Shown here: in pieces, positions 1 through 64,000 of the stretch | Layout of the letters: every line of letters starts with the position of its first letter | Numbering within the stretch: the first letter of the stretch is position 1 | Origin: an uncultured virus (IMG/VR IMGVR_UViG_3300029923_000016) | Taxonomy: Duplodnaviria > Heunggongvirae > Uroviricota > Caudoviricetes | Length of the DNA stretch: 64,000 nt | Virus record (IMG/VR): IMGVR_UViG_3300029923_000016 | Reading direction: 5' to 3' (one strand) | Notes under the pieces: model-generated | The model's input: only the letters and a program-made list of their open reading frames with translations | The model's database searches: none | What the model was told of the DNA's origin: nothing | Translations under genes and position numbers: made by a program

Positions 1-127
1 AACTTAGCTCCTCTTTACTCAAATCATCTGGCAAAAGACGACTCAATGCTTCCATAGCTTCGAGTTGATGCTTCTTCGTCCCCGTGCGTAACTGGACTAT
101 CCTTAGTTGGTCTTCGAGATACTGCCA
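1..127. repeat. 127-bp exact direct repeat, copy 1 (copy 2 at 4518..4644)
   Basis: Identical by eye from aacttagctc to gatactgcca in both Rha genes. Confidence 0.9.
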
Positions 128-388
128 CCTATCTACCAGCCGCGCCGTAAATGCGGGGGACATTTGTGCAACGAGTATATACGTATCACGCTTTGGGATT
201 CGGTACGCTTTGACCATAACCCCTTGATTGTTCTTAGTTTCCTCCAATGGAGGAAGCCCAATTATACTGCTTTGGACAAGCCTATATACGGACCGTTTTA
301 CATTATCATGTCGACAGCCCAATAACTCTGCAATTTCCAGAGATGTCATCGAATCTATTTTTAATAGTGACAGCATTACATTACTCAT
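1..388 (-). CDS. Rha-family phage regulatory protein (partial, runs off left edge)
   Basis: Translated by hand from ATG at 388: MSNVMLSLLKIDSMTSLEIAELLGCRHDNVKRS...PAFTARLVDRWQYLE. The MTSLEIAEL..RHDNV and DRWQ.LE motifs are typical of Rha; paralogue of 4270..4908. Confidence 0.85.
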   Translation of the reverse strand, partial: MSNVMLSLLKIDSMTSLEIAELLGCRHDNVKRSVYRLVQSSIIGLPPLEETKNNQGVMVKAYRIPKRDTYILVAQMSPAFTARLVDRWQYLEDQLRIVQLRTGTKKHQLEAMEALSRLLPDDLSKEELS

Positions 389-460
389 CTTAGTTTCCTA
401 TTTTTCATTTAAGGGGTGCCCTTCTCCGCACACCGGGCCAGTGTTGAAAAACCTGAATTA
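389..460 (-). promoter_or_regulatory. Structured 5' leader of Rha gene 1 (homologous to 4909..4985)
   Basis: TTTTTCA/TGAAAAA outer pairing, GCCC/GGGC stem, GGT/ACC possible pseudoknot, AGGA RBS. Confidence 0.5.
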
Positions 461-478
461 TAAGGCTGCGAAAACTTA

Positions 479-901
479 TTATATCTCAATCTCGAAAACG
501 TCTGCCACCTTCTTATACCCGAAATCATTCGTCAATAACTTCTTACTCCAGCCAAACCGGGCTTGGGCTTCGATGCCGTCGTACTGCATCCCCTTAGCAT
601 AGAACCGTAATAGATTGAGTAACGGTACACCCCACGGCTCCATGGGCTCAACGCCACCAACAAAGGCAACATTGAGTAGTATCTTGCGCGGGTAAATCAC
701 CGGATTAACCACCGCCGCGCCGAGTATGGCGCCTTCTTCATAAACCACAAACAAGTGGTACTCGTACTGCGTCAGTAAATCATGGATGTCTTCTACTGCG
801 TACCGACCCAAAGATTTGTCTGCCGCTTTACTAAGGTGTGGCTCAACTTGCTCCCAGAATAGCGGCAGCATAGCCAACGGGACTAGGGAGGCTTCAGGCA
901 T
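479..901 (-). CDS. Hypothetical protein (possibly GNAT-like fold)
   Basis: 140-aa ORF coupled to the endolysin; ends IEAQARFGWSKKL...GYKK, acetyltransferase-like pattern. Confidence 0.6.
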   Translation of the reverse strand: MPEASLVPLAMLPLFWEQVEPHLSKAADKSLGRYAVEDIHDLLTQYEYHLFVVYEEGAILGAAVVNPVIYPRKILLNVAFVGGVEPMEPWGVPLLNLLRFYAKGMQYDGIEAQARFGWSKKLLTNDFGYKKVADVFEIEI

Positions 902-1310
902 TATAGTGCTTGCCGGCTCTAAAGTCCGCTAGCGTCATACCTTGGGTTCGCTGAAAATGACAATATTCGCGGAACTTTGGCCAATCGCCTGCCCATTCCA
1001 AGCCTAATGATTTGCCAATATCACCGCAGCGTCGGAATAGAGCAATACTGTTCCACTGCGCTTTGCCATTGACGATAGGGACGATATCGAATGCAACCCC
1101 AAAGTTGTGGAACGAATAGCCACCGCGTGCGTTGGTTACAATGGCGCCGGGCTTAGTACGCCCTTGTGCATACAGTGCGTCTTGCTCCTGTATCGAGCGA
1201 TATGTGCTGGTGATGAGAATCTCAATGCCTTGTTCTTTACACTTTGCTACAAACTTACGACACAAGCTAGCCACTTCGGGGTGTAAATCATTGATGTCCC
1301 GGCTGCTCAT
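894..1310 (-). CDS. Endolysin, peptidase M15 family (L-Ala-D-Glu peptidase, CwlK-like)
   Basis: YRS..EQDALYAQGRT, SFHNFGVAFD and EYCHFQ zinc motifs. Confidence 0.92.
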   Translation of the reverse strand: MSSRDINDLHPEVASLCRKFVAKCKEQGIEILITSTYRSIQEQDALYAQGRTKPGAIVTNARGGYSFHNFGVAFDIVPIVNGKAQWNSIALFRRCGDIGKSLGLEWAGDWPKFREYCHFQRTQGMTLADFRAGKHYNA

Positions 1311-1353
1311 GCTGGCAATGCCCGGTATGCTTTACATTTATGTTGCTTATACT

Positions 1354-2139
1354 TTACCATTTATTAGCCTTTCTAAAATTTAATAGGGCGGGGATAACCT
1401 GTAAATTCATAGGCACGTGGAGCCCCGATACTTTCCTACCTTGTAGTGGGATGATGTGGTCTACATTCCATTGTATCCCAGTTAGGCGGGTTCGTAATTC
1501 TGAAAGTATGTATATCTCTTCCATTAACCATATATCAGTGGGGGATAGCCAAGAAGGGGTACGATGCATCTTCGCAATTTTCCGTTTCATACCTATCGCT
1601 TGAACTTTACCGGGGTTATTCTTCGTCCACCTTGTCTTACAAAACCTAGTGTTAGGATGGTCGGGATTTTCTTGCCTCCACTTAACCGAACGAGCTATAG
1701 CTTTTTCTAACCGAACTTTGCGCTGCTCTGAGGTTTCTACTGTTCGCGCCAACCTAGCTCTTTCTGCTATTAGGGGTAGTTTATGTGCATTCTCTCGTAC
1801 CTTGCGTGCGTTATAGGCTTCCCTATTAGCCGCAACCCGCGCATTTTCCTTTAATCGAGCACACTCCACACAGCCCCCACTAGCAGAATACCGCAAACTA
1901 TGTCCTCTATTACAAGGTACATCAGGGATATAATAAAGCCCCTCTCCTTGATACGCTTCTTTGACCCTCGCCGCACGGTCTTTATCATGTTTTGATTTAC
2001 ATCCAACACAATATCCTGTTGCTGCATACCTAAGGTTATGCCCCCTTAAGCACGGTCTGCCCGGAATATAGTGGCTTTCCCCCTTCTCTTTAGCCGCTTG
2101 CCTGTTAAGTGTAGAGATTTTCTTTGCGCTTAATTTCAT
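1354..2139 (-). CDS. HNH homing endonuclease with Cys/His-rich N-terminal repeats
   Basis: VDHIIPLQGRKVSGLHVPMNLQVI...N..K.N; two PC.RGH...C..C repeats. Confidence 0.88.
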   Translation of the reverse strand: MKLSAKKISTLNRQAAKEKGESHYIPGRPCLRGHNLRYAATGYCVGCKSKHDKDRAARVKEAYQGEGLYYIPDVPCNRGHSLRYSASGGCVECARLKENARVAANREAYNARKVRENAHKLPLIAERARLARTVETSEQRKVRLEKAIARSVKWRQENPDHPNTRFCKTRWTKNNPGKVQAIGMKRKIAKMHRTPSWLSPTDIWLMEEIYILSELRTRLTGIQWNVDHIIPLQGRKVSGLHVPMNLQVIPALLNFRKANKW

Positions 2140-2172
2140 TTTAATGCCTCATTAAAATATGCCTGGATTAAA

Positions 2173-2220
2173 TGTGGCGAGCGTCAGGCTAACGCTGTTC
2201 GACCGCTAAGTCTAGCCACA
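2173..2220 (-). ncRNA. Three-way-junction leader RNA upstream of HNH gene (C4-antisense-like)
   Basis: TGTGGCTAGA...TCGAA...TCGCCACA, shared with 44491..44538; TATAAT just upstream on the - strand. Confidence 0.5.
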
Positions 2221-2231
2221 CACGAATTATA

Positions 2232-3587
2232 CTACACAGGGAGCGCCTTGTATGCCTTAATGTCTCTGGCGATATTGCCGCGACCTATTGATTTTTTACG
2301 GCTGCGTTGGATATCATTCACCATCTTGTCAAGGCGTTTAGCCCCGGCATCACTGGACCCATTCCCAAGAGCTGAGACCGCATTTGCCGGTATGATAAAC
2401 TCACCACTTGCAATAGCCGCCGGACGACGCCCATCAATAATGGCTTCTATACCGTCTGAGACCCCGTCCCCCTCACCGGACACCATGCGTCCGCGCGCGT
2501 AGCCATCGCCATGCCCCTCAACCATGCGTCCGCGTGCATAACCGGCTATGCCTTGTTGCTGTGGGGGTGCCTGTGGCAACGGCTGCGCTTGCAACGGCGC
2601 CATAGCTTGTGCCTGAGGCGGGGGTGCTTGCTGAGTCTGTGCCTGCTGCGCTTGTTGTAAACCCGCCGCATAGAATTTATTGACCGGCCCGCCTTCGGCA
2701 TAGCCTAGCTTGGGCTTATAGGCCGTGGGTCGTGACGGCTGGTAGTTGGGGGATATGCCCCACGCTGACGTTGGTTGCTGCGGTTGGGGGGTAGTATCAT
2801 ACCCTCCCCCATTATTTTGGGTAAGGGCATTAATACCTTGTCCGACGAAGCCAATCGCCTGCAACGGGTTCTCGCCAGCCCAGTTCATAACTTTATCAGG
2901 CATGCCTTTTAGACCGGTAGTAAAGTGGGATAAGCCTTTTTCAAATGAGGACATGCCGGCTTCTTTAGCGGCTTGCTCTGAGGCTACCCGCGCCATTTGC
3001 TCTTGGGCTATACCCGTGGCTGAGGTTGCATCGGGCACCAACCCGGATCCGCCTGCGACACCTTCAAGCCCTATCTTACCTATGCCCTCAGTAGCGCCAC
3101 GCGATAAGGCTTGCTGGCCCATCTGCGTCGTACCTTGTGTGAATCCTGGGAGTGTTGCAGAACCCGGCGCCTGCACCGCGCCAGCAATACCCATTTGATT
3201 TCCGCCTTGTGCGACGGCTTGTTGTGCTGCTGTAGAAAGTTCCGGTGTAATAGCACTACTGGCTGTTGTGCCTGCAGCGCCACCTGCCCCGCCTGTCCCT
3301 GCGCCTGCTGCAGCCCCTCCGGCAGCACCAATGCCACTGGCTACGCCGCCGGTTAAAGCACCGCCACCAGCGCCTATTAGCGCACCTTTTAAAACATTAC
3401 CCCCGGATAACGCCGAGCTGGCACCCCCAATAACGGCACCTGTTCCTGCGCCAATTAATGCCCCGGTCGCAATGGTCATCGCCGTCGCGCCGGTGACAAA
3501 CACATAGCAGCCACGGGCTTCTAAATCAGGGGAGTTGCTTCGGAATTTCATGGTCTTGCTCCAACAAAAAGATTTCATACTCATCAA
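2232..3587 (-). CDS. Putative DNA-ejection/internal virion protein (start probably 3551)
   Basis: Gly/Ala-rich hydrophobic N-terminus, Q/P-rich linker, C-terminal GDGVSDGI...GEFIIPA..VS.LGNGSSDAGA motif seen in virion proteins of this phage type. Confidence 0.65.
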   Translation of the reverse strand: MMSMKSFCWSKTMKFRSNSPDLEARGCYVFVTGATAMTIATGALIGAGTGAVIGGASSALSGGNVLKGALIGAGGGALTGGVASGIGAAGGAAAGAGTGGAGGAAGTTASSAITPELSTAAQQAVAQGGNQMGIAGAVQAPGSATLPGFTQGTTQMGQQALSRGATEGIGKIGLEGVAGGSGLVPDATSATGIAQEQMARVASEQAAKEAGMSSFEKGLSHFTTGLKGMPDKVMNWAGENPLQAIGFVGQGINALTQNNGGGYDTTPQPQQPTSAWGISPNYQPSRPTAYKPKLGYAEGGPVNKFYAAGLQQAQQAQTQQAPPPQAQAMAPLQAQPLPQAPPQQQGIAGYARGRMVEGHGDGYARGRMVSGEGDGVSDGIEAIIDGRRPAAIASGEFIIPANAVSALGNGSSDAGAKRLDKMVNDIQRSRKKSIGRGNIARDIKAYKALPV

Positions 3588-3966
3588 ACGTGTCGCATGT
3601 AAGAACAGCTTCCATCTCGGCAGGGTCGGTGATATCGGTACTTAGTATATTCGCAAACACGCAGTCTGTCTCGGCATAGCCCAGCCTTTTTGCGCCTGCT
3701 TTGCCCATCCCCACCCAGGGTGCGGTAATGATAAAAGCATGCTCGTCATCCGCCAGTCGTAGTGTACCTTCCAACAAGACGGCAATATGCGCATGCTTGT
3801 GTATTTTCCCTGTAAGCGACGTGCCCGCTTTTAAGCGCATCACCCGAAAACACACGCCAGGAAGGTAGTAATGCTCCAGTGGACAGTCCACTTGCGGCAG
3901 CGTTCTGATAAGCGCGCAAAGCCGCAGTATCTCCGGCATGTTGCCGATTTCAGCTAAGTGGCTCAT
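3526..3966 (-). CDS. Cupin-like hypothetical protein
   Basis: LTGKIHKHAH...G.KR.GYA.TD pattern; sits in the structural operon. Confidence 0.6.
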   Translation of the reverse strand: MSHLAEIGNMPEILRLCALIRTLPQVDCPLEHYYLPGVCFRVMRLKAGTSLTGKIHKHAHIAVLLEGTLRLADDEHAFIITAPWVGMGKAGAKRLGYAETDCVFANILSTDITDPAEMEAVLTCDTFDEYEIFLLEQDHEIPKQLP

Positions 3967-4268
3967 ACTTTTATCTTTATCACGTTGCCCGCCGTGGTGT
4001 CGTAATACAAATCACCCACCCGTAATTTAGCGAGGTCCGCTTGCGTAGGCAGGCTAACTTCCTGGACATTGGCATCATTTAGAATACTAAAATTCATCGC
4101 GCTGAGTATCTTGCCCTGATTATAATTGGTCGACGCCTGACAGATGCCGGGATTATCTAATTCTGCGAAATACAAGCGCAGGATTTTCAATAAGTCGTCA
4201 AAGAACTGCCGGTCATACTGCGGCGGTGCTAAGGGGAGATTTGGGGATTTGGTCGTTCCGGTACTAAT
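3963..4268 (-). CDS. Small virion-associated protein, probable non-canonical ATT start
   Basis: Frame is open from ATT at 4268 (ISTGTTKSPNLPLAPPQYD...) with a GGGGGT RBS-like run; in-frame TAG at 4281-4283; ORF track calls only TTG at 4190. Confidence 0.55.
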   Translation of the reverse strand: MSTGTTKSPNLPLAPPQYDRQFFDDLLKILRLYFAELDNPGICQASTNYNQGKILSAMNFSILNDANVQEVSLPTQADLAKLRVGDLYYDTTAGNVIKIKV

Positions 4269-4269
4269 A

Positions 4270-4908
4270 TCACACCCCCACTAACTTAAGATTGCCCTTA
4301 ACGGAGGTATCTTCTATCCGCTTGGGCTGATACTTGTCATAAAGCAACTCCTTTACTTTACCATTATCTTCAAGCACTTCATATAGCTTGAGGTAATCAT
4401 CCAGTACCTTCCCGCGTACCTCTATCATATCGTCAGACATCTCATCTTTCTTAAGCATCTTAGGGAAGCCAAACAGATTGCTCACAGCCTTGTTTACTAC
4501 CGTATTAGCTTTGATGTAACTTAGCTCCTCTTTACTCAAATCATCTGGCAAAAGACGACTCAATGCTTCCATAGCTTCGAGTTGATGCTTCTTCGTCCCC
4601 GTGCGTAACTGGACTATCCTTAGTTGGTCTTCGAGATACTGCCAGCGGTCGATAATAGCAAGGCGATACTTAGCGTTGTACCCTGATACCAATAAATCGC
4701 ACTCCCTTCGTGGCAAGTGGTAACAGCGTTGTTGACGATTATTCTCTCCAAAATAGTAGCCCTCAAATTTGAGGACATCTATTTCTACTTCTGCTAAGAC
4801 TTTTTCAATATCTCGAAGTACATTGTCGTGCCGTTTTCCTGTCAACTCCGCAATAGTCAGAGAGGACATCGTTTCAATTTTTAGTAGTGCTAACATTGCG
4901 CTGTTCAT
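4270..4908 (-). CDS. Rha-family phage regulatory protein
   Basis: MSSLTIAELTGKRHDNVLRDIE...LPRRECDLLVSGYNAKYRLAIIDRWQYLE. Confidence 0.9.
   Translation of the reverse strand: MNSAMLALLKIETMSSLTIAELTGKRHDNVLRDIEKVLAEVEIDVLKFEGYYFGENNRQQRCYHLPRRECDLLVSGYNAKYRLAIIDRWQYLEDQLRIVQLRTGTKKHQLEAMEALSRLLPDDLSKEELSYIKANTVVNKAVSNLFGFPKMLKKDEMSDDMIEVRGKVLDDYLKLYEVLEDNGKVKELLYDKYQPKRIEDTSVKGNLKLVGV
4518..4644. repeat. 127-bp exact direct repeat, copy 2
   Basis: Identical to 1..127. Confidence 0.9.
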
Positions 4909-4985
4909 TTTAGTTTCCTATATTCAGTTAAGGGATTGGTGCCGTCTATATTGTACACCGACGGCGAGTGCTGAATACCTGATAA
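4909..4985 (-). promoter_or_regulatory. Structured 5' leader of Rha gene 2
   Basis: TATTCAG/CTGAATA outer pairing, GCCGTC/GACGGC stem, GGT/ACC possible pseudoknot. Confidence 0.5.
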
Positions 4986-5057
4986 AAGGTCACAATTCTA
5001 TTAAGATGCATCCAAATTTGGAGGCTACTATTAAGTTCTTGATTTTAAACATAAAAC

Positions 5058-6968
5058 TCAGCGCCTGCCATCAAGGCGCGTATCTATCGACACACGACCT
5101 ATCGTCCAACTCACGCCTAAAGTATCACTTGAAACTTTAAACGCCATCTGCCGCCCTCGCAGCCGTGTGAACACTTCCTCGGTAAACTCTTGCACCAAGT
5201 AGACCGGAGGATTGGGTGGTGTATAGTTCTGTGTACTAATGACCTCGGGGTTGTCGGCGGTGCCGTACGGGCTGCCGGGAAACTGTCGGGGCTTGACCTC
5301 CATGTTGACGCTCGGCGCATTGACCGTCGACCCATTAAAACTGACGTCCGGGATTATCCGCCAGCAAAAGCCAAAGGTGTGGCCGTCCTCAATATCAAAA
5401 TCCGCCGATTGTACGAACGCTTCAATGGGCACCGGCTCAAGACCACTGCCGTCATCATAGCCGACTTCATGGTAGAGCATCAGGCCATTGTAGTCCGCTG
5501 CCATCGGGTATTGCCGGATACCGGAGTCCAACCACGCCGTGCGCGCCATACGGCCACACACCCAGCAATTCTCCAGATAGTTGTAAATCACATACTTATC
5601 AATCGTGGTCGAGTGCTTGGAGCAGTAGAACCACCAGATTTCATTAAAGCCCGGGTTGAGACCTGCGAATATCTGGAACGACTGCTCAAGATTAATATCA
5701 TCGTAAACATACTGTTTCAACGTGCTTGGCAGCGTCTCGACACGGCCCGTGTAAACAAAGAATTTCTCCCGCCCCATCCAGTAGGTGGCGTTATTAACGG
5801 TAATCATCGCGTTGGGCGAGATAAGGCTGATATTGTCCATCAAGACATTAAAGCCCCATACATAGGAGGTGCCCAGATACTGCATGGAGTACAACGCCGT
5901 GTCTGTCCATACCAGGATTTCCTGACGGGTGATTTGCGCGGCGATAATGGTTGAGCCATGGGAAAGCCGGAACTCGCCGGCCTGATTGGTAATGGACGGC
6001 ACCCACTGGTACGGGTTGGACTGGTCAGACCAGCGCACCATCATCGGATCAAACGCACTTGTTGGCGTGCCCGGTACATAGCCATTGGCGCCAAAGGCAA
6101 TGACAAAACGCTGGATAGCGGAGGCCATCACTTGTAGGGTCTGATTCGGGACATACGGACCTAGGGCACCGTCATACGCAGTCGCCAAGGCTTGTAAAGA
6201 TTGCGCTCGCGCGGTGACGCCCAAGCTGTCTTGCCAGTAGTAAATTGCGCCGTTACGTTGGGCAATCACCAAGTCCTGACCAAAGTTATCGTTAGTCCAT
6301 AGACCTAATTGTGTGCCGACGGTAAATGACGTACCGGAGCCCCAGGCACCGCGTCCCCAACTGCCCGCACCCCAGCCATTGCCGTAGGTGTAGGTGGCGG
6401 AGAACGGGTTAATCTGAAATACAGCAGTGATAGCATTACCGCCGCCGCTGACTACTGAGGAGGTCGCCAACACGCCGGTGTCAAACGTAAATGTATTGAT
6501 GTCAAGAACCGTGACTTGATACTCGGCATTGAGCGTCGCTGCCGGGATACCGCCTATAGCTGCCGCGCCGGAAAAGGTCACGAAGGCCTCTGTCGTTGCG
6601 CCATGGGTCGGGATAGTCGCTGTGACAAGCGAACTGTTGACCGTTGTCGAAAAGCAGGAATTGGTCACAGGCGTTGTAAACGTCGCCCGAATCGGCGTGA
6701 TGTCGTAATAGACACCGCCCATCTCAATATAGTATTTTAGATTGGTGCCGAGCCCCAAATAATTGGAACCGTCGAAATCAATCCAGTTCCAGAGCGTACG
6801 GCAGACGCCTAGATAAGTCTCCGAGGACAGACGTATCCAACCGCCTATTTTCTCAGGGTTGCCGGAGCGAAAGCGCACCTTGTCGCCGTCCCACCACTGC
6901 CCTTCTGCCGCCAGTGTCGTACTTTCTCTAAAAAAACCAGAGCCTAATTTGATGGCCTTGAGGGTCAT
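5058..6968 (-). CDS. Tail tubular B / packaged-DNA stabilisation protein (P22 gp10-like)
   Basis: 636 aa, beta-propeller-like composition, MMVRWSDQ motif, FNEIWWFY, C-terminal RLRGRQ...DGRR. Confidence 0.75.
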   Translation of the reverse strand: MTLKAIKLGSGFFRESTTLAAEGQWWDGDKVRFRSGNPEKIGGWIRLSSETYLGVCRTLWNWIDFDGSNYLGLGTNLKYYIEMGGVYYDITPIRATFTTPVTNSCFSTTVNSSLVTATIPTHGATTEAFVTFSGAAAIGGIPAATLNAEYQVTVLDINTFTFDTGVLATSSVVSGGGNAITAVFQINPFSATYTYGNGWGAGSWGRGAWGSGTSFTVGTQLGLWTNDNFGQDLVIAQRNGAIYYWQDSLGVTARAQSLQALATAYDGALGPYVPNQTLQVMASAIQRFVIAFGANGYVPGTPTSAFDPMMVRWSDQSNPYQWVPSITNQAGEFRLSHGSTIIAAQITRQEILVWTDTALYSMQYLGTSYVWGFNVLMDNISLISPNAMITVNNATYWMGREKFFVYTGRVETLPSTLKQYVYDDINLEQSFQIFAGLNPGFNEIWWFYCSKHSTTIDKYVIYNYLENCWVCGRMARTAWLDSGIRQYPMAADYNGLMLYHEVGYDDGSGLEPVPIEAFVQSADFDIEDGHTFGFCWRIIPDVSFNGSTVNAPSVNMEVKPRQFPGSPYGTADNPEVISTQNYTPPNPPVYLVQEFTEEVFTRLRGRQMAFKVSSDTLGVSWTIGRVSIDTRLDGRR

Positions 6969-7931
6969 TTAAGTCGCCGCAAAATAGGTGATACTAATAT
7001 TAAACCCGGACGTTGTACTTGGCGCAGGGCCACCCGTAAAAAAGTTTAAGTTACTGCCCGCAACATAGACTCCATATATTCCAGGGCTACCCAGCACAGT
7101 ACCGCTCGAAGAGCCAATTGCGGCAAAGGGTAAGGGTATAACTGAAAAGCTTGATATTTGTACGGATGTTGCCCCACGCAATAACATATTTAAGGTAACT
7201 TGCCTGCCAATTTTTGTATAGAGAAAAGAGGACGTGTTCGCTCCAACAAAGGTAATAGAGGCGCCTATAGTTGGCGTCCAGCTCCCCTCTTGGTAATCAT
7301 CCAGCGTATTAACATCCGTGCTGGCAACCTGTGTAGCAGGGAAGCCTACTTGCCCGCCCCGTAGGGCTAAGGTGCCGACGCCGGCGGTAACATTGGAAGA
7401 GGCCCCGGTGAACTTAACCAACCCTGTCGCAGCGATGGTATTAAAGGTAGGGGTGGTTGACGTCGAGACAGCAGTAGCATCGCCTACTGTCGCTATCGTA
7501 ATATTGGTGCCTGCCGTCACACTGGTGTTATTGAGCGCCTGAACGAAATTCACGGTATCACAATAGACCAGCACCGTTGCGCCGGCTTTAACAGAGACAG
7601 CACTGCCCGTTGCTCCACGAATACGGATATCAAAACCCCCCGTCGTCGCATTGCGGACAATATAGGTCTTCTCGACGAGCGGCGCAATGATGTCAAAAAT
7701 AGCGGCGGGTGTGCCCGTCGCCACCAATACCGCATTACGCGCCTGATTACTGATGCCGTCCGAATTAGTCAGCGTGACATTGGCTGTTGATATCACAATC
7801 GCCTGCACGCCGGTGATAGCCTGCTCTATCAAGGTGCCGAGATTGGTGTTGGTCAACGTGCCCCAGGTGCCGGTGTTCTCCCCCGTACCTAATAACGCTA
7901 TTTTTAAACTTGGGGAGTAGGAGGTTGCCAT
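6969..7931 (-). CDS. Tail fibre-like structural protein
   Basis: N-terminus TGENTGTWGTLTNTNLGTLIEQAI; LDDYQEGSWTPT...YTKIGRQV module common in fibres. Confidence 0.7.
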   Translation of the reverse strand: MATSYSPSLKIALLGTGENTGTWGTLTNTNLGTLIEQAITGVQAIVISTANVTLTNSDGISNQARNAVLVATGTPAAIFDIIAPLVEKTYIVRNATTGGFDIRIRGATGSAVSVKAGATVLVYCDTVNFVQALNNTSVTAGTNITIATVGDATAVSTSTTPTFNTIAATGLVKFTGASSNVTAGVGTLALRGGQVGFPATQVASTDVNTLDDYQEGSWTPTIGASITFVGANTSSFLYTKIGRQVTLNMLLRGATSVQISSFSVIPLPFAAIGSSSGTVLGSPGIYGVYVAGSNLNFFTGGPAPSTTSGFNISITYFAAT

Positions 7932-7953
7932 GCTAATTATCCTGTGGTATTAT
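7925..7953 (+). promoter_or_regulatory. Sigma70-like promoter for guide array 1
   Basis: TTGCCA-17 bp-TATTAT with extended TG. Confidence 0.7.
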
Positions 7954-7959
7954 ATTGTT

Positions 7960-8057
7960 TCGATGCGGTGCGATGCTATGCGTTGCGTTGCGCAGCATTG
8001 CGAAGCAAAGGTTACTTTAAAGTATCTAATCAAGCCTCGGTAAAACGAGGCTTTTTT
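7960..8057 (+). ncRNA. Putative non-contiguous guide RNA, array 1: (GCNNW)x9, palindrome, terminator
   Basis: GCGGT GCGAT GCTAT GCGTT GCGTT GCGCA GCATT GCGAA GCAAA at 7965-8009; TACTTTAAAGTA; terminal hairpin. Antisense to the late operon. Confidence 0.8.
8032..8057 (+). terminator. Rho-independent terminator
   Basis: AAGCCTCG-gtaaaa-CGAGGCTT followed by a T-run. Confidence 0.8.
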
Positions 8058-8064
8058 ATGCCCC

Positions 8065-8193
8065 CTATTGCGAGTCGTCTATAATAGCCCAATCGACCGT
8101 TTGGCTGTTGTCTATCAACTCCCAGACTTGGGTCAGTCGTTCGTTAGGGTCTTGTGAAAAAGCCAGTTCTGAATAAGCACTATTCCCGTACAC
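8065..8193 (-). CDS. Small virion-associated protein (42 aa, below ORF-track cutoff)
   Basis: GTG start with GGAGG RBS: MYGNSAYSELAFSQ...WELIDNSQTVDWAIIDDSQ. Confidence 0.6.
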   Translation of the reverse strand: MYGNSAYSELAFSQDPNERLTQVWELIDNSQTVDWAIIDDSQ

Positions 8194-8836
8194 GGTTTGC
8201 CTCCAGGTACTCCATAAAATTGGCGGTAAAGGTCTTGGTGCCGGTATGCGTGCACTGCAGGTACGGGTCCAACCAGACCTTACCGCCCAAATCCCGCCAC
8301 TTATGACAAAAGATATTATCCTCCGAAACCAGCTGCCCGTCGATAATCTTTATATCAAAGACCATACGGCCTACCGGCCCTTCATTTTGGTACTCTTCGC
8401 TGATGGTCCACAGGTTCTGCAGGGCTTGTTGGGTGATACGCAGAATGCCCGTACCGACACACTCTACCTCCATCACCCCGTCAATAATCTCTAAAGATGC
8501 GCCCGGCAGTACCTTGACATTGAACGCCGGATTGTCGCATTTCTTAGGTACCACGCCGCCGACGACCTGCACGGGGTGGCGGAGTAATCTAAAGAAGGCC
8601 TCAGGCTCCCAGCCAATATCCGCGTCGATAAACACCAAATCATCTACATTAGCGCTAATGGCCTGTTTAACAATGTCATTGCGTGCCCGCTGTACCAGCG
8701 CGTCATAGCAAATGAATAACGGGAAAATCTCGATGTCCTGCTTCGGTGCTTCTTTAAGCGTGCGCAAGAGTGCGTCAACATAGTGCGCAGTCAGCGTGCC
8801 GTCATAGGTCGGCGTGCCAATCAGGACACGCCTCAT
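8180..8836 (-). CDS. GT-A-fold glycosyltransferase-like protein
   Basis: ARNDIV...FIDAD (DxD motif), SEDNIFC..WR.LGGKVWLD...H.G. Confidence 0.8.
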   Translation of the reverse strand: MRRVLIGTPTYDGTLTAHYVDALLRTLKEAPKQDIEIFPLFICYDALVQRARNDIVKQAISANVDDLVFIDADIGWEPEAFFRLLRHPVQVVGGVVPKKCDNPAFNVKVLPGASLEIIDGVMEVECVGTGILRITQQALQNLWTISEEYQNEGPVGRMVFDIKIIDGQLVSEDNIFCHKWRDLGGKVWLDPYLQCTHTGTKTFTANFMEYLEANRVRE

Positions 8837-11031
8837 AACAACGCTTCCAGTTGCGACATGCGCGCGGAGAGTTGCTGCAGGGCTTTAACTATCACGGGGA
8901 GTAGCGTGCCCGATGCCGCTTCCAGTCTATCGGGGTTTTCTTCCAATACTAATCCCGGTATGACATAGCCCGTCTTTCTCTGTGCTGCTTGTAAATCTTG
9001 AGCAATGAAACCTAGTTCAGGGGTGCCCACTTTACCCCCGTCCCGCATCGCCCAAACAAACCTTACTGGCTGCAAGGCGTCGATGAAATCAAGGCCAGGT
9101 TGAAGGGGGGTGATTTCGCTTTTATCTCGCTTATCGGATAAAGCCGTAATGGTCGTTACCTGACAACGTAACGTTGTAATACTCGCGTTCCCCAAGGTGA
9201 TAGTATTACTGGTCGTCGCGGTTGCCGGCTGGGCGGCATTTCCCAGACAGGTGTTATTACTGCCGGTGGTAATAGAGCTGCCTGCGGTGGCACCTATTGC
9301 TGTATTGGTCGTACCCGTTGTATTTGCTAAGAGCGTATTGACGCCGACTGCCGTATTACTGCTGGTTGTACAGGCATTTAGGGCATTAGCGCCTATCGCC
9401 GTATTACTAGCCCCCGATACATTGGCAGCCAGCGTCGAGGCACCCACCGCCGTGTTGCTGCTGCCGGAGGTGTTGGCTCCCAACGCATTTAAGCCTACTG
9501 CGGTGTTGCTGCCCCCGGTCGTGTTGGCGACCAACGCCGAAGAGCCCACCGCCGTATTGTAATTGCCCGTAGAAAGCGTAAGTGCCTGATGGCCTACTGC
9601 GGTATTATTAATGCCCGATACATTAGTGGTTAGTGCCGAACGCCCTACAGCAACATTAGCCGTGCCTGTCGTATTGTTATTCAGTGCCCCATAACCCACT
9701 GCGACATTAGCGGCACCTATCGTGTTGGCAGACAGTGCGGATGCGCCTAGCGCAGTATTGCCAGAACCTGTGGTATTAGAGGCTAATGTTGATGACCCTA
9801 AAGCGGTATTGGAATCACCGCCACTATTGGCCGCCAGCGCAGACGTCCCGACAGCGGTGTTGCTATTTCCATTGGTACTGGCCGCCAGCGCCAAATAACC
9901 CACCGCCACATTCTCGCTACCCGTGATGTTGGCGGTTAATGCCGAAGGGCCAATGGCAATATTGTAATTTCCCAAGGTATTGGCACGCAGGGCTAACGTC
10001 CCCACAGACACGTTATTACTGCCTACCGTATTAGACTGCAGCGCTTCGTCACCGAGCGCCGTATTATTGATACCTTCGGTATTTAATTGCAACGCAAAGT
10101 GGCCTACTGCGGTATTATCGGAGCCCGTTGTATTTGTCGTAAGCGCACCAAAACCAATAGCGACATTGTCTACACCGGTGGTGTTCGCCTGCATGGCTGC
10201 ATGCCCGATAGCAACATTACCATCACCCACCGTATTTGCGTCCAGCGCATTAGTCCCTATGGCAATGTTATAGCCGCCAATACTATTGGACGTCATTGCC
10301 GATGTGCCCAACGCAATGTTGTACACGCCTACGGTGTTATTGGCCAACGCCTGATACCCCAGCGCAATATTGGACAGCCCTGTCGTATTAGAGGCTAAAG
10401 CTGACGCGCCAATAGCGACGTTATAATTACCTGTCGTACTGTTTGCCAATGCCAGCTCGCCTATCGCTACATTACGAACGCCCACCGTATTCGCCGATAG
10501 CGCATAGGCACCCAGCGCAACATTAGAGCTGCCTGTAGTATTAAGCAATAGCGCACTAAAGCCTACGGCCGTATTAAAATCGCCGTAAGTGTTAGCGTTT
10601 AACGCCGCATACCCCAAAGCCGTGTTCGTAGAGCCTGTGGTATTCGCGACCAACGCACCGACGCCCAACGCCGTATTGGTACTGACCGTGCCACCGCCCA
10701 TACCTACAGGAATGGCCACAATCGGGGCAATATCCGCAGGCAAAGTACAAAAGATATCTTTAGGCCCGGGTAAAAAACTAACTAGGGTATTAGCGTTGGA
10801 GGACGCCAGTATAGTGGTCCGCTCCAAGGTCGGTGGCAGCGTGGCGTTATACGTACCCACGCCCACTTCCCAGCTGTCGTTCGGTACATCGGCAATCACG
10901 TACCACGTAGTATTGCCGTCACCGACCACACTAAAGTCCTGAAAGCCCGACGGCGCGCCCAGCAGCGTGATGACGTTAAGTCCTTCAACGGTGGAATTTT
11001 CTCTTATCCTGTTGCCTATGACTAAGCTCAT
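8833..11031 (-). CDS. Tail fibre/spike with ~14-aa NTAVG..AL..NT.G repeats and C-terminal peptidase S74 intramolecular chaperone
   Basis: Dozens of tandem repeats; SDKRDK...LQPVRF.W...GFIAQD chaperone motif. Confidence 0.85.
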   Translation of the reverse strand: MSLVIGNRIRENSTVEGLNVITLLGAPSGFQDFSVVGDGNTTWYVIADVPNDSWEVGVGTYNATLPPTLERTTILASSNANTLVSFLPGPKDIFCTLPADIAPIVAIPVGMGGGTVSTNTALGVGALVANTTGSTNTALGYAALNANTYGDFNTAVGFSALLLNTTGSSNVALGAYALSANTVGVRNVAIGELALANSTTGNYNVAIGASALASNTTGLSNIALGYQALANNTVGVYNIALGTSAMTSNSIGGYNIAIGTNALDANTVGDGNVAIGHAAMQANTTGVDNVAIGFGALTTNTTGSDNTAVGHFALQLNTEGINNTALGDEALQSNTVGSNNVSVGTLALRANTLGNYNIAIGPSALTANITGSENVAVGYLALAASTNGNSNTAVGTSALAANSGGDSNTALGSSTLASNTTGSGNTALGASALSANTIGAANVAVGYGALNNNTTGTANVAVGRSALTTNVSGINNTAVGHQALTLSTGNYNTAVGSSALVANTTGGSNTAVGLNALGANTSGSSNTAVGASTLAANVSGASNTAIGANALNACTTSSNTAVGVNTLLANTTGTTNTAIGATAGSSITTGSNNTCLGNAAQPATATTSNTITLGNASITTLRCQVTTITALSDKRDKSEITPLQPGLDFIDALQPVRFVWAMRDGGKVGTPELGFIAQDLQAAQRKTGYVIPGLVLEENPDRLEAASGTLLPVIVKALQQLSARMSQLEALL

Positions 11032-11453
11032 GACACGGTGTCCCTAATAACGGCGGTAGTATAAGTGGCCGGCGGGAACCACACGGGGAAATCCCCTGAG
11101 GCAAGCTTGTCTGCACCGAAGTCCAGCACAGCCACGGCGGCGTCTGTTGTAAAATTATAAATAAGGGCGCCGCGAGTAATGAAGTCGGCGCCCGTCCAAA
11201 GCACATTTTGGAAGGAGAGAAAGGCAACGCCGTTATCTACTACCGGCGGAATCGGGGTGAGGCGCAGACCGCCTGCCGTATAGCCGGGGCCGGTCACTTC
11301 GTTAGTCGACGTGTAAATCAAAGTATCCGGACCCAAGTCAGCATTGGCGTTGTAAAGCGCCATGTAATACTGGTACGGGCTTAACAGTGAAAAGTCTTCA
11401 GCACCTAAGAGCTTGTTGAGCAGGAAAATGTTACATTGGCCCTGGATAAGCAT
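11028..11453 (-). CDS. Virion structural protein
   Basis: ALY...TNEVTGPGYTAGG...RGALIYN...AVLDFGADK. Confidence 0.65.
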   Translation of the reverse strand: MLIQGQCNIFLLNKLLGAEDFSLLSPYQYYMALYNANADLGPDTLIYTSTNEVTGPGYTAGGLRLTPIPPVVDNGVAFLSFQNVLWTGADFITRGALIYNFTTDAAVAVLDFGADKLASGDFPVWFPPATYTTAVIRDTVS

Positions 11454-11456
11454 CGG

Positions 11457-12125
11457 TTATACCTGATTAAACGGAATTTTCTTTTGGCCTTCCCGATAGG
11501 CATCGCCGCGTTCCAGGCCTGCGCACAGACGAATGAACTGCGTCATCGCTTCGGAATACTTCTGTTCATAGTAGCCGACCATATCGGCCTCGGCTTTCAT
11601 GAATAGATTAGCCACTCGAATAGCGCCATAAAGTAACACGTTAGGAAAAGAGTCTGATAACCAAGTACGGCCCGTAGCCGCCACGGTAATGCTCTCAGGA
11701 TTATAATTGTAATGGAGTTCAACTTCATAGCTAGCGTCCGGGGTGGGGGCGGTAATCAAAGTCAACTCGTTCAAGTCCAAGATGGACGGTCCAAATAGCG
11801 CATAAAATTTAGGTTGCCCATACACCGACGGGTTCGGATAGGCCTCACGCATAAAACTCACGTCTTTGTTCAATAAATAACTGTACACGCCCGCCGCATC
11901 AACCACCGCCAGTGAATAGACACTCAAGAAGTCCAACGGGCAGCTCAAGTATTTGTTGTGCGCCGTCAAGTGCCCCGTGACATTACGCCGCAGTGTCGGG
12001 ATATTGACGGAGTTATATATTTCAAGTTCTGCGGTCGTGATAAACATCGGGATATTCGAGACAAACAGCGCCTCGGTGTTCTCTAAGAGGTCTTGAATAG
12101 CCTGAGAAATCTCGGTGTAATTCAT
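11457..12125 (-). CDS. Head-tail adaptor / tail tubular protein
   Basis: 222 aa; PKFYA...APTPD..YEVELHY...TWLS...VLLYG. Confidence 0.7.
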   Translation of the reverse strand: MNYTEISQAIQDLLENTEALFVSNIPMFITTAELEIYNSVNIPTLRRNVTGHLTAHNKYLSCPLDFLSVYSLAVVDAAGVYSYLLNKDVSFMREAYPNPSVYGQPKFYALFGPSILDLNELTLITAPTPDASYEVELHYNYNPESITVAATGRTWLSDSFPNVLLYGAIRVANLFMKAEADMVGYYEQKYSEAMTQFIRLCAGLERGDAYREGQKKIPFNQV

Positions 12126-12128
12126 GGC

Positions 12129-12281
12129 TTAACCTAGCGGTCCTCGCACCATTTTGCCCTTCGTAGCTGCGCCATAACCGCGCATCATGATACCACTGGT
12201 CTTCGGGTTGTCCTTCACCGCATTAGGCGGGTTCGGGACTGTTTTAGCCGTACCCGCTTGTTTGCCTTTTTTCTCTGCCAT
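12129..12281 (-). CDS. Small basic protein
   Basis: MAEKKGK...KTSGIMMRGYGAATKGKMVRGPLG with GGAG RBS. Confidence 0.6.
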   Translation of the reverse strand: MAEKKGKQAGTAKTVPNPPNAVKDNPKTSGIMMRGYGAATKGKMVRGPLG

Positions 12282-12290
12282 CATCTTCTC

Positions 12291-12410
12291 CTAACTAAAA
12301 TAACTGGCGGCCAATAACACCAGCATCGCCAGTCCTACTGCCGTATAAAGCACCCGTAGCCGCCGGGTGTCGTCCTTGCGAATCTCTATTTCGTCGTCAC
12401 CTAAAAACAT
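12291..12410 (-). CDS. Small single-TM protein
   Basis: MFLGDDEIEIRKDDTRRLRVLYTAVGLAMLVLLAASYFS. Confidence 0.45.
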   Translation of the reverse strand: MFLGDDEIEIRKDDTRRLRVLYTAVGLAMLVLLAASYFS

Positions 12411-12577
12411 TACAGCTTGTCCGGTAAAGTGACCCCTAAAGCGCCTGCGACTGCGCCGCCAATAGCCCACACGGTCTCGGGATTAGTCCCCATCGCCGGT
12501 GCGAAAATACTCAAGATGCTGGTGAGTATCCAGACGATGCCCCGCTTGGTGCTGGGCTCGGTCCAATTAACGTTCAT
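12410..12577 (-). CDS. Putative holin (2 TM)
   Basis: MNVNWTEPSTKRGIVWIL...AIGGAVAGALGVTLPDKL; EPST.RG holin-like motif. Confidence 0.55.
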   Translation of the reverse strand: MNVNWTEPSTKRGIVWILTSILSIFAPAMGTNPETVWAIGGAVAGALGVTLPDKL

Positions 12578-12762
12578 TAGCCTGCCCTCTGATTATTTCT
12601 ACGCGCCACCCCTCTGCCGACCTTTTTCATATCAAGGGATGATACACCAGACGTCGTTAAACCGCCAGACTCTGCGGCGACTACGCGGCTGCCGCTGCCT
12701 ATCATCTTGCCTTTTGTGTGGCCCTTCTTGGCTACACCATCAATTCCACTTTTACTCATCAC
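12577..12762 (-). CDS. Small basic hypothetical protein
   Basis: Shares GIDGVA.KG.T.GK.I with 13971..14198. Confidence 0.55.
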   Translation of the reverse strand: MMSKSGIDGVAKKGHTKGKMIGSGSRVVAAESGGLTTSGVSSLDMKKVGRGVARRNNQRAG

Positions 12763-12769
12763 ACTTCTC

Positions 12770-13162
12770 CTAACCTGCTAATACTGATGCTACGGACCCG
12801 ACGCTAATTAAGGCATTGGGTGTTAATACGGTGTCGAACTGGGACGCGCCGCCGACTGGACTGAAGCCCCACTGGAATATGCGATATCCTGAACTTGGGT
12901 AGCCATACACATTAACCCCGGCTTCATAGCGTCCAAGGTCGGGGCGGGGATTGCGTAAGCCCTGTGGGTCATAGACAGGCCGCTCCCCAAGCCGAAGCTG
13001 CGGGTGACTGGGCTCCCAATCACTTTTGCAGACAAGGATTTGCGTCAGCGTATTTTTAATCATAATACGCTTTAAATCTTTTAACTTAAAGCGTTGTCCA
13101 CACCTATCGCAGAGTCCCCAAGCCTGCTTACCTTCGGCGTATTTAACAGCCACTGCGCCCAC
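12770..13162 (-). CDS. Hypothetical protein with zinc ribbon
   Basis: CDRCG...C; PQL.LG..PVYDPQGLRNPRPD. Confidence 0.65.
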   Translation of the reverse strand: MGAVAVKYAEGKQAWGLCDRCGQRFKLKDLKRIMIKNTLTQILVCKSDWEPSHPQLRLGERPVYDPQGLRNPRPDLGRYEAGVNVYGYPSSGYRIFQWGFSPVGGASQFDTVLTPNALISVGSVASVLAG

Positions 13163-13877
13163 CGAATATTTGCGGTGTTAGGTGCAAAGAAGCCTTTTCG
13201 CGGTCTTCATTCATCGCATTTTTCAGCTGCTCGTCGTAATCCGCCTTAAGGAACATCATCCGCTGTGGGTCCATCCCTTGTATCTTGGGGGCGATGTAAT
13301 AGGCCAAGCCTGATATCAGCGCAGGCAAGAACCGGAAAGGGATGTCCTGGACATTGGATGCGTCCCCAGGATTTTGTAAGCGTCTCAGCCGCCAGTAAAT
13401 CAAAGTGTATTGTCCATCAGGCGGACTGGCCGTCGGCCAAATATTAATCGTTGGGTACGCCACGCCCGTGGTCGGGTAGTTGGCGCCACTCTGACGATTT
13501 ATCCAAATTTGAATCGGTTTGCCCTGCGCGTTTTTGTTGGGCAACGCGGCATAGGTAGAAGATGATATGCGCGTGATGGTGATGTCTTGCTGGTTCTGAC
13601 CTGTTCCCGTTCTGATAACATGGTCAAGCAAATCGACAGTATCTACAGGCAGCGAGTAAGTTATCTGCCCGGTGACTAACGGGATGGTACCGGACTCCAA
13701 GGTCCACAAATTAATCCCGAGGTTGCTCCAAGCAGCGAGGAGGAGCTGCAAACTTCTACGTGCTGATTTGAAATCCCAGCCGCTGCGTAGCTCTGAGGAA
13801 CATCTGGCCATTGCCTCTTCAACTATGTCAGCAAGGTCAAAATTGCCATCACTTAGTCCGCTTGTTTGCTCAGTCAT
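13143..13877 (-). CDS. Tail tubular A / adaptor-like protein
   Basis: ARRSL.LL...W.N.GINLWT, G.PIQIWI.R, DIPFRFLPALISGLAYY. Confidence 0.7.
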   Translation of the reverse strand: MTEQTSGLSDGNFDLADIVEEAMARCSSELRSGWDFKSARRSLQLLLAAWSNLGINLWTLESGTIPLVTGQITYSLPVDTVDLLDHVIRTGTGQNQQDITITRISSSTYAALPNKNAQGKPIQIWINRQSGANYPTTGVAYPTINIWPTASPPDGQYTLIYWRLRRLQNPGDASNVQDIPFRFLPALISGLAYYIAPKIQGMDPQRMMFLKADYDEQLKNAMNEDREKASLHLTPQIFGGRSGC

Positions 13878-13970
13878 CGCTTTAGCTCGCGCTCAGTGCC
13901 GTTAAACACCGGCGGCAACTTGGTCACCGGTACGGGGTTAGACTTGTGCTTGTGGTGCTTGTTAGGCTTC

Positions 13971-14198
13971 TTAGATGATTTTCCCACGGGTTTTTCCTTT
14001 CGTGGCAACGCCATCAATACCGCCGCCCTTCGCTTTCTTGACCTTACCCCCACAGGCGAACCTGCTTTTTGAAGCTGCTTCGCCCGGCTCGGACTTCTCC
14101 TTTTTAGCATAGGCCGCTTTGGACTTTACCGATTTCTTTTCGGCTTTTTCTTCCGCTTTGGATTCGGCGCCGCCGAATAATTTAAATTTTTTGCTCAT
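13971..14198 (-). CDS. Small Lys-rich protein
   Basis: MSKKFKLFGG...GGGIDGVATKGKTRGKII. Confidence 0.55.
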   Translation of the reverse strand: MSKKFKLFGGAESKAEEKAEKKSVKSKAAYAKKEKSEPGEAASKSRFACGGKVKKAKGGGIDGVATKGKTRGKII

Positions 14199-14199
14199 T

Positions 14200-14595
14200 T
14201 TAGTGTCCCCCACCCATTAACATTTTTATTTGTTCTTCGACCGTTTCGTTGATGTCTTCTTGTCTTTTGATAAACTGCGCCGCATCGTTATGGTGAATCA
14301 ATACCGAATCGCGGAGTGTTGTGTATTCTGTGTAGCCCCAGACAAACAGCCCGGCAATACAGCCGCTTAATACACTGACAATCATGGCGAACCATTGCCA
14401 TGAGTTCAGGGCTTTAATGACCATCGTTTCGTGGCTGTCCAGCTTGGCGCGTATATCTTTTTGTGTCGCTTCCTGCTTTTCTGCGTAATCGTCAAAACGC
14501 TGAATAATGGCACTTACCCGTTCAGTCAGCGTATAAACCAAACCCATTGCAGCCCGGTCGTCTGCCCTGCGTTGTGGGTAATCGTCGTTATTCAT
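14200..14595 (-). CDS. Membrane protein (coiled coil plus 1 TM), possibly lysis-related
   Basis: RRADD N-terminus; WQWFAMIVSVLSGCIAGLFVWGY TM segment. Confidence 0.55.
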   Translation of the reverse strand: MNNDDYPQRRADDRAAMGLVYTLTERVSAIIQRFDDYAEKQEATQKDIRAKLDSHETMVIKALNSWQWFAMIVSVLSGCIAGLFVWGYTEYTTLRDSVLIHHNDAAQFIKRQEDINETVEEQIKMLMGGGH

Positions 14596-15983
14596 AAGCC
14601 ACCCGCGTAAGACTCTCGATTGGCGCCAGATTTCTGGATAATACGTGTTTTTAAAGCATCATTAGCAGGCTCAATATCTGCTGTGTAGGTAATTCTATTC
14701 ATCGGAAATAATCCATATTGAGTGACTTTTGCCCCGTTCAATAAATAATGGCCTTCTGACTTTATCCCCAGTGCTGTATCTGTTGGAAAATAATAATCTC
14801 TATTATTTGTTATCTGTTTAGTACCTGAGCCAATGGGCTCATAAATATTCCCTTGCCCGTAATAAGCAGCGCCTTGGTTAATCGTAACAGGGGCTTCGCT
14901 CCAAGCGGCTGTCGCATAACTGTTCCATTCGTGGATAGTTGAACCTTTGGAATGCGCCCTTGGGTTGCGTGTTGTGCAATTATCCCAAAAATTGTGGTGC
15001 ATACTGATTCTGGTAAATACTGTTAATTTGTTACCTGTGTTGTGCGTTTCGCTGCCGGTACTAAAACCTCGGCTATTGGGCGCTTTAAAACGGTTCCAGC
15101 TGATTGTTATGCCAGTCAGCCCTTGGGTTGTCGCATCAAGTCCCGTACTTGAGTTGTTATATACGGCAATCGGTTGGCCTGATGTGCTGCCAGAAGACTG
15201 CCCACTGAACGTACAATGATCCACCCAAACATTATAAGAGCCGTAGGATATGAATATTGCGCTGCCATTCGGGATATTATCTTTAAACGTGATGTTCTTG
15301 ATAATAATATTATTTTTGCCAGCCGTACCGATTGACGCTCTTGTTATAGTTATATTTGCGCCTGCTCCATCAAGCGTAACATCACCATTTTTCAAGTACA
15401 TATAGGGGGATGACGAAGAAGCAGGAGGCATTGATAGTGTTGCCGTTAATCCTGGCTTGAAAGTAATTACACGTTTCCCTGGCCTGTTAAGATAATCATA
15501 AAGTGAGCCTGCGCCGCTATTAGCGCCTGTTGTTACAACATAATGAGTTCCACCTGCGCCTCCGGTAACGCCTGCTACGGCTGCAAAGCCTTGTAGTTCT
15601 GAAGTAGCTGGTGGTACGATTGGCGATTCTACCGTTATAATCTTGGTTAATCGGTTATTGGCTTCATCAGACTCGGCAATCCGATTCATATTATCGGCAA
15701 AAGCGGTAACAACATAATTCCCGCTGGTTAATGGCTTGGCTGTTGTCGAGCTCAATGTCATTGTTGCGCCAGGCGCAATAGAGCCCATAACTTTTCCGTA
15801 ACTATGTTCTACCCCAACGATAAGGAATGAAACACTGATATAGGTCTTGGGTGTTGCCGTGGTGCCTTGATTTTTGAGTATGCTGGTAAACTTGCCATTG
15901 GCATAATCCAATGACGTAACGACAATATCAGGGTCGGCAAATGCCTGGAATGAGAGTAACAGTAAGGCTATTATTTTCCACAT
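14592..15983 (-). CDS. Secreted CARDB + pectate-lyase-like (PL1) beta-helix protein
   Basis: Signal peptide; PDIVV...IAESDEANN CARDB motif; GFA..VTGGAGG, NVWVDHCTF and RNPR PL1 motifs. Confidence 0.78.
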   Translation of the reverse strand: MWKIIALLLLSFQAFADPDIVVTSLDYANGKFTSILKNQGTTATPKTYISVSFLIVGVEHSYGKVMGSIAPGATMTLSSTTAKPLTSGNYVVTAFADNMNRIAESDEANNRLTKIITVESPIVPPATSELQGFAAVAGVTGGAGGTHYVVTTGANSGAGSLYDYLNRPGKRVITFKPGLTATLSMPPASSSSPYMYLKNGDVTLDGAGANITITRASIGTAGKNNIIIKNITFKDNIPNGSAIFISYGSYNVWVDHCTFSGQSSGSTSGQPIAVYNNSSTGLDATTQGLTGITISWNRFKAPNSRGFSTGSETHNTGNKLTVFTRISMHHNFWDNCTTRNPRAHSKGSTIHEWNSYATAAWSEAPVTINQGAAYYGQGNIYEPIGSGTKQITNNRDYYFPTDTALGIKSEGHYLLNGAKVTQYGLFPMNRITYTADIEPANDALKTRIIQKSGANRESYAGGL

Positions 15984-16330
15984 AGCAGCATGGCCTTATC
16001 ATAAGCCTGTCTGGGACTTAAGCCCCGGTAATGGGTATCACTGTACGGCCCAGACGTTAAGCCCGAATTGACTGAATAGAGTAATGGGGCATTAGCACAG
16101 CCATTAGTTATCGTGCAGTTTACGTATTTATCCCATTCCAGTGTTTCATGCAGTTGGTATTGCACATTAGACATAGCTTGGCCGGCATCTTCCCAAGCGA
16201 GTTGTTCACAGTCTTTAGGTGCCGCCCCACAATCGGTAATCAGTACCAGAAGGATGAAAGGCAGGACAAAGACAACCAGAAAGGTGGCCTTTATAGAGTC
16301 CAGTATTAGTTCAAATGTTTTCATCATCAA
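15971..16330 (-). CDS. Hypothetical membrane-anchored protein
   Basis: N-terminal TM, Cys-containing ectodomain. Confidence 0.5.
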   Translation of the reverse strand: MMMKTFELILDSIKATFLVVFVLPFILLVLITDCGAAPKDCEQLAWEDAGQAMSNVQYQLHETLEWDKYVNCTITNGCANAPLLYSVNSGLTSGPYSDTHYRGLSPRQAYDKAMLLCGK

Positions 16331-16452
16331 CCACCTCTATAATTATCATGTAGCAGCCAGAATCAACAGATACAAACCACCCAACTACTAGAGGTACAAG
16401 TACCACTAAAAGAACTATGCCAAACAAAATCCAAGCTATTATTTCAAACATA

Positions 16453-16884
16453 TCAATATATCCAGTTAACGTCTGACGTTCCTACGACTACATAAGCCGC
16501 CGTGACGTGTGTTTGTGCCATCATCGCATCGAATTTATCCGCATTATCCAAGTCTATGCCACTGGGTTTGGCAAAATATTCACGGGGATGGTTATGTGCC
16601 AGAATCACCTGATTGCATTTCAATACAGCGCAGTCGATTACGATTTTTAATCCGTTTGTAGCCACGTCAGTACGGCTGCCTTCAGCGACAACCTCATCGC
16701 CTAGGTATCTGTCATCTCGGTAGTAAATGGCGCGTGACTGTTCGTTTAAGACATTTTTATACTGGGTTAGTAAATAATAGTTAACCGTCTCTTTGTTAAA
16801 GCGAGCGGGTAGCGTAGTCACCGGCTTATAGGTGTCGTACTGTGCCGTGCAGCTAGCTAAAAGAAAGAGAACTAAAAGCCTCAT
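16453..16884 (-). CDS. Lipoprotein with JAB/RadC-like metallo-motif
   Basis: Lipobox LLASC; ILAHNHP....KPSGID. Confidence 0.65.
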   Translation of the reverse strand: MRLLVLFLLASCTAQYDTYKPVTTLPARFNKETVNYYLLTQYKNVLNEQSRAIYYRDDRYLGDEVVAEGSRTDVATNGLKIVIDCAVLKCNQVILAHNHPREYFAKPSGIDLDNADKFDAMMAQTHVTAAYVVVGTSDVNWIY

Positions 16885-18365
16885 GTCAACATCCCGACAA
16901 TAGTTGCTGTGGGCAACGCTGAAGCATAGTAAGTAAAATTGCTGATATTAACCAGCCCGCCATTAAGCAGTAGGATAGTCGTTGGAACGGCGATGCCGGT
17001 ATACTCCGTTGGCGTTGCGCCACCTGCTGCCGTGTACAAATACGTGCTGCCATCCGTTACTGCATTGTTATATTGCAGCGCATACGTCCCTGCAGTCGGT
17101 AAAGTAAGGTTAAATGTACCAAAGGGGCTAGGCGTTCTGAACGCCTGCCCAGAAGCGGTAATGACAAACGTGCCTTGCTGGGTGTTGTACCAGCTTAAGC
17201 CTGCGCCCGTGAAACTGGCTACATCGGCTGCACGCGCCGTATTATTCGGTATGAAGCTAGACATAGAAGCACCCGCTTCAAACTGCCCGTTGGTATTAGT
17301 CCCTGCAAAGGTGAGCGTCAACGTGCCAGCGGTTGCGGTAACAGTTAGAGATACTCGTGTCGTTGCGCCTGTGCCGGTTAATGTGCCGGTTGCTGTTCCC
17401 GATAGCGTACAAGTGCCAGTTCCCCACATTGAAACCGTGTAAGTCTGTGCGGTTGTGGTGATGTTCTGTGTTGCGGGTGTAGCAGGTATTAGCAGTAAAT
17501 TCGTCCGCGCTTCTTCGGCCAGCAGGGTGATGGTATTGATTAGCGGTGTGCCTGCGGCTTCGGTGACGACGTTAGATGCAACCGTATTGCCATTAGTCGT
17601 TGTGAAATACTTAACGCCATCAACGCCTGCGCCGTGATATGGGTAGCTCAGAACGCCGATTGAGACGTCTGCACTTGGGTTCTGATTGGATTGGCCTGTT
17701 ACGTTTTCGACTAATGGGCTCCATATTTCTATTTTGTCACCAGAAACAGCGACATCAATACCTACATAACACGACGTACTTGCGGCTGTTGATTTTATAG
17801 AAAATCGTTTCCACGTTGAACTGAGTGCTGACGTTATATCTGCACTTGAGTTGCCCTGATAGTTGAATAAATTAACTGCACCTGTCCCTGTATTTCTGCG
17901 TAACCAAAATGCACTAACAATAGTTGCACCGCTTGGCACGGTTAGTAACTTAAAAAATTGTCCATGTGCTCCAGTTGCGGTAAATACCCAGGCTGTCGTT
18001 GTTCCATCTGGTGCGATTGCGGTCTGTGCCGAAGTAATGGAAGACAGTGCCCATCCAGCGGCGGCTGTCAATGTAGCAGAATTAGGTACTAAATTCTCAA
18101 CCCGCCGAGCCCCCGGAAAGCGCACCTCGTTAACTTTAGCTGTCTTAACAAGCCCTTCAAAGTCAACCACTGTGCCTGTCGTGCTGCGCGTAAACGTCAG
18201 CCGTGAGTCTATCTGGGGTGTGGTCGCGTAGTTATACGCGAGTGCAGTCGAATTGTACTGTACCACTTCACCTGACCCGCCCAGGCCGCCGGGCGCGTAG
18301 ACATTAAGCGCCGTGCCTTGGGTGGTGTTGGCGTAGTTGGCGACGCCGGAGTTGCCGATGGGCAT
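16881..18365 (-). CDS. Head fibre/spike-like structural protein
   Basis: LTFTRSTTGT, LLAEEARTNLL, QFEAG..SSFIP..TARAAD motifs. Confidence 0.7.
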   Translation of the reverse strand: MPIGNSGVANYANTTQGTALNVYAPGGLGGSGEVVQYNSTALAYNYATTPQIDSRLTFTRSTTGTVVDFEGLVKTAKVNEVRFPGARRVENLVPNSATLTAAAGWALSSITSAQTAIAPDGTTTAWVFTATGAHGQFFKLLTVPSGATIVSAFWLRRNTGTGAVNLFNYQGNSSADITSALSSTWKRFSIKSTAASTSCYVGIDVAVSGDKIEIWSPLVENVTGQSNQNPSADVSIGVLSYPYHGAGVDGVKYFTTTNGNTVASNVVTEAAGTPLINTITLLAEEARTNLLLIPATPATQNITTTAQTYTVSMWGTGTCTLSGTATGTLTGTGATTRVSLTVTATAGTLTLTFAGTNTNGQFEAGASMSSFIPNNTARAADVASFTGAGLSWYNTQQGTFVITASGQAFRTPSPFGTFNLTLPTAGTYALQYNNAVTDGSTYLYTAAGGATPTEYTGIAVPTTILLLNGGLVNISNFTYYASALPTATIVGMLT

Positions 18366-18366
18366 G

Positions 18367-18693
18367 TTAGCCGCCTACCACGCCGGACTGAATAACGACA
18401 GCATCGACTGAACCTGTTCCTGCGGTAATATTAAAACGTATGGCGGCAACGGGGAATGCATAGTTGCCGTCTTGCGTAGTCGATACCCCGACGACGGTCG
18501 GATGGTTGAACCAATTACCGCTGGCTGCGACATACGTCGAAGCAAACACATCATCAAAGGTGTGCTGAACGGAGTAGGTAGCCGTACCGGTGACAACCGC
18601 ACCAAACCCGACATTGAACGGGCTGATATAGGTGTCCATGACAATCGGAGGTGATACGGCAACCCCGACGACTTTAGCTGTCTGGCGTCTCAT
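18367..18693 (-). CDS. Virion structural protein
   Basis: Beta-rich 108 aa in the head module. Confidence 0.6.
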   Translation of the reverse strand: MRRQTAKVVGVAVSPPIVMDTYISPFNVGFGAVVTGTATYSVQHTFDDVFASTYVAASGNWFNHPTVVGVSTTQDGNYAFPVAAIRFNITAGTGSVDAVVIQSGVVGG

Positions 18694-18702
18694 GACAGCT
18701 CC

Positions 18703-19218
18703 TTAAGCAATACGGGTGAAGGTATAAGCCGTTGCACTGGAAAACATGAGTCTGAAGCACGCTTGTCCGGTAACGCCGACGGGTACCGTCAATAATCCGG
18801 CACTGGCAGAAACAGCCGCAGCTAATGCGGATAAAATACCATTAACAGCGACGACCATCGTTACTATACCCGTCGAGGTGCTGGCGGTGTTATCAATGTA
18901 TAAATCAAACACGGTGCCCTGCACAGCGCCTAATTGGGTGCCTAATAGCGTGCCGGTCGGTAGTGTTAAACTGACCGCAGTGGCGGAGGTGACCGCGATA
19001 TAGCCAGAAGCTACTTGTGCAGCCGTCAATGTCGCTGTCGCAGCTACTGCGACCGGGGTATGTACTATTGTGGGGTTGGTGACTTGAGGTGCACCGAGCA
19101 AATTGCCGGTGACGTTGCCGGTGACGTTGCCGGTGGTGTTACCGGTAATATTGCCAGTGACGGCACCTACGAAACCTGCGGCACTGTAAATCGGGCCAGA
19201 AAAATGAGTGGCTGCCAT
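18703..19218 (-). CDS. Capsid decoration-like protein
   Basis: MAATHFSGPIYS.AGF N-terminus, TGNV repeats. Confidence 0.6.
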   Translation of the reverse strand: MAATHFSGPIYSAAGFVGAVTGNITGNTTGNVTGNVTGNLLGAPQVTNPTIVHTPVAVAATATLTAAQVASGYIAVTSATAVSLTLPTGTLLGTQLGAVQGTVFDLYIDNTASTSTGIVTMVVAVNGILSALAAAVSASAGLLTVPVGVTGQACFRLMFSSATAYTFTRIA

Positions 19219-19441
19219 GGTATGTTACTCCGTATAAAGAGATTTCGCCCAGAGTCTTTATACCGTCGGCCTAGCTGCCGTCGCTGGGTGATGATGTTGC
19301 TAGATGTTTAGATTAATTGTGCGCCAAAGCACAGAAAAAGCAAGGTGTTTTTGTGTTATAATACGCCTCAGTGGGAGGTGCCTGTAAGTGCCTTTAAATA
19401 TGGATGCCTTAATGCCTGCCCACTACCACCAGGAGCCTATT

Positions 19442-19753
19442 ATGCAAGATAAAATAACGCATCATGGACACCATGAGCACCCCACTTACACACACGCGGA
19501 GCATAAAATCATTATGTTATTATCTGAACTGTTAAAAATTAACCAATCTGTCGCCGGCCAACTCAATAAAGTTGAAACCGAAGTCAATACCCGTTTTGCT
19601 GCACTGCAGGCCGCTATCGACAAATTGACTGCCGATTTAGCTGATGCGCCATTGTCTGAAGAGCAAGCCAACTCCGTTAATGACGTCGTTGCCGCCGCGC
19701 AAAGACTTGACGATATTTCAGTGGATTTACCAACTGAACCCCCTGTAGTATAA
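19442..19753 (+). CDS. Coiled-coil hypothetical protein (opposite-strand cassette)
   Basis: AGGAG RBS; TG-n-TATAAT at 19354-19362. Confidence 0.6.
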   Translation: MQDKITHHGHHEHPTYTHAEHKIIMLLSELLKINQSVAGQLNKVETEVNTRFAALQAAIDKLTADLADAPLSEEQANSVNDVVAAAQRLDDISVDLPTEPPVV

Positions 19754-19782
19754 TTTTACCCGTCGAATGGGTCTGCTTGAAT

Positions 19783-19823
19783 CTTCCCGAGCTGACCTGC
19801 GCGAGCAGGTTGGCGAGGGATGC
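19783..19823 (+). repeat. 41-nt hairpin repeat, copy 1 (copy 2 at 38259..38299)
   Basis: cttcccgagctgacctgcgcgagcaggtYggYgagggatgc. Confidence 0.75.
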
Positions 19824-20040
19824 TCTACATAGCAGGGCACCCGACACTTTAACTGTAAAGCCCCTTGTATAAGGCACGGTCTATGTCCTTCATCATAGGC
19901 CTTGTCTTGCAATCCTCAGGAGTCGCTATGAGCTTCACCAAAAAAGGCCCCGGCAGACATCATGACTACCGTCCCGGTAAACCCTTCGCCAAGCTGCGTA
20001 AGCGCAGTAAAGACGGTACCGTCACGGTTAGAAATCCGTA

Positions 20041-20319
20041 ATGTCTTACTCACTGCCCACCGACCAACACATCAAGCTTAAGTTAAGCGCCCTGGATGAC
20101 GCCGGATTGCCCAGTCCCACGCACAACGAGACCTTTGCCTCCAGTGATTCCACCATTGCGAAAGTTAACGCCAGCGGCAGAGTATCCCCCGTAGCGCCGG
20201 GTGAGGTCATTATTGCCTGCACGGCAGAGTCCAAAGGGGAGACGCTAGCCTCAGAGTTCGCGATTACCGTCGTCAGTAGTAAACCGACTACGTTATTAGT
20301 CGAAGCAGTGATGGTATAA
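20041..20319 (+). CDS. Ig-like (Big_2) domain protein
   Basis: FASSDSTIAKVNASGRV..VAPGEVII. Confidence 0.7.
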   Translation: MSYSLPTDQHIKLKLSALDDAGLPSPTHNETFASSDSTIAKVNASGRVSPVAPGEVIIACTAESKGETLASEFAITVVSSKPTTLLVEAVMV

Positions 20320-20434
20320 TGTTTAACTATCCCCTAGGGGCGCTAGTTGACTGGTGGTTCCACGAAGCCCGCTTTATCAGAACTATTAATAACCCGCTAA
20401 TTTTAGCCATGCTCATAGAGTCAGAAGACGGCAT

Positions 20435-20650
20435 TTACTTATTTATGGCCTGATGCGTCGCCCTTAGGCGATGCATGTAATACCGCTCGAAATCGGCTTG
20501 GGCTATCCAGTGCTGATGCCCGTCCGGAAACCATACCGTGTAGCCGGGTATCTCGATATGCTTACCCCCTATAAACGTCCCCGCACTGTGGGGAGACGCT
20601 TTGATGGTTATCGTCGTCGTAAAAATACGTCGGACATAAGGGAGGGTCAC
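20435..20650 (-). CDS. Small hypothetical protein, paralogue of 20647..20853
   Basis: Shared GY...FPD.H..W....D.E..Y pattern. Confidence 0.55.
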   Translation of the reverse strand: MTLPYVRRIFTTTITIKASPHSAGTFIGGKHIEIPGYTVWFPDGHQHWIAQADFERYYMHRLRATHQAINK

Positions 20651-20853
20651 TTATCTAACAAACCCGTCGGGCTGTTACGTAAGTACAGCTCCTCGTAGTC
20701 CCGCTCGTCCACCCACGTCGTATGCTTATCGGGAAAGTGTAGCCGGTAGCCCGCCGTGCGCTCCCAGGAATCATTCTGCAAATACCAGGACTGCTGAGGA
20801 ATAGCGGTAATCTCGAGGGTAACGGTGAGTTTGCGGGGGAGGGGGGCGGTCAT
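20647..20853 (-). CDS. Small hypothetical protein
   Basis: See paralogue 20435..20650. Confidence 0.55.
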   Translation of the reverse strand: MTAPLPRKLTVTLEITAIPQQSWYLQNDSWERTAGYRLHFPDKHTTWVDERDYEELYLRNSPTGLLDK

Positions 20854-21074
20854 AATAATTTTACCAGTACGGCAACGACGCCGATAGCGAAAGCAATCAA
20901 TGCACCCAGCTTGATAATCAGGCGCTGTTCGAGTTGGATAAGGTCTTGCTTGGTTGCCAGCTCTACTTGTGCCTCAACGAGACCCCGCACAATAGCCCGC
21001 GCCTGCTCGTGCGGGATACCGGAGGTTTTGAGCTCTTCGACCAAGCGGTCAGTATCAAATGTGAGTGTGGTCAT
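20850..21074 (-). CDS. DUF1640/CCDC90-like protein
   Basis: FDT..LVEELK.SG...EQA.AIV...LATKQDL..LEQRLIIKLG plus TM. Confidence 0.75.
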   Translation of the reverse strand: MTTLTFDTDRLVEELKTSGIPHEQARAIVRGLVEAQVELATKQDLIQLEQRLIIKLGALIAFAIGVVAVLVKLL

Positions 21075-22600
21075 ACCACACTCCAAAGCCACTTCTTTTT
21101 GCCGCAGTCATAAATACGCCTTGCACCCATTAGGTATGTCATTTCTTTCTCCGTGCGAGTATCCGTTTCCGGATTGTAAGTGTCTGTACAGCCATGCTCC
21201 AGTAACCGTTTAGGTATGTCTCGGCGTTGGTAGTGCGCTTTGGGGCGAATGCCTATCTTCTGACTCCATACTTGGTAGTCTACAGTAATTTCATTCTCCA
21301 AAACAAACCCCAGTTGCTTATACATCCCACCCCCAAAGTATCGGTTATCTGAAAAGGACTTCACTTCTTTTGGGTTGTACTCTTGGAGAAATGCCTTAAA
21401 TAATCGAGATGCTCCTCCTGATACTGTAACCCGCGTTGCATATCGCCCCAGCGTCCAACACCGCCCTTGTGCCGCTGTACCTCTATCATTTGCCCCAAAA
21501 ACAAAGCGCATACACGCCACCAGCTTGTCTTTCCAGTACAACCCATAGTGCGCACCTACCCCTGCACCGCCTTGGATGTGATACTTGTCATAGAACCCCC
21601 GCGCTTCCTGAATATCTACTTTGCGTATTTCACATTTCCGCGCCATCAGCTTACCCTTGGACTTCCCAATCGCATTACGCAACAACCGTTTTACTGCGTA
21701 GGGGTGCTCCTTATATTCATTCTCAAAAATAGTTATTAGTCTGATGCCTAAATCCGCACATGCTTGATGTTTAATGGCGTGCTGGTTTTTATCCCTTTTC
21801 TCGGATTCTGCATTACTATGGCTATGATAATAAATGCCACAATATTCAACAGCTAACTTATGCTCGGGAAGGTATATATCCAGCTCTTTAGGTTTTATAA
21901 GCTGTCTGTCACGCCGCTCTACAGAAGTAAATATGGATAGCATATCCCCCAATGCCTCTTCATCCTTGGATTTCATGTGGTTGCACTGAGGGCACGGGTT
22001 TCCCCCATCCAAATGATTGTAGGCTATTTGGGTGAGCTGTCTGTTATGCGGGATGCACCTGAATGTTATGGGGTTAAGATTGTGTGTGTATACTGTTCCA
22101 GTGTAATCAAACACTCCTTTATGCAATAGGGTTGCCCGTGCAACAAACTGTTCTGCTACCGTTTTATTCCTTCGGGTATTTCGTGCTTGTTGGGGGCCTA
22201 CAGCACATTTAGGGCAGCCCCGCCCTTTCCTGTGTGAGTGTGTAGTTTGGGGGAACACTCCATGTTCTCTACAAATAATATCAACATTGTCATGGGCGTT
22301 AGTGTATTTCACCAAAGAGTAATCATACCTATCTCCATGTACTTTCCTAAACTGCATTAGTCTATCTTCTAAAGAAGGCTTACGCTTTTTAGAAGCTGCA
22401 TTGGTTGCTTCTCTCCCACACTGGAAACAGCCTTGGCGCTGGGATACATGTGCATTGGGTGACTGAAAAAACTCCCCATGAATAGGGCAGATAATTCTTA
22501 TATATGTCCCGGAATTAATGTAAGGGTCTGGGTAACTATAAGTATCCCCATGTACTGCCCTAGCTTTGGTTATAAAATCTTCTGTTGTTAACTTCTTCAT
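21071..22600 (-). CDS. Homing-endonuclease-like protein (HG..YDYS/Zn repeats plus Vsr/DUF559-like nuclease domain)
   Basis: Repeated VHGD.Y.Y...IIC..HG.F...GC..C; ELDIYLPEHKLAVEYCGIYYH; own insertion after the capsid terminator. Confidence 0.75.
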   Translation of the reverse strand: MKKLTTEDFITKARAVHGDTYSYPDPYINSGTYIRIICPIHGEFFQSPNAHVSQRQGCFQCGREATNAASKKRKPSLEDRLMQFRKVHGDRYDYSLVKYTNAHDNVDIICREHGVFPQTTHSHRKGRGCPKCAVGPQQARNTRRNKTVAEQFVARATLLHKGVFDYTGTVYTHNLNPITFRCIPHNRQLTQIAYNHLDGGNPCPQCNHMKSKDEEALGDMLSIFTSVERRDRQLIKPKELDIYLPEHKLAVEYCGIYYHSHSNAESEKRDKNQHAIKHQACADLGIRLITIFENEYKEHPYAVKRLLRNAIGKSKGKLMARKCEIRKVDIQEARGFYDKYHIQGGAGVGAHYGLYWKDKLVACMRFVFGANDRGTAAQGRCWTLGRYATRVTVSGGASRLFKAFLQEYNPKEVKSFSDNRYFGGGMYKQLGFVLENEITVDYQVWSQKIGIRPKAHYQRRDIPKRLLEHGCTDTYNPETDTRTEKEMTYLMGARRIYDCGKKKWLWSVV

Positions 22601-22682
22601 TTAGCCCCCTGTGTTGTCCAAGCAGCTATTTTAATACCTATATGGAAAAGGTCAACATCTAAATTGCTAAATGGACAGGCGC

Positions 22683-22706
22683 AAAAAAGCCCACCGAAGT
22701 GGGCTT
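22683..22706 (-). terminator. Rho-independent terminator after major capsid gene
   Basis: AAGCCCAC-ttcg-GTGGGC-TTTTTT on the - strand. Confidence 0.85.
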
Positions 22707-22735
22707 AATTTACTTCTTTTAAAACAGAGACTTAA

Positions 22736-23644
22736 CTATGCCCCAGGGCTTGAGAACACCCCTAGCGGATCCGACCAGCCCACGCTGTATCGTTCACGAG
22801 ATTTGTAGCGAACGTTGCCCGTGTCGAAGTCACCATCCATTGCAGTGGTCAGTGGCGCTCTAACAAACATTTTGAGTCCATTAGGCACGTCCGTTGTTAA
22901 CATCCAAGCATTGGAGTCGGTAAAAAAGTGGTTTATCTTATACCCACCTGGAATTGACCCATTACTCTTCAATGCGTTGATATCATTGTCCGCAGTACCC
23001 ACACGAAGCTCTGTCTCAAGGAGCCTGGTTGCCACAAATTGCAGTGCTGGTGGGATGACTAACTTGACAGGTTTAGCTGCAATCAGCAACCCGCGTTCAT
23101 CCGTCCAAGCTGCAATCTGGATGACTGCTGCCTCAAGTGAGGTTTCATTCAAATCCGCTGCTGTCGCCGGTGTATTGCTGTTATACCCGCCCCCTACCAG
23201 AGGATGCAAAGTAGAGAACAGTGGCACACCATCGCCGCCCACAGCCTGTGCTGAGAAGCCATTGTTGATAATAGACGCTGCTTTAACCTGCTTGGTGTAC
23301 GCCATCGCTCTTGCCAGCGCTTTGGTATAACGAGCCGATAGTGCGTCATACAGATTGTCCTCGACAGCTTCTTCTGTAATTGAGAACCCTAGTGCAATGG
23401 TCTCATGATTGTATCTGGCCGTCCAAGCCTCTTGGGCGTTTTCATATTGAATAGCAGCCCCTTCGTTTTTAACCGGAGCGGCCTGGAAGCCACTCAATTT
23501 TGTTTCTTCTTCAAAAGAACGTTCTGAGCTTTCAATCTCGAAAATCTCTTTATGCTCTTCGCCGTAGCGGGCATATTCAAGACCGAACAACGCGTTCAGT
23601 CCGGGAAGCAATTCTTTTAATAGTTGTGCGCGTGAAATAGCCAT
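22736..23644 (-). CDS. Major capsid protein
   Basis: MAISRAQLLKELLPGLNALFGLEY...DGDFDTGNVRYKSRERYSVGWSDP; position after scaffold, followed by terminator. Confidence 0.92.
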   Translation of the reverse strand: MAISRAQLLKELLPGLNALFGLEYARYGEEHKEIFEIESSERSFEEETKLSGFQAAPVKNEGAAIQYENAQEAWTARYNHETIALGFSITEEAVEDNLYDALSARYTKALARAMAYTKQVKAASIINNGFSAQAVGGDGVPLFSTLHPLVGGGYNSNTPATAADLNETSLEAAVIQIAAWTDERGLLIAAKPVKLVIPPALQFVATRLLETELRVGTADNDINALKSNGSIPGGYKINHFFTDSNAWMLTTDVPNGLKMFVRAPLTTAMDGDFDTGNVRYKSRERYSVGWSDPLGVFSSPGA

Positions 23645-23655
23645 GACTAACTCCT

Positions 23656-24480
23656 TTAAGTAATTGCTAAAGCAGTATAGTAAGCATGGACGCCAAAGTT
23701 GAGCTTGACGAGCACTTCCGGATACTGGGTGAAAATGACCGTCGCACCCGAGGCAATAGCTGCCAACGGCGCTGCATTGACGGTGACCGAGGTTGCACCC
23801 GCTGCCGCTGCTACAGAGACGTAAGACCCTGAAGCAATGTACTGGCCATTGGACGCAATCGAGCCTACATCAGTACCGACAACCAGTGCATTAGGTAATG
23901 CAGTCGTCAAGGTAATGGTTGTAGAGCTGGATGAGCCGACCGACGGGGTGACAACCGCAGTCTCAGGCACCAAACCCACCATACGCGCCGCAGCAGTATT
24001 GGTGGTTGTCGTCGCAGACCAGAGTAAAGCCACTTGGGAATTGCCGGTCGCGCCATTGACGGCGTTTTGAATCAGACCGTAGTTCTGACCGAGGACAGCT
24101 TGGCTGGCAGAGGCCAGTACCGTTGTTGCCGAACAGACGACGGCTTTAAACACCGTGTCGGGGTCATCGCACACATACGCCATGCCGTCACCTGCCAAGG
24201 TACTGGCGACCCAATTTTGGGCAAACAGTTTTTGCTTGGTTGCCGGGCTGGTGTAGGTGCAGCCTAAAAATACACCGACCAAGCCGACTGCGGTAGAATC
24301 CGTAGTGCCGGTGTGTTTGGTAATGTTGCCTCGGGTGATATTGACTAAATCACCGTAGCCTATTGCTGTTGCGTAGCCATAGCCAATCGGGAGCATACGT
24401 GTCGCACCTGCGAACACCTGCCCACCGACCAGATTGACTGGTTTAAGCCCATACGGGCCGTTTACAGTTGGGTAAGCCAT
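23656..24480 (-). CDS. Capsid-associated protein
   Basis: PYGLKPVNL.GG...GVFLGCTY...DDPD.VF; immediately upstream of the major capsid gene. Confidence 0.7.
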   Translation of the reverse strand: MAYPTVNGPYGLKPVNLVGGQVFAGATRMLPIGYGYATAIGYGDLVNITRGNITKHTGTTDSTAVGLVGVFLGCTYTSPATKQKLFAQNWVASTLAGDGMAYVCDDPDTVFKAVVCSATTVLASASQAVLGQNYGLIQNAVNGATGNSQVALLWSATTTTNTAAARMVGLVPETAVVTPSVGSSSSTTITLTTALPNALVVGTDVGSIASNGQYIASGSYVSVAAAAGATSVTVNAAPLAAIASGATVIFTQYPEVLVKLNFGVHAYYTALAIT

Positions 24481-24524
24481 AATGGCCTCCTATTAATATT
24501 TATGCATCCCCTAAGGGCGATGCA

Positions 24525-24962
24525 TTAACCCTTGCCGAAGGACGTGGAACTTTTCTTTTCTCTAAAGATAGGCATCCGGGCGTCGCTTTGGCGCATCAGG
24601 TTATTGTCCACGGCCTCCGTTTGAGCGTGCGTTTGCGCGGTAATATACTCATTACGTTGCTGTACGAACTCAATCGGGGTCTTGCAGAGCAGTAACCCAC
24701 CAATTTCGATGTTGTCCTTGAATCGGCTGTTCGGGTCGACCAATAGTTGCATTTGTGGCTGTTCAATCACCGGGACGGGTTCCCAGCCTTCTCGTAGTTT
24801 TGCGGACAGATTGCGCGGGTCAGTCTGACCTAACGAGGCAATACGAATCCAGCGGTACGCCCAACCGGGGATTTCCTCCGGTTTAGGCAATAATTCGGGG
24901 GGCATCCACTTCTCGGGGCGTTTGTGGGCGTCGCGTTTTTCCAGTACTCTAGTTTCAGCCAT
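24525..24962 (-). CDS. Head-module hypothetical protein
   Basis: YRWIR...REGWEPV...IGGLLLCK. Confidence 0.7.
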   Translation of the reverse strand: MAETRVLEKRDAHKRPEKWMPPELLPKPEEIPGWAYRWIRIASLGQTDPRNLSAKLREGWEPVPVIEQPQMQLLVDPNSRFKDNIEIGGLLLCKTPIEFVQQRNEYITAQTHAQTEAVDNNLMRQSDARMPIFREKKSSTSFGKG

Positions 24963-25263
24963 GGTCGTTTCCTATTAAATATCTTCCGGAGACGGCGTCG
25001 CCGGCAATGCTTACACCCGGTACAAACGTGACTGCTTCAGCTAGTGAGTACGTTAAATCAATATTCTTTTGTTGTGTAGTTACTTGAATAACACAACCGA
25101 CACCAGGAATTTCCATAGCTTTTGTACTTTTCATCCAGCCTTCCGTCTGACTCGATGCTTTACAAAGCAACTGGAACATATCACCATTCCCAAACACTTT
25201 GATGTCCGGGACATTGACTTTAGCACCAGCTACGTCGCTGTTATACAGTGTTTTTTCAGACAT
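24955..25263 (-). CDS. Hypothetical phage protein
   Basis: GWMKSTKAMEIPGVGCVIQVTTQQ; 102 aa inserted in the head operon. Confidence 0.65.
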   Translation of the reverse strand: MSEKTLYNSDVAGAKVNVPDIKVFGNGDMFQLLCKASSQTEGWMKSTKAMEIPGVGCVIQVTTQQKNIDLTYSLAEAVTFVPGVSIAGDAVSGRYLIGNDHG

Positions 25264-26218
25264 TAACCTTCTCCAATTTAATTACTTCCATTGCATACTG
25301 CTCCGGGGTTAACCCCAACTTTTTGGCGATTGCCAGCTGTGAGGTCTTCAGGACGACTTTCTTGGAAGACGTACTGCGTCTGACGGGAGCGACGACATCC
25401 GGTTTGGGTGTGCCCTCGTCAGAGGGTGCACGTACACCGTGCTCAGCCTCCGTAGCGGGCGGTTCAAAAGCCTCAGGAAACCTCTGTTTGACTTCTTTGG
25501 TGATTTCGTCAAAATAGGCTTTGGAGCCGACAAAGTTCTGGCCGCGCGTTTCTGCCAAGTCTTCATGAACGGCGAGGGCGTACTTGGCCATTTTCTTTTT
25601 GGAAGGGTCTACATACCACGGGTTCTCTTTGACCCATTGGGCGACATTTGGGTCGACGGCAGGGGCGGGCTTGGGAAGCGTATATTCCGATGCTTCTAGC
25701 GAAGCGTCGGACATAGTAGGCTTGAAATCCGTGGCTTTGTCAAGCTTGGCATTGGCTTTTATCAGCTCTTGCTGGGCTTCGACAATCTCATCCGTGGTAC
25801 CGGCATCATAGGCCTCTTTATAGCGCCGTTTGGCCTTGTCAACCTCAAGCTCTGCCGCCGACTTGTAGGTGGTTAAGAGCTCTTCTTCACCGGTCTTGAG
25901 CAGGGACTTTAAGCGCTTGTTCTCGTCGAGGATTTTTTGAGCGAGGGTCAGGGCTTCGTTCTGCTCACGCTGCGCCTGCTCTTTTAGGCGCCTTTCATCG
26001 TGGTAAACCTTTTTGTACTGTAAAAACTTATTCTTGACCGTTTTACTATATTCTTCCGAGTCCGGCAGCGTCTCAAGCTCATCGGCGAGGTCTTTCGGTA
26101 ACGGTTCAATATTGCGGTCAGCGGCGGGGACATCGGACTCTTCTTCTATCTCAATGCCGGCGTCATCGAACTCACTGTTTAAATCATCATCGTCATCATT
26201 TGGGAAACGATATGCCAT
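25256..26218 (-). CDS. Capsid scaffolding protein
   Basis: Acidic N-terminus, coiled coil, W...NPW, C-terminal AIAKKLGLTPEQYA. Confidence 0.8.
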   Translation of the reverse strand: MAYRFPNDDDDDLNSEFDDAGIEIEEESDVPAADRNIEPLPKDLADELETLPDSEEYSKTVKNKFLQYKKVYHDERRLKEQAQREQNEALTLAQKILDENKRLKSLLKTGEEELLTTYKSAAELEVDKAKRRYKEAYDAGTTDEIVEAQQELIKANAKLDKATDFKPTMSDASLEASEYTLPKPAPAVDPNVAQWVKENPWYVDPSKKKMAKYALAVHEDLAETRGQNFVGSKAYFDEITKEVKQRFPEAFEPPATEAEHGVRAPSDEGTPKPDVVAPVRRSTSSKKVVLKTSQLAIAKKLGLTPEQYAMEVIKLEKVNV

Positions 26219-26460
26219 TACAAGTTACTCCTTTCTTCCTGGAGTTGTGCTGACTCTTTGTCTCGCATAATTTGCTCATCACGAATTGCTTTACCTACCC
26301 ACATATAACATTCTTCCAAATGAGTAAGCGCCAGCTGCGTTGCGCGCGTATCACCAAAATCTTCAATGGCTTGCGCTAAACTTTTTACAGACTGTTTTAT
26401 GTAATCCTGCTTTTCGCAGGCTATGTTGTCATACTTTATGTAATCAAATCTATTAGCCAT
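26218..26460 (-). CDS. Acb2/Tad1-like helical-hairpin protein (putative cyclic-nucleotide sponge)
   Basis: R.TQLALTHLEECYMWVGKAI matches the R..SLA.T.LEE..MW..KAI pattern. Confidence 0.6.
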   Translation of the reverse strand: MANRFDYIKYDNIACEKQDYIKQSVKSLAQAIEDFGDTRATQLALTHLEECYMWVGKAIRDEQIMRDKESAQLQEERSNL

Positions 26461-26641
26461 TGTCTGCTCCTTGTTGGGCGGCGAATAGCCTGGAGACGTA
26501 ATCTTCCTGCTCCGCATAAGGAATTAAACACGTCATTAACTTAATAATATAATCTTCGCTTCCGGTTACGTAAATTCCACTATTAATCAAACTATCTTTT
26601 GCTAAATCAAGTAGTAGCTCTTTTTGCTTCTCAGTTATCAT
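26453..26641 (-). CDS. Hypothetical protein
   Basis: 62-aa ORF coupled to its neighbours. Confidence 0.5.
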   Translation of the reverse strand: MITEKQKELLLDLAKDSLINSGIYVTGSEDYIIKLMTCLIPYAEQEDYVSRLFAAQQGADNG

Positions 26642-26784
26642 TTTTTGTCCTTGGTGAGGTGGTGGTCGTGCGCTATGCGCGCGTTGAGTAGCTTAGTCCG
26701 CTGCGTTTGCGTCGCTGCGGCTTGGTAATCTTTTAATAATTTGCGGGACTTGTCGTCCCGCTCGAGTACGGACGTAACCATGAT

Positions 26785-27003
26785 TTAATCCTCGAAATCG
26801 CCATTTAGTAATTTGAACTTAAATCTTTCTATCATATACAGTAGCTCTTGTTTGCTCGCAGTAGATGCTGCAAAATAAGCCCCATCATCGTGGCATCGCC
26901 CTATAACCAAAACCCTGTGCAACTTATTTTTAGCCCCCTCCAAAACGTTATCGGGACTAATATCCAATCGTGTATAGCCTCCTATAGGCGTTACCTTGCT
27001 CAT
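26785..27003 (-). CDS. Hypothetical protein
   Basis: TRLDISPDNVLEGA...VLVIG...YFAAS. Confidence 0.6.
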   Translation of the reverse strand: MSKVTPIGGYTRLDISPDNVLEGAKNKLHRVLVIGRCHDDGAYFAASTASKQELLYMIERFKFKLLNGDFED

Positions 27004-27182
27004 GAAATCTTTTTAGTGCTAAACAAATGCTCCAACCAAGACTCTTTATGCTTGGCTCTAATAGCATCGGCCAAGTCCGCTTCGTCAGCTTGTTTTTGTA
27101 GTTCAATCAATTGCTCTTGCTCGGCGACCGAGTCTAACGAGAATTGGTACAATGCGTCTACTAAATATTTTGGAATCTCCAT
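27000..27182 (-). CDS. Hypothetical protein
   Basis: AGGAG RBS; overlaps the next gene. Confidence 0.5.
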   Translation of the reverse strand: MEIPKYLVDALYQFSLDSVAEQEQLIELQKQADEADLADAIRAKHKESWLEHLFSTKKIS

Positions 27183-27235
27183 TTTATGCTCCTAGGGGTT
27201 CGTTACTTAAGACGCTAATCTTAAGGAATGGACAG

Positions 27236-27622
27236 TTAACGGCGTCTAATGCCGCGGGGGTCTTCGGCTGTCCCGATTACGGAATCATCCGTAATAAGGG
27301 CAAACTCTTTGCCGTGTATATTAAGCCGCATCCCGGTGTAGCTGCGGCACAAGATGAAATCACCTTTCTGGCACCACGGTCCTGATGGGAACTTAATAGG
27401 GTCATTATAGCAGTCAGGACCTAAGTCGACGACGAACAGCACCATGGTGAGTATACTTTCGTTGGCAACGGTAATGTCCGGCTTAATAAGCTCCGAGTTG
27501 TCGAACTTCTCGACGATTTCAGGCACGGCGCACAGGATGTGATAGCCGGTGGGTTTGGGCAGTTGTGATGCTAGTTTGGCGTGCTCGCTAGTGCTCGTAC
27601 GCGTTTCTGATAAATCGGTCAC
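27236..27622 (-). CDS. groES: GroES-like co-chaperonin
   Basis: PKPTGYHIL, LGPDCY, GPWC.KGDFI, GKEF.LI.DDSV.G. Confidence 0.8.
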   Translation of the reverse strand: MTDLSETRTSTSEHAKLASQLPKPTGYHILCAVPEIVEKFDNSELIKPDITVANESILTMVLFVVDLGPDCYNDPIKFPSGPWCQKGDFILCRSYTGMRLNIHGKEFALITDDSVIGTAEDPRGIRRR

Positions 27623-27819
27623 TCGTCGTCATCCTCCCCTCGTGCGAGGGTGTTTAGCAGTTGTAAAAGTTGTTTAAAAGCGTCGATTTTGCCGACAATA
27701 TGCCGGTACTCTGCCCAATCTGTCGGGGTGCCTTTACTCAAGGTGTCAGTATAGACGGTTATACGTTCTTTGACTTGAATCTCGAGTTTGGTCAGGATGC
27801 GCAGGGTCTCGTTGTCCAT
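27619..27819 (-). CDS. Hypothetical protein
   Basis: DWAEYRHIVG.I motif; lies between portal and GroES. Confidence 0.6.
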   Translation of the reverse strand: MDNETLRILTKLEIQVKERITVYTDTLSKGTPTDWAEYRHIVGKIDAFKQLLQLLNTLARGEDDDE

Positions 27820-27834
27820 TAGTTCTCTCCAATA

Positions 27835-30393
27835 TTAGTTACTCTTCTTAGCCGGTGCGGGCCTCTTAGCCGCCAGCTTGGCTTGTTCAAGCTGCTGCTC
27901 CAGGGTCATCTCGTGCTTGGCCATGTCATGGGCTTGGCTGGAATGATGGGTGTGTAAATCAACGGCATGCTTAGTGTGGCCGTCATGTTTTTTAGCATTT
28001 AATTCAAGCTGCTTGATATGGATATTAGCGCCGAGTTGGGCGCCGGCGGTCTCACTTTGGTCTTGCAGCTTGGCGCCTTGCAGTTGTAAACCCGCTTGTT
28101 TAATGGCGATATCGGCGTCGTCCTTTTTAGCCTTGCGTTGTAAATCTTGCGCTTTAAGCTGCAGCTCTTGTTGCTGGAGCTGAATCACCGGGTCTTGGGA
28201 TTTGGCGGCGTTCTCTTGCGCCTGCTGCGCTTGTACATTCTGTTGCAATAGCTGTTGACTTGCTTTGGCAGCCAGCTGAGATACTTGTAGCTCCATTTCC
28301 ATAGGGATGCCAATCTGCTCATCCTCATCCTCCGGACTGCCGTAAGTGGGAAGGGGCTGGCCCATCGCCTGCTCAATTTGTTTACGATACTCATAGCCCA
28401 GATGCTCGGCAATATGAGCGCTAAGAGCAGCCTCGAGGGCCTGTAGGGCTTGGGGATTGTTGCCATACGCACCTTGTAGGACGGACATCACTTTAGGGTC
28501 GTGCATGGCCGCCATGTGCACGGTGATATGGGCTTGGTGGTCTTGGTATAAAAACGCTTTGACCGGCTTGCCTTTGAGGATATCCTGGTTCTCGGTCACC
28601 GGGTCACGGGGTTTGGCGTCGCCGGGCATCGGGATAAGCTTCTGGTAGTCTTTAATACCTAGCACCTCTAACATCTGCCGATGTAGTAAAGGCATGTCAT
28701 ACAACTGCGGTGCGCCTTGGGCCAGTTGTAAAACCGCTTGGTACTGTACCACGCGTTGGGCGAGTGTCGCGGCGTTGGGGTCACTAACCGGGATGACGGC
28801 GACTTGCTTATAATCAGAGCGTTTAGCAGAGCGTCCGCCTTCTTCCGGTTCATAAGAGTAAGTCTGCGGCGTGTAGTCCCTGATGATGTCCCGTAAGAGC
28901 TGGAGCTCGCGTTTCATTGAGTAATGGATGCGGGCTTGGATCGCCGACATCATTTTTAAGGTACGTTCAAGTACAGCCAGGGTTGTGCCGACGGGCGAGT
29001 TGGAGCTCATATCGGACACGGCCAAGTCAGCGCTGCCGGCGAATTTGCGGCCTTCTTCTACTATTGCTTGGAGCAACTGGAAGAGGGTTTGAGACGGCTC
29101 TTTGTAGGGCAGCGGCATGAAATTGTCACGCAAGGTGCCGGATGGCACGTCGACGTCGCGCCACTCACCGGGGCCTATCGGCGTGTCGTCGCCTTTGACG
29201 CGCAGACCATTGGCCTTGAAGCCGCCGGGGAGATTAGACAAGGTACCCGCGTCAACCAACTGGCGGATTAAGCTGGTGCCGGACTTGGCGAAGGAGCCAA
29301 TCAAGTTGACTAAGCCTAGGTTGTAAAAGCCAAAGGCCGGGATGTAGCCATAATGGACAAAATGGTTACGGCGGATTTGCTTTACATCGTCGGGGTCCCA
29401 GTTACGTCTAATGGCTAAGATGCTGGTGGTGCCTTTTTCTAGGGTGACGATGTAGGGTAATTCGATGCCGGTGGCATGGCCTTTGTCGTCTTTATGGGGG
29501 AAATCATCTAAATCAAGATTGACCTGCATCTCCAGGAGCTTGAAGCGGTCGTCTTGCGTCGCAGAGAAGCCTAAGCGCTCGGCAATTTGCTTCTCGATGT
29601 CGTCTAAGGTGTTGGACGGCTCGCCGAGCTCGACGTCCCGGTAAAAGCCGGCGTAAATCAATTTATTGACATCGTTCTTGGTCTTGCGCATGACATGGGT
29701 GATGCGCTCGGAGGACTCCAGGGATGCTGCGCCATAAGGGACGACGACATCATCGGCAGAGACGAACATGGAGACTTGGCGGCCTAGGCTGGGGTCGAAG
29801 TATACCTTCTTGAACGCATTCCCTGCGACCGCTAAACTAAACAACATACGCTCGTGGTCTGGACGCATTTCCACCATCTGTTCTGTTAAAGCCCAGTTCA
29901 TGTCGGACTGTACACGCTCAGCAGCCTCTTTGAGGTCTTGCGTCTCCTTACCGATTATCTTGGTTTTACATGGGCCCATGGCGGGCCAAGTGGCTGTAAT
30001 GACCTCACTGGCAAACTTTACACAGGCCTCAGTCAATAGAGGATGTACAATAGCACACGCCCCAGGCCATGGCTCTGTGCGCTCATCGAGACTTTTAATT
30101 CCAAGCAACTCTATCCCGTCCACATAGGTCTGTAGCCAGTCACGACGCGACATTTGGTCTTCATCGTAGTCCGCAAGCAGCTCACCGGATATCTTAGTTA
30201 GCTCCGCTTCGCTTAGTCTATCGGCAAGGTTCTCACCAAACTCGTCATCTTCAGGCTCTGGCATAATGTCTATGCCGTTGATGGAGACCGACTCAGGGTC
30301 ATCAATTTCTATCTGGAGCTCGTCGAAATCTAACGGGGGCTGGAGGGCGCCTAAGCCTGTCGGCGCGGGGTTCAATGCGGGGGATATGGGCAT
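27835..30393 (-). CDS. Portal protein (podovirus P22-like)
   Basis: 852 aa after TerL; GNAFKKVYFD, LVDAGTLSNLPGG, Gln-rich C-terminal barrel. Confidence 0.9.
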   Translation of the reverse strand: MPISPALNPAPTGLGALQPPLDFDELQIEIDDPESVSINGIDIMPEPEDDEFGENLADRLSEAELTKISGELLADYDEDQMSRRDWLQTYVDGIELLGIKSLDERTEPWPGACAIVHPLLTEACVKFASEVITATWPAMGPCKTKIIGKETQDLKEAAERVQSDMNWALTEQMVEMRPDHERMLFSLAVAGNAFKKVYFDPSLGRQVSMFVSADDVVVPYGAASLESSERITHVMRKTKNDVNKLIYAGFYRDVELGEPSNTLDDIEKQIAERLGFSATQDDRFKLLEMQVNLDLDDFPHKDDKGHATGIELPYIVTLEKGTTSILAIRRNWDPDDVKQIRRNHFVHYGYIPAFGFYNLGLVNLIGSFAKSGTSLIRQLVDAGTLSNLPGGFKANGLRVKGDDTPIGPGEWRDVDVPSGTLRDNFMPLPYKEPSQTLFQLLQAIVEEGRKFAGSADLAVSDMSSNSPVGTTLAVLERTLKMMSAIQARIHYSMKRELQLLRDIIRDYTPQTYSYEPEEGGRSAKRSDYKQVAVIPVSDPNAATLAQRVVQYQAVLQLAQGAPQLYDMPLLHRQMLEVLGIKDYQKLIPMPGDAKPRDPVTENQDILKGKPVKAFLYQDHQAHITVHMAAMHDPKVMSVLQGAYGNNPQALQALEAALSAHIAEHLGYEYRKQIEQAMGQPLPTYGSPEDEDEQIGIPMEMELQVSQLAAKASQQLLQQNVQAQQAQENAAKSQDPVIQLQQQELQLKAQDLQRKAKKDDADIAIKQAGLQLQGAKLQDQSETAGAQLGANIHIKQLELNAKKHDGHTKHAVDLHTHHSSQAHDMAKHEMTLEQQLEQAKLAAKRPAPAKKSN

Positions 30394-30395
30394 AG

Positions 30396-30608
30396 CTATC
30401 TCCTAAATGGCAATAGCCCGGGGCCGCCGGGAAAGATGCCGATACAATTGAGTACGGCAATCAGGACTAATAAGCCAAACAAGAGGCGGATGAGCATGAT
30501 AACGGGTGGTGGTAGGGGCAAGAACTGTGCCAGCAAGGTCTCGATAATGTACAGTACAATAAGTGCTACGATAATCCAGATGATGAGGTAGACCAAACAG
30601 CTAAGCAT
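30396..30608 (-). CDS. Small 2-TM membrane protein
   Basis: Two hydrophobic helices joined by PLPPP. Confidence 0.65.
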   Translation of the reverse strand: MLSCLVYLIIWIIVALIVLYIIETLLAQFLPLPPPVIMLIRLLFGLLVLIAVLNCIGIFPGGPGLLPFRR

Positions 30609-31281
30609 GACGATTTCCTTTAACGAAATTTAACTTGGCAGGGATAATCTGGAGATTGCTTGGAACGTGCAGTCCGGACACTTTCTTGCCTCGTAGTGGA
30701 ATGATGTGGTCAACATTGCATTGTACGCCAGTTAGGCGCGTGCGCAACTCTGAAAGTATGTAAATCTCTTCCATCATCCATAAGTCTAGTGGGGAAAGCC
30801 AAGTGGGGGTACGCTGTGCTTTAGCTATTTCTCGCAAGTTCTTTTTAGCTCTGACCTTACCAGGATTATTTTGGCGATATGCCCTAGCCGTAGCGGACAT
30901 ACGCGCTCGGTTATTGTCCCTCCATATAGCCGCGAGTTTTGAAATACGCTCAGTATTTGAGTAATACCAATTCCTACACATCGCTATATACTTTTCCTTA
31001 TTTGCCTCTCTCCAAGCCTGGCACCGAGCTAACTCCTTTTCGGGGTTTTCTTGTCGCCAGCGTTTATTATTGGCTAAGTCTATATCCTTCCTTTTTGCGT
31101 ATTGGGTTTTGCTATATTCTGCTACCTTATCCGGGTTAGCCCTACGCCACGCCAAGCTTCTGGCATATATCTCTGCTTTATGCTGTTCTCTATATCCTTT
31201 AGCCTGAGCAGCCAGCTTCTCTTTATTTGCGTAATAATACGCTCTTTGTTGTGCTTTTCTTTCTTCGTGTGTCAGTGCCAT
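30601..31281 (-). CDS. HNH homing endonuclease
   Basis: VDHIIPLRGKKVSGLHVPSNLQII; W...N repeats; sits between TerL and portal. Confidence 0.88.
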   Translation of the reverse strand: MALTHEERKAQQRAYYYANKEKLAAQAKGYREQHKAEIYARSLAWRRANPDKVAEYSKTQYAKRKDIDLANNKRWRQENPEKELARCQAWREANKEKYIAMCRNWYYSNTERISKLAAIWRDNNRARMSATARAYRQNNPGKVRAKKNLREIAKAQRTPTWLSPLDLWMMEEIYILSELRTRLTGVQCNVDHIIPLRGKKVSGLHVPSNLQIIPAKLNFVKGNRHA

Positions 31282-31307
31282 TTTGGGGCTCCTATGTTTG
31301 ATAGGGG

Positions 31308-32801
31308 TTAATAATACGCAACGCGTTTAGAGCTCTTAAAATACCTTATTTCGTCTTCTAAGTCCATCGTTGATTTGATGAATCCACCTGTACGAAAGTA
31401 GGCTAACGCCATGGATACGCAGTCAACGAGGTCATCATGGTCTCCCTGAGGGAAACTGGCGACTTCTTCAATAACTTCGTCCGCCCAGCGTCGGTTTGGC
31501 GCCCATACACGGCCCGAATTGAACAAATCAGTCGTCATAGAGAGCCTTGCGACCTTGTCGCCCGTGACCCGCGTTGGTGTGAATTCAGAACACGGGATGC
31601 CAGCGCTACGGAGCTCATAGATTAATGGCGCTCCCGAAGCTTTCTTCTCTATAATCACCTTATCTGATTGATATTCTTCAACTTTTTCCCTTGCCATCTG
31701 TTTTAGGCGGGTAAAAATACACTTTTCACGCACCATGTCCAACATGATAATGTTGGCTTGTGGCAACCCCGCGTCGTCGTCTTTGTAAAACACACCCCAG
31801 GTGATAATCGCTGAATAATCGGCGCGTTGATGCTTCTCGAAAGCGGTATCCATGGTTTGAAGTACAAATTCGATGGGCGGAGGGTTATCTGGCTCCCAAC
31901 GCATCCAATCCGTGCGCTTTACTATCGCAGATTCATCTCCGGTTGGATTCTGCTGATATTGTGCATTCCATTTTGGCACTGAAATGGCGTTTTTGGTCGC
32001 TAAAATCTCAGCCATTGGCCAAAACTGAGGCCAAAGTGGGTTACCCGACGGCAGAATTGCAGGAAAACTGACATGCTTCCAGGTCTCCGTGTCGTTTAAA
32101 GCGGCATGGTTGAGGATTTGCGCGGTTAAATCTCGTTTACTCCAGCGGGTCATAACGACAACTATTTTGCCACCGGGTTGAAGCCGCTGGCGCGGGCCAC
32201 TAGTATACCAGTCATAGACCTTGTCGTAGACCTCAGGCGTAGTAATGGCTTGAAGGGATTGCTGCTCATCGTGGGGATCATCTAACACAATGAGTCCGCC
32301 GCCAATCCCGGTACAACTTCCACTCACGCCTATCGCATAGTAACTCCCTCCGAAGTTGGTGTTCCACCGTCCAGCCGCTTTTGAGTCCGCTTGTAATGCT
32401 ACGGTCGGGAAAATCTCCCGATACGCATCGGTATCGATCATATTACGAACCCGGCGACCGAAGCCGACCGCCAACTCAGCGGTGACGGAGCATTGCAGCA
32501 CCTTATCATCCGGATATTTACCTAAATACCATGCCGGGAGCAGTACACTAGCGAACTCTGACTTGGTTGAGCGTGGGGGCATATTGATAATCAGCCGATT
32601 ACTCTCACCTCTGTCGAGCGCTTCAAACTCTGCCGCCATTCTGAAGTGGTGGCGGCCTTCAATAAAGGTGGGCCACATGTGCTTCACAAACGCCAGGAAA
32701 GACTTGCGGCACAGCTCCTGGTGCTTGCGGCGTTTGAGCTCTTGTATTAAAGCCTCGAGGCGCTCACGGTCGGAGGGGGAGAGGTCAGTCAGAGCAGCCA
32801 A
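31308..32801 (-). CDS. terL: Terminase large subunit
   Basis: INMPPRSTKS (Walker A), IVLDDP (Walker B), MTRW, DTA, HDDLVD nuclease motifs. Confidence 0.93.
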   Translation of the reverse strand: MAALTDLSPSDRERLEALIQELKRRKHQELCRKSFLAFVKHMWPTFIEGRHHFRMAAEFEALDRGESNRLIINMPPRSTKSEFASVLLPAWYLGKYPDDKVLQCSVTAELAVGFGRRVRNMIDTDAYREIFPTVALQADSKAAGRWNTNFGGSYYAIGVSGSCTGIGGGLIVLDDPHDEQQSLQAITTPEVYDKVYDWYTSGPRQRLQPGGKIVVVMTRWSKRDLTAQILNHAALNDTETWKHVSFPAILPSGNPLWPQFWPMAEILATKNAISVPKWNAQYQQNPTGDESAIVKRTDWMRWEPDNPPPIEFVLQTMDTAFEKHQRADYSAIITWGVFYKDDDAGLPQANIIMLDMVREKCIFTRLKQMAREKVEEYQSDKVIIEKKASGAPLIYELRSAGIPCSEFTPTRVTGDKVARLSMTTDLFNSGRVWAPNRRWADEVIEEVASFPQGDHDDLVDCVSMALAYFRTGGFIKSTMDLEDEIRYFKSSKRVAYY

Positions 32802-33021
32802 TAGAGTAACCCCATCGCCAGTAGCCAGAGTAAAGCAAACGTTAAGACAATATTAATTAACATGCATCCCTCGCTTCGCTCGGGGATGATTCGTGCGGCT
32901 GCTGCGCAGTCTTATTCATCATCGCTCCACATGTTGATAATGGCAATAAGCCCGGCTATTATAAAGAACACCAACGCTATCATGTGACCACCAAAGAGCT
33001 CGACGACTATCCCCGGGGCGC

Positions 33022-33657
33022 TCATCCCTCACCGCGCAGCTCCTCGTCAGTGAGCTCGCCCCTTGCTTCGCGCTCTAAGGACAACTGGCTCTGGACATCA
33101 GACAGCTCGCCCTCTAGTACACCTAAATCATACCCTCTTAGAAGGCGATGCAGCTCTTCTTCGAGGTCGGCGGTGGGGCGTTGCTCTATTGAGATTTCTA
33201 TCTTGTTAGCAAACAGCCCGACTTCGGCGACTTTGCCGAGGAGCTCGATGGACTTGAGCTTGACGGAGTCGGAACTTGCCTTTTCTGCGAGGTCAAAGAG
33301 GTTGTACAAGACATAGTTGCGCATCTTGTTGGTGGCGCCGAGCATGGTGTAATCATATTTGGTTAACAGTGCTTCGAGGTGTAGCGCTGCGCCGGGAGTG
33401 CGGGGGGCTTCGGGCGCGTCGGGGTTGCCCATGAAGATAGCCCGGGCTTGGTCCCGGTCGTCCTCGGTTATATTAATCGGTAGGCCAAAGGCTTTTAGAA
33501 ATTCTGCGGTGTTAAAGGCGGCTTTGGCGCGCTGGCGGACGTCTTCCAATTCTTCGGGGCGTCGTGGTTTGGGCAAGGGATGGTGCCAATCAATCTGGGG
33601 GTTTAGTGCGGTGGTCATAGTGGGCGGCGTCTGAGGGTGGCAGTATCCAGATATCAT
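33022..33657 (-). CDS. Probable terminase small subunit
   Basis: Upstream of TerL; KLKSIELLGK..EVGLF motif. Confidence 0.65.
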   Translation of the reverse strand: MISGYCHPQTPPTMTTALNPQIDWHHPLPKPRRPEELEDVRQRAKAAFNTAEFLKAFGLPINITEDDRDQARAIFMGNPDAPEAPRTPGAALHLEALLTKYDYTMLGATNKMRNYVLYNLFDLAEKASSDSVKLKSIELLGKVAEVGLFANKIEISIEQRPTADLEEELHRLLRGYDLGVLEGELSDVQSQLSLEREARGELTDEELRGEG

Positions 33658-33661
33658 AGTC

Positions 33662-34309
33662 TTAAGACTTTATCTTAGCAATAATCTCTTTGAGGTGCTC
33701 CCAGTCTCGAACTAGCCCAAGATTAATAAGCTGGCAGAGCTTCGCCTCCAATTCATAACGCGTGCGTTGGGCATGTGCATCAGCCACGGCCTGATTCCAA
33801 GTGGCACTTCCACTGTCACTTAGTATTTTACACTTGTCTCTAATCATTATTGCCAACTGGATGTATCTACCTTTATTGTCTCCACTCGGAGAGGGTATGT
33901 GCTCAGCTATTGCCGCGTTAAGCATTTTAAACTCGTCACCCCCCAGTACACGGAACTCCAGCAGTTTCCCTTCGATAAAAGTCTTATGTACCTTAACATG
34001 AAATTCGGGGCTTATTTGTTCAGCTAACAATACAGCTACGGATATGTGTCCATAGTGTCGCACACCTTTACCTTTACCTATTGTACATAAAAATGCCTCC
34101 TTTGGGAGCTCCCAAATACGTGCAGCCGCCTCGACATACTCCTCCAGGTATTTAGAGCTTAAGAACTTGTTTAGCTGTCGGACGGGCATCCCCTTCTTTA
34201 ACCGATGAATATTGCCCGCCTCCATCAACGAAACTAAATCGACACCCCACTCAGTGGAAGCGAAAACTATCTCGCTGTCTACGTCTACTTTTAATATTTG
34301 TGGTTTCAT
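33662..34309 (-). CDS. KilA-N-like DNA-binding protein
   Basis: GKGKG..HYGH..VA..LAE.ISPEFHVKV. Confidence 0.7.
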   Translation of the reverse strand: MKPQILKVDVDSEIVFASTEWGVDLVSLMEAGNIHRLKKGMPVRQLNKFLSSKYLEEYVEAAARIWELPKEAFLCTIGKGKGVRHYGHISVAVLLAEQISPEFHVKVHKTFIEGKLLEFRVLGGDEFKMLNAAIAEHIPSPSGDNKGRYIQLAIMIRDKCKILSDSGSATWNQAVADAHAQRTRYELEAKLCQLINLGLVRDWEHLKEIIAKIKS

Positions 34310-34649
34310 AAATTTCTCCGAGTAAAAGGAAAATATTATAAAGGCGTTCCGGAATAAACGCAAATTTTTTATAAAAAATTATTTTTTAGAAATCTAAATA
34401 CCTTACAAGGTGTAGGGTCTTTGGGTAGGGAGTGGTCGTCGGGAATCTGAAATGGTATGGAGATATAACGGGACTCCTTCGATGGTATTTTGCTTGGGGC
34501 GGGGTCGCCAAGTCCATCCCGCTAGTAAAGTCCCACTTTACATCCAGTATGCGAACGTTTTGCGCTTGGTATAATCCTTGCTACGTGTGTGCGCTACAAT
34601 ATATCCAGCAATCCAAAGTTATAGCCATTATAACCTTGTAAATAAATAC

Positions 34650-34679
34650 TTGACTAACTACTCCAGAGTATGAGATAAT
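34650..34679 (+). promoter_or_regulatory. Early sigma70-like promoter
   Basis: TTGACT-18 bp-GATAAT; TTGAC(A/T)AACTA shared with promoters at 41039 and 57424. Confidence 0.55.
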
Positions 34680-34758
34680 ATAGGCTCAAGTCAGAGTTAT
34701 GAACTGACTTGGCAAAGTTAGAACTTTGAATCAATCACCCTTTTATGGAATCAAGACA

Positions 34759-35754
34759 ATGAACATCCAAACTGAAAAACAAACGATCGACTTAACTGTT
34801 TCTTTGCACAAGCTTTTTGACTTACGGGAAGGACACGCCAATTTAATTGGGCAATTGGAGTCTAATCAGGAAGCGGGTGACAAGCTTTTACTGGCTATTA
34901 GAAGAGCGGGTTATGCGCAAGTGCAATCGGGTAGTGAGTGCCGTACCAAAGTCAACCCACCAAAGACTGGCTATTTCCCTTACCCAATTGTAAAGGAGGA
35001 GTTGACTACTCGGTTTATTGCCAAGTGTGAAAAGGATAAGAAAACTTACACACCCAAGCAATTGGCTGACTATTTGAAACAACAGATATTCATATTGAAT
35101 AACTGGCTTAAGACTGGTAAGTTTAGCAGTAATGTAAGCATGACGAACCGTCGCGACGAGTACAAAACGGCTATGGATAACCTGGCCAGTGCTACACACC
35201 AAAAAGAGCTGGATAAGCAAATTTTGACTATTACTCAAATCAAAGCCAGTGAAGCGCGTAAGGTAGTAAATGACACACAAGCGCAAGTTAAAAAGCTTGG
35301 CTTAACGCTCAAAGCTTCCAGCGATAAAGACATCATAGACACGCTTAATGGGCAAATAGCAGAGCTTATGATGGATAAAATAGCTTTTGAGAAAACTGCT
35401 AAAGGTTTAGAAGACTTGGTTATTAAGCAACAAAAAGCGCTTGATGGTGCGGTTGAAAAAGTTATCAAGGCAACGGGCGAGGTTATCGAAAAAGAGGGTA
35501 AGTTACCGGGTAAGGGCAAGGGCAAGGGCAAGCCAAAAGCGCCAAGTGCGGGCACAGACGCCGATGGCAAAACGAATCACGACCCAAGTACAAACAAAAT
35601 TAGCTTTAAGTCAGGTATCGCCACCGACGCGGAAGAAGAAGTAGTAGAATTTTGTGAGCATATGTTTAGCCATTTGACTACCCGTCAATTAATGTCCGCA
35701 TTTGTAAAGCTTAAAACTGAACTGGGTAGCGTTGCAGACTTTGCAACGTTATAA
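34759..35754 (+). CDS. Early hypothetical coiled-coil protein
   Basis: First long ORF of the rightward arm. Confidence 0.7.
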   Translation: MNIQTEKQTIDLTVSLHKLFDLREGHANLIGQLESNQEAGDKLLLAIRRAGYAQVQSGSECRTKVNPPKTGYFPYPIVKEELTTRFIAKCEKDKKTYTPKQLADYLKQQIFILNNWLKTGKFSSNVSMTNRRDEYKTAMDNLASATHQKELDKQILTITQIKASEARKVVNDTQAQVKKLGLTLKASSDKDIIDTLNGQIAELMMDKIAFEKTAKGLEDLVIKQQKALDGAVEKVIKATGEVIEKEGKLPGKGKGKGKPKAPSAGTDADGKTNHDPSTNKISFKSGIATDAEEEVVEFCEHMFSHLTTRQLMSAFVKLKTELGSVADFATL

Positions 35755-35782
35755 CGCGTTATAACCTATTGGAGTTTTACAA

Positions 35783-35992
35783 ATGATTGAATTAATACCA
35801 GCGTACGGACGTACATATAGTGATACTAACGCCATGCTTAACGCTTGGTTAAATGGCTCTGACTTTAAAGTTAAGAATGGCGGACCCTATTGTTCGATAC
35901 GGGACGTGGACCAACTCAAATCAGACGGTTATCAATTGGTCCGCTTGTACCCTAATAGGCTACAAGCGCATTTTTTAACTAAAGTATTGTAA
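35783..35992 (+). CDS. Hypothetical protein
   Basis: GGAG RBS; PAYGR...W..G.DF...GPYCSIRD. Confidence 0.65.
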   Translation: MIELIPAYGRTYSDTNAMLNAWLNGSDFKVKNGGPYCSIRDVDQLKSDGYQLVRLYPNRLQAHFLTKVL

Positions 35993-36005
35993 ATCAAACT
36001 TAACT

Positions 36006-36029
36006 AAGCCCGCGAAAGCGGGCTTTTTT
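36006..36029 (+). terminator. Rho-independent terminator
   Basis: AAGCCCGC-gaaa-GCGGGC-TTTTTT. Confidence 0.88.
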
Positions 36030-36060
36030 GTGCCCGAAAGTTTTGCAAAGTGCAGTTTAC

Positions 36061-36777
36061 TAACACCTGTTTCCTAAGGTGACGACAAGGCTAACCATCC
36101 CCTAGGGGCGATGGATAATTGTTGCTTATTTGGATACAATGGCCACTTAGCTTTGGTGTAGTTCTAGCGTGGTGAATACCCCTGATTTGGGGATATTTTA
36201 ACACCTGTTCCCTAAGGTGACGACGAGGCTAAGCGCGTGATTGTGTACATTACTACACGCGGTAAATTACAACTGCATCAAGTGTTAAATTGGGCTTGAT
36301 AAATCAAATCAATCAGTTAAGATAAAACGATGAGTTTTAGATTACTTATATTATATACTACTACTACTACTACCTAATAATAAAAATATATAACCCCCCT
36401 GAGAGTAATTTTTCTTGTACACACTCACTATACTACGCGTAATGGTACGTACGCTTTACATTTGAGACGGGTGGTCGTCTTAGTGAGCCCTCGTTTTTAG
36501 GTGTTTATACTCTTATTATTGGGTATTCACTACTTTACATACATACTATGCCACCTCCAGCCATCAAAGTTAGAACGTTATAACTTCCCCAAACCCGCGC
36601 CCCACAAGAACTGAGACGACCGTCTCACTTTCCTTATCACTCGATAGAAGGCCCGTTTAAAAAACACCCGTTTTTGAAGAAAGTGTACACAATTGTCTTG
36701 TTTTAACCTCAAATCTGTGTATAGTGTACCGCTCAAGGTGATTATTCAAACACCTGTTCCCAAATGAGACGACGAGC
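36061..36777. repeat. Non-coding region with three direct repeats (AACACCTGTT.CC.AA..TGA.GAC) and an AT-rich tract
   Basis: Copies at 36061-36094, 36199-36232 and 36748-36777; (TAC)n and AT-rich run at about 36340-36392. Confidence 0.7.
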
Positions 36778-37221
36778 ATGACACGCACCGAAGAAAAATA
36801 CTACTATGACCACCGGCAGACCAGCCCCGTATCCAGCCCTACGGGCGAGTACCCGTATATCATCCCAACCCCAAGCCACTTAGAGCAAAAACAAGGTAAG
36901 AACTATTGCCGCTACTGTCGGTCATCCTACAGCCAGCGAGCTTTGATAGCTGAACACAGCTATTGTTGGAAATGTAAGCGCGCGCTTGCCTTCATGATTT
37001 ATGGCGACTATTGCAACATACACCACGGTGCTTTGAGGGCGTATTTGTACCTATCACCCAAACAGTGGCAGCGCGATTACGAAGCGTACGCACACAGGCT
37101 AACCCACCCCACGCCGGAGGACGTCGCCAAAGAAAAAGCGTGGGAAGAAAGGGTAGCGCGCCTGGATACAATCCGTGCAATCGGCGCACAAATCGCACGT
37201 GGCGAGGTGATTTATGACTAA
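36778..37221 (+). CDS. Hypothetical zinc-finger protein
   Basis: CRYC...CWKC. Confidence 0.6.
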   Translation: MTRTEEKYYYDHRQTSPVSSPTGEYPYIIPTPSHLEQKQGKNYCRYCRSSYSQRALIAEHSYCWKCKRALAFMIYGDYCNIHHGALRAYLYLSPKQWQRDYEAYAHRLTHPTPEDVAKEKAWEERVARLDTIRAIGAQIARGEVIYD

Positions 37222-38821
37222 GAAAAAGTTCTCCCCTGTGGGCAAGAATAGCCCACTAACCCCCGAGCAAATCACCGCCTATAACACCTCTCGCACCCGT
37301 GATTACCGCGAGCGCCAACGCATTAAACTAGGCACCAAATGCCGTCCTCGCGCTAACTTAACCCGACGAGAGCAACTCGACCGTCTCTACAAGGCCATCA
37401 ATCGCCCCGCCATGTCTTACACCGTGCCTCCAGGTGAGCATTATTACCCGCATCCTACAGGCGATACGCATAGCGCCGAATACACACGCCTCTACAACCT
37501 CGCGCGCCATAACCCACAGCTCACCAAAGAGAAAGCCGAGTATCGCCCGCGTACCACGCCTTACGTGCGCAAATCACGCCGTTGCAATGGCCGCTTAGGC
37601 CGCCCCGTCAAAGAAACTCGATGGTCTGGTCTTGCCCCGACTATCCGCCCGTCCATCCTGCGCAAGAACAAGCTTCTCAGCAAGAGTGTGCATCGCCCCA
37701 ACGGGGATGCACCGCGCCCTGCCATCCCGCGCGGCACGCTCACCCAGACCATGCTCCACGAAATCATGGACTATGTCCCCCATCTCGGCGAGTTCTGGTG
37801 GATATCAGGCCAGCGCACCGGCAACGAAGCCGGTTACGACCGTCATCTCACCCACACACGCGAGCATAAAGGCGCCAAATATCCCGCTCACGCCCCGAAA
37901 AGATTTGCCGACCCCTACGCAGGCCTCCGCCCACAACGTGCCACCAGCCCACACCCACCTCGCTCATACCCCGGTGGACACATCATCACTGGCCGCACCC
38001 GCGAGCTACACCCCGTCGATAAAAACAATAACCCGATATGCAAGCCCGCCATCAAGCTCCCGATTCATACTACAACCCGCGACGCCAATGGCTTGGAGCA
38101 CATCACCCATGATTTCCACCTCGTCCGCCCGTATAACCCGATGCGCGTCATCACCGTCGGCGGCGTCACCTACCCCGCTTGGCAACTGGCTATTCTCTGG
38201 ATGGGTGCAGGATGCAAATGGCTGTACGCCTACGGAGCCGTGGCCCCAACACCTGTTCCTTCCCGAGCTGACCTGCGCGAGCAGGTCGGTGAGGGATGCA
38301 AGGGTAACGACGAGCCTGATACCAATGTAGACCTCACCTTTACAATGCTAGATGGGCGCCCTGCACCGCCCGTGTTCCGTGATGGCAACACACTCAACCT
38401 AACCTGGGACAATATCCGTCCTGATTTACCTCCAATCATGCCAACACAAGAAATGCTAATCGCAGCACAGCGCAAATATGACAAGAAATATGCCAAACTC
38501 AAACAACAAGAGCGAACGTTCAAGGCATTATCCGCTGAAAATAAGCGTAAAGCGCTATCTGACAAGATGCGCAAAGAGCGAATTGCCCGAGAAAAACGCC
38601 AGCTCCGTGAATCCACAAAATACAATCAGGACAAATGCATCACGAAAACGACCTTTAACAAAGTGCAAAACAAATGGGTAGTGGCTATTCCGTACCAAGA
38701 AAAGCAAGTGTTCTTTTCTGAGGCTGACGCCATAGCACATCATACACAAGTAATAGAGGAGCTAACACGAAAGGGTAAAATCAACAACACCCACATTAAG
38801 TCACAAAATAATACAGATTAG
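37214..38821 (+). CDS. Insertion-expanded, probably inactive HNH-derived protein
   Basis: LTQTMLHEIMDYVPHLGEFWW, GNEAGY, VITVGGVTYPAWQLAILWM and FRDGNTLNLTWDNIR blocks are collinear with 44575..45141. Confidence 0.55.
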   Translation: MTKKKFSPVGKNSPLTPEQITAYNTSRTRDYRERQRIKLGTKCRPRANLTRREQLDRLYKAINRPAMSYTVPPGEHYYPHPTGDTHSAEYTRLYNLARHNPQLTKEKAEYRPRTTPYVRKSRRCNGRLGRPVKETRWSGLAPTIRPSILRKNKLLSKSVHRPNGDAPRPAIPRGTLTQTMLHEIMDYVPHLGEFWWISGQRTGNEAGYDRHLTHTREHKGAKYPAHAPKRFADPYAGLRPQRATSPHPPRSYPGGHIITGRTRELHPVDKNNNPICKPAIKLPIHTTTRDANGLEHITHDFHLVRPYNPMRVITVGGVTYPAWQLAILWMGAGCKWLYAYGAVAPTPVPSRADLREQVGEGCKGNDEPDTNVDLTFTMLDGRPAPPVFRDGNTLNLTWDNIRPDLPPIMPTQEMLIAAQRKYDKKYAKLKQQERTFKALSAENKRKALSDKMRKERIAREKRQLRESTKYNQDKCITKTTFNKVQNKWVVAIPYQEKQVFFSEADAIAHHTQVIEELTRKGKINNTHIKSQNNTD

Positions 38822-38824
38822 TTA

Positions 38825-38856
38825 TTGACATTATTTAAAGTTAGACGTATTCTAAC
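38825..38856 (+). promoter_or_regulatory. Sigma70-like promoter overlapped by a GTTAGA-N5-TCTAAC palindrome
   Basis: TTGACA-17 bp-TATTCT; palindrome at 38840-38856. Confidence 0.7.
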
Positions 38857-38885
38857 CATTCCTTTAACACTATGAGATATCACAG

Positions 38886-39278
38886 ATGAGCGCAGTAGAC
38901 ATACAACCCCTCGGATGGAAAGACCGCAAAAAGATGGAGTCCGAGCGGCTTAAGATAAAGAGTAAAATTGATGTGGTGGTCAGACCCCTCAGGGATGCCG
39001 AGGTACGAGATAAGGTGCTTGAATTGGCTTTACACAGAGATTCTCTTTTCAAAGAGGTGACGACTATCACCAGCGATATTAAAGCCTATGACACCGAGGT
39101 AAAACGATTAGGTGATATAATCACCCGTTGGGAGGCTAAGCTGCAAGCGTGGGAACAGATCGAGTACAATATTGCTATCGAATTACAGAGCGCGCGCGCA
39201 ATGCTAGCTAGTAAAACCAGCGAGCTTGCTACTATAAATGCGCAGTATGCTGAAGCTACGAAACTATTGGAGCAATAA
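38886..39278 (+). CDS. Coiled-coil hypothetical protein
   Basis: 130-aa ORF after the promoter. Confidence 0.6.
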   Translation: MSAVDIQPLGWKDRKKMESERLKIKSKIDVVVRPLRDAEVRDKVLELALHRDSLFKEVTTITSDIKAYDTEVKRLGDIITRWEAKLQAWEQIEYNIAIELQSARAMLASKTSELATINAQYAEATKLLEQ

Positions 39279-39280
39279 TT

Positions 39281-39898
39281 ATGAAGCTAAGTAAGAGACA
39301 GAAGAGCAATCCGTATTCGTCGGCTATAGATAATGGGATAAATCAGAGTGTACACCCACATTGTGCTGACCCAAACAGCCCTCTCAATGGTAAGTTATCT
39401 GATAATGGTCAGTTACGTGAGGATGTGCACCATGCTATATTTAATAAAGAATCCGTTGCCCCCAACAAAGTCGAAATCAAACCCATACCGAAAAAGTACG
39501 ATAACGACGGCGCAATAATAAAGGACTTTGAGCCAATCACCGACCCCGAGCAATTAAAACGTTACCAAGAGTTGTGTGCAATCGTCACGCATCACTATCC
39601 TGGCGCAATGGGGCGATACAAAGTGATCGAGGGATTGCGCATTTTATCCGAATGGGGGTTAGAAGGTGAAGAAGCATTAAAGTCAATTAGCGACAGTATG
39701 GTCGAATGGTTGAAATGGACGCCCCCTCCTGCGCATCACGACCGCACCGCCAAGCGTCCACCCGACATAAATCTGATAGCCTGCAAAACGTGGGATGAGT
39801 TCCATGCAGCAAAAGTGCCATCACATACGCGTACGCAACAAGAAGACCGTCATGGGATGGCATTGTTTGCACAAAAAATGCAGGAGCGCGCACAATGA
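39281..39898 (+). CDS. Hypothetical protein
   Basis: GGAG RBS, 205 aa. Confidence 0.6.
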   Translation: MKLSKRQKSNPYSSAIDNGINQSVHPHCADPNSPLNGKLSDNGQLREDVHHAIFNKESVAPNKVEIKPIPKKYDNDGAIIKDFEPITDPEQLKRYQELCAIVTHHYPGAMGRYKVIEGLRILSEWGLEGEEALKSISDSMVEWLKWTPPPAHHDRTAKRPPDINLIACKTWDEFHAAKVPSHTRTQQEDRHGMALFAQKMQERAQ

Positions 39899-39908
39899 GC
39901 AAGCCACA

Positions 39909-40319
39909 ATGAGCAAGCCACACATTGATTTATTATCACGGGGAACAGGTCCCGAGTCCATCGACTACCAAAACCATCCTGTAAAAGAGCGTCTCTCAAC
40001 CTGCCCTTGTGACGATTGTCTTGATTTATACAAAAAGATACACGGTAAAGACAGCCCCCTTGAGTACCGGACACAAGAAAGCGCCGATATTGAGCCTAAG
40101 CCAACACCCACCGCTGTCGTATATAACAGCTGGAAGTGTCCAGCTTACCAAATGCCGCCCTCGTCAGAGCTAGAAGAGTTGATAAAACGTGCACCTTGGG
40201 CACCGGGCAAGGTCTATCATTCACAAGATGGTATGACACCGGACATAGATACGGATGGGTCTTGGCACGCAGCGGGAAGTATTGCTCATCACTTCAAACA
40301 GTTCACGGAACTCAAATGA
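39909..40319 (+). CDS. Hypothetical protein
   Basis: ATG at 39909; overlaps the next gene at ATGA. Confidence 0.5.
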   Translation: MSKPHIDLLSRGTGPESIDYQNHPVKERLSTCPCDDCLDLYKKIHGKDSPLEYRTQESADIEPKPTPTAVVYNSWKCPAYQMPPSSELEELIKRAPWAPGKVYHSQDGMTPDIDTDGSWHAAGSIAHHFKQFTELK

Positions 40320-40819
40320 CAATATCCATAATAGAAACAATCAAACAGAACGAATGCATCGCCCGACTCGCACAATGGAACCTAAACAGGCCTGAGTATT
40401 TCATCACCAAAATACTACCCAAGTATGCCAACGATGTTCATGTCAACGACAAAACACCTGAAGAGCGCCAAGCTTACTATGAATCGCAGTTGACAACGGC
40501 TGGCCTCGCGCATGAGCTAGCCCTACCTAACCCCGTCGAGACACCGTGGGGCATCGTCCGAGAAAGGGATGGGCTTGATTTATCGACGCTCACCCGCGCG
40601 CGTGAGTTCTGGCAGCGGCAGCATGAGTGGGCCGAGTCTGCTACACCTGAGACCGTGCAAATCATCAGTGATTTAATTGACATCACCCGCCGCATTATCA
40701 TGGAGGAACAGGTGTCCTATCTGGCTATCCCACCCGGTACACAGAGGAATGAACAAGTATTAAGCCTAATCAAAGACCAGCATAAAAAAGCGTTGAAGGA
40801 GTTAGTTAATGGGCTTTAA
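40316..40819 (+). CDS. Hypothetical protein
   Basis: ATGA-coupled start MTISIIET. Confidence 0.55.
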   Translation: MTISIIETIKQNECIARLAQWNLNRPEYFITKILPKYANDVHVNDKTPEERQAYYESQLTTAGLAHELALPNPVETPWGIVRERDGLDLSTLTRAREFWQRQHEWAESATPETVQIISDLIDITRRIIMEEQVSYLAIPPGTQRNEQVLSLIKDQHKKALKELVNGL

Positions 40820-41027
40820 ATACCGCATGACGGGCGTCTACAGCCCTATCGAAGCTAAATGCTTTGCATACCAAAAATGGAATGAAATCAATCACGCACC
40901 GTTCGAAGTCTTTTTATTGGACTGCCAAGTGAATGATTTACTCTTCAATGACAACGGCATACAACTGAAAAAAGGCGTGGACTACATTAACGCACAGTTA
41001 CATAACCCGCTATCTAAATTCAAGTAG
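40809..41027 (+). CDS. Hypothetical protein
   Basis: AAGGAG RBS. Confidence 0.55.
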   Translation: MGFKYRMTGVYSPIEAKCFAYQKWNEINHAPFEVFLLDCQVNDLLFNDNGIQLKKGVDYINAQLHNPLSKFK

Positions 41028-41171
41028 TAAAGCAGCACTTGACAAACTACTTGTAGTCCTGTAGAATGTATCTCACAGTTTGGCATCCCTTCCCGAAGGG
41101 ATGCCAGACACTTTGCCGACTTCGGCAAGGTTAGAAACATTCTAACTTTTCAAGCTACTTAGGACATACCA

Positions 41172-41792
41172 ATGAATAACGACGCAATCGAAGCCATAGC
41201 TTACGCCCAATGGACTCAGACCACCCCTCCCATCGGGGAAAATTTTCCAACCCACTATGGACGATTTATGAAATCAAGAGATGTATTGTACGGCAAGCAA
41301 GGTAAAAACGATGAGTGTTACACGCCGGACTACGCAGTAAAACCTATTATTCAATATATTCCGGAAGGGTCTATTGTATGGTGCCCGTTCGATACTGAGG
41401 CAAGTCAATTTGTTATTCAGTTAAAACAAGCGGGGTTTGAAGTAGTGTACTCGCATATAAGCCAAGGTCAAGACTTTTATAAATACGAGCCTAAAAAATG
41501 GGACATTATGATTTCCAACCCGCCTTTTACAGGGAAGCGCAAAATTTTTGAGCGCGCATTAAGTTTCAATAAGCCTTTTGCTTTAATCATGAGCAATACT
41601 TGGCTTAACGACGCCGCTCCAAAACAATTATTTAAGGATAAGGATTTACAATTGCTAATGTTTAATGAGCGCATGAAGTTTGATAATCAAGACAACTCGC
41701 AAAACAAAATTACTTTTAGCAGTAGTTATTATTGCTGGAACTTCCTACCTAAACAACTCATTATGGGGTCATTGAAAGATTATGGAAAATAG
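41172..41792 (+). CDS. Amino-methyltransferase (probably N6-adenine DNA MTase); alternative start at 41268
   Basis: DECYTP, VWCPFD, GQDF, ISNPPF motif IV; TTGACA-17 bp-TAGAAT promoter at 41039. Confidence 0.8.
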   Translation: MNNDAIEAIAYAQWTQTTPPIGENFPTHYGRFMKSRDVLYGKQGKNDECYTPDYAVKPIIQYIPEGSIVWCPFDTEASQFVIQLKQAGFEVVYSHISQGQDFYKYEPKKWDIMISNPPFTGKRKIFERALSFNKPFALIMSNTWLNDAAPKQLFKDKDLQLLMFNERMKFDNQDNSQNKITFSSSYYCWNFLPKQLIMGSLKDYGK

Positions 41793-42408
41793 TAATCCGT
41801 TCCGTCCTGGGACACAAGCACACCTGTTCTGTGAGATAGCACATGTTGATTACCTTACGGGATTTTCTGATATTGTAGAATTGCCCACACTTATTGCGGT
41901 CGGCCTGCAACAAGAGGTAGGCAGTAATGGAGGTAGCTGGTGCCGCTCCGATGGTGTACTCGGTTCCAAGTTTAACATCCATAGGCGGCTGGCAGGGGGC
42001 AGGATAGTGTCGGTACAGCTTGTCGGCTTTGCCAAGAATAATTTCACTAACAAAATTGATACTGCTATCATCGACGCTTACAAGAATGCTAATTGTAGAG
42101 TGTTGGCTATTAAAGGCAAGACTATCGAGATAGACCATAAAGATGGGCGCAAAGATGACTATAGCTTGCACGATAATCAAACATTGGATGATTTTCAGCC
42201 CTTACATAAGAGTGCTAATGTAGCCAAACGCCGACATTGTAATGTATGTAAAGAAACCAGAATACGCTTTGATGCAACTCGACTAGGATACAGTGTCCCA
42301 CAATACATAGGAACTACGCACTATACGGGCTCATGCGTGGGTTGTTATTGGTATGATATGGAGACATTCAACCGACATGTATCTGAGGACTATGTGAAAA
42401 TTAGGTAG
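41782..42408 (+). CDS. HNH-type restriction endonuclease, NlaIII/IceA1-like
   Basis: NGGSWCR, IEIDHKDGRK, DFQPL.K.AN..KR..C..CKET..R, C.GCYWYD; overlaps the MTase stop. Confidence 0.7.
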   Translation: MENSNPFRPGTQAHLFCEIAHVDYLTGFSDIVELPTLIAVGLQQEVGSNGGSWCRSDGVLGSKFNIHRRLAGGRIVSVQLVGFAKNNFTNKIDTAIIDAYKNANCRVLAIKGKTIEIDHKDGRKDDYSLHDNQTLDDFQPLHKSANVAKRRHCNVCKETRIRFDATRLGYSVPQYIGTTHYTGSCVGCYWYDMETFNRHVSEDYVKIR

Positions 42409-42630
42409 TAAACCTAGACTCGACAAACTAGCTTTACTAATGCTATAATATGCCTGACTTAAAAATTCAGATTTAGAGTAAAGCCTACCGGACTCGTGGC
42501 ATTGTAACGACCGGGCAGTGCAGGACAGCTAACTTAACCGTGTCCATACCGTTAAGACTATCGCTGCACGACCTCCCATCACTCCCCTAAGGGCGAGTTA
42601 TAACTTTTCTAACCTTACCGAGATACCATA

Positions 42631-42891
42631 ATGAAATCAGTAACAATTGTCGCCACGCTTGTGGCATCCCTCGTCACTTATTATGTAAAAGCGGATGAGT
42701 ACACCGACCAGCAACAGCTGCAAGTCTTGCAACAAATCCAACAGACCCAACAGTTTGAGCAGATGCAAGAGTACGGCAGACAGGCTACAGAGGATTACGA
42801 GAACCAAATGCCGGAAGCCCGTGGCCGTGCTATCCGTGAAAAGTATATGGAGAGGCAAGCCTACGAACAAGCCATCACGTCAGGAGAATGA
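42631..42891 (+). CDS. Small secreted Gln-rich protein
   Basis: Signal-peptide-like N-terminus. Confidence 0.55.
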   Translation: MKSVTIVATLVASLVTYYVKADEYTDQQQLQVLQQIQQTQQFEQMQEYGRQATEDYENQMPEARGRAIREKYMERQAYEQAITSGE

Positions 42892-42892
42892 A

Positions 42893-43477
42893 ATGAAAAT
42901 CAAAGACCTAAAACTAATGATGACCGCTAGCGCTGTAAAGGATGTGCGCTATTACTTGAATGGCGTCAACGTGACATCCAGGTATGTGGTTGCCAGCGAT
43001 GGCCATCGCTTGGCCAGGGTGATGTTCGATGAGCCCTATTACTTCCCGGCAGGGGAGGAGGATGCCCATGTTAATAACATTATGGTTCCACGTGAATCCA
43101 TCAAGGCGTTCCTGTCCAAGTGTGGCAAAGTGCCGCCCAATATGCCGGTTGAAATCAAGCAGGGCATGTATCCCAACCAGTACACGTTAGAGTGTGCCGG
43201 TGTGATAGAGTTCTTCCATCCGATAGATTGCCAACGGTATCCAAGCTTTGATAAACTACTCGAACTGATTGCAAAGGGTCCGGTTATCAAGCCAACCTAC
43301 TCTATGCAGTTTGAGTGGCGCTACCTGCATGAGGCCTATGCGGGGCTGGAAGTGTGGAGCAAAGTAGCAAAAGGCAGCTCGCTGGCCACCGAGCTGCATA
43401 TAATTGAAGATGGCTTGGGCTTCGGGTATTTTGAAGTGGATAATGCGACCTACATTATCATGTCCAAGCGAGTGTAA
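42893..43477 (+). CDS. DNA polymerase III beta-clamp-like protein (partial fold)
   Basis: KDVRYYLNGV...VASDGHRLA...YP.F, matching the DnaN middle domain. Confidence 0.7.
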   Translation: MKIKDLKLMMTASAVKDVRYYLNGVNVTSRYVVASDGHRLARVMFDEPYYFPAGEEDAHVNNIMVPRESIKAFLSKCGKVPPNMPVEIKQGMYPNQYTLECAGVIEFFHPIDCQRYPSFDKLLELIAKGPVIKPTYSMQFEWRYLHEAYAGLEVWSKVAKGSSLATELHIIEDGLGFGYFEVDNATYIIMSKRV

Positions 43478-43583
43478 AGTTAGATTGATTCTAACGTCAC
43501 TCGCCCTTAGGGGAGTGACTGCAATAAGGAGTACGACCCCATCCTATTATAATAGGGGTCAGTGAGTAATAAGAGAGAACGAA

Positions 43584-44468
43584 ATGTCAAACATAGTAAA
43601 TTTTAAAACACCTGTTTCCAATGTTGCTACCCTGTCATCAAGTGCGATGTTAGTAAACCTTACCGTTACACAGTGGACAGCGCGTAAGTTGGACAAGAAA
43701 GTGTCGGTCGATATTGATATCGAGAACAATACTACCACACGCTCAGGCAATTACAATAAAAATCTATTAGCCGGTGACTCGGCGCTGTCTAATTTACAGA
43801 AGCTGGGCAGTGCAGCACGGGCCTATCATAACAACGTCACCACGCCATGGTCTGATATGGGGCCCCGCCTGCTGCCGACAGCGTTATTCTTCGATTACAA
43901 AAAAGAGATGGCGCGCTTCGAGAAACTGTACACTCAAGAGGTCGAAGCGTTCCTGCTGGACTACCCGCATAAGATAGCCTATGCCCAGTACACCTTGGGC
44001 GACTTGTACAACCACGAGGATTATCCGACTTTGGAAAATATCCGGGGCAAGTTCGGCTTGACCGTAAGCTATATGCCACTGCCCGAAGTAGGGGATTTCA
44101 GATTGGACATCAATAACCAAGGCTTGCGGGAGTTGCAAGAGCAGTACCAAACCATGTATAATGACAGCCTCAGCAATGCGATGCAGTCTGTCTGGGACCG
44201 TCTGTATGACAGCCTGACCCGCTTGTCTAATGGCTTAAAGATTGAGGGCGGCAAACGTGGTATCATAGTAGGTAGCACGTTCGACGGAGCGAAGGAGCTA
44301 TGTACACTTCTAAGTCACTTAAACATAAACGGCGATACGAAATTGGAATCCATGCGCCAAGCGTTGGAGAGTGCCATGAATGGGCTTGATGTGACGGATG
44401 TTAGAAATTCAGATTACCAGCGCACTCTCCTCAAGTCTTCTGTAGATTCGATACTTGACAAGTTCTAG
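43584..44468 (+). CDS. DUF3150-like protein of the AAA/vWA module
   Basis: WTARKLDK, TTPWSD.GPRLLP, Y...DYP, LNINGD.KLE. Confidence 0.65.
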   Translation: MSNIVNFKTPVSNVATLSSSAMLVNLTVTQWTARKLDKKVSVDIDIENNTTTRSGNYNKNLLAGDSALSNLQKLGSAARAYHNNVTTPWSDMGPRLLPTALFFDYKKEMARFEKLYTQEVEAFLLDYPHKIAYAQYTLGDLYNHEDYPTLENIRGKFGLTVSYMPLPEVGDFRLDINNQGLRELQEQYQTMYNDSLSNAMQSVWDRLYDSLTRLSNGLKIEGGKRGIIVGSTFDGAKELCTLLSHLNINGDTKLESMRQALESAMNGLDVTDVRNSDYQRTLLKSSVDSILDKF

Positions 44469-44538
44469 GGGTATCTGTAGAATAGGTAACTGTGGCTAGA
44501 GGGATACCTCGAAACCGGCATGAACACCCGTCGCCACA
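44455..44538 (+). ncRNA. Promoter plus three-way-junction leader RNA (C4-antisense-like) upstream of HNH-AP2 gene
   Basis: TTGACA-17 bp-TAGAAT, then TGTGGCTAGA...TCGAA...TCGCCACA (44491-44538). Confidence 0.55.
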
Positions 44539-44574
44539 CATCCTTTCGTTCCTAACCTACGTTCAGAGGTTCAC

Positions 44575-45141
44575 ATGCTTACCCAAGAAATCCTAAAATA
44601 CCATTTGTCTTATGCTCCTGAAACCGGAGAGTTTGTCTGGATTAGGCCAAGAGCCAATTGGATGAAGCCGGGGAGTGTTGCTGGATTTACAGAGAAGAAG
44701 GGGTATCGAAGTATTATCTTATATGGCAAAACATATAAGCTGCATAGGATTGTCTGGCTTTATGTATACAACAAGTGGCCTCCATCTGATATCGACCATA
44801 TAAATGGTATCAAAGCTGATAATAGGTTGTGTAATCTTAGAGAGGCTACGCGTAGCCAAAATATAAGACATAGTGGTGTATATAAGAACAATATATCTGG
44901 GCATAAAGGTGTCTATTATCATGCCCGCCTAGATAAATGGGAGGCGCATATCCACTACAACAAAAAATTACGGTACTTAGGCGTATACCCTACGAAAGAA
45001 GAAGCAATAGCAGTGTATACGGCGTTCGCCGCTGCTATATGTAAAGAATTTCTCCATTCTAGTTTGGAGGGAGGTCTCGTTGGTGCCGATGCACCAGTAA
45101 TGAAACGGTCTCGTCGGTGCCGAAACACTGACAGTAAATAA
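44575..45141 (+). CDS. HNH homing endonuclease with AP2-like domain
   Basis: HRIVW, IDHINGIKADNRLCNLREAT..QN, SGHKGV...W.A.I...YLG.Y.T.EEA. Confidence 0.92.
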   Translation: MLTQEILKYHLSYAPETGEFVWIRPRANWMKPGSVAGFTEKKGYRSIILYGKTYKLHRIVWLYVYNKWPPSDIDHINGIKADNRLCNLREATRSQNIRHSGVYKNNISGHKGVYYHARLDKWEAHIHYNKKLRYLGVYPTKEEAIAVYTAFAAAICKEFLHSSLEGGLVGADAPVMKRSRRCRNTDSK

Positions 45142-45153
45142 TGAGAGTTTAAA

Positions 45154-46239
45154 ATGAGCGCAATAAAAAAACCCTACGAATCCATCCCAATGACTGAAGT
45201 TATCAATAGCATCAGTCTGATTGGCCACAAAGTTACTGTCCTCGTTGAAGGTGAAACGGGAACAGGTAAGAGTTCTATTCTCAAGGAGCTGGCCAAGCTC
45301 CACCCCAACCATGTCGCCGCTTATGTGGACATATCAACCAAAGATACCGGTGATTTGCTTATCCCCCGCATCACGACCATTGATGGCACACCCGTGTCCG
45401 AGTTCGTGCCCAACTCTGAATGGGGCTTGCAACATGGCAAGCCACTGATAGTCATGCTGGATGAGTTGGGTAAGGCGTCGAAATCTGTCATGAACTCGTG
45501 CCTTAGGGTGATGTTGGAGCGCAAGATAGGCACACATGCTTTGCCTGAGGGCTCTATCGTCTTCGCGACGACCAACCTGACCGCAGAAGGGCTGGGGGAT
45601 AACATGCCAGCGCATGCTCGAAATCGTATCGTAACCGTACGAATGGCTAAACCAAGCCCGATGGACTGGCGCATGAATTTTGCGGAGCATAACGGTGTTC
45701 ACCCCGTTGCCATTGCAACGGTTTTAGAATTTCCGGAGATGTTCGCGAGTTTCCAGGACTATGAAAAACCCGAACAGAACTCGTATATTTATGACCCTCG
45801 CAGCCCACGCAGAGCATTCGTGACGCCACGAAGTCTGGAGCGTGCCAGTGATATTCTCCATGCCTGCTCAGCACTGAACGAAGATGTGCTGGTACACCTG
45901 CTACAAGGTGCAGTTGGCGAAAGAGCAGCTCAAGACATACTTATGATTTTAAAACTTGATAATAGCCTACCCACCTTCGCCTCCATCGCCGCCAGTCCCG
46001 AGACAGCCAAAATAAGTAAATCCGGGGCGTCCCTCTGTCTCATTGTCAGCAAGCTCATCGGTAACTGCACCAAAGAGAACATGGACAATGTATTGATTTA
46101 CCTGGACCGGCTACCCCGCGAGGCGATTGCTTTGTTTATGCGGGGCATCATGAGTTCCAATAGCCCGAAGCGACCCATCGCGGTCACCAATCGGAAATTT
46201 ACCGAGCTGGCCGTTCGTTTAGGTTTTCTCTTCTCTTAA
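45154..46239 (+). CDS. MoxR-like AAA+ ATPase
   Basis: GETGTGKS, VMLDE, ATTN, NR, TPRS. Confidence 0.85.
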   Translation: MSAIKKPYESIPMTEVINSISLIGHKVTVLVEGETGTGKSSILKELAKLHPNHVAAYVDISTKDTGDLLIPRITTIDGTPVSEFVPNSEWGLQHGKPLIVMLDELGKASKSVMNSCLRVMLERKIGTHALPEGSIVFATTNLTAEGLGDNMPAHARNRIVTVRMAKPSPMDWRMNFAEHNGVHPVAIATVLEFPEMFASFQDYEKPEQNSYIYDPRSPRRAFVTPRSLERASDILHACSALNEDVLVHLLQGAVGERAAQDILMILKLDNSLPTFASIAASPETAKISKSGASLCLIVSKLIGNCTKENMDNVLIYLDRLPREAIALFMRGIMSSNSPKRPIAVTNRKFTELAVRLGFLFS

Positions 46240-46453
46240 TACCTTATAGCCAAGGTTATAACGGTTATAACCTTGGTAGGAGACATAACATGATAATTAC
46301 AATGAAAGAAGAGGACCTGCGCGCTATCCTCGAAACATTTAAGCTTACGCCGCAAGAGATTGACCGTATGCTTGATGATATCAGGCTCCCGGAAGGGCAC
46401 ACTTTAACAGCGGATGACTTTGAAACCGTTGAAGATTTTGGGAGAACAACGCC

Positions 46454-47617
46454 ATGAGCTTATCAACAGCAGACAGAATAACTAAGCAACATATTTGGCT
46501 GATGGGGCACAAACCCACTATGCATTACTCAGGTATTGTTATGGTGGGCGACGTGGACATATCGGATGCGCTGCCCACGGCGGGCACCAATGGTCGTGAT
46601 GTAACTTATAATCCACAGTTCGTGGACTCTCTCACCGAGCAGCAACTGCGGGGCTTGGTGCTGCACGAGGCAGGGCACAAAGCTTACCAACATCTCTTTT
46701 TATGGCAAGAGCTGTACAAAGAGGATGCCAAGCTGGCGAACATGGCTTGTGATTATGTTATAAATCTTGAAATCTATGACCTTGACCCACGCGGGGTTGA
46801 GATAGCTCTGCCCCCTAACCCCTGCCTGGACGAGAAGTATCGGGGCATGGACACGAAACAGGTGTTTGAATTACTCAAGCAAGACAAAGCCAATGGGGGC
46901 CAAGGCGGCAAGGGCGAGCCGATGGACGACCATCAATGGGAAGACGCCCAAGCCTTGCCTGAAGAAGAGCGCCAAGCCTTGGCCAAGGAGATTGACAATG
47001 CCATACGCCAAGGCGTTTTTATGAGCGGAAAGCTCGGTGGCGATGTCTCCCGTGGCTTCAATGCCTTGCTGGAGCCTAAGGTCGACTGGCGCGACCAGCT
47101 CCGGGACTATGTAAGTACCGTAACAGCCGGTCGTGGGGACAGCACTTGGGCACGCCCTAACCGCCGTTTTATGGCCATGGACTTGTATTTACCCAGCCAA
47201 ATCAGTGAGTCTATTGGCAATATCGTCGTGGGTATCGACACGAGCGGCTCGATATCGGGCGAAGCCATCACTGCGGCGCTGTCTGAATTAGTTGGCATCT
47301 GTAATAACACCACGCCCGAACGAGTTGACCTTTTATATTGGGACACTCGCGTCGTTTCACATGAAACCTATTTCGAGGGCGACTATGAGAGCATTGCAAC
47401 GTCCACGAAACCTGCGGGTGGCGGCGGTTCGAGCTGCGTCGAAGTGTTCGAGTATATCAAAGACAACAAGCTCGACCCGTTAGTGTGTATCCACATTACT
47501 GATGGCTTCATTGAGTACCCGCAACTACCCCCCAACTATCCGGTGCTGTGGGTGATATGCAACGGTAGTGACCACCACCAACCGCCGTTCGGGAGCTTTA
47601 TCAGGGTGAAGCTGTGA
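46454..47617 (+). CDS. Metallopeptidase-like plus vWA (DUF2201-type) protein
   Basis: HEAGH; IDTSGS MIDAS; TDG. Confidence 0.85.
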   Translation: MSLSTADRITKQHIWLMGHKPTMHYSGIVMVGDVDISDALPTAGTNGRDVTYNPQFVDSLTEQQLRGLVLHEAGHKAYQHLFLWQELYKEDAKLANMACDYVINLEIYDLDPRGVEIALPPNPCLDEKYRGMDTKQVFELLKQDKANGGQGGKGEPMDDHQWEDAQALPEEERQALAKEIDNAIRQGVFMSGKLGGDVSRGFNALLEPKVDWRDQLRDYVSTVTAGRGDSTWARPNRRFMAMDLYLPSQISESIGNIVVGIDTSGSISGEAITAALSELVGICNNTTPERVDLLYWDTRVVSHETYFEGDYESIATSTKPAGGGGSSCVEVFEYIKDNKLDPLVCIHITDGFIEYPQLPPNYPVLWVICNGSDHHQPPFGSFIRVKL

Positions 47618-47651
47618 AGGCTTCATCCCCCACTACGTGGGAGACTCAGTC

Positions 47652-47915
47652 ATGAAACACCTGGCCGTGATTTATAATCCTACTATGTATACTTGGTCGA
47701 TGCTGTATTGCTCCCCGCATTACCCCATCGCCAATTCCTTAAGCACAGTAACGGTCAATGCCTATAGTTTACCTGAGCTGGTCGCTGAGAAGGTCGCCAT
47801 GCTCAGGCTGGTTGCGATAGGCGACACCGTGCCGGACATTGGAAAACGGGTGGACGAGCACAAGTTCGCCGTCCATCTTCCTGACGATTATGGGATAAAA
47901 GGGTTGGAGCTATGA
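47652..47915 (+). CDS. Small hypothetical protein, paralogue 1 of 3
   Basis: VAMLRL...GDTVPDIG. Confidence 0.6.
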   Translation: MKHLAVIYNPTMYTWSMLYCSPHYPIANSLSTVTVNAYSLPELVAEKVAMLRLVAIGDTVPDIGKRVDEHKFAVHLPDDYGIKGLEL

Positions 47916-48172
47916 AAAAAGTTTATGTATCACAAGAGTTTGAACCTTTGACGGGTACCCCTTTCCGTAGGGTACAAGTAAGGTCGCCTACTGTATCAGG
48001 CTCAGTAGAAATATCTGTCGATGAACTGTCGTCGGAAATCACTGACCGTATCGCAATGCTTCGTATAGCGCCCGAGGAGGATGAGGTCATCGGAGTCGGC
48101 AGGAATCTGGGCGGTGACTTGTACTTCCTCTACTTCCCCGATGACTTCGACTTGACGAGGTTGCGGCCATGA
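47912..48172 (+). CDS. Small hypothetical protein, paralogue 2 of 3
   Basis: IAMLRI...EDEVIGVG. Confidence 0.6.
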   Translation: MKKVYVSQEFEPLTGTPFRRVQVRSPTVSGSVEISVDELSSEITDRIAMLRIAPEEDEVIGVGRNLGGDLYFLYFPDDFDLTRLRP

Positions 48173-48429
48173 CACTGCGTATCCACGTCAATTCCAAGGG
48201 AGATATCTACAGCTACACACGGCTTGACCTTATCTCCCTTGCGCTGGATGACCCGCTTACACCGTTGGTGATGGGTAATCTAGCGATGTTAAAATTAGCC
48301 GAGGTCGGTGATACGGTGGCCGATATTGGTGTTAAACTAACGCCATCTGTGTTCATTTGCTGCGAACTCTCACCCGGCCATAATCCTACCATTGAGGATA
48401 TTTTGATTTTTATTAAGGCCCTTTCATGA
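48169..48429 (+). CDS. Small hypothetical protein, paralogue 3 of 3
   Basis: LAMLKL...GDTVADIG. Confidence 0.6.
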   Translation: MTLRIHVNSKGDIYSYTRLDLISLALDDPLTPLVMGNLAMLKLAEVGDTVADIGVKLTPSVFICCELSPGHNPTIEDILIFIKALS

Positions 48430-48623
48430 AACCACTTAATTCTGATTTCACCCGCTGCTACGGTGACGGATGCCCTGAGAAGGCCAGCTGCCTGCGCTTT
48501 ATGACGATGAAAATTGACCCGCCTAACACAGTTTTTTCGTATGCACTGTCCCTCAGGCGGCACCCTAACGAGACCTGCGAGAGTAAATTAGATGGCGACG
48601 TATCGGATATCCACCCCTTGTGA
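48426..48623 (+). CDS. Small Cys-rich protein
   Basis: DFTRC.GDGCP.K.SCLRF. Confidence 0.6.
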   Translation: MKPLNSDFTRCYGDGCPEKASCLRFMTMKIDPPNTVFSYALSLRRHPNETCESKLDGDVSDIHPL

Positions 48624-48822
48624 GTCCCTATTCTGCCACTTCGACGAAGCCCGGGGCATCTGCCTCGGCTGCTTCAGAACCCGCTATGACTTACGGCATT
48701 GGACGGGATATAACGATATTTTAAGGCAGAAAGTAATGATGCGTTCTTTTGAGCGCATGGATGATTTCTTTATTGTAAATGAGCAGTTCTTTAATCGAAA
48801 CCTTGACCATTACGACGGGTGA
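48592..48822 (+). CDS. DUF1289-like Cys-rich protein
   Basis: STPC...C.FD...ICLGCFRT..D...W. Confidence 0.65.
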   Translation: MATYRISTPCESLFCHFDEARGICLGCFRTRYDLRHWTGYNDILRQKVMMRSFERMDDFFIVNEQFFNRNLDHYDG

Positions 48823-48831
48823 GGGTATTAT
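48803..48831 (+). promoter_or_regulatory. Sigma70-like promoter for guide array 2
   Basis: TTGACC-17 bp-TATTAT. Confidence 0.75.
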
Positions 48832-48837
48832 ATGAAC

Positions 48838-48935
48838 CCTAAGCGCTGCCTTGCCCTGCTTAGCCTAGCTTAGCGATGCGCTGCAAAGCAAAGACTAATT
48901 AATTAGTGGTCTACACTCTCTGACGAGAGTGTTTT
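48838..48935 (+). ncRNA. Putative non-contiguous guide RNA, array 2: (GCNNW)x10 plus two hairpins
   Basis: Pentamers at 48843-48892; ACTAATTAATTAGT; ACACTCTC-tgac-GAGAGTGT. Confidence 0.8.
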
Positions 48936-48960
48936 CCAGTAACTAATTATAAGGTGTCTT

Positions 48961-49269
48961 ATGTCCTATTTAACGCCCGAAGGGCGAATCAAAAAGCAAA
49001 TCAAAGCTATACTGGCTGAGTATGGGGTATATTATTTCATGCCAGCGCCCGGGTTTACTTGTAAAGTAGGCGTTCCAGACTATATATGCTGCCTTAATGG
49101 GCATTTCATAGCCATCGAAGCCAAGGCCGGGCGCAAGCTGCCGACGCTGCTGCAACAACGTGAACTTGACTTAATCAACGCCGCAGGCGGCGTGGCTTTG
49201 GTGGTTAACGCCGACAACATACACGCTTTTCCCCTCATACTACAAGAGATAATGAAATGCAACTACTAA
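48961..49269 (+). CDS. VRR-NUC domain nuclease
   Basis: TPEG.IK..I...L, GVPDYI, FIAIEAKAG..PT.LQ. Confidence 0.88.
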   Translation: MSYLTPEGRIKKQIKAILAEYGVYYFMPAPGFTCKVGVPDYICCLNGHFIAIEAKAGRKLPTLLQQRELDLINAAGGVALVVNADNIHAFPLILQEIMKCNY

Positions 49270-52055
49270 CTCTGGACGCAGAAACTTTTTATGCAAAAGA
49301 TTATTCCCTAAGTAAGCTGACGACCGAGCAATATATAACAGATGACCGCTTCGAGGTTATCGGTGTATCCACCAAGATTAACAACGAGCCCGCACAATGG
49401 TTCTCCGGAACATTTGATGAGACGAAAGCATACCTAAACCAATTTGATTGGGATGATATTGCATTAGTAAACCACAATAGTCTATTCGACTCAAGCATCC
49501 TTGGCCTGCGCTTCGGTATCCACCCTAAGAAGCTCATCGACACGCTAAGTATGTCAAGAGCAATCCATGGCATCGAGGTCGGGGGCAGTCTGGCCAAGCT
49601 GGCTGAGCATTACCAGCTGGGTGTCAAGGGCACTGAGGTCATCAATGCCTTGGGTAAACGTAAACAAGACTTTACTACTGAAGAACTAGCGCGCTATGGT
49701 GAGTACTGCAAGAACGACACCGAGCTAACGTACAAATTGTTTTACAAACTACTGCCGCACTTTACTAAATCTGAATTAGACATTATTGATATCACCCTGA
49801 AGATGGCCACACGACCGTTGTTGGAATTGGATAAAGCCGTGCTGACCGCACACCTTGCCGACGTGCAAGCTAAAAAACAAGCGCTCATGGACAAGGTCAT
49901 TGTCTCTCGAAAAGAGCTGATGTCCAACGTCAAATTGGCGCAACTGCTGATAGACTGTGGCGTGGAGCCGCCAATGAAGCTGTCGCCGACTACCGGTAAG
50001 CCGGCCTATGCGTTCGCTAAAACAGACGAGGGCTTCAAAGCATTACTTGACTCTGATAACCTTATGGTACAAACTATTGTTGCTGCTCGGTTGGGTGTTA
50101 AATCAACGCTTGAAGAAACGCGATGTGAAAGGGTTATTGGCATTGCAGAAAGGAACAGGTGTTGTCCTTTCCCGCTGAAGTATTACAGTGCCGCGACAGG
50201 GCGCTGGGCGGGGGCAGATAAAATCAATGTCCAGAATTTCCCGCGTAAGTCGCCGTTAAAGCGAGCGTTCAAGGCCCCCGAGGGTTATGTTATTCTGGGC
50301 GCGGACTTAAAACAAATCGAACTGCGCGTGGGCCTCTGGCTGTCGTCGGAGTGGGAGAAACTGGATATCCTGGCAGGCGGGCTGGACTTGTATAAAGTCT
50401 TCGCCTCAGAGGTACTGGGTGTTGCCTATGATGAGGTCACAGAAGACCAGCGCTTTATTGCCAAGACCTCCTGTATCGCAGAAGGACAGCTTGTCCTTAC
50501 CCCAAGGGGTTTAGTGCCTATAGAAAACATTTTGGTAGACGATAGAGTATGGGATGGGGTAGAATGGGTCTCACATGATGGGGTCATTTACCAAGGGGAG
50601 AGAGATGTCATCACATACCAAGGACTTACAGCCACTACCGACCATATTATATTTACGCAAACTGGTGAGACCCGCCAGTTCGGGGATGCCGCCAATTTAT
50701 CAGCGCGTCTCGCTACTACCGGAGATGATAGGCGCCCGCTTAAATTCATGGGAGATAATCAGTACCGAGATACAACAAACAGTGAAATCGGGGAGCATAA
50801 AGATACATGTGCGCTGCGTTTGTGGCAGAGAGCAGTGGGCGTATGTAGAGGCCATTATCAGAGGGCAGTCCAGACGATGCAAGCCTTGTGCAACACGAAC
50901 TCGGCACCAAAGGCAAGGTCATCTGATTGTCTGGGACAAGGTTACGGAGCTTATACAAAAACGGGCAACAGCTATGCAACAAAGATGCTGCAATCCTATG
51001 GACAAAGGCTACGCCAATTACGGAGGACGAGGGATTCAGTTTTTGTTTGGCTCAACGAAAGAGTGTGTAGAGTATATCAAAACGTTGCCTCTCTGGGATT
51101 CCGGGTTGGAGGTGGACCGAATCGACAACAATGGACACTATGCAGTAGGGAACTTGCGTATGGTGTCCCGCAAGGTACAGACCAGCAATCGTCGAAATAC
51201 GATGTGGATTTCGTGGCGAGAGGAAATGCTTCTGGTAGCGGACTGGGCAGAATCCCCTTACGCACTGAGAGTAACCTGCAAGTATGTTCAGCAGGGTTTA
51301 ACGGGGGAACAAATTATCCAGACCGCATGGGACTCAGTGGCGAAGAAATGCAAGAATTGGCGGGGGATAAAAAGAAAGTTAGAGTCTATGACATATTAAA
51401 CGCCGGCCCTAGGCATCGCTTCACGGTGTCTAACGTGTTAGTCCATAACTGTCTGTCATTGGTTTTTGGGGTGGGCGCGGCGAAGCTGCAAGCGGCTATT
51501 CTCTCGGGTATAGGTTTGGATGTGGGCATCGTCGAAAGTAAACGGATAGTGGAATTTTACCGAGACAACCACCCCGGTGTGAGAGCAGCATGGTCGGCGT
51601 GTGGTAACGCTATTAAGTTATTAACCACAGGCGGTGAGGGGATGATACTAACCGATAATTTAATCAAGGTCGAAGGGCGCAAGGGTATCCGGCTACCGTC
51701 AGGACTGTATTTAAAATACCCTGAGCTACAGTATTCTGAAGATGCGCAGACCCGGAAGCGGGAATATAAATACAAAATTAGAAGCAGTTGGGATAGATTG
51801 TACAGCGGTAAGTGTTTTAACAATATTACTCAGGCAACTGCACGCTGTATCTTTGCTGAGGCGCTACCCAAAATCAATAAGCATTACCCTATTGTATTAT
51901 TGATTCACGACGCCGCCTATGTCCTGGTGCCGGAGGGGGGTGTAGAGGAGGCGAAGCAGATTTTAGAAGAAATCATGTGCCAGCCGCCGGACTGGATGCC
52001 GGATATTCCCTTGGAGGTTGAGTTTCATTATGGCCGAACTCTTTTCGATTGTTAG
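49257..52055 (+). CDS. Family A DNA polymerase with intein
   Basis: LTLDAET exonuclease motif, TGRW, ADLKQIELR (motif A), RFIAKTS/CLSLVFG (motif B, split by intein), IHD (motif C). Confidence 0.92.
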   Translation: MQLLTLDAETFYAKDYSLSKLTTEQYITDDRFEVIGVSTKINNEPAQWFSGTFDETKAYLNQFDWDDIALVNHNSLFDSSILGLRFGIHPKKLIDTLSMSRAIHGIEVGGSLAKLAEHYQLGVKGTEVINALGKRKQDFTTEELARYGEYCKNDTELTYKLFYKLLPHFTKSELDIIDITLKMATRPLLELDKAVLTAHLADVQAKKQALMDKVIVSRKELMSNVKLAQLLIDCGVEPPMKLSPTTGKPAYAFAKTDEGFKALLDSDNLMVQTIVAARLGVKSTLEETRCERVIGIAERNRCCPFPLKYYSAATGRWAGADKINVQNFPRKSPLKRAFKAPEGYVILGADLKQIELRVGLWLSSEWEKLDILAGGLDLYKVFASEVLGVAYDEVTEDQRFIAKTSCIAEGQLVLTPRGLVPIENILVDDRVWDGVEWVSHDGVIYQGERDVITYQGLTATTDHIIFTQTGETRQFGDAANLSARLATTGDDRRPLKFMGDNQYRDTTNSEIGEHKDTCALRLWQRAVGVCRGHYQRAVQTMQALCNTNSAPKARSSDCLGQGYGAYTKTGNSYATKMLQSYGQRLRQLRRTRDSVFVWLNERVCRVYQNVASLGFRVGGGPNRQQWTLCSRELAYGVPQGTDQQSSKYDVDFVARGNASGSGLGRIPLRTESNLQVCSAGFNGGTNYPDRMGLSGEEMQELAGDKKKVRVYDILNAGPRHRFTVSNVLVHNCLSLVFGVGAAKLQAAILSGIGLDVGIVESKRIVEFYRDNHPGVRAAWSACGNAIKLLTTGGEGMILTDNLIKVEGRKGIRLPSGLYLKYPELQYSEDAQTRKREYKYKIRSSWDRLYSGKCFNNITQATARCIFAEALPKINKHYPIVLLIHDAAYVLVPEGGVEEAKQILEEIMCQPPDWMPDIPLEVEFHYGRTLFDC
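50472..51449 (+). mobile_element. Intein in DNA polymerase motif B (326 aa, C1...HN|C+1)
   Basis: CIAEGQLVLT (block A), TATTDH (block B), VYDI...F..SNVLVHN (blocks F/G). Confidence 0.9.
50686..51399 (+). CDS. HNH-type homing endonuclease overprinted in the +1 frame of the polymerase intein (frame open from 50575)
   Basis: RCVCG, C..C, MQQRC.NP...YANYGGRGI, EVDRIDNNGHY.VGNLR.V....Q..NRR. Confidence 0.85.
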   Translation: MPPIYQRVSLLPEMIGARLNSWEIISTEIQQTVKSGSIKIHVRCVCGREQWAYVEAIIRGQSRRCKPCATRTRHQRQGHLIVWDKVTELIQKRATAMQQRCCNPMDKGYANYGGRGIQFLFGSTKECVEYIKTLPLWDSGLEVDRIDNNGHYAVGNLRMVSRKVQTSNRRNTMWISWREEMLLVADWAESPYALRVTCKYVQQGLTGEQIIQTAWDSVAKKCKNWRGIKRKLESMTY

Positions 52056-52174
52056 GCAGTGTCTGTATTGTTGGCTACACGGCTTTGGCATGAAAACTGG
52101 AGCGGAGATTTGGCTTAGACGCCAAGGCATCCGCGAAAATTCTAACTATCATTTAGGCTCACAGAGGCGACCAC

Positions 52175-52381
52175 GTGAATGAAATAGAGATTAGTTTTCA
52201 CAGTATTGAGTTAAGTATTTTTTATAATATCGACCCCAAGATTGGCTTGAATATTTTGTATATCTACCATTTCGATGAGGAAATCTCCTGTTATCTTAAT
52301 TTCTACGCGGTTTCGGAAATCAAACAGGCGATTTGGGAGCATCTCGATTCTCCTGATACTCTTTCAATAGCAAATCAATGA
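52175..52381 (+). CDS. Hypothetical AT-rich protein
   Basis: GAGG RBS, GTG start. Confidence 0.45.
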   Translation: MNEIEISFHSIELSIFYNIDPKIGLNILYIYHFDEEISCYLNFYAVSEIKQAIWEHLDSPDTLSIANQ

Positions 52382-52483
52382 GTTGTGTTAGGGGGAGTCC
52401 CAAATCTAATGATAGCTGCTTAAGGTTTTTGTGTGTCTGAACCTTAACCAGCAGAGAAACATATTTTTTATTCATATATAAGG

Positions 52484-52511
52484 TTGCGTATTAAATTAGG
52501 GGGTGTATAAT
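52484..52511 (+). promoter_or_regulatory. Sigma70-like promoter for the tandem guide locus (arrays 3-5)
   Basis: TTGCGT-16 bp-TATAAT with AT-rich upstream sequence. Confidence 0.6.
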
Positions 52512-52551
52512 ATTATATATGAAATTTATAGAGGGGGTTAATTTATGTGAG

Positions 52552-52691
52552 TCAAAGCTATGCAATGCTTAGCCGTGCACTGCGATGCTGAGCGATGCCG
52601 TGCCTAGCTATGCTCTGCGGAGCAATGCAAAGCCTAATTAATTAGGGTACTGAGTCTTCTCACGAGGGCTTAGTGCGGTAATTAATTTACC
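52552..52691 (+). ncRNA. Putative guide array 3: (GCNNW)x15 plus three hairpins
   Basis: Pentamers at 52557-52631; CCTAATTAATTAGG; 13-bp G-U-rich stem at 52647-52676; GGTAA..TTACC. Confidence 0.85.
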
Positions 52692-52798
52692 AAAGCGCTG
52701 CTGTGCCTTGCTATGCGAAGCCATGCGGAGCAATGCAAAGGCTATTTTAATAATAGCGTACTAGCCATTCCAACGAGTGGTTAGTGCGGTATTGTACC
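52692..52798 (+). ncRNA. Putative guide array 4: (GCNNW)x9 plus three hairpins
   Basis: Pentamers at 52695-52739; GCTATT..AATAGC; 13-bp stem at 52758-52787; GGTA..TACC. Confidence 0.85.
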
Positions 52799-52878
52799 AC
52801 TGCGATGCAGTGCGATGCCTTGCAGTGCCAAGCTTAGCATAGCACAGCGAAGCAAAGGCCGTGCCTTTTAGGCACGGC
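52799..52878 (+). ncRNA. Putative guide array 5: (GCNNW)x11 plus hairpin
   Basis: Pentamers at 52802-52856; GCCGTGCCT-ttt-AGGCACGGC. Confidence 0.82.
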
Positions 52879-52900
52879 ACCCTATTTTTAGGAGAATCAA

Positions 52901-53590
52901 ATGTCAAAAATGTTGCCGTGGAGTTATTCGGGGCTAAGCCAATTTCAAGTATGCCCGTTGCAATTCTACGAGCATCGCGTACGTAAAAGCGTACCGTTCA
53001 TAGAGACCGATGCGATTAAGTACGGCAAAGCCCTGCACAGCGCGGCGGAGTTTTACATCAAGTCCAACATGCCCTTGCCTGCCGAGTTTGCGTTCATGCA
53101 GAGCTACCTGGATAAGCTAATAGCGTTGCCGGGCAAAAAATATGTCGAGCTACAGATGGGCATAGCTATCAAAGATTGGGCGTTTGTCCATTGTGATTAC
53201 TGGGATTCAAGCTGCTGGTATCGGGGCGTCAGTGATTTTATTTCCGTTGACCACGATAATGAGAAAGCTTACCTGGTCGATTTTAAGACCGGTAAGAGTG
53301 CAGCCTATGCCGACACCACCCAGTTGGCATTACTGGCGGCGCTTATTTTTCTGCATTTCCCGAAGGTCAAAACGGTCAAAAGCATGCTGTTGTTCGTCAA
53401 GGCTGGACAAATTGTCAAAGCAGAGTATGATTTTGCCAGTCGGTTTACAGTGTTTGCGCATCTGAATCAGGACTTAAAACGCCTGAAAGCGGCGTACGAA
53501 AGTAACGTGTGGAATCCAACGCAGAACAATTTCTGCAAGCGCTGGTGTGCGGTACATACCTGTGTACATAACGGAGAATATAGTGAGTGA
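52901..53590 (+). CDS. Cas4-like PD-(D/E)XK exonuclease
   Basis: WSYS.L..F..CP, G..LH, RGVSD, VDFKTGK, QL, C.RWC....C. Confidence 0.88.
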   Translation: MSKMLPWSYSGLSQFQVCPLQFYEHRVRKSVPFIETDAIKYGKALHSAAEFYIKSNMPLPAEFAFMQSYLDKLIALPGKKYVELQMGIAIKDWAFVHCDYWDSSCWYRGVSDFISVDHDNEKAYLVDFKTGKSAAYADTTQLALLAALIFLHFPKVKTVKSMLLFVKAGQIVKAEYDFASRFTVFAHLNQDLKRLKAAYESNVWNPTQNNFCKRWCAVHTCVHNGEYSE

Positions 53591-53804
53591 GGAAGAGGTA
53601 GCGTACTTAACGCTGGAGCATCTGAAAGCTATCCGCAAGACCGGCGAGCGTACCGCAGAGGACGTGAAAGATATCATACACCGTGTGTCCTCACTTGAGA
53701 GGTCAACGGCATTACTACACCTTGATTTAGCTCAAATCAACTATCGTCTGGATACTTTCGATGGGCGCTTGGGGCATATCGAGAAACGATTGGAGTTAGA
53801 ATGA
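53583..53804 (+). CDS. Coiled-coil hypothetical protein
   Basis: GGAG RBS, GTG start; RLD..DGRL.HIEKRLEL. Confidence 0.6.
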   Translation: MSEEEVAYLTLEHLKAIRKTGERTAEDVKDIIHRVSSLERSTALLHLDLAQINYRLDTFDGRLGHIEKRLELE

Positions 53805-54046
53805 ATGAACTACCCACAAACGGCCCCGGCAAATACGATGATATTTGTACGGTGGCGCGAGAAAGAACCGATGCGCAAGCCGCCATTGTTATTATAATTA
53901 ATGGCGTGTTGGGCAGTGGTTTCTCACTACAGTCGGAACATCCGGATGTAGTAGTCCAACTACCCGATATGCTTGAAACAATGGCTAAAGAAATACGTGA
54001 AATAATTACTGAGGAGAAGGCAGATGCCGTACAAAGACATGAATGA
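53801..54046 (+). CDS. Hypothetical protein
   Basis: GPGKYDD.CT..RE...A...G..GSGFS. Confidence 0.6.
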   Translation: MNELPTNGPGKYDDICTVARERTDAQAAIVIIINGVLGSGFSLQSEHPDVVVQLPDMLETMAKEIREIITEEKADAVQRHE

Positions 54047-54287
54047 CCGCGACCCGTCACACGAGGCCCAGGTCGAAAAGAAAAACCCCAAAGCCGTGGC
54101 CGCACGCAAGAAACGGCAGCAGGCTAGACAATTGTACGATAAACTCGATATCCCTAGAAAAGGTAAGGATATTGACCATATTAAGGGCACCGAAGCCGGC
54201 AACGCCAAGAGCAATCTCAGGCTACAGACGCCGTCACAGAACCGGTCATTCCCACGTAATTCAAATCACACTGCAAAGAGGAAGTAA
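54024..54287 (+). CDS. Small HNH endonuclease
   Basis: GKDIDH...GN.KSNLR......NRS. Confidence 0.8.
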   Translation: MPYKDMNDRDPSHEAQVEKKNPKAVAARKKRQQARQLYDKLDIPRKGKDIDHIKGTEAGNAKSNLRLQTPSQNRSFPRNSNHTAKRK

Positions 54288-54288
54288 C

Positions 54289-54501
54289 ATGCAAATATCA
54301 ACCAAGTCAGTGATATCACTGGCAGAGGAAGCGGGGCTCCCGCCCTCTTTAATCGAGCGCCACACCGATGCTTTAACGCATTTTGCACTCCGCCTGCGCA
54401 TGGCAGAACGGCGCGTTTGTCGTAATAAGCTGCGCAACTGGACCATAGACAAGTCCCTGAGCAAGCCGCCGCTACTTGAGGCGCTGACGGAGCATGATTG
54501 A
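54289..54501 (+). CDS. Hypothetical protein
   Basis: GAGGA RBS, MQISTKSV. Confidence 0.55.
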   Translation: MQISTKSVISLAEEAGLPPSLIERHTDALTHFALRLRMAERRVCRNKLRNWTIDKSLSKPPLLEALTEHD

Positions 54502-57139
54502 GATAATACATGATAAGGTGTTATCCGTCACCACGGATAGCCCTGACGACATTACAACAGTAATAGACAAGTACAAGATAGACAATGGCAAAGTGCTCAT
54601 CCCCTTTAATCTGGGGAATGTTCACATATTAAAAAACATGGGCTTTACGGTACCGTCGCCCATTGAGACTCGGTATGGGTGGCCTGGACTCCATAAACCC
54701 TTTTCGCATCAGCGCAGTATCGCTTCGTTTTTGACCTTGAATAGGCGGGCGTATAACTTTGGCGAATTAGGAATTGGCAAAACGAAAAGCGCTATCTGGG
54801 CTGCCGACTACCTACTAAGTATAGGTGCTATACGGCGTGTATTGGTTATCGCGCCGCTTAGCATCCTCGATTCTGCATGGAAGCAGGAGATATTCAGGAC
54901 AGTGATGCATCGGTCTGTTGATGTGGCGCATGGCACAAAGGAGAAACGCGAGGCAATAATCAATAGTAAAGCTGAGTTTATACTTATCAATTATGATGGC
55001 GTCGAGATTGTGATTGACGCTTTGGACCGAGGTAACTTTGATTTAATCATAATTGATGAGTGCTTTGTAGCTGGGACACGAGTTCTTACGCCTATTGGTT
55101 TTAGAGCTATTGAACAAATCGTAGAAGGTGATATAATAGAGACAAGTTGGGGGCCAAGACCCGTAACCAAAACGTTTCATAAACAATCATCCAACATAGT
55201 TGAAGTCGAGTTTGAAGATGGTATCAAAATTACCTGCACAGAAGAGCACCCTTTCTCAACCCGAAATGGTTGGGTCGCCGCAAAAGACCTCCTTGGTGAA
55301 ATATGTACTACATCAAGAGAATTGTCACACCTGCGGGACGCCGTTCGAGCAGAAGGTGTTTGCCAACCAGAAGGCATCTCACTATTGTTCTCGCGCATGT
55401 TGGAAAGAGTCGTACTATGTAGATTTGGTGTGCGGGCATTGCGGAAAAAAGTATCGAAAGGTAAAGAGTTACTTAAGAACCAACCCTGCAAAATATTGCA
55501 GCACAAAATGTACGGCGCAAGCGCGCTCTGCAAAAGTTATGGGGGAGACAGTTATGTGTCCGGTCTGCGGAGGGGAGCATTTTGTACCCCACAGAGTGTT
55601 GCGGTATCGTCCAGCATTAACCTGTTCCCGTTCCTGCGCCAGAAAGTTAGTGTGGCAAACAGAGCGAAAGCGGATGATGGATGGCGTACAGAAAGCAGCG
55701 GAGAAGCATCGGGGCCAACCCTCACCTCTCAGGGGGATTCCCCATACAGAAGAGCGCAAGCAACAACAGCGTGCGCTGGCAGTAGAGTTGGGGAGTCGGG
55801 AACCGTTCATGCGAGTGCGGGGCGGCAATGGTACGGGTATGTCAAGAGTAGAGTTACTAATGCGCTCAATACTCCCAGAAAGTTTCCAATACAACTATAT
55901 TGTAAAGACATTACAAAAGCGTGGAAGCGGGTATCCCTATCACTACAAGCTGGATTTCGCAGACCCTTTACAGATGATTTGTTTAGAAGTAGACGGGTAC
56001 AGCCACAATACAATACAGCGTCAAGAACAAGACAGGAAGAAAGAGGCGTTGCTTCAGGACTTAGGGTGGTCAGTGTTACGCGTATCCAACAAGGATGTCC
56101 TCGCGATGTTTGGAATCTGGAAGTAGCGGGCCCTCATGATTATATCGTTGAGGATGTGCTAGTCCATAACTGCAACTACATAAAGAACGTCCAAACCCGC
56201 AAGCACAAGTTCATTAACAAGTTGATTAAAGCGGATACCTGGTGCTGGCTAATGACCGCTACACCGGCTGCGCAGAGCCCTTGTGATGCCTATGGTCTGG
56301 CGCGTATGATAGACCCTAAATCAGTGCCTCGGTCTTATGGTGCATTTAGGGAGATGGTGCAGTATAAAATCAATATGTTTATGTGGATAAATAAACCCGA
56401 TGCAGAGCGAACAGTACACAGAGTTTTACAACCCGCAATTAGATTTACTAAATCAGAATGTTTGGATTTACCTGAGCTATTATATGAGACGCGTGAAGTA
56501 CCTCTGACCGCACAGCAAAACAAGTATTACAAACTTCTAAAAAAGGAAATGATGATTCTCGCTGCGGGTACAACGGTCACTGCGGCGAACGCAGCGGTTC
56601 TGATTGGAAAGTTGTTGCAAATTTCAGCGGGCAACTGTTATGATGAACGTGGGGATATTATTGAGTTTGATATCTCCAACCGATTCAGAGAGCTGTGTGA
56701 TATCATCCGTGAGACGCGTAACAAAACGATAGTGTTTGTGCAGTTTAGGAACTCCATCGAGCGAATCATGCGGATGCTGCAGGATGAAGGCATTACTTGC
56801 GAGGCCATTCACGGGAAAATCCCCATGAATAAGCGGGATGTCATCTTCTCTGATTTCCAAAACAAACCCGACCCGCAAGTGTTAATCATCCAGCCGCAAG
56901 CTGCGGCACACGGTGTGACATTGACAAAAGCGGATACGACAATATGGTTCGGGGTACCCATGTCCTTTGAAATTTACCAACAAGGGAATGGGCGTACGCA
57001 CCGCGCCGGACAACGCAACCAATGTACTGTTGTCCATTTGATAGGTAGTGATGTTGAGAAGAAAGTATTGAACGCGTTGGACAAAAAGAATATGTCCGCA
57101 ACGACTCTATTGGCATTATTTAAAGAGGTAATAAAATGA
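54494..57139 (+). CDS. SNF2-like DNA helicase with intein
   Basis: GIGKT, IIIDE|C (Walker B split by intein), TATP, AHGVTLT, QGNGRTHR.GQ. Confidence 0.92.
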   Translation: MIEIIHDKVLSVTTDSPDDITTVIDKYKIDNGKVLIPFNLGNVHILKNMGFTVPSPIETRYGWPGLHKPFSHQRSIASFLTLNRRAYNFGELGIGKTKSAIWAADYLLSIGAIRRVLVIAPLSILDSAWKQEIFRTVMHRSVDVAHGTKEKREAIINSKAEFILINYDGVEIVIDALDRGNFDLIIIDECFVAGTRVLTPIGFRAIEQIVEGDIIETSWGPRPVTKTFHKQSSNIVEVEFEDGIKITCTEEHPFSTRNGWVAAKDLLGEICTTSRELSHLRDAVRAEGVCQPEGISLLFSRMLERVVLCRFGVRALRKKVSKGKELLKNQPCKILQHKMYGASALCKSYGGDSYVSGLRRGAFCTPQSVAVSSSINLFPFLRQKVSVANRAKADDGWRTESSGEASGPTLTSQGDSPYRRAQATTACAGSRVGESGTVHASAGRQWYGYVKSRVTNALNTPRKFPIQLYCKDITKAWKRVSLSLQAGFRRPFTDDLFRSRRVQPQYNTASRTRQEERGVASGLRVVSVTRIQQGCPRDVWNLEVAGPHDYIVEDVLVHNCNYIKNVQTRKHKFINKLIKADTWCWLMTATPAAQSPCDAYGLARMIDPKSVPRSYGAFREMVQYKINMFMWINKPDAERTVHRVLQPAIRFTKSECLDLPELLYETREVPLTAQQNKYYKLLKKEMMILAAGTTVTAANAAVLIGKLLQISAGNCYDERGDIIEFDISNRFRELCDIIRETRNKTIVFVQFRNSIERIMRMLQDEGITCEAIHGKIPMNKRDVIFSDFQNKPDPQVLIIQPQAAAHGVTLTKADTTIWFGVPMSFEIYQQGNGRTHRAGQRNQCTVVHLIGSDVEKKVLNALDKKNMSATTLLALFKEVIK
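55061..56170 (+). mobile_element. Intein in helicase Walker B (370 aa, C1...HN|C+1)
   Basis: CFVAGTRVLT (block A), ITCTEEHPF (block B), VWNLEV...Y...VLVHN (blocks F/G). Confidence 0.9.
55266..56126 (+). CDS. Zinc-finger plus Vsr/DUF559-like endonuclease overprinted in the +1 frame of the helicase intein (frame open from 55200)
   Basis: Three C..CG...CS..C repeats; YKLDFA...LEVDGYSH.....DRKKE..L..LGWSVLR. Confidence 0.85.
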   Translation: MVGSPQKTSLVKYVLHQENCHTCGTPFEQKVFANQKASHYCSRACWKESYYVDLVCGHCGKKYRKVKSYLRTNPAKYCSTKCTAQARSAKVMGETVMCPVCGGEHFVPHRVLRYRPALTCSRSCARKLVWQTERKRMMDGVQKAAEKHRGQPSPLRGIPHTEERKQQQRALAVELGSREPFMRVRGGNGTGMSRVELLMRSILPESFQYNYIVKTLQKRGSGYPYHYKLDFADPLQMICLEVDGYSHNTIQRQEQDRKKEALLQDLGWSVLRVSNKDVLAMFGIWK

Positions 57140-57315
57140 CAGCAAGCGAAATAGAAGATTTTAATGATTTATTATCTGATGCTGAGATGAACGCCAGCAC
57201 GGATTGGGAACTCGAATTCACCGGTAGTATGAGGGCGCATTATAAAAAATATGGCGATGACACCTATGTGTCCGCCAAGCAATTACATCACCTGGAGAAG
57301 ATTGCAAATGTGTGA
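57136..57315 (+). CDS. Small hypothetical protein (59 aa)
   Basis: GAGG RBS, ATGA overlap; TDWELEF..S......YG....VS.KQ...LEKI. Confidence 0.6.
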   Translation: MTASEIEDFNDLLSDAEMNASTDWELEFTGSMRAHYKKYGDDTYVSAKQLHHLEKIANV

Positions 57316-57486
57316 GACGTTACATTTGATATCCATTGTACTGCTTATTGGCGCTATCGGTATGATGTGGGTGCTACACAGTGTAGGCAAGGCGCTGAAT
57401 AAACAAGATGAGCGGGATAAGAGTTGACAAACTAGCTTTACAACTGTATAATAATCTCACAGTCAACAACTAAACAGGACAAGACT

Positions 57487-57879
57487 ATGCCCGATGTAGA
57501 AAAGATAGTATCCGTCTATCTGAAAATCAGAAACAAGAAAGCGGAAATCACCAAGGCTTATGAAGCGCAGATAGCAGAGCTTGACGCTAAACAAGATATG
57601 CTCCAAAGCGCATTGCTTGATTTGTGTAAAGAACTGGGCGTTGAATCAGTTCGTACAGAATCCGGCACTGCCTTTAGGACTATCAAAGAACGAGTCTTCG
57701 TATCGGATTGGGCAGCTGTAGAGCAATTCATCTACGACAATGACGCGTTTGATTTGGTCGAGAAAAGGCTTGCCCAGAACGCGGCTAAGTCATGGATAAA
57801 AGACTTCCCAGACAAACCTATCCCGTCTGTGGTTGTAGACAGAAAGTTTACTATAACGGTTAGGAGAGGTAAGCCATGA
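57487..57879 (+). CDS. Replication-module hypothetical protein
   Basis: TTGACA-17 bp-TATAAT at 57424; YLKIR...SVRT.SGT...DW. Confidence 0.7.
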   Translation: MPDVEKIVSVYLKIRNKKAEITKAYEAQIAELDAKQDMLQSALLDLCKELGVESVRTESGTAFRTIKERVFVSDWAAVEQFIYDNDAFDLVEKRLAQNAAKSWIKDFPDKPIPSVVVDRKFTITVRRGKP

Positions 57880-58262
57880 GCGATTATTCTAATAATGAAC
57901 TGTTACATCCGGACCTTCCTGAACCGGACATTTTCTTAACCGAAAAAGAAGTCAGGGAAATTTTAGGGTTATCCCGGCAGTCTTGTTATAATATGCGCCG
58001 AGCCGGCATCTTCACCAGCCACTATATCAAAGGCAAAGTGAAATACTCGGCCAAAGAAGTCGAAGCGTACATTGAGCGCAAATCATTGCCTGATATCCGT
58101 GTGACGCCAACAATCAGAACGCGTGCCAAACCCGGCGAACCGAAGAAGGAAAGAGTTTATACCAAGCCTGCCCCGTCTGTTGCCAAGATGAGCAAGCGCA
58201 CCCCACCCCCTGCTACGATGCCAGAACCATCGTATGAGGACTTTGATAATTACTTTATATAA
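57876..58262 (+). CDS. Excisionase/AlpA-like HTH protein
   Basis: FLTEKEVREILGLSRQSCY...G....Y...EVEAYI. Confidence 0.7.
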   Translation: MSDYSNNELLHPDLPEPDIFLTEKEVREILGLSRQSCYNMRRAGIFTSHYIKGKVKYSAKEVEAYIERKSLPDIRVTPTIRTRAKPGEPKKERVYTKPAPSVAKMSKRTPPPATMPEPSYEDFDNYFI

Positions 58263-58271
58263 GAGAGCACC

Positions 58272-59249
58272 ATGAGCAACTTAAGCATATTTAAAAACGG
58301 CGGCGGCGTCCCTGCCCATCTTCAAAAAAGAGAGCTGTCTGCCGCCACCAAAGCCTTGATGGGTGGTTTTGAAAACCGCCGTATCTCTATCCGGGGCGGG
58401 GTCTTCCGCAAGGTCATCAATGGTCAGGAGGTGGGTTCCATCCCCGAACGGGCACTGAACGTGGTCATTGTTGGCGTCGCCGAGCATACTTCCCGGCAGT
58501 ATTACAAAGCCGCCTATCAGGAGAATGCCGACCCGGTGGCACCGGACTGCTACAGTGCTGACGGCATCACGCCGATGGCAACAGCGACGGCGATTCAAGC
58601 AGCCACCTGCGCCGCCTGTCCACAGAATATCGCAGGCTCAGGCCAAGGTGATTCCAAAGCCTGCCGCTTCCAACGCCGCATTGCGGTGGTCTTGGAGAAA
58701 AACCTGGAAGATGGTGAGGTTTATGAAATGACGCTGGCAGCGACCAGTCTGTTTGGTGGCAAGGGCAAGCCTGACCCCGACAAGATGGGCATGCGCCAGT
58801 ACGCCAACTTTTTGGGTGGTTACGGCGTCAACATCGACGCCGTGGTCACTGAATTGCGCTTTGATTTGGACGCCGCCACCCCGAAATTACTGTTCGCGGC
58901 ATTAAGACCGTTAGAGACGGATGAGCTGTTGCTGGTTGAGGAATATTCCAAATTGCCGGAGACTATCCAGGCTATCACATACAGCTTTGGTGGGGTGGTG
59001 GTGAAACCGGCGGCTGCCGAATTGCCCTTTATCCAGCCTCGCCCAGCTCCTGCCCCCGCAGCTGCGTCAGTGCCTGAGCCAGAGCCCGTCGTTCCGGCAC
59101 GCACAAGGGTCACTCGAAATCGCCCCGCCGCAGCCGCTGCGCCTGCCCCTGAAGTCATTCCGGAGCCGATACGCCGTGAAAGCCACGCCGCGCCGCAACC
59201 CGCCTCGACAAATATTGATGAGCTGCTATCGGAGTGGGGCGACGAGTGA
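58272..59249 (+). CDS. Putative ssDNA-binding/annealing (SSB-like) protein
   Basis: RISIRGG.FR, PDCYS.DG, C..CPQN..GS...KACR, Pro/Ala linker, acidic tail DELLSEWGDE. Confidence 0.65.
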   Translation: MSNLSIFKNGGGVPAHLQKRELSAATKALMGGFENRRISIRGGVFRKVINGQEVGSIPERALNVVIVGVAEHTSRQYYKAAYQENADPVAPDCYSADGITPMATATAIQAATCAACPQNIAGSGQGDSKACRFQRRIAVVLEKNLEDGEVYEMTLAATSLFGGKGKPDPDKMGMRQYANFLGGYGVNIDAVVTELRFDLDAATPKLLFAALRPLETDELLLVEEYSKLPETIQAITYSFGGVVVKPAAAELPFIQPRPAPAPAAASVPEPEPVVPARTRVTRNRPAAAAAPAPEVIPEPIRRESHAAPQPASTNIDELLSEWGDE

Positions 59250-59255
59250 TATAAT
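59247..59255 (+). promoter_or_regulatory. Extended -10 promoter for guide array 6
   Basis: TG-A-TATAAT overlapping the upstream stop codon. Confidence 0.65.
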
Positions 59256-59261
59256 TTTTCT

Positions 59262-59370
59262 TCCATAGCGATGCGATGCCTAGCCTAGCTTAGCGTTGCG
59301 ATGCGATGCTATGCAGTGCAAAGGCCACTTTAAAGTGGCAAGAACGAGCGGCTTAGGCCGCTCCTTTTTC
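59262..59370 (+). ncRNA. Putative guide array 6: (GCNNW)x11, palindrome, terminator
   Basis: Pentamers at 59268-59322; GCCACTTTAAAGTGGC; GAGCGGC-ttag-GCCGCTC plus T-run. Confidence 0.87.
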
Positions 59371-59390
59371 CTCTTCGGGACACATCAAAA

Positions 59391-62189
59391 ATGGACCCAC
59401 ATGATTTCCTCAGCTCCATCCTACCCAACACCGGCCCGTACTGTTTCACCCTCATTAAGAACGGCCTCGTTAATCAACAATTCATTGATGCTATCCCCAC
59501 TGATGCCGAGCTCGTAGAGTTCGCCAACGACTACGCCGACCACGATATTTATTTCGCCGTCGCCAGCTTCCAAACCAAAACCAGCCGCACCCAAGCCAAT
59601 GTCGCCCAACTTAAATCCTTATGGATTGATTTGGACGTCGGCGGCAAATCAGCCTATGCTACCAAGAAGGATGCCAAACAAGCGCTTGATAAATTCGTCG
59701 CTGCTGCCGGGCTTCCTGCACCTACGCTGGTAGACTCCGGTGGTGGTGCACATATCTATTGGCCACTAACACAGGCTATTGATATCCCTGAGTGGAAGGC
59801 GTTGGTTCTGGCATTACTAAGCAAAGCGACGGAGCACGGGTTTAGCATTAAAGACATCGGTGTTTCCAAAGACAGCGCCCGCATTCTACGGGTTCCCGGA
59901 ACAACTAACCATAAGTTCGACCCACTGCGACTCGTCGCCGTTATCAAGACTGGCACACCAACCGACCCGACTGTACTGGGGAGTTTGCTTAGCGTCGGCG
60001 CACCCATCCCGAATAATCCCAAAGTTAGAACGAATCTAACTTCACAGGCGGTAAGTAAACTCTCTCCGTTAACCCGCGCCTTGATGTCTCACCAAGGCCA
60101 GCAATACGGGCAGGTGATTACCCGGTCGATGCAGGGAACAGGTTGTGTGCAGTTGGCTAATGCTTATATCAATCAGGATGATTTAACGGGTATGCATTGG
60201 TGGAGCGTGATGTCTATCCCGCAGTTCACCGAGCAACGCCAGGAAGCGGTGCATAACCTCTCCTATCAGCACAGCAACTATTCAATCGAAGCCACCTTGC
60301 TTAAGGCCGAGCGCACCGACGGGCCGTATGCCTGCGCCAAGATAAGCGAGCATCGTCCGGAGCTCTGCACCGCCTGCCCTCATTACGGGAATATCACTTA
60401 CCCTTTTTTGCTCGATAGGACCCCCCGCCCGGAGCAGGTCCACCCACTCAATGAAGACATTGCCCGCAGCGGCTTACCCCCCATAGTTTATCCGTATTTA
60501 CCCGGCGCGCGGGCGGGTATTTATGTTAAACAATTTATCCCTAACAAAGACGGCGACGGTGGCTCCATGGCCATCAAACACGTCTACAATCATACCTTTT
60601 ACGTGTCAGGGCGCTGCCTTGACCCGCACGAGGGAGAGCTGGTCCACATGAAACTGATACGCCCCCACGACGGTGTTAAGGACTTTTCCGCGCCGTTATC
60701 CGAGATTACCGCCAAGGAGAAATGCAGGGAGCACTTCTCCAAACAAGGCATGGCCGCAGATGCGTTTAAAATGAAGATGCTGATGGAATACACCACCGAG
60801 TTTTGCAGTTACTTACAAGAGATCGACAAAGCCGACAATATCCGTGTCCAGTTCGGTTGGCATGACAATGACACCTGCTTCATTGTCGGCAACCGGGAGA
60901 TTCGCAAAGACGGCATCTATTACTCAATGCCCTCCAACGATACCCTGCAAGCCTCTGTCCAGTTTACCAAAGTCGGTACCTTGGCGGCATGGCAATCGGT
61001 CGCTCAGCGCTACGCAGGGCCTGATAATGAGGTACGGGCATTTGCCTTAATGATAGGCTTGGGCTGCCCGATGTTCAAATACTTGGGTCACGGCGGCGCT
61101 ATCCTGCACTTGACCAACACACTATCGGGTGTCGGTAAGTCTGCCGCCCAAGGCTTGGCATTGAGCGCCTGGGGTCACCCCGACAAGGGCATGAGTCTGA
61201 TGAAAGACACCCTGAACATGCGTCTGCATCGCCTGGGTGTGATGAACAATGTGGTGTTCTGCATGGATGAAATCACCCAGATGACCGCCGAAGAAGTCGG
61301 TACCCTGGCGTACTCGATTAGCCAAGGCCGAGGCAAAGGCCGCATGGAGGCGTCGGCCAACCGTGAGCGGGCCAATAACACCACCTGGAGCGTGCCGTGC
61401 ATTACCTCGGGCAACGCCAATATCCATGACGTCTTAAAAGCCAACAGCATGAACTCCGATGGCGAGGTCATGCGGGTGCTGGAGATGCGCGTCGAGCCCA
61501 TCACCGGCATCACCAAGGAAGAGTCTGACCGACTGTTTATTGATGTCCTGCAGAACAACTACGGGCATGCGGGGGAAATCATTGTCCAGTATATCCTCAA
61601 CCATCGGGAGGAGTGCTTCACGCGTCTGAAGGCCATCCAGAAAGAGTTTGATTTGGCCATGGGCTACCTTAACCCCGAGCGCTATTATTCATTGCTCACA
61701 ACCACAGCCTTATGGGGTGGGGAGATTGGCAACATGCTCGGCCTGATTGATATCCCGCTGGCGCCTATTGTAGATTACTTGATGAAACAAAACACAGACA
61801 CCCGTAGCGAGGTGCGTACGCCTGAGCAAATATCGGGTAATACCATCGGGACATTTATCAACGAGCACGCCGGCAATCATACCTTGGTGATTGACATGCG
61901 CCCGTCGAATATCCCCGGTGACCTACGCCCGGCGGTACAAATGCCGCGTGGCGAGCTGATGATACGCATTGAAACCGATACCAAAATGATTTATATCACC
62001 ACTACCAGCCTGCGCAGTTGGTGCAGCAAGAAGCGGGTGTCGTTCAATGACACCGTCGAGGAGCTCAAGACCAAAGGTGCTTTGATAACCACCGGTCAAG
62101 TGAAGATGGCCGAAGGCACGCAGACATCATCGCCCGCAGTACGGGCGCTTATTTTAGACAAGACAATTTTAGATGAGATGGGGTTATAA
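59391..62189 (+). CDS. Primase-helicase (RepB-like primase plus DUF927-type ATPase)
   Basis: WIDLD, SGGGAHIYW, RILRVPGT.N.K, SGVGKS, MDE, NNYGHAG. Confidence 0.88.
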   Translation: MDPHDFLSSILPNTGPYCFTLIKNGLVNQQFIDAIPTDAELVEFANDYADHDIYFAVASFQTKTSRTQANVAQLKSLWIDLDVGGKSAYATKKDAKQALDKFVAAAGLPAPTLVDSGGGAHIYWPLTQAIDIPEWKALVLALLSKATEHGFSIKDIGVSKDSARILRVPGTTNHKFDPLRLVAVIKTGTPTDPTVLGSLLSVGAPIPNNPKVRTNLTSQAVSKLSPLTRALMSHQGQQYGQVITRSMQGTGCVQLANAYINQDDLTGMHWWSVMSIPQFTEQRQEAVHNLSYQHSNYSIEATLLKAERTDGPYACAKISEHRPELCTACPHYGNITYPFLLDRTPRPEQVHPLNEDIARSGLPPIVYPYLPGARAGIYVKQFIPNKDGDGGSMAIKHVYNHTFYVSGRCLDPHEGELVHMKLIRPHDGVKDFSAPLSEITAKEKCREHFSKQGMAADAFKMKMLMEYTTEFCSYLQEIDKADNIRVQFGWHDNDTCFIVGNREIRKDGIYYSMPSNDTLQASVQFTKVGTLAAWQSVAQRYAGPDNEVRAFALMIGLGCPMFKYLGHGGAILHLTNTLSGVGKSAAQGLALSAWGHPDKGMSLMKDTLNMRLHRLGVMNNVVFCMDEITQMTAEEVGTLAYSISQGRGKGRMEASANRERANNTTWSVPCITSGNANIHDVLKANSMNSDGEVMRVLEMRVEPITGITKEESDRLFIDVLQNNYGHAGEIIVQYILNHREECFTRLKAIQKEFDLAMGYLNPERYYSLLTTTALWGGEIGNMLGLIDIPLAPIVDYLMKQNTDTRSEVRTPEQISGNTIGTFINEHAGNHTLVIDMRPSNIPGDLRPAVQMPRGELMIRIETDTKMIYITTTSLRSWCSKKRVSFNDTVEELKTKGALITTGQVKMAEGTQTSSPAVRALILDKTILDEMGL

Positions 62190-62194
62190 AAACT

Positions 62195-62392
62195 ATGTGT
62201 AATTGCGCAGAAGAAATTAATGTCAAATTAGCCGATATGAATTTACGCTTGGTCGGCGCGTTTATTCTTTCAAAAGACATGGAGTTAACCTATAAGTTGT
62301 GTGTCGCTACAGAAAAGATTGACACTAAAATCCGTAAAAATCCGCCCTCTGTAACGGTTACTTTTTGCCCGTTTTGTGGGGAGAAGCAATGA
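62195..62392 (+). CDS. Small zinc-binding protein
   Basis: MCNC...FCPFCG. Confidence 0.65.
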   Translation: MCNCAEEINVKLADMNLRLVGAFILSKDMELTYKLCVATEKIDTKIRKNPPSVTVTFCPFCGEKQ

Positions 62393-62748
62393 CCACCATC
62401 ACCCGCAAAGAGATGGCCGAGCTGGCCGGTATTACTCTGGAAGCCGTAGCGTCCTACGCACGCGGCAAGCACAGTAGGCTCCCCAAAATACACCATCGTG
62501 TCAAGAACACGTTTTACTATGATAAAGTCGAGGCCGAGAACTGGGCGGCGAATTATCGGGAGATGGTGCAGGCCAAAGCCGAAGGGACGTTTCAATCCAA
62601 ACCCGAAGGCCTGCCGATGCCGTTCCAACTGTCTATTGACCAAAGAATTGACTATAGATTACGGCTTATGAAAGCCCGACACAATAAACCACAAACTATC
62701 AAAGTAGAAGTAAAGGAGCTAAATATATGGGCGTTATCCCGAAATTAG
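62389..62748 (+). CDS. HTH DNA-binding protein
   Basis: ITRKEMAELAGIT.EAV. Confidence 0.55.
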   Translation: MTTITRKEMAELAGITLEAVASYARGKHSRLPKIHHRVKNTFYYDKVEAENWAANYREMVQAKAEGTFQSKPEGLPMPFQLSIDQRIDYRLRLMKARHNKPQTIKVEVKELNIWALSRN

Positions 62749-62951
62749 AAGACCTATGGAGTCGTATCGAAAATCAAATGCATGAAGATGGCTTTTCAGA
62801 TATGTCCGTTACCGCCGCAAAAGTTGGTTTCTATAAAGGGTTTATCCTATCATTGGAGACACAGAAGGAACTGCGCATGTGCCTATCGTCGTTTGAAATG
62901 GACAGGGTCATCCATGATTGGGACGTAGAAGCCTACCATGCCCTTGTTTAA
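62727..62951 (+). CDS. Hypothetical protein
   Basis: AAGGAG RBS. Confidence 0.55.
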   Translation: MGVIPKLEDLWSRIENQMHEDGFSDMSVTAAKVGFYKGFILSLETQKELRMCLSSFEMDRVIHDWDVEAYHALV

Positions 62952-63183
62952 CCCGACAGAGTATCAAGGTTTGAGGCTCAAACTAGCGTGGGATGAATTG
63001 GAGATTGGCTTCTCATTTTTCATCCCGTGCTTAGACACGGAGACAATGCTCCGCACCATCTATACCGAAGCGGAGCGTAGGGGATATAAGCTTATCCACG
63101 AAGAACGTACAGAAAATGGTATGGCTGGCGTCCGTTGGTGGAGGGTTCCTCTTACGGACGATACACCCGATTATACGTCCTAG
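62938..63183 (+). CDS. Hypothetical protein
   Basis: W..LEIG.SFFIPCLD...GVR.WR. Confidence 0.65.
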   Translation: MPLFNPTEYQGLRLKLAWDELEIGFSFFIPCLDTETMLRTIYTEAERRGYKLIHEERTENGMAGVRWWRVPLTDDTPDYTS

Positions 63184-64000
63184 AGGCGCTCTCGGTAATC
63201 CGCTTTATCTGTGCATCAATGCGTTCGAGGCGCGCACGCTTAGCTTCTGGCGATATTCTATCATTCGGCGTCGCCATGATTTTGTCCTTTTGCGCTGTTA
63301 GATCGTGTATTTTTGCTGTTTTTTGGTTTACTTCTCGTTGCACGCTGTCAGATAACAACCGGCGGTTATCCGCACGCCCCAAGGCCAGATTGGCCTCCCG
63401 CCGCTTAAATTCCCGCGCTTCTTTGGTCTTGCCCAATGCCTCGAAGCGATTCACACTGGCCTTAGCTTCCCGCGCCGCGCCTCCCAAGGTATAGAAATCA
63501 TCCACCCCCTGCGTCATCCGGTCGTTACGCAGCGGCATGCCCGGAATGTCTTTCGCTGATTTACCGTAACCGATATTAAACTGGTCTTCACGCGTGGCCG
63601 TATACGGAATATCCAAGCCGGCCCGTAGCGCCATGTCGGTCACCATCATGGTCGTTGCCCCTGCATAGCCAAAATAGCCCTTAATAAAATGGTCGACCAA
63701 AAACGGTGACAGGCCGGCATGACCTAATAGTTTAGCCAGCTCTGAGGTCTTCTCGTTGTACTGCAGTTCCGGCGTCCCCGATAAATGCTTGTAGCGCTCG
63801 GGGATAATCGGGCGGTTGGTGTGGAAATCAATACCCGTGATATTCTCCAAGACCGGCTTGATAACTGTCGGCCCCATCGGTGCCCCGGCTAATATGCGCA
63901 CTGTCGTATCCAACATAGCTTGACGGGTCTGATACGGGTTCTCACTACCCTTATCCATCAGATATCGGTACACATGGTTCATGGCAATAAACGACAGTGA
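63152..64000 (-). CDS. C-terminus of a large internal virion protein (LPD38-like), entering from the right edge
   Basis: Frame open to 64000; PT.IKPV.E...G.DF.T.RPI.P...TSE.AK.LG...SP..VDH.IKGYFG. Confidence 0.75.
   Translation of the reverse strand, partial: SLSFIAMNHVYRYLMDKGSENPYQTRQAMLDTTVRILAGAPMGPTVIKPVLENITGIDFHTNRPIIPERYKHLSGTPELQYNEKTSELAKLLGHAGLSPFLVDHFIKGYFGYAGATTMMVTDMALRAGLDIPYTATREDQFNIGYGKSAKDIPGMPLRNDRMTQGVDDFYTLGGAAREAKASVNRFEALGKTKEAREFKRREANLALGRADNRRLLSDSVQREVNQKTAKIHDLTAQKDKIMATPNDRISPEAKRARLERIDAQIKRITESASRTYNRVYRP

What the first reader, a model, noticed from the sequence alone, without database searches (positions are those of the whole stretch)
7909..8057. Array 1 decodes to the start of the adjacent tail gene (MAT[T]YSP versus own MATSYSP)
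Seen: the NN series is GG GA TA GT GT GC AT GA AA. The + strand at 7912-7937 reads GG.GA.TA.GA.GT.GC.AT.CT.AT, so 6 of the 7 coding dinucleotides match in the gapped register, with the wobble base skipped. The guide specifies Thr where this phage has Ser. The degenerate first unit TCGAT adds a Ser TC versus own AGT swap. The cognate site overlaps the array's own -35 box. Inference: the array targets the homologous locus of relatives lacking the insertion.
Basis: partly seen in the sequence, partly recalled or inferred. Interest (0 to 1): 0.78.

Follow-up and report, generated by a model that had tools for sequence, protein, structure and literature searches.

The report
Orphan phage guide targets sibling allele
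This five-base repeat is likely a stand-alone guide RNA of the phage-borne VIPR gene-silencing system: read two bases in three, it spells the start of the neighbouring gene as related phages write it, while this phage's own copy differs at two read positions and the phage has no gene for the Vipr protein, which it would have to borrow from a co-infecting phage.

Summary
Array 1 (7964-8008) has nine (A/T)GC-NN units, a promoter match and a terminator match. Under VIPR's one-base-skip code it matches the adjacent gene's start at 13 of 14 bases. Shuffles do as well in 2 of 3000 (7 units) or 51 of 2000 (all 9); at peptide level, 0 of 2000.

A homologue with no array at this spot (L183, MATTYSPS) matches 8 of 8 units. 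The phage's Ser4 replaces a Thr found in 110 of 112 homologues.

The complete 71.8-kb genome has six such arrays and no vipr gene. Two more clearly decode to neighbouring genes, two probably do, and one has no target found. Mismatches fall mostly at Leu/Arg/Ser codon-family swaps (10 of 13, background 86 of 300). In other phages WGC arrays sit beside Vipr proteins that lack a G-recognising Asp. A syntenic relative has vipr-vap where array 2 lies.

Best reading: a solo vrRNA that silences sibling phages with a borrowed Vipr and is linked to an immune allele. Activity is untested. VIPR and solo guides are published, and this scan noted guides beside immune alleles in other genomes.

The parts
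7925..7953 (+). sigma-70-like promoter of the guide (-35 TTGCCA overlapping the ATG-GCA of the neighbouring gene; -10 TATTAT)
   Evidence: 10 of 12 consensus match; activity not tested
7959..7963 (+). degenerate first unit TTCGA (NN = GA, Ser TCn)
   Evidence: sequence; matches L183 and L007, not the phage's own AGT
7964..8008 (+). array 1: nine WGC-NN units (guide region of a predicted solo vrRNA); the last two units (GA, AA) match neither the own site nor L183
8009..8060 (+). 3' tail beginning AGG, then terminator hairpin 8032-8053 with T run
   Evidence: z -3.45; GCA-AGG junction shared with guides of Vipr-bearing phages
7908..7931 (-). the phage's own near-cognate site, codons 1-8 MATSYSPS; differs from the guide at codon 4 (TCC Ser vs ACn Thr) and codon 8 (AGT vs TCn)
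6969..7931 (-). neighbouring 320-aa gene, likely tail-associated (no Pfam hit; phrog_31104 of unknown function; INPHARED homologues annotated as tail fiber/tail spike, hypothetical or chaperone-domain protein)
48842..48891 (+). array 2 (10 units, own promoter match 48803-48831), at the position where relative L219 has a full vipr-vap locus; target not found
52556..52635 (+). array 3 (16 units); decodes to the adjacent DNA polymerase A gene at 51771-51818
52694..52738 (+). array 4 (9 units); probably decodes (antisense) to FLPWSYS at the start of the adjacent PD-(D/E)XK nuclease gene 52901-53590
   Evidence: local peptide shuffle 171 of 2000
52801..52855 (+). array 5 (11 units); possibly decodes to S-x-LSQFIT in relatives' copies of the same nuclease gene
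   Evidence: not significant against the own site (1270 of 2000)
59267..59321 (+). array 6 (11 units); decodes to the adjacent gene 58272-59249 at 58920-58952 (DELLLVEEYSK, 11 of 11 residues compatible)

Best explanation
Array 1 is likely a solo VIPR guide RNA with a non-canonical WGC scaffold that, once loaded on a Vipr protein borrowed from a co-infecting phage or prophage, would bind and silence the start of the likely tail gene of sibling phages, while this phage's own copy differs from the guide at two read positions and is predicted to be less sensitive. Shown here: the array, its gapped match in wobble register, the better match in array-less homologues, the same layout at other arrays, the absence of vipr and vap from the complete genome, and the link between WGC arrays and a Vipr clade. 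Inferred: transcription from the promoter at 7925-7953, loading on a trans-supplied Vipr, silencing (by analogy with SUSP1 VIPR), and immunity of the own allele. The guide is inferred to sit next to its target because recombination between co-infecting siblings would otherwise separate it from the immune allele and leave a self-targeting phage. The lineage likely had its own vipr-vap at the array 2 position and lost it.
For: (1) Local decoding beats shuffles only with a 1-nt skip. (2) L183 matches 8 of 8 units at the ATG; L007 matches 7 of 8 and lacks the roughly 100-nt cassette. (3) Residue 4 is Thr in 110 of 112 readable homologue N-termini; the three closest (63-67%) start MPTTYSPS; this phage has Ser exactly where the guide mismatches. 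(4) Arrays 3 and 6 decode to their neighbouring genes (peptide level 0 of 2000 each). Array-less relatives match them better: L206 24/32 vs own 20/32, best of 106 sites; L203 20/22 vs own 18/22, best of 71 sites. (5) Where guide and own gene specify the same Leu, Arg or Ser, the codon family differs in 10 of 13 cases (arrays 1, 3, 4, 6) against 86 of 300 between orthologues; binomial p 4e-4, or 11 of 16 with array 5, p 1e-3. (6) The protein most often beside WGC arrays (26 proteins, 35 of 98 loci) hits SUSP1 Vipr, PDB 36pp, at E 2.7e-47 and models as a Csm3-like RAMP. (7) WGC guides of Vipr-bearing phages follow the 1-nt skip and hit this phage family: 23/24 in the DUF927 primase-like gene of relative L294 and 19/20 in the vipr gene of relative L219. 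(8) No vipr or vap in G000, which is 100% complete; syntenic L219 carries vipr-vap just upstream of the same VRR-NUC gene.
Against: The own site still matches 13 of 14 bases over the seven core units. Natural SUSP1 targets average 89.2% of read bases (10.64898/2026.10.15.759431), so immunity is not assured. Only one perfect homologue was found; it is distant (49% identity, GC 0.40) and has no shown host link. A terminase family unrelated to this gene matches 9 of 10 units in the sense reading (L179/L197). No target was found for array 2. Array 5 is not significant against the own site. Array 6 has 0 perfect hits in IMG/VR. L206 has the same two Ser codons as this phage at the array 4 site. Neighbour decoding is rare beside vipr genes (4 of 79 arrays at p<=0.05). 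Silencing a sibling's gene could be complemented in trans in a co-infected cell, so the benefit is not obvious. No Vipr donor was shown in the same samples.
Confidence: 0.62

Rival explanations
1. Relic: guides and immune alleles were selected while an ancestor still had its own vipr-vap. After that locus was lost the arrays no longer act.
For: No vipr or vap in the complete genome. Relative L219 has the locus at the array 2 position. An in-cis Vipr would explain the strong recoding better than an occasional borrowed one.
Against: All six arrays keep unbroken WGC runs of 9-16 units and stable 3' hairpins (z -3.4 to -6.2); arrays 1 and 2 keep promoter matches. Solo vrRNAs are active in satellites (10.64898/2026.10.15.759431, passages).
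Confidence: 0.15
2. Self-regulation or decoy: the near-match (13 of 14) is still bound, so in the presence of a Vipr the guide represses its own promoter and the neighbouring gene, or simply soaks up a rival's Vipr.
For: The own site overlaps the -35 box. Satellite solo vrRNAs divert Vipr to decoy sites. No mismatch-tolerance data were found in the triplex paper's main text (0 occurrences of 'mismatch').
Against: It does not explain why guides carry relatives' alleles at the mismatched positions, nor the codon-family swaps. The sites of arrays 3 and 6 are inside genes, not in the arrays' promoters.
Confidence: 0.1
3. The real target is an unrelated phage family's terminase gene, where the guide reads in sense as EGDYVVAID; the neighbour match is chance.
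For: L179 and L197 (one gene) match 9 of 10 units. Eight of the 26 hits to the 7-unit ATG pattern lie in this terminase family with 8 of 10 units.
Against: Two unrelated genes (L190, L192) also reach 9 of 10 units among the 21 hits, so this level arises by chance in IMG/VR. Those ten loci share only HNH-like genes with this phage, and the other five guides match them poorly. It does not explain the local match (0 of 2000 at peptide level) or the rare Thr-to-Ser change.
Confidence: 0.08
4. The array is a microsatellite-like repeat and the match is chance.
For: The untrimmed base-level p is only 51 of 2000. Pure (AGCAA)n microsatellites appear among the 98 hits.
Against: The NN positions are diverse; the array has promoter, tail and terminator; three arrays in one genome each decode to a neighbour at 0 of 2000; WGC arrays go with Vipr genes.
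Confidence: 0.03

Closest known systems
VIPR systems (Vipr + vap + vrRNA; Escherichia phage SUSP1, P. fulva prophage), bioRxiv 10.64898/2026.04.26.720920 (parts 1-4 of 6 read) and 10.64898/2026.04.26.720927 (passages)
   Same: Five-base period with variable NN; 9-16 units; structured 3' tail; 1-nt skip on the wobble base; targets on either strand; associated protein homologous to SUSP1 Vipr (E 1.7e-42 for L090).
   Different: The scaffold is WGC, not GGY (it fits the paper's alternative YNNNG class). There is no vipr or vap in the genome. The arrays are dispersed at four sites, and up to five of the six point at alleles of neighbouring genes.
Solo (orphan) vrRNAs of SUSP1-like phages and F5 satellites, bioRxiv 10.64898/2026.10.15.759431 (part 1, sections 6 and 8, passages)
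   Same: Guides in a vipr-null phage; lower match to self than to rivals; a relative keeps vipr-vap at the matching position.
   Different: Published solo guides stay at the deleted locus and target vipr, other vrRNAs, satellites or REP elements. Here they point at core replication and structural genes of siblings and sit beside them. 'Homing' has 0 occurrences in that main text, and its passages on 'adjacent' and 'synonymous' do not describe this layout.
Non-canonical VIPR arrays (GAC, CAC, WGT, TGH), bioRxiv 10.64898/2026.10.21.760802 (passages)
   Same: Alternative fixed trinucleotides beside Vipr-like folds.
   Different: WGC is not named in the main text (0 occurrences). Its Fig. S10 could not be seen and may list it.
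Free-standing homing endonucleases and marker exclusion in T4 (PMC2988022, passages); PhiPA3 gp210 interference (PMC11620839, abstract and outline)
   Same: A specificity element inserted next to a conserved gene acts on the relative's copy of that gene during co-infection.
   Different: Specificity is carried by RNA. No nuclease is linked: the vap beside WGC Viprs has no Pfam hit and belongs to phrog_5926 of unknown function.

Membership tests
VIPR vrRNA | 9-16 tandem pentamers with fixed trinucleotide and variable NN | tested here: met
   9 units in array 1, 9-16 in the six arrays
VIPR vrRNA | canonical GGY scaffold | tested here: not met
   Scaffold is WGC; no GGY array of 4 or more units in the genome. 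It fits the published alternative YNNNG.
VIPR vrRNA | targets follow the 1-nt skip rule with wobble skipped | tested here: met
   Arrays 1, 3, 6. Among 46 WGC guides of Vipr-bearing loci, 3 reach E<0.05 with skip 1, against 1, 0 and 0 with skips 0, 2, 3.
VIPR vrRNA | structured conserved 3' tail | tested here: inconclusive
   All six tails fold and the GCA-AGG junction is shared; array 4's tail aligns with those of Vipr-bearing phages, but array 1's tail is short and diverged. Pseudoknot not tested.
complete VIPR system | vipr and vap genes in the locus or genome | tested here: not met
   No hit with own profile (best E 1.6), phrog_4652 or phrog_5926
solo vrRNA | guide array with no Vipr on the contig | tested here: met
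   Complete genome with direct terminal repeats, 0 hits
solo vrRNA | cognate Vipr clade exists for this scaffold | tested here: met
   WGC arrays flank Vipr genes; clade L083/L084/L089/L090/L099/L119/L219/L366/L367 has support 100/100
VIPR vrRNA | expressed as a small RNA and bound by Vipr; represses the target | not testable with these tools
   Only low-depth RNA contigs were available
homing endonuclease-type drive | nuclease cuts the rival allele, with co-conversion | tested here: inconclusive
   No nuclease domain found in the vap of L219; conversion not testable

The most novel reading that the evidence does not exclude
The guide and its immune allele form a protein-free, RNA-programmed allele drive. 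A roughly 100-nt cassette lands beside a conserved gene, uses another phage's Vipr to block siblings' copies of that gene, and spreads through the sibling population with its recoded allele by marker exclusion, like a free-standing homing endonuclease but with no protein of its own. The WGC scaffold with its G1-blind Vipr clade would also be an orthogonal channel to GGY systems.
Probability: 0.25. Interest if true: 0.85.

Novelty: new variant of a known kind. Interest (0 to 1): 0.55.

Why it matters
VIPR was described in 2026, and the papers argue that skipping the wobble base makes synonymous escape hard. This genome suggests the escape route that remains, switching between the two codon families of Leu, Arg and Ser or accepting a conservative substitution, and shows it at several guides at once. 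It gives matched natural pairs (guide, sensitive allele, own allele) for measuring mismatch tolerance. It also offers a testable reason why guides disperse next to core genes. The WGC scaffold goes with loss of the G-loop Asp that reads G1 in SUSP1 Vipr, a simple rule linking protein to scaffold that bears on engineering orthogonal VIPR tools.

Tried and rejected
- Skips of 0, 2 and 3 gave no local signal for any array.
- A perfect 10-unit pattern for array 6 gave 0 hits in IMG/VR.
- The 9-unit pattern for array 2 gave 1 hit (L374). It is out of the reading frame shown and about what chance gives. VRR-NUC homologues (53 distinct best sites, best 14/20) and Vipr loci (best 15/20) did not explain array 2.
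- None of 159 other relaxed WGC guides from the fetched loci targets this genome convincingly (best crude E about 0.05).
- RNA runs: four metatranscriptomes gave six short contigs at depth 2.7-5.3, one spanning the array. This cannot show a transcript, its strand or its ends.
- DNA runs: four peat runs showed the identical stretch in three and no array-less sibling. These runs may be the source of this DNA, and contigs drop rare variants.
- Vipr donors in cells: a single-protein scan of GTDB found none. An alignment scan found 8 loci, 2 with WGC arrays. 3 of 401 genomes of the order of G006 had a match. The host was not established.
- Whole records of L183, L007, L203, L017 and L008 hold no WGC array, but they are 7-48% complete.
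- Neighbour decoding as a general property of WGC arrays beside vipr was not supported (4 of 79).
- Literature searches: VIPR+vrRNA, Vipr/orphan/adjacent/allele in bioRxiv 2026, homing/marker exclusion. No paper describing guides beside immune alleles was found. bioRxiv supplements were not available and may bear on WGC and on neighbour targets.

Full report
Observation. The window is the first 64 kb of a complete 71,832-base phage genome with direct terminal repeats, found in peat metagenomes. At 7964-8008 lie nine pentamers (A/T)GC-NN. A promoter match precedes them (TTGCCA-17-TATTAT, 7925-7953) and a terminator hairpin follows (8032-8053). With one base skipped after each pair, the NN series matches 7912-7931 at 13 of 14 bases. 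This is the reverse strand of codons 1-7 of the neighbouring gene, and the wobble base is the one skipped. The guide reads MATTYSP(S); the gene reads MATSYSPS.

Chance. Within 1 kb, shuffled arrays reach the observed score in 2 of 3000 (seven units), 98 of 3000 (eight) and 51 of 2000 (all nine) at base level, and in 0 of 2000 at peptide level. Skips of 0, 2 and 3 give nothing. The trimming to seven units was done after seeing the data, but the last units belong to a GCAAA end motif shared by all six arrays.

Relatives at the array 1 site. The 8-unit pattern has 21 exact hits in IMG/VR, about the number I estimate for chance. One of them, L183, sits on the ATG of the homologous gene (MATTYSPSL; 49% identity over 123 aa), directly after the previous gene, with no array. 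A 7-unit ATG pattern gave 26 hits, and only the same contig was homologous. L007, the closest array-less relative with DNA (65%), reads MPTTYSPS with the guide's Thr and Ser codons, 7 of 8 units. Alignment shows the cassette as an insertion of roughly 100 nt between the remnant of the upstream gene and the ribosome-binding region. Among the 119 best non-self protein homologues, 112 had a readable N-terminus, and 110 of these have Thr at position 4. The three closest start MPTTYSPS. The phage's Ser4 is therefore a rare change exactly at the guide's mismatch.

The other arrays. The genome has six WGC arrays and no GGY array. Array 3 decodes to the adjacent DNA polymerase A gene (11 of 16 residues). 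Array 6 decodes to the adjacent 325-aa gene of unknown function (11 of 11 residues). Each scores 0 of 2000 at peptide level. Relatives without these arrays match better: L206 24/32 against own 20/32, best of 106 homologous sites; L203 20/22 against own 18/22, best of 71. Arrays 4 and 5 point at the start of the adjacent PD-(D/E)XK nuclease gene. Relatives start MSFLPWSYSGLSQF(Q/I)TCP, which fits array 4 (FLPWSYS) and the core of array 5 (S-x-LSQFIT) better than the own KMLPWSYSGLSQFQVCP. The own Val stands where 9 of the 9 closest homologues with an N-terminus have Thr. These two arrays are weaker: 171 and 1270 of 2000 against the own site, and best homologous sites 13/18 and 15/22. Array 2 has no target found.

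Codon-family swaps. Where guide and own gene specify the same six-codon residue, the codon family differs in 10 of 13 cases (counted by hand). Between this phage and its relatives the rate is 86 of 300 (p 4e-4). The sites are not fully independent. At array 4 the relative L206 shares the own Ser codons, so that swap is not specific to this phage.

What reads the code. A search for WGC arrays ending GCAAA gave 98 stretches, including microsatellites and copies of this genome. The commonest neighbour is a roughly 200-aa protein (26 sequences, 35 loci). Its profile hits SUSP1 Vipr at E 2.7e-47, and its model resembles Csm3-type RAMPs. In SUSP1 Vipr, H17 and D177 read the first G of GGY (10.64898/2026.04.26.720927, passages). 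Of 38 Vipr rows (37 different), 11 have Asp/Glu at the D177 position: 9 have G-first arrays and 2 have mixed arrays. All 27 without it have W-first arrays. Because 29 of the 38 came from a WGC search, the second figure is biased. A 100/100 clade of WGC Viprs, including one in a Methylomarinum MAG and one in a Dechloromonas MAG, lies among GGY Viprs of Burkholderiales and Methylophilaceae. Guides of this clade follow the 1-nt skip and hit this phage's family: 23/24 in the DUF927 primase-like gene of L294 and 19/20 in the vipr gene of L219. This genome has neither vipr nor vap. L219, syntenic over the whole replication module, has vipr, vap and WGC arrays just upstream of the VRR-NUC gene, where array 2 lies here.

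How it most likely works. Inferred steps: the promoter drives a roughly 100-nt RNA; a WGC-clade Vipr from a co-infecting phage or prophage polymerises on it; the complex binds the start of the sibling's gene and silences it, as shown for SUSP1 VIPR (10.64898/2026.04.26.720920); and the own allele is bound less well. Linkage of guide and immune allele would be kept because recombination between siblings could otherwise produce a self-targeting phage. I put this at 0.62.

What counts against it. The own site still matches 13 of 14 core bases, while natural SUSP1 targets average 89.2% of read bases. The only perfect homologue is distant. Gene products are shared in a co-infected cell. A terminase family matches 9 of 10 units in the sense reading, though two unrelated genes do as well. 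Rivals are relic (0.15), self-regulation or decoy (0.10), terminase target (0.08) and chance (0.03).

Comparison with what is known. It works like a VIPR solo guide and meets the solo-vrRNA tests that could be run, except for the GGY scaffold; the tail test was inconclusive. It is not a complete VIPR system. VIPR, the skip code, solo guides with lower self-match, and non-GGY scaffolds are in print. WGC is not named in the main texts of the two later preprints searched for it, and guides beside immune alleles of core genes were not found in my searches; bioRxiv supplements were not available. This scan's own notes report the guide-beside-immune-allele layout in several other genomes. These are unchecked AI notes and I did not use them as support. 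What this genome adds is the WGC scaffold with its protein correlate, a perfect natural target, the codon-family statistics, and a relative that shows where the effector probably stood. Verdict: new variant of a known kind, interest 0.55.

Noticed in passing
Vipr proteins of L083-L153, L219, L366-L373: The G-loop residue matching SUSP1 D177 tracks the scaffold: acidic with G-first arrays (9 of 11, 2 mixed), non-acidic with W-first arrays (27 of 27). W-first arrays occur in several separate branches of the tree.
   Followed up: partly
L219:1525-2570: Relative of this phage with a complete WGC VIPR locus; a guide of Vipr-bearing phage L090 matches its vipr gene at 19/20.
   Followed up: partly
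L093 guide vs L294: 23/24 antisense wobble-register match in the DUF927 primase-like gene of a relative; the homologous stretch here reads LPAPTLVDSGGG against LPAPTIVSSGYG.
   Followed up: partly
L156: Array in a locus without a vipr hit has a 7 of 10 peptide-level neighbour match (1 of 60 shuffles); a possible second case.
   Followed up: no
L118: Two Vipr genes in one 8-kb locus, one with GGY arrays and one with AGC arrays.
   Followed up: no
window 8068-8145 (-): Short remnant ending WELIDNSQTVDWAIIDDSQ resembles the C-terminus of the gene that precedes the tail gene in L007 and L183.
   Followed up: partly
L203, just after its copy of gene 58272-59249: In place of array 6 this relative has a similar -10 box followed by a different two-hairpin element with a T run.
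   Followed up: no
window 49257-52055 and 54494-57139: The DNA polymerase and helicase genes appear to carry inteins, and several HNH-like genes are present (1354-2139, 30601-31281, 44575-45141); read from translations, not scanned.
   Followed up: no
window 41172-42408: Methyltransferase-like gene (recalled motif) next to an IceA-family nuclease gene (PF05315).
   Followed up: no
L087, L177, L178: Very long AGC-NN tracts punctuated by GGCAGG instead of hairpin tails, a different array architecture.
   Followed up: no

Follow-up and report, generated by a model that had tools for sequence, protein, structure and literature searches.

Solo pentamer guides in an uncultured peat phage, one of which may target competing alleles of the adjacent DNA polymerase gene

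The six arrays and their surroundings

The window analysed here, a stretch of 64,000 nt from an uncultured tailed phage that is contained in 18 peat DNA runs, its possible sources, carries six arrays of tandem pentamers at four loci, with 9-16 units each (Table 1). Each comes with promoter-like and terminator-like signals of its own. Array 3 lies downstream of a DNA polymerase gene interrupted by an intein. It consists of 15 pentamers of the form GC-NN-W, or C-NN-W-G in the vrRNA register (GCTAT GCAAT GCTTA GCCGT GCACT GCGAT GCTGA GCGAT GCCGT GCCTA GCTAT GCTCT GCGGA GCAAT GCAAA), and a 16th unit, GCCTA, forms the start of the tail hairpin. The series of NN dinucleotides given in the original prediction was reproduced exactly from these positions and, when read as codon positions 1-2, decodes to Y-K-(L/F)-R-T-(D/E)-W-D-R-L-Y-S-G-K-(K/N). 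A PD-(D/E)XK/Cas4-like nuclease gene, a common component of replication modules, follows array 5.

Table 1. Coordinates of the arrays, of their associated signals and of the neighbouring genes in the window.
Feature	Position	Strand	Remarks
Array 1	7965..8009	+	9 units; within minus-strand structural module; own -10-like element and terminator
Array 2	48843..48892	+	10 units; promoter-like site 48803-48831
DNA polymerase gene, family A	49257..52055	+	932 aa; Pfam DNA_pol_A and exo domains
Intein in DNA polymerase	50472..51449	+	residues 406-731
Array 3 near-self site in resident polymerase	51771..51815	+	guide's peptide class in other codon families
Putative promoter, -10-like TATAAT	52506..52511	+	upstream of arrays 3-5; inferred from sequence
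Array 3	52557..52631	+	15 units; guide part of vrRNA
Array 3 3' tail	52627..52700	+	palindromic-loop hairpin, GTACT, second hairpin, TTAGTGCGG, third hairpin
Array 4	52695..52739	+	9 units; without a match in the ~71.7-kb genome
Array 4 3' tail	52735..52807	+	covariance model R1 48.9 bits, E 6.1e-10
Array 5	52802..52856	+	11 units; no match found
Terminator-like hairpin and T run	52858..52888	+	end of array 3-5 transcript; stem 52858-52878, 9 pairs
Array 6 near-self site	58920..58952	+	DELLLVEEYSK, in adjacent 325-aa gene (58272-59249)
Array 6	59268..59322	+	11 units; terminator 59346-59363

The repeat is highly regular. Across the six arrays GC is kept in 66/66 units while NN is variable, and position 5 is A or T, W being kept in all units but the 16th of array 3. 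The C-NN-W-G unit fits YNNNG and not the canonical YNNGG. Since GCAAA is the last unit in all six arrays, and the last units GG-AA-AA are common to arrays 3 and 4, one or two "K/N" units at the end of array 3 may belong to the scaffold and not to the guide. Two other readings of the repeat were ruled out: the arrays are not translated ORFs, as they lack a start codon or a ribosome-binding site and have stops in every frame, and W is not a wobble-base letter, being unrelated to the third base of the target.

The tails were compared with R1, a covariance model derived from other viral contigs, in which 12 such tails adjoin genes for Cas7-like RAMPs; it rests on 18 pairs, 12 of which show compensatory changes. 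Besides the tail of array 4, the model matches that of array 3 (40.2 bits, E 7.9e-8) and, more weakly, that of array 2 (48888-48953; 16.9 bits, E 0.034). The tails here are homologous to the ones that accompany RAMP genes. Arrays 1, 5, and 6 have the first hairpin and a terminator only. A tRNA scan and an Rfam gathering scan of the window gave no matches, and no hammerhead ribozyme, of the kind that intersperses some vrRNA arrays, was found between the guides, an Rfam E-value search of 48700-53000 returning only PsrR1 (E 0.55). The TATAAT upstream of array 3 is read from the sequence as the putative promoter of a transcript with three guides (arrays 3-5); its -35 element is weak and a consensus promoter scan did not list it.

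Guides of VIPR type in a phage lacking a detectable vipr gene

Arrays of this kind are known from VIPR systems, presented in three bioRxiv preprints of 2026, which associate a RAMP protein with G-loop and thumb, Vipr, with a vrRNA. The vrRNA, an RNA of ~100 nt, consists of pentamers in tandem, and its NN pairs read dsDNA with omission of the wobble base, the "1-nt skip" (10.64898/2026.04.26.720920); an accessory gene, vap, adjoins vipr. Vipr protomers assemble into a polymer along the repeat, concealing its three constant bases and exposing each NN pair; the resulting filament binds dsDNA with the non-target strand arranged as NN-x-NN-x and silences transcription. The structures are reported separately (10.64898/2026.04.26.720927). 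Silencing is reported to be abolished when NN pairing is disturbed, and YNNNG is an alternative repeat named only in the Methods (10.64898/2026.04.26.720920). Solo vrRNAs occur in VIPR-null phages and satellites, with a lower score against self than against rivals (10.64898/2026.10.15.759431).

Our arrays share with these systems pentamers with two hypervariable bases, 9-16 units, a conserved, structured 3' tail, carriage by a phage, several guides behind one promoter, and a skipped base that coincides with the codon wobble. They differ in the constant part (W-G-C, in C-NN-W-G, instead of G-G-Y), in a tail of three hairpins where the VIPR system of SUSP1 has a pseudoknot, and in the lack of vipr and vap in this genome. 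The features of array 3 support its reading as a guide in which specificity is carried by NN and the third base of each codon is passed over.

The missing protein was sought with a family, c1, that adjoins arrays in 43 of 104 loci elsewhere and whose structural model (pLDDT 95.6) matches Csm3/Cas7 RAMPs (E 2e-5, probability 1.0). For this search only, we assembled a genome of ~71.7 kb from the window and 7705 bp of an identical IMG/VR record. Neither the window nor this 7.7-kb remainder contains c1 (hmmsearch E > 0.7, hhalign probability at most 2.5%), and there were no matches in the records G001-G004, whereas the same search found the family in 20/20 VIPR-bearing records used as a control. 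Family c2, a candidate vap accessory found in 19/104 loci, is also absent. Because the ~71.7-kb genome has no detectable c1-family RAMP gene, we take the six arrays to be solo guides without a vipr gene; the absence concerns c1-family genes detectable by HMM and HH searches, and a more divergent RAMP may be present.

In this respect the phage resembles the VIPR-null phages with solo vrRNAs, which also have guides without the protein gene, a self score below that of rivals, and a Vipr presumed to come from another element. Those phages, however, belong to the enterobacterial SUSP1 family and have 1-2 guides at the site of the deleted vipr-vap1, whereas the peat phage has six guides at four loci. 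The targets there are vipr, further vrRNA loci, satellites or repeats of the host, whereas two of the guides described here mirror the phage's own replication genes. A more distant likeness is with class 1 CRISPR filaments (Cas7/Csm3 on crRNA), which have a fold akin to that of the c1 RAMP, periodic guide reading, and flipped bases. Their period is 6 in guide and target alike, whereas here the guide has a period of 5 and the target one of 3, and our arrays come with neither a CRISPR repeat-spacer array nor cas genes.

Array 3, the resident polymerase, and other candidate targets

Array 3 would spell, in common codon families, the peptide YK.R..WDRLYSGK, conserved in the active-site region of family A polymerases. 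The corresponding site of the resident gene, 740 bp from the array, reads TAC AAA ATT AGA AGC AGT TGG GAT AGA TTG TAC AGC GGT AAG TGT, that is YKIRSSWDRLYSGKC. The match is as the original prediction described it: the guide is compatible with 11/15 residues and identical in 7 dinucleotides, and where it has CG, CG, CT, and TC, the resident gene encodes Arg, Arg, Leu, and Ser by AGA, AGA, TTG, and AGC. When the array was compared with the six frames of the ~71.7-kb genome, none of 1000 unit-order shuffles reached 11 compatible residues (distribution 6-10). Under the NNx rule, the site matches the guide at 19/30 nt, an ordinary value among 200 shuffles (mean best 18.9, maximum 21). The signal is therefore in the encoded peptide and not in base identity, as the peptide score is beyond the shuffles and the nucleotide score is at chance level. 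For the latter reason, the resident allele is not a predicted target of the guide, a conclusion that the sequence comparison supports. The remaining 4/15 residues are incompatible, so the link between array 3 and the polymerase is statistical only.

Genome-wide, AGR makes up 22% of Arg codons, TTR 40% of Leu codons, and AGY 37% of Ser codons, and the resident polymerase uses the minority family at 4/4 six-fold sites (joint probability ~0.007). Array-free relatives mostly use the families of the guide: CGN at R4 in 29/38, CGN at R9 in 16/21, and CTN at L10 in 6/6.

The proposal that the guide targets the polymerase gene of a relative stood only in part: the guide code and the exemption of the resident allele held, but no clearly better homologue was found. 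Of 80 IMG/VR polymerase loci, 45 allowed placement of the site; none of these matches array 3 at 80% or more, and the best has 21/30 nt and 8/15 NN, compared with 19/30 and 7/15 for the resident. At the protein level, the best homologue among the 120 matches listed ties with it (11/16 residues). In the sampled data, then, the resident allele is barely surpassed. No polymerase homologue seen fits units 5-6 of the guide (Thr, Asp/Glu), and the full NNx pattern has no exact match in IMG/VR. GenBank phage DNA matches the polymerase-array region only over 174 bp of the polymerase in Streptococcus phages, and a locus search with the polymerase C-terminus alone retrieved identical records only.

The only exact long match of array 3 (units 4-14, 11 units) is to a portal gene family of high-GC phages. 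One alternative is that the guide targets the motif RIRTDWERLYSGN in the HK97-type portal gene carried by high-GC (pro)phages and that its likeness to the polymerase is coincidental or historical. The 10-unit core pattern matches 2 metagenome and 2 IMG/VR loci, 4/4 in one portal family (Pfam Phage_portal, E 3e-83), in frame and in sense; the three distinct alleles share 81-82% DNA identity, and their differences fall at wobble bases. When unit 14 is included, the match rises to 11/15 NN and 24/30 nt, or 80%, the published threshold, and a codon-frequency estimate gives ~0.1 in-frame chance match over both collections. However, these matches are homologous and represent one independent event, obtained after ~5 patterns were tried; units 1-3 and 15 are mismatched, and GC content is 64-67% in the contigs but 49.7% in the phage studied here. 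Of the named phages, the nearest infects Rhodobacter, so a shared host is at most conjectural. We consider a portal target unlikely, as it leaves unexplained the far stronger peptide match 740 bp away and the parallel case of array 6 described below.

Exact NNx patterns of arrays 5 and 6 have no match in IMG/VR, and the single match of array 2 there was judged to be chance, being out of coding frame. Compared with 1.77 Mb of other loci, including 20 VIPR loci, the guides of the window gave nothing above shuffles and no match to a vipr or vrRNA locus. Conversely, 115 foreign guides gave nothing above shuffles on this genome, and the guides of 8 bacterial MAG loci with an L003-like Vipr (Dechloromonas, Methylomarinum, Methylotenera, Rhodoferax, Acidovorax, and others) have no match on this phage. 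Arrays 1, 2, 4, and 5 lack a target at 80% or more in the 1.77 Mb of related loci and in the exact IMG/VR scans. This, together with the genome-wide absence of vipr, is what one would expect if the arrays were relics, decaying or idle after the loss of vipr and vap, the likeness to the polymerase recording a past target. RNA contigs are also absent over the arrays, although the contigs of the three metatranscriptome sets cover only 52039-52372 and 52827-52977 and are uninformative on expression; no variants were seen, which is just as uninformative on polymorphism. Decay fits poorly with a GC perfect in every unit, a W lost in a single one, tails scoring up to 48.9 bits against R1, intact promoter-like and terminator-like signals, and identical copies of the arrays in four other metagenome records. 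Moreover, solo vrRNAs that function are on record for other phages and for satellites, and we regard the relic explanation as improbable.

Near-self guides and codon families

Array 6 provides a second near-self case. Its peptide matches a site of the adjacent 325-aa gene at 11/11 residues and 8/11 NN, while 0/1000 shuffles reach 11 (maximum 8). Two Leu codons and a Ser codon of this site are in the other family, three of four families being switched, and at the nucleotide level the match (18/22) is inside the shuffle range. The site is not conserved in the homologue of a distant relative, L054 (41% identical). Two independent viral contigs have a near-self match of 8/8 residues, with one Arg or Ser family switch each; one site is in a primase/exonuclease gene, 498 bp from its array, the other in a portal gene at a distance of 95 bp, and in each contig 1/1000 shuffles reaches 8. 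Near-self sites are infrequent: in 16 whole contigs that bear VIPR, just 2 of the 32 arrays have one. When the four cases are pooled, 9/13 six-fold sites are switched (binomial against a 40% expectation, p ~0.03), so the excess is modest.

Partially matching crRNA-like RNAs regulate expression in some CRISPR systems. By analogy, near-self guides could regulate the phage's own neighbouring genes through weak binding of the Vipr filament, tuning the expression of the polymerase or of replication. The position of all four near-self sites, 95-740 bp from their own array, agrees with such a role, as does the single differing dinucleotide in the two VIPR-positive contigs (15/16 and 14/16 nt). We nevertheless find it very unlikely: vipr is missing from this phage, array 3 and its resident site agree in bases no more than chance allows, and the mismatches at conserved residues are all codon-family switches, which resembles avoidance. 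In addition, the VIPR authors saw silencing abolished when NN was disturbed and report no self matches at 80% or more.

On balance, we lean, with slightly better than even confidence, towards array 3 being a solo (orphan) VIPR guide directed against rival alleles of the polymerase gene next to it, the resident allele being recoded and immune. AGA, AGA, TTG, and AGC, together with three residue changes, would let the resident gene escape. The Vipr protein would be supplied by another element within the same cell, since this phage has no detectable RAMP gene of that family. The three preprints stress that wobble-skipping blocks synonymous escape, and in two of them a search for six-fold-degenerate codons found no discussion of these. 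A switch of family in Arg, Leu or Ser is the sole synonymous escape visible to a wobble-skipping code.

More tentatively, and with considerable doubt, some vrRNAs may be "allele-drive" cassettes, in which a guide written in the codon families of rivals lies beside an essential gene (polymerase, primase/exonuclease or portal) whose resident copy has escaped by family switch; in this phage they would work without a Vipr of their own, with one supplied by another element. In mixed infections, rival alleles would be silenced, and the guide and the immune allele would spread together in the manner of a homing endonuclease. Free-standing homing endonucleases and marker exclusion in T-even phages similarly place a weapon beside the gene whose rival allele is attacked, the linked allele being protected by sequence differences. 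The likeness is in the linkage of weapon and gene; here an RNA guide for a DNA-binding silencer would replace the nuclease.

Since the decoding rule and solo guides were already described in 2026, most of their novelty is gone, while the scan of sequence alone is validated. Of interest here are near-self guides beside essential resident genes in opposite Arg/Leu/Ser codon families. Six solo guides of the WGC type in a non-enterobacterial VIPR-null phage also widen the "guns for hire" idea. If the allele-drive reading is true, the choice of codon family at six-fold sites would be a readable scar of VIPR conflict, and if the pattern holds, self/non-self discrimination and VIPR pressure in the past can be tested simply from sequence.

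Anatomy of the arrays and kinship with VIPR guides

The pentamer GC-NN-W forms six arrays in the window, all of them on the + strand. Each array has GCAAA as its last unit, after which comes a hairpin whose loop is palindromic; loop ACTTTAAAGT is common to arrays 1 and 6, and loop CTAATTAATTAG to arrays 2 and 3. A -10-like TATAAT or TATTAT lies closely 5' of arrays 1, 2, 3 and 6, and the consecutive arrays 3, 4 and 5 look like a single transcript. The direction of array 1 is opposed to that of the surrounding structural genes.

Arrays and neighbouring features of the window
Feature	Position	Strand	Remarks
Array 1	7965-8009	+	9 units
Array 2	48843-48892	+	10 units
Array 3	52557-52631	+	15 units; a 16th unit starts the tail
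Array 4	52695-52739	+	9 units
Array 5	52802-52856	+	11 units
Array 6	59268-59322	+	11 units
Promoter-like site	48803-48831
Terminator-like hairpin	52858-52878
Terminator-like hairpin	59346-59363
Polymerase gene	49257-52055		Pfam DNA_pol_A and exonuclease
Polymerase intein	50472-51449		residues 406-731; CIAEGQ...VHN/C
SNF2-type helicase with intein	54494-57139		Hint and intein-splicing matches; DECFVAGT...VLVHNC
102-aa ORF	48961-49269		directly 3' of array 2; overlaps polymerase start
68-aa ORF	52039-52381	+	polymerase-array 3 spacer
51-aa ORF	52320-52475	-	same spacer; promoter-like site 52541-52512
PD-(D/E)XK, Cas4-like nuclease gene	52901-53590		starts 12 bp past the T run 3' of array 5
HNH-AP2 endonuclease	44575-45141
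DUF2201 protein	46454-47617		labelled HNH in PHROGs
Endonuclease VII-like	30601-31281
Methyltransferase fragment and adjoining IceA-like nuclease	41172-42408
294-aa protein	43584-44468		unknown function

According to the first preprint (bioRxiv 10.64898/2026.04.26.720920), VIPR systems consist of a RAMP protein of about 20 kD, Vipr, and of vrRNAs in which 9-16 YNNGG repeats precede a conserved 3' tail. The NN pairs of a vrRNA read dsDNA by a '1-nt skip' rule; the base passed over is overwhelmingly that of the codon wobble position, and the Methods name the alternative repeats NNNGG, YNNNG and NNNNG. Vipr protomers are described as sequestering the constant triplet and presenting the NN bases (10.64898/2026.04.26.720927), and the VIPR preprints report filaments of Vipr on the repeats, NN-x pairing with dsDNA, and silencing of transcription. 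Whereas the main published repeat is YNNGG, the window unit in the same register is C-NN-W-G, a YNNNG form, and the decoding used in the original prediction is therefore the published code, rediscovered.

The array pattern occurs at 104 exact loci in IMG/VR, including a few plain microsatellites. A protein of 190-260 aa (family c1) lies within 3 kb of the array in 43 of the 104, and a second protein, c2, stands beside c1 in 19. The fold predicted from the c1 alignment (pLDDT 95.6) has as its best PDB matches the Csm3/Cas7 backbone RAMPs (E 2e-5, probability 1.0, TM-score 0.4-0.5). A tail covariance model built from 12 tails adjoining c1 genes, none of them from this phage, has compensatory changes in 12 of 18 pairs; its matches in the window follow array 4 (48.9 bits, E 6e-10) and array 3 (40.2 bits, E 8e-8), with a weak one behind array 2 (16.9 bits, E 0.034). 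The window arrays have the repeat and tail anatomy of this family, and the tails so matched are homologous to those that adjoin RAMP genes. Four VIPR loci of IMG/VR (L008, L044, L061 and L076) have very long or back-to-back arrays in which GCAGG-type junctions replace the hairpin tails, and which may represent the 'staggered' architecture named in the preprint.

Solo guides and their gene neighbourhood

No homologue of c1 or c2 was found in the window (hmmsearch E > 0.7; hhalign probability <= 2.5%). An identical IMG/VR record gives a circularly permuted genome of about 71.7 kb, of which the window covers 64 kb; the missing 7705 bp, taken from the identical record L105, hold, on the minus strand, the genes of two large proteins (about 1801 and 933 aa) and no c1. 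Over the genes that they share, five IMG/VR records are 100% identical, and c1 was also not found in four genome records of this phage and of a distant relative. The same query recovers c1 in 20 of 20 VIPR-bearing records. The window arrays are therefore solo guides. Such guides are already in print and are not new. bioRxiv 10.64898/2026.10.15.759431 describes solo vrRNAs in satellites and in 346 VIPR-null SUSP1-family phages; these guides are aimed at vipr, at rival vrRNA loci, at satellites or at host repeats, match self with poorer scores than they match rivals, and presumably borrow their Vipr from another element. Vipr genes like that of the IMG/VR locus L003 occur in Dechloromonas, Methylomarinum, Methylotenera, Rhodoferax, Acidovorax and Burkholderiaceae assemblies, and the sequencing runs containing the phage are peat metagenomes.

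Selfish or defence-type genes are numerous in the window (see table). The 102-aa ORF, which matches the middle of the PHROG 'endonuclease' family phrog_93 (E 9e-14), is possibly a homing endonuclease remnant beside a guide cassette. Between the polymerase and array 3, positions 52039-52372 are covered by RNA-library contigs of two peat metatranscriptomes. The Cas4-like nuclease has a homologue, 36% identical, in the distant relative L054, a 19-kb contig with an array and no Vipr within the contig.

Array 3, the resident polymerase and portal genes

The NN series of array 3 and its relation to the phage's own polymerase were confirmed exactly as first described. The polymerase gene encodes YKIRSSWDRLYSGKC at 51771-51815. 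The guide is compatible with 11 of these 15 residues and shares seven dinucleotides exactly; for the four Arg/Leu/Ser codons in common, the resident allele has AGA, AGA, TTG and AGC where the guide has CG, CG, CT and TC. When the ~71.7-kb genome was scanned over its full length in all six frames, none of 1000 shuffles of unit order attained this peptide match (range 6-10). At the base level, with guide dinucleotides set against codon positions 1-2 and the wobble base skipped, the site scores 19/30, no more than shuffled guides do, as their best scores average 18.9 and go up to 21. The resident has the minority codon family at all four six-fold (Arg, Leu or Ser) sites, with a joint probability of ~0.007 under genome-wide usage and ~0.02 under the polymerase gene's own usage. 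The peptide core WDRLY is also included in the 294-aa protein, a match judged to be chance because no more than 5 of 15 residues agree with the full guide in that protein.

The original prediction took the polymerase of a relative as the target. A wobble-skipping guide for which the resident allele, matched at shuffle level, is not the target stands, but no sensitive allele was found among 120 proteins and 45 loci. None of the 120 listed homologues gives a better decoding than the resident; P0008 comes nearest, with a tie at 11/16. The site could be placed in 45 of the 80 IMG/VR polymerase loci compared (48-61% identical); the best of these, four loci reading YKLRNGYDRLYGGKL, reach only 21/30 nt and 8/15 NN versus 19/30 and 7/15 for the resident, none of the 45 attains a match of at least 80%, and none has a pentamer array within 2.5 kb. 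The polymerases of these array-free relatives mostly use the guide's families (CGN in 29 of 38 at the first Arg and 16 of 21 at the second, CTN in 6 of 6 at Leu). With relatives mostly in these families and the resident in the minority family at all four sites, the data fit recoding of the resident allele away from the guide, although no sensitive allele occurred in the loci searched. The earlier interpretation was right in kind, but its specific claim is unproven.

The 10-unit core of array 3 has exact matches elsewhere, two in a metagenome collection and two in IMG/VR, and all four fall in frame, at motif RIRTDWERLYSGN, in one HK97-type portal family (Pfam Phage_portal, E 3e-83). Unit 14 matches too, giving 11/15 NN and 24/30 nt, and three portal alleles of 81-82% DNA identity keep the match while their wobble bases vary, which is the look of a real VIPR target; our own estimate from codon frequencies is that ~0.1 such in-frame match is expected by chance. 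However, these matches are a single independent event obtained after several pattern searches, they leave the three 5' units of array 3 unmatched, and they lie in contigs of 64-67% GC, versus 49.7% in this phage; the named phage nearest to those contigs infects Rhodobacter. We keep this portal family as a rival, rather improbable target of array 3.

Near-self guides and codon families

Array 6 is a second case of a guide whose peptide is encoded on its own contig (near-self), and a stronger one than array 3. It decodes to DELLLVEEYSK, with 11 of 11 residues matched at 58920-58952 in the gene immediately upstream (58272-59249), a score that none of 1000 shuffles attains (maximum 8); two Leu codons and a Ser codon are of the other family. 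Arrays 1, 2, 4 and 5 have no above-chance match in the phage genome. A scan of ±3-kb loci and then of 16 whole VIPR-bearing contigs (873 kb, 32 arrays of 8-20 units) revealed two further arrays matching their own contig at 8 of 8 residues, with 1 of 1000 shuffles attaining 8 in each. One site belongs to a D5-like primase gene that ends 45 bp before the array, and falls within its exonuclease domain, the sole mismatch being an Arg (CG vs AGG); the other is 95 bp away from its array, where a portal gene ends, with a Ser (TC vs AGT) as the sole mismatch. Counting the two of the window, there are four near-self sites, all at distances of 95-740 bp from their own array, and none is a perfect base match. 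Codon families are switched at 9 of 13 six-fold sites (p ~0.03, our own binomial estimate with 40% expected), and it is in such switches that the base-level mismatch of guides to neighbouring genes is concentrated.

In the clades tested by the authors of 10.64898/2026.04.26.720920, guides had no reported self hits at >=80% NN match, and the words sixfold, six-fold, arginine and leucine are absent from that preprint and from 10.64898/2026.10.15.759431. The VIPR system is already described, and what deserves further study is the near-self, codon-family pattern. On the reading that we favour, array 3 would be aimed at rival polymerase alleles, the resident allele would be an escape form, and the linkage of a guide with its immune allele would be under selection.

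Follow-up and report, generated by a model that had tools for sequence, protein, structure and literature searches.

Candidate solo VIPR guide arrays in a phage genome and codon-family switches at near-self sites in its replication genes

VIPR systems pair Vipr, a RAMP protein of about 20 kDa, with guide RNAs (vrRNAs) in which a variable dinucleotide (NN) pairs with codon positions 1 and 2 of the target and the wobble base is skipped (bioRxiv 10.64898/2026.04.26.720920). According to the available portion of that report, the outcome is (transcriptional) silencing rather than cutting, and is abolished when NN pairing is perturbed; natural targets are called at an NN identity of at least 80%, a level at which zero self hits are given, and YNNNG is named among the alternative repeat forms. 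Solo (orphan) vrRNAs, found on VIPR-null phages and satellites, are a published category (bioRxiv 10.64898/2026.10.15.759431), and escape from them is described as needing amino-acid-changing mutations; the accessible text of that paper makes no mention of leucine, arginine, sixfold codon families or homing.

Six arrays of the C-NN-W-G type

Six tandem NNWGC runs of 9-16 units lie on the + strand of the window, by which we mean the whole 64-kb stretch of DNA analysed (Table 1); the GC of each unit never varies, and A or T occupies the third position. These are the arrays that a first-pass annotation of this DNA had described, and their existence and position are confirmed. All six tracts end in AAAG and a hairpin; the folds listed in Table 1 have z-scores of -5.3 to -5.8. 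Within the three-vrRNA cluster, the inter-vrRNA element adopts a simple long hairpin and is present in two copies, the second of which carries compensating stem changes relative to the first; Rfam gave no match at the gathering threshold across the window, and in 52400-52950 none of its families, the hammerheads among them, was matched at E<=10. Whether the wobble base is a purine or a pyrimidine is not reflected in the W base of the units (9/15 NN-matching units, counted by hand in the alignments of arrays 3 and 6).

Table 1. Positions of the arrays, their associated elements, the neighbouring genes and the near-self sites in the window
Feature	Position	Strand	Remarks
vrRNA 1 -10-like element	7948-7953		TATTAT
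vrRNA 1 tract	7962-8006	+	9 units, NN = GA GG GA TA GT GT GC AT GA; 3' side AAAGG, then hairpin and T-run terminator, to ~8057
vrRNA 2 -10-like element	48826-48831		TATTAT
vrRNA 2 tract	48840-48889	+	10 units
vrRNA 2 structured tail	48890-48950		fold z -5.4
DNA polymerase family A gene	49257-52055	+	intein ~50472-51449
vrRNA 3 near-self site	51768-51815	+	DNA polymerase A residues 838-853 (KYKIRSSWDRLYSGKC), downstream of intein
vrRNA 3 upstream element	52504-52511		TGTATAAT
vrRNA 3 tract	52554-52633	+	16 units; opens three-vrRNA cluster (3-4-5)
vrRNA 3 tail and inter-vrRNA hairpin element	52634-52691	+	GGGTACTGAG...CTTAGTGCGGTA; fold -26.9 kcal/mol, z -5.8
vrRNA 4 tract	52692-52736	+	9 units
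vrRNA 4 tail and second copy of inter-vrRNA hairpin element	52737-52798	+	z -5.3
vrRNA 5 tract	52799-52853	+	11 units
vrRNA 5 tail and terminator hairpin	52854-52895		terminator 52858-52878
325-aa conserved phage protein gene, SSB-like	58272-59249	+	label inferred from composition; Pro/Ala-rich linker, acidic C-terminal tip
vrRNA 6 near-self site	58917-58949	+	SSB-like gene, TDELLLVEEYS
vrRNA 6 upstream element	59247-59255		TGATATAAT, directly past SSB-like gene stop
vrRNA 6 tract	59265-59319	+	11 units; tail hairpin and terminator extend to ~59368
Primase/helicase (DUF927) gene	59391-62189	+	
vrRNA 5 homologous resident site	59499-59531	+	primase, TDAELVEFAND, NN 6/11

A pattern scan recovered 104 viral loci with arrays of this kind, 41 of which encode a protein of ~196 aa whose profile (A1) matches the PDB entry 36pp_D, 'SUSP1 Vipr protein', at E 2.6e-44. 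The tails and inter-array elements of the window align with their counterparts in one such Vipr-encoding locus, L003, and the element that follows vrRNA 3 is homologous to the L003 inter-vrRNA element. The same profile detects no Vipr in the window itself (best hmmsearch E 0.43, hhalign probability 3%, tblastn E 0.03), nor any match in five records belonging to this phage; the positive control was recovered in 2/2. The 4.8 kb to the left of the window hold virion protein genes. Across the 64 kb and this 4.8-kb flank, all but ~3 kb of the ~72-kb genome, neither vipr nor vap was detected, though a very divergent Vipr type could escape such searches. Because no Vipr protein gene was found, the six arrays look like solo (orphan) vrRNAs of the C-NN-W-G (YNNNG) repeat type; for the same reason, any activity of the guides in this phage is putative.

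Near-self sites in the replication genes

Read in frame, vrRNA 3 matches its site in the DNA polymerase at 8/16 NN (50%) and in amino-acid class at 12/16 units, and vrRNA 6 matches the SSB-like gene, which has 372 homologues at E<=1e-5, at 7/11 NN (64%) and 10/11 in class. Significance was assessed at the amino-acid level by shuffling the order of the units, 300 times per array: array 3 scores BLOSUM 60 against the polymerase (shuffle mean 28.3, sd 3.4) and array 6 scores 38 against the SSB-like gene (mean 25.3, sd 2.4), values that 0/300 shuffles reach in either case. Over 120 aligned homologues, the class pattern of vrRNA 6 fits the resident protein best (10/11), followed by three close relatives (9/11), with the other 115 at 8 or below. 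The primase is a third partner: vrRNA 5 has a homologous resident site there, and elsewhere it matches best, at 8/11, the primase carried by the related contig L113/L198. The recognisable partners of the window guides are not vipr, vrRNAs, satellites or host decoys, but the DNA polymerase, the SSB-like gene and the primase.

Arrays 1, 2 and 5 have no above-chance match in the window (300 shuffles each), and the best window match of array 4 is at chance level, with 284/300 shuffles scoring as well or better. No window site with three or fewer mismatches exists for vrRNA 1 or vrRNA 4, nor a self site for vrRNA 2 (9-unit pattern, the first unit TA omitted), and nothing stood out for array 4 within ~6 kb. 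TRAP-type triplet repeats are periodic binding sites, and the strict 5-nt period and fixed WGC triplet recall them; the arrays might in principle be periodic sites at which an oligomeric protein binds RNA or DNA, the NN letters being meaningless, as the four of six arrays that lack a recognisable above-chance partner would allow. We regard this as very improbable and already disfavoured, since the same arrays adjoin SUSP1 Vipr homologues in 41/104 loci, and the NN strings of array 3, array 6 and a guide of the unrelated contig L063 (see below) spell in-frame gene segments.

None of the window guides has a self site at NN of at least 80%, the resident maxima being 8/16, 7/11 and 6/11, and no target at that level was found for any of the six, the best non-self matches reaching 8/11. 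Viral contigs yield 0 matches to vrRNA 3 as an exact 14-unit pattern, and likewise 0 to vrRNA 6 as an exact 10-unit pattern. The imperfect matches might themselves be functional, the vrRNAs tuning their own neighbouring replication genes; the distance between a guide and the gene that it resembles is indeed 0.1-0.8 kb, and the in-frame matches stand far above chance. Autoregulation of this sort is nevertheless improbable: resident matches amount to 50-67%, set against the abolition of silencing by NN perturbation, the threshold of at least 80% NN and the lack of self hits described for VIPR in the text available (bioRxiv 10.64898/2026.04.26.720920); the window yielded no Vipr gene; and the L063 guide has 12 rival alleles that match at 13/15 units.

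Switches between Leu, Ser and Arg codon families

The first-pass annotation had counted 9 codon-family swaps at 11 positions across arrays 3, 4 and 6; we could not reproduce this figure, since array 4 lacks a partner above chance. The excess itself stands for arrays 3 and 6, where guide and gene specify the same Leu, Ser or Arg residue at eight positions and the resident gene uses the other family at seven. All four positions of array 3 are swapped (guide/resident CG/AGA, CG/AGA, CT/TTG and TC/AGC), as are three of array 6 (CT/TTG, TT/CTG and AG/TCC), with CT/CTG in the same family. From the codon usage of the window, 3.3 of the 8 would be expected, and the probability of seven or more is 0.0087 under genome-wide and 0.019 under gene-specific usage. 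With array 5 included, whose sole shared Leu in the resident primase site is of the same family, the tally for the whole window is 7/9.

The SSB-like gene and the polymerase were also compared with those of array-free relatives. Between the SSB-like gene of the window and that of L198, 3/3 positions are swapped in the footprint versus 11/48 elsewhere (Fisher P 0.0175); against L197 the values are 1/3 and 13/48. L197 and L198, which are identical at 234/235 residues, differ in family at 2/3 positions inside the footprint and 4/53 outside, and three of their eight differences at codon positions 1 or 2 fall within the 11 footprint codons (of 235). In the polymerase, the orthologues keep the guide's family at Arg-5 (CGN in 23/24 distinct array-free orthologue sequences; resident AGA) and at Leu-11 (CTN in 22/24; resident TTG). 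At Arg-10 the codon is AGA or AGG in 24/24, like that of the resident, which rules this swap out as an escape specific to the resident. The first-pass annotation had named shared codons in array-free orthologues as the observation that would refute self-immunity: such sharing is seen at one position, Arg-10.

The clearest support, and one from outside the sample, comes from L063, an unrelated Vipr-encoding phage contig. Against the portal gene of the contig itself, its guide pairs at 10/15 units, and the Ser, Ser and Arg mismatches are all family-swapped (AGC, AGT and AGG; 3/3) with the peptide unchanged. The same guide matches at 13/15 units the portals of 12 other viral contigs that carry TCN, TCN and CGG, though these 12 were sampled with a pattern that requires the guide's codon families, so that AGY/AGR alleles are not represented among them. 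The 12 portals are 65-85% identical to that of L063 and have no array within 1.5 kb. A family-agnostic pattern gave a single match in prokaryote genomes, TCC/TCG/CGG and array-free, so that all 13 sampled rival portal alleles hold the guide's families. The three weaker near-self pairs, given as swapped/same, are L040 (1/0), L014 (1/3) and L028 (0/1), that is, two swapped and four the same; with L063 included, 5/9 positions are swapped outside the window.

The guides might simply target diverged relatives, the family differences in the resident genes being products of drift or recombination and not of selection for self-immunity. Just eight positions were sampled; background swaps already amount to 23-27% at 87% protein identity and ~30-50% at ~50% identity; Arg-10 is common to all 24 distinct array-free orthologue sequences; the L197 comparison and the pairs outside the window give 1/3 and 5/9; and the footprint of vrRNA 6 has a somewhat higher synonymous divergence, third positions differing at 5/11 codons versus 55/235 gene-wide. 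We consider such neutral divergence unlikely, if still a serious competitor. The 7/8 swaps exceed 3.3 even under fully independent codon choice; the class pattern of vrRNA 6 fits the resident best among 120 homologues, which points to a close target, for which only ~25% swaps are expected; swaps concentrate in the footprint between alleles identical at 234/235 residues; and L063 shows 3/3 swaps with an identical peptide where the 13 sampled rivals keep the guide's families.

The reading that we favour, with modest confidence, is that the arrays are solo VIPR guides aimed at the replication genes of rivals, and that the phage's own copies are spared mostly by switches between Leu, Ser and Arg families. 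The vrRNAs would be transcribed from their own -10 element or as the 3-4-5 cluster and would end in the structured tail. A co-infecting or resident element would presumably provide the Vipr protein in trans, and on the loaded Vipr the NN of each unit would pair with codon positions 1 and 2, the wobble base being skipped. The targets would be the alleles that close relatives carry of essential replication genes, encoding the DNA polymerase, the SSB-like protein and the primase, and the probable outcome would be silencing of the rivals. The phage's own gene copies, 0.3-0.8 kb from the guide genes, would present a near-identical peptide with a mismatch at a third to half of the units, most silent mismatches being Leu, Ser or Arg family switches, the sole silent changes visible to such a guide. 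The self-immunity proposed in the first-pass annotation thus keeps the support of the 7/8 excess (P ~0.01-0.02), the SSB-like footprint and L063, and loses that of Arg-10 and of the three weaker pairs, all in small numbers; that these swaps were selected for self-immunity is what we infer. The wobble-skipping guide of that annotation was correct, and already published for VIPR (bioRxiv 10.64898/2026.04.26.720920).

Linkage and comparison with known systems

The linkage between guide and resistant allele is tight. The array-to-site distances in the window are 739 and 316 nt, and when 285 guides were each scanned against the locus that carries them, the five best near-self matches lay about 83-790 nt from the array. 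This linkage upholds one half of the earlier proposal that guide and resistant allele spread like a homing element; homing through DNA cleavage is unsupported, VIPR being reported to silence rather than cut. A PD-(D/E)XK nuclease gene lies 3' of arrays 3-5, but phages ordinarily use such a gene in recombination as well, and it is syntenic in L054; neither a vipr gene nor a dedicated nuclease is tied to the window arrays.

In free-standing homing endonucleases, marker exclusion during phage co-infection and poison-antidote drives, a selfish agent adjoins the gene whose rival allele it attacks. As in these systems, sequence differences would protect the carrier's allele, so that agent and resistant allele are co-inherited. 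In contrast to them, the window arrays come with no evidence of DNA cleavage, the known VIPR action being transcriptional silencing, and protection would come partly from silent recoding instead of insertion or target disruption. CRISPR self/non-self discrimination and phage-encoded CRISPR arrays likewise involve RNA-guided attack on competitors, and there too matches in the carrier genome must be avoided. However, the window arrays have no repeat-spacer structure, PAM or adaptation genes, and the target has a homologue in the carrier, a self copy told apart solely by a few mismatched dinucleotides.

VIPR systems, as far as the available text describes them (bioRxiv 10.64898/2026.04.26.720920; structures, 10.64898/2026.04.26.720927), share with the window arrays the 9-16 tandem pentanucleotide units, each with a variable NN beside a fixed triplet, an invariant 3' tail with structure, matches to coding sequence in which the skipped base is the wobble position, self hits that all fall below 80% NN and, in some arrays, several vrRNAs with structured elements between them. 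They differ in having a Y-NN-GG rather than a C-NN-W-G repeat and a single locus, whereas the window vrRNA genes are spread over four genome sites with no vipr or vap found; hammerhead-interspersed vrRNA arrays differ in that the window inter-vrRNA element has no hammerhead model match. Published solo vrRNAs (bioRxiv 10.64898/2026.10.15.759431), in the portion of the paper available, share with the window a phage without vipr, tails like those of Vipr-encoding relatives, and self-match scores below rival scores, and are likewise read as inter-phage warfare with a borrowed Vipr. They belong to Enterobacteriaceae phages in which a deleted vipr-vap1 is replaced by solo vrRNAs, and they aim at vipr, other vrRNAs, satellites and host repeats, whereas the guides of the present peat phage resemble the essential replication genes that they adjoin.

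Phage genome and array anatomy

The window covers most of a phage genome from peat metagenomes, and 16 peat metagenome-labelled DNA runs contain the full stretch; a megablast search of window 48000-60000 against GenBank phages returned no match. The structural module lies on the minus strand and the early and replication modules on the plus strand, where the replication module encodes a family A DNA polymerase with an intein, a PD-(D/E)XK nuclease, an SNF2 helicase with an intein, a conserved, putatively SSB-like protein of 325 aa and a DUF927 primase. The genome is rich in selfish elements, with many free-standing endonuclease genes. We note that the polymerase of a related contig, L054, is 651 aa long and intein-free, and that a stretch resembling the anti-repressor-like gene of the window lies directly left of it (365 bp at contig L275 4591-4955, 91% identical to window 4280-4644), which gives two paralogous Ant-like genes.

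Repeat arrays, inteins and endonuclease genes in the window
Feature	Position	Remarks
Array 1	7962-8006	
Array 2	48840-48889	
Array 3	52554-52633	
Array 4	52692-52736	
Array 5	52799-52853	
Array 6	59265-59319	
Intein in DNA polymerase	50472-51449	residues 406-731, CIAEG...VHN/C (slash, junction)
Intein in SNF2 helicase	~55061-56170	Hint/intein matches at residues 190-559
HNH endonuclease (HNH-AP2), 188-aa ORF	44575-45141	free-standing
HNH/homing-type endonuclease, 509 aa	21071-22600	free-standing
Endonuclease VII-like genes, two	1354-2139, 30601-31281	free-standing
Endonuclease-like ORF, 102 aa	48961-49269	directly upstream of polymerase, directly downstream of array 2

The six array tracts, all on the plus strand, consist of 9-16 head-to-tail NNWGC units each, and arrays 3, 4 and 5 form a single cluster. 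A -10-like hexamer (TATTAT or TATAAT) stands 8-9 nt upstream of arrays 1, 2 and 6, preceded by TG at arrays 1 and 6, and TGTATAAT lies ~40 nt upstream of array 3. All six tracts end in AAAG with a hairpin behind it, and a long conserved hairpin with compensating changes lies between arrays 3, 4 and 5; no Rfam match, including hammerhead, was obtained for the arrays or the inter-array elements. The sequence directly before unit 1 of array 3 (52531-52553 of the window) has a Shine-Dalgarno-like AGAGGGGG and then a start-stop pair, ATG with TGA immediately after it. A five-unit NNNGC run without a tail, probably due to chance, lies within the PD-(D/E)XK nuclease gene (53022-53046). Short metatranscriptome contigs from four peat or wetland runs are identical to window 51700-51842, 52039-52372 and 52827-52977, one of them running from the end of array 5 through its terminator hairpin into the start of the nuclease gene; none covers the repeat tracts, and such contigs cannot reveal small RNAs, so that they have no bearing on vrRNA expression.

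Kinship with VIPR guides

VIPR, described only in 2026 (bioRxiv 10.64898/2026.04.26.720920; 10.64898/2026.10.15.759431), combines the RAMP protein Vipr with a guide, the vrRNA. According to the first paper, a vrRNA comprises 9-16 YNNGG repeats. Pairing of the NN dinucleotides with DNA follows a one-nucleotide skip rule, the skipped nucleotide usually being the wobble position, and other repeat forms are NNNGG, YNNNG and NNNNG (10.64898/2026.04.26.720920). Rephased to C-NN-W-G, the window unit takes the YNNNG form, and the tails and inter-array elements align with those of L003, a Vipr-encoding viral locus. The wobble-skipping guides proposed in the first-pass annotation are thus real, and already known from the VIPR papers.

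A pattern scan located tracts of this kind at 104 viral loci, 41 of which carry next to the tracts a ~196-aa protein with a glycine-rich C-terminal loop; a profile built from 21 members of this protein (A1) matches PDB chain 36pp_D, "SUSP1 Vipr protein", with an E-value of 2.6e-44. In view of this kinship we consider it most improbable that the arrays are non-guide repeats, and TRAP-like protein-binding repeats were rejected as their identity. We also gave up reading the third base, W, as a marker of wobble class: it agrees in 9/15 units by hand count, and in other loci it is nearly always A, which would yield many stop codons if decoded. Alongside a 224-aa Vipr homologue and a second copy that is truncated, the 195-kb viral contig L004 has at least 20 arrays within 11 kb, and a different conserved tail (ACACTTACTACCAAGACCAACAGAAC...) follows each. 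L054, a distant relative with the same replication-gene order as the window, has two arrays of NNNGC units in which the third base is not confined to A/T; they lie between small ORFs and the helicase gene (6005-6105, minus strand), and its 19-kb record yielded no Vipr gene.

Searches of the window with the Vipr profile revealed no Vipr (hmmsearch best E 0.43; tblastn best E 0.03), hhalign against all window ORFs of at least 100 aa gave a best probability of 3%, and five other records of the same phage contained none (positive control 2/2). The 325-aa, 130-aa and 152-aa ORFs were discarded as candidates for lack of similarity, and the 188-aa ORF, matched in two array-bearing loci, encodes an HNH endonuclease. 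Virion proteins are encoded in the 4.8 kb to the left of the window; a very divergent Vipr, or a Vipr gene in the remaining ~3 kb of the ~72-kb genome, may exist. VIPR-null phages whose solo vrRNAs borrow a rival's Vipr are described in the second paper (10.64898/2026.10.15.759431).

Near-self matches and codon-family swaps

At the level of amino-acid classes, 285 distinct guides of array-bearing loci were compared with their own loci. The strongest near-self matches, in which a resident gene segment resembles the guide, belong to L063, window arrays 3 and 6, L040 and L028, each at a distance of 83-786 nt from the array. Decoded as codons, array 3 spells KYNLRTD(W)DRLYSGNK against KYKIRSSWDRLYSGKC in the polymerase (51768-51815), and array 6 gives IDDLLLVDDYS against TDELLLVEEYS in the 325-aa ORF (58917-58949). 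Both score above 300/300 shuffles in which the units were reordered, unlike arrays 1, 2, 4 and 5. The dinucleotides match the resident gene at 8/16 (array 3) and 7/11 units (array 6), and the gap between amino-acid and dinucleotide matches consists of Leu, Ser and Arg shared via the other codon family (CTN/TTR, TCN/AGY, CGN/AGR), with 4/4 such positions swapped for array 3 and 3/4 for array 6. Under the codon usage of the window (Leu CTN 0.59, Ser TCN 0.61, Arg CGN 0.75), 3.3 swaps are expected, and the probability of at least 7/8 is 0.0087, or 0.019 with gene-specific usage. An earlier count of nine swaps in 11 positions over arrays 3, 4 and 6 was not reproduced, because array 4 has no credible partner: its claimed alignment could not be located, and none of its matches was above chance. 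At the likely site of array 5, located through a relative, one further Leu is shared in the same family. WDRLY also occurs in a 294-aa ORF with no family match (43584-44468), encoded TGG GAC CGT CTG TAT at window 44193-44207; as a target of array 3 this site has five consecutive exact units but 5/16 overall, and was taken as chance.

Across an alignment of 120 homologues of the 325-aa protein, the amino-acid classes of vrRNA 6 (the array 6 guide) fit the resident best (10/11), followed by three close relatives (9/11), with at most 8 in the other 115, which implies a target closely resembling the phage itself. A match at 8/11 is given by two array-free relatives with 87% protein identity over the whole gene, L197 and L198 (the latter the same contig as L113); vrRNA 5 likewise matches the primase of the L198 contig at 8/11. 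No arrays were found within 1.5 kb at 155 more distant loci, no site with at least 80% NN identity was found for any window guide, and the exact 14-unit vrRNA 3 and 10-unit vrRNA 6 patterns had 0 matches each in viral contigs.

Between the window and L198, conserved Leu/Ser positions are swapped at 3/3 in the vrRNA 6 footprint and 11/48 elsewhere (Fisher P 0.0175); between the window and L197 the figures are 1/3 and 13/48. L197 and L198 themselves, identical at 234/235 residues over the first 235 codons, are swapped at 2/3 in the footprint and 4/53 elsewhere, and 3/8 of their differences at codon positions 1-2 fall within the 11 footprint codons. Third-position divergence is somewhat raised in the footprint (5/11 vs 55/235), so that local recombination is possible. 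Neutral drift, by which the swaps would have accumulated without selection, is in our judgement a rather unlikely account of these patterns. In the polymerase, the proviso that array-free orthologues might simply share the phage's codons holds at one of four positions, Arg-10, where 24/24 distinct orthologue sequences (~50% identity) use AGA/AGG like the resident; at Arg-5 (resident AGA) the guide's family CGN is kept in 23/24, and at Leu-11 (resident TTG) CTN is kept in 22/24.

The guide of L063, a Vipr-encoding locus, reads TC AC TC CC GG GA GG GG AA CA AC CG CC AC AC and faces the C-terminus of the adjoining portal gene, AGC ACC AGT CCT GGT GAT GGC GGG AAC GGG ACG AGG CCG ACG CCG. It matches its own portal at 10/15 units, and three of the five mismatches fall at Ser, Ser and Arg codons of the other family. 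In 12 other viral contigs, all with portal orthologues 65-85% identical and no array within 1.5 kb, the same peptide is encoded with TCN, TCN and CGG, and the guide matches 13/15 units; the scan pattern consisted of the guide's own dinucleotides and required the guide's families, so that the frequency of the other families is not measurable from it. A family-agnostic pattern gave one match in prokaryote genomes, array-free and encoded TCC/TCG/CGG. GenBank phage portals related to L063 are all <60% identical, and among the 30 listed (~39%) the alignments end before the footprint, leaving no unbiased codon sample.

Of the remaining near-self pairs, L040 (own vipr gene) has one swap, L014 one swap with three Leu in the same family, and L028 none, with one Ser in the same family. 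The exact target patterns of the L040 and L014 guides had 0 matches in 368 loci. In L040, a canonical NNGGY vrRNA lies directly downstream of the vipr gene (2772, minus strand, and 2855) and matches the glycine-loop region of that gene (AKGGPYGRFEVS) at 8/12 units, with an Arg in the other family. The L003 guide against "RDARKEL" sites was borderline, 7/10 at best, and was not used. By hand sum, the six near-self pairs are swapped at 12/17 shared Leu/Ser/Arg positions, and silent family swaps make up 12/30 of the mismatched units. Autoregulation of the neighbouring genes through such imperfect matches strikes us as very unlikely.

Recoded alleles and the published skip rule

The arrays are best read as solo VIPR guides directed against the alleles that rivals carry of neighbouring essential genes. 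In the carrier itself, these alleles would stay under the matching threshold, in part through amino-acid differences and largely through silent recoding between six-fold codon families. Leu/Ser/Arg recoding at positions 1-2 appears to be used by phages whose guides are directed at homologues of genes they carry themselves. The cleanest case is that of L063, whose portal encodes an identical peptide with each of the three recodable codons switched. In a mixed infection, a guide loaded on the rival's or the resident's Vipr would shut down the rival's unrecoded allele, and genomes or recombinants with guide and recoded allele would then take over; such a takeover would let the pair spread like a drive, with no nuclease needed. 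It is possible, and we put it forward tentatively, that a vrRNA gene and a silently recoded allele of a neighbouring essential gene form a linked poison-antidote cassette of this kind, and that six-fold-family recoding is a general, selected route to self-immunity and escape. The first-pass annotation had likened the spread to that of a homing element: a poison-antidote unit is consistent with how closely the guide and the resistant allele are linked, and homing by cleavage has no support.

If general, such recoding would explain how a phage aims guides at essential genes common to itself and its rivals, predict the sites of escape mutations, make linked selfish units of guide genes together with resistant alleles, and provide design rules for programmable VIPR tools, namely to avoid Leu/Ser/Arg-rich footprints or to exploit them for telling alleles apart. 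The accessible text of the second paper makes no mention that we found of leucine, arginine, six-fold (sixfold) or codon families, or homing (10.64898/2026.10.15.759431), and in that of the first "synonymous" appears only in the argument that the skip rule blocks silent escape (10.64898/2026.04.26.720920). Both papers hold that skipping the wobble base closes silent escape and that the target must change its protein (10.64898/2026.04.26.720920; 10.64898/2026.10.15.759431); recoding between six-fold families, if truly general, would contradict that position by opening a synonymous way out.
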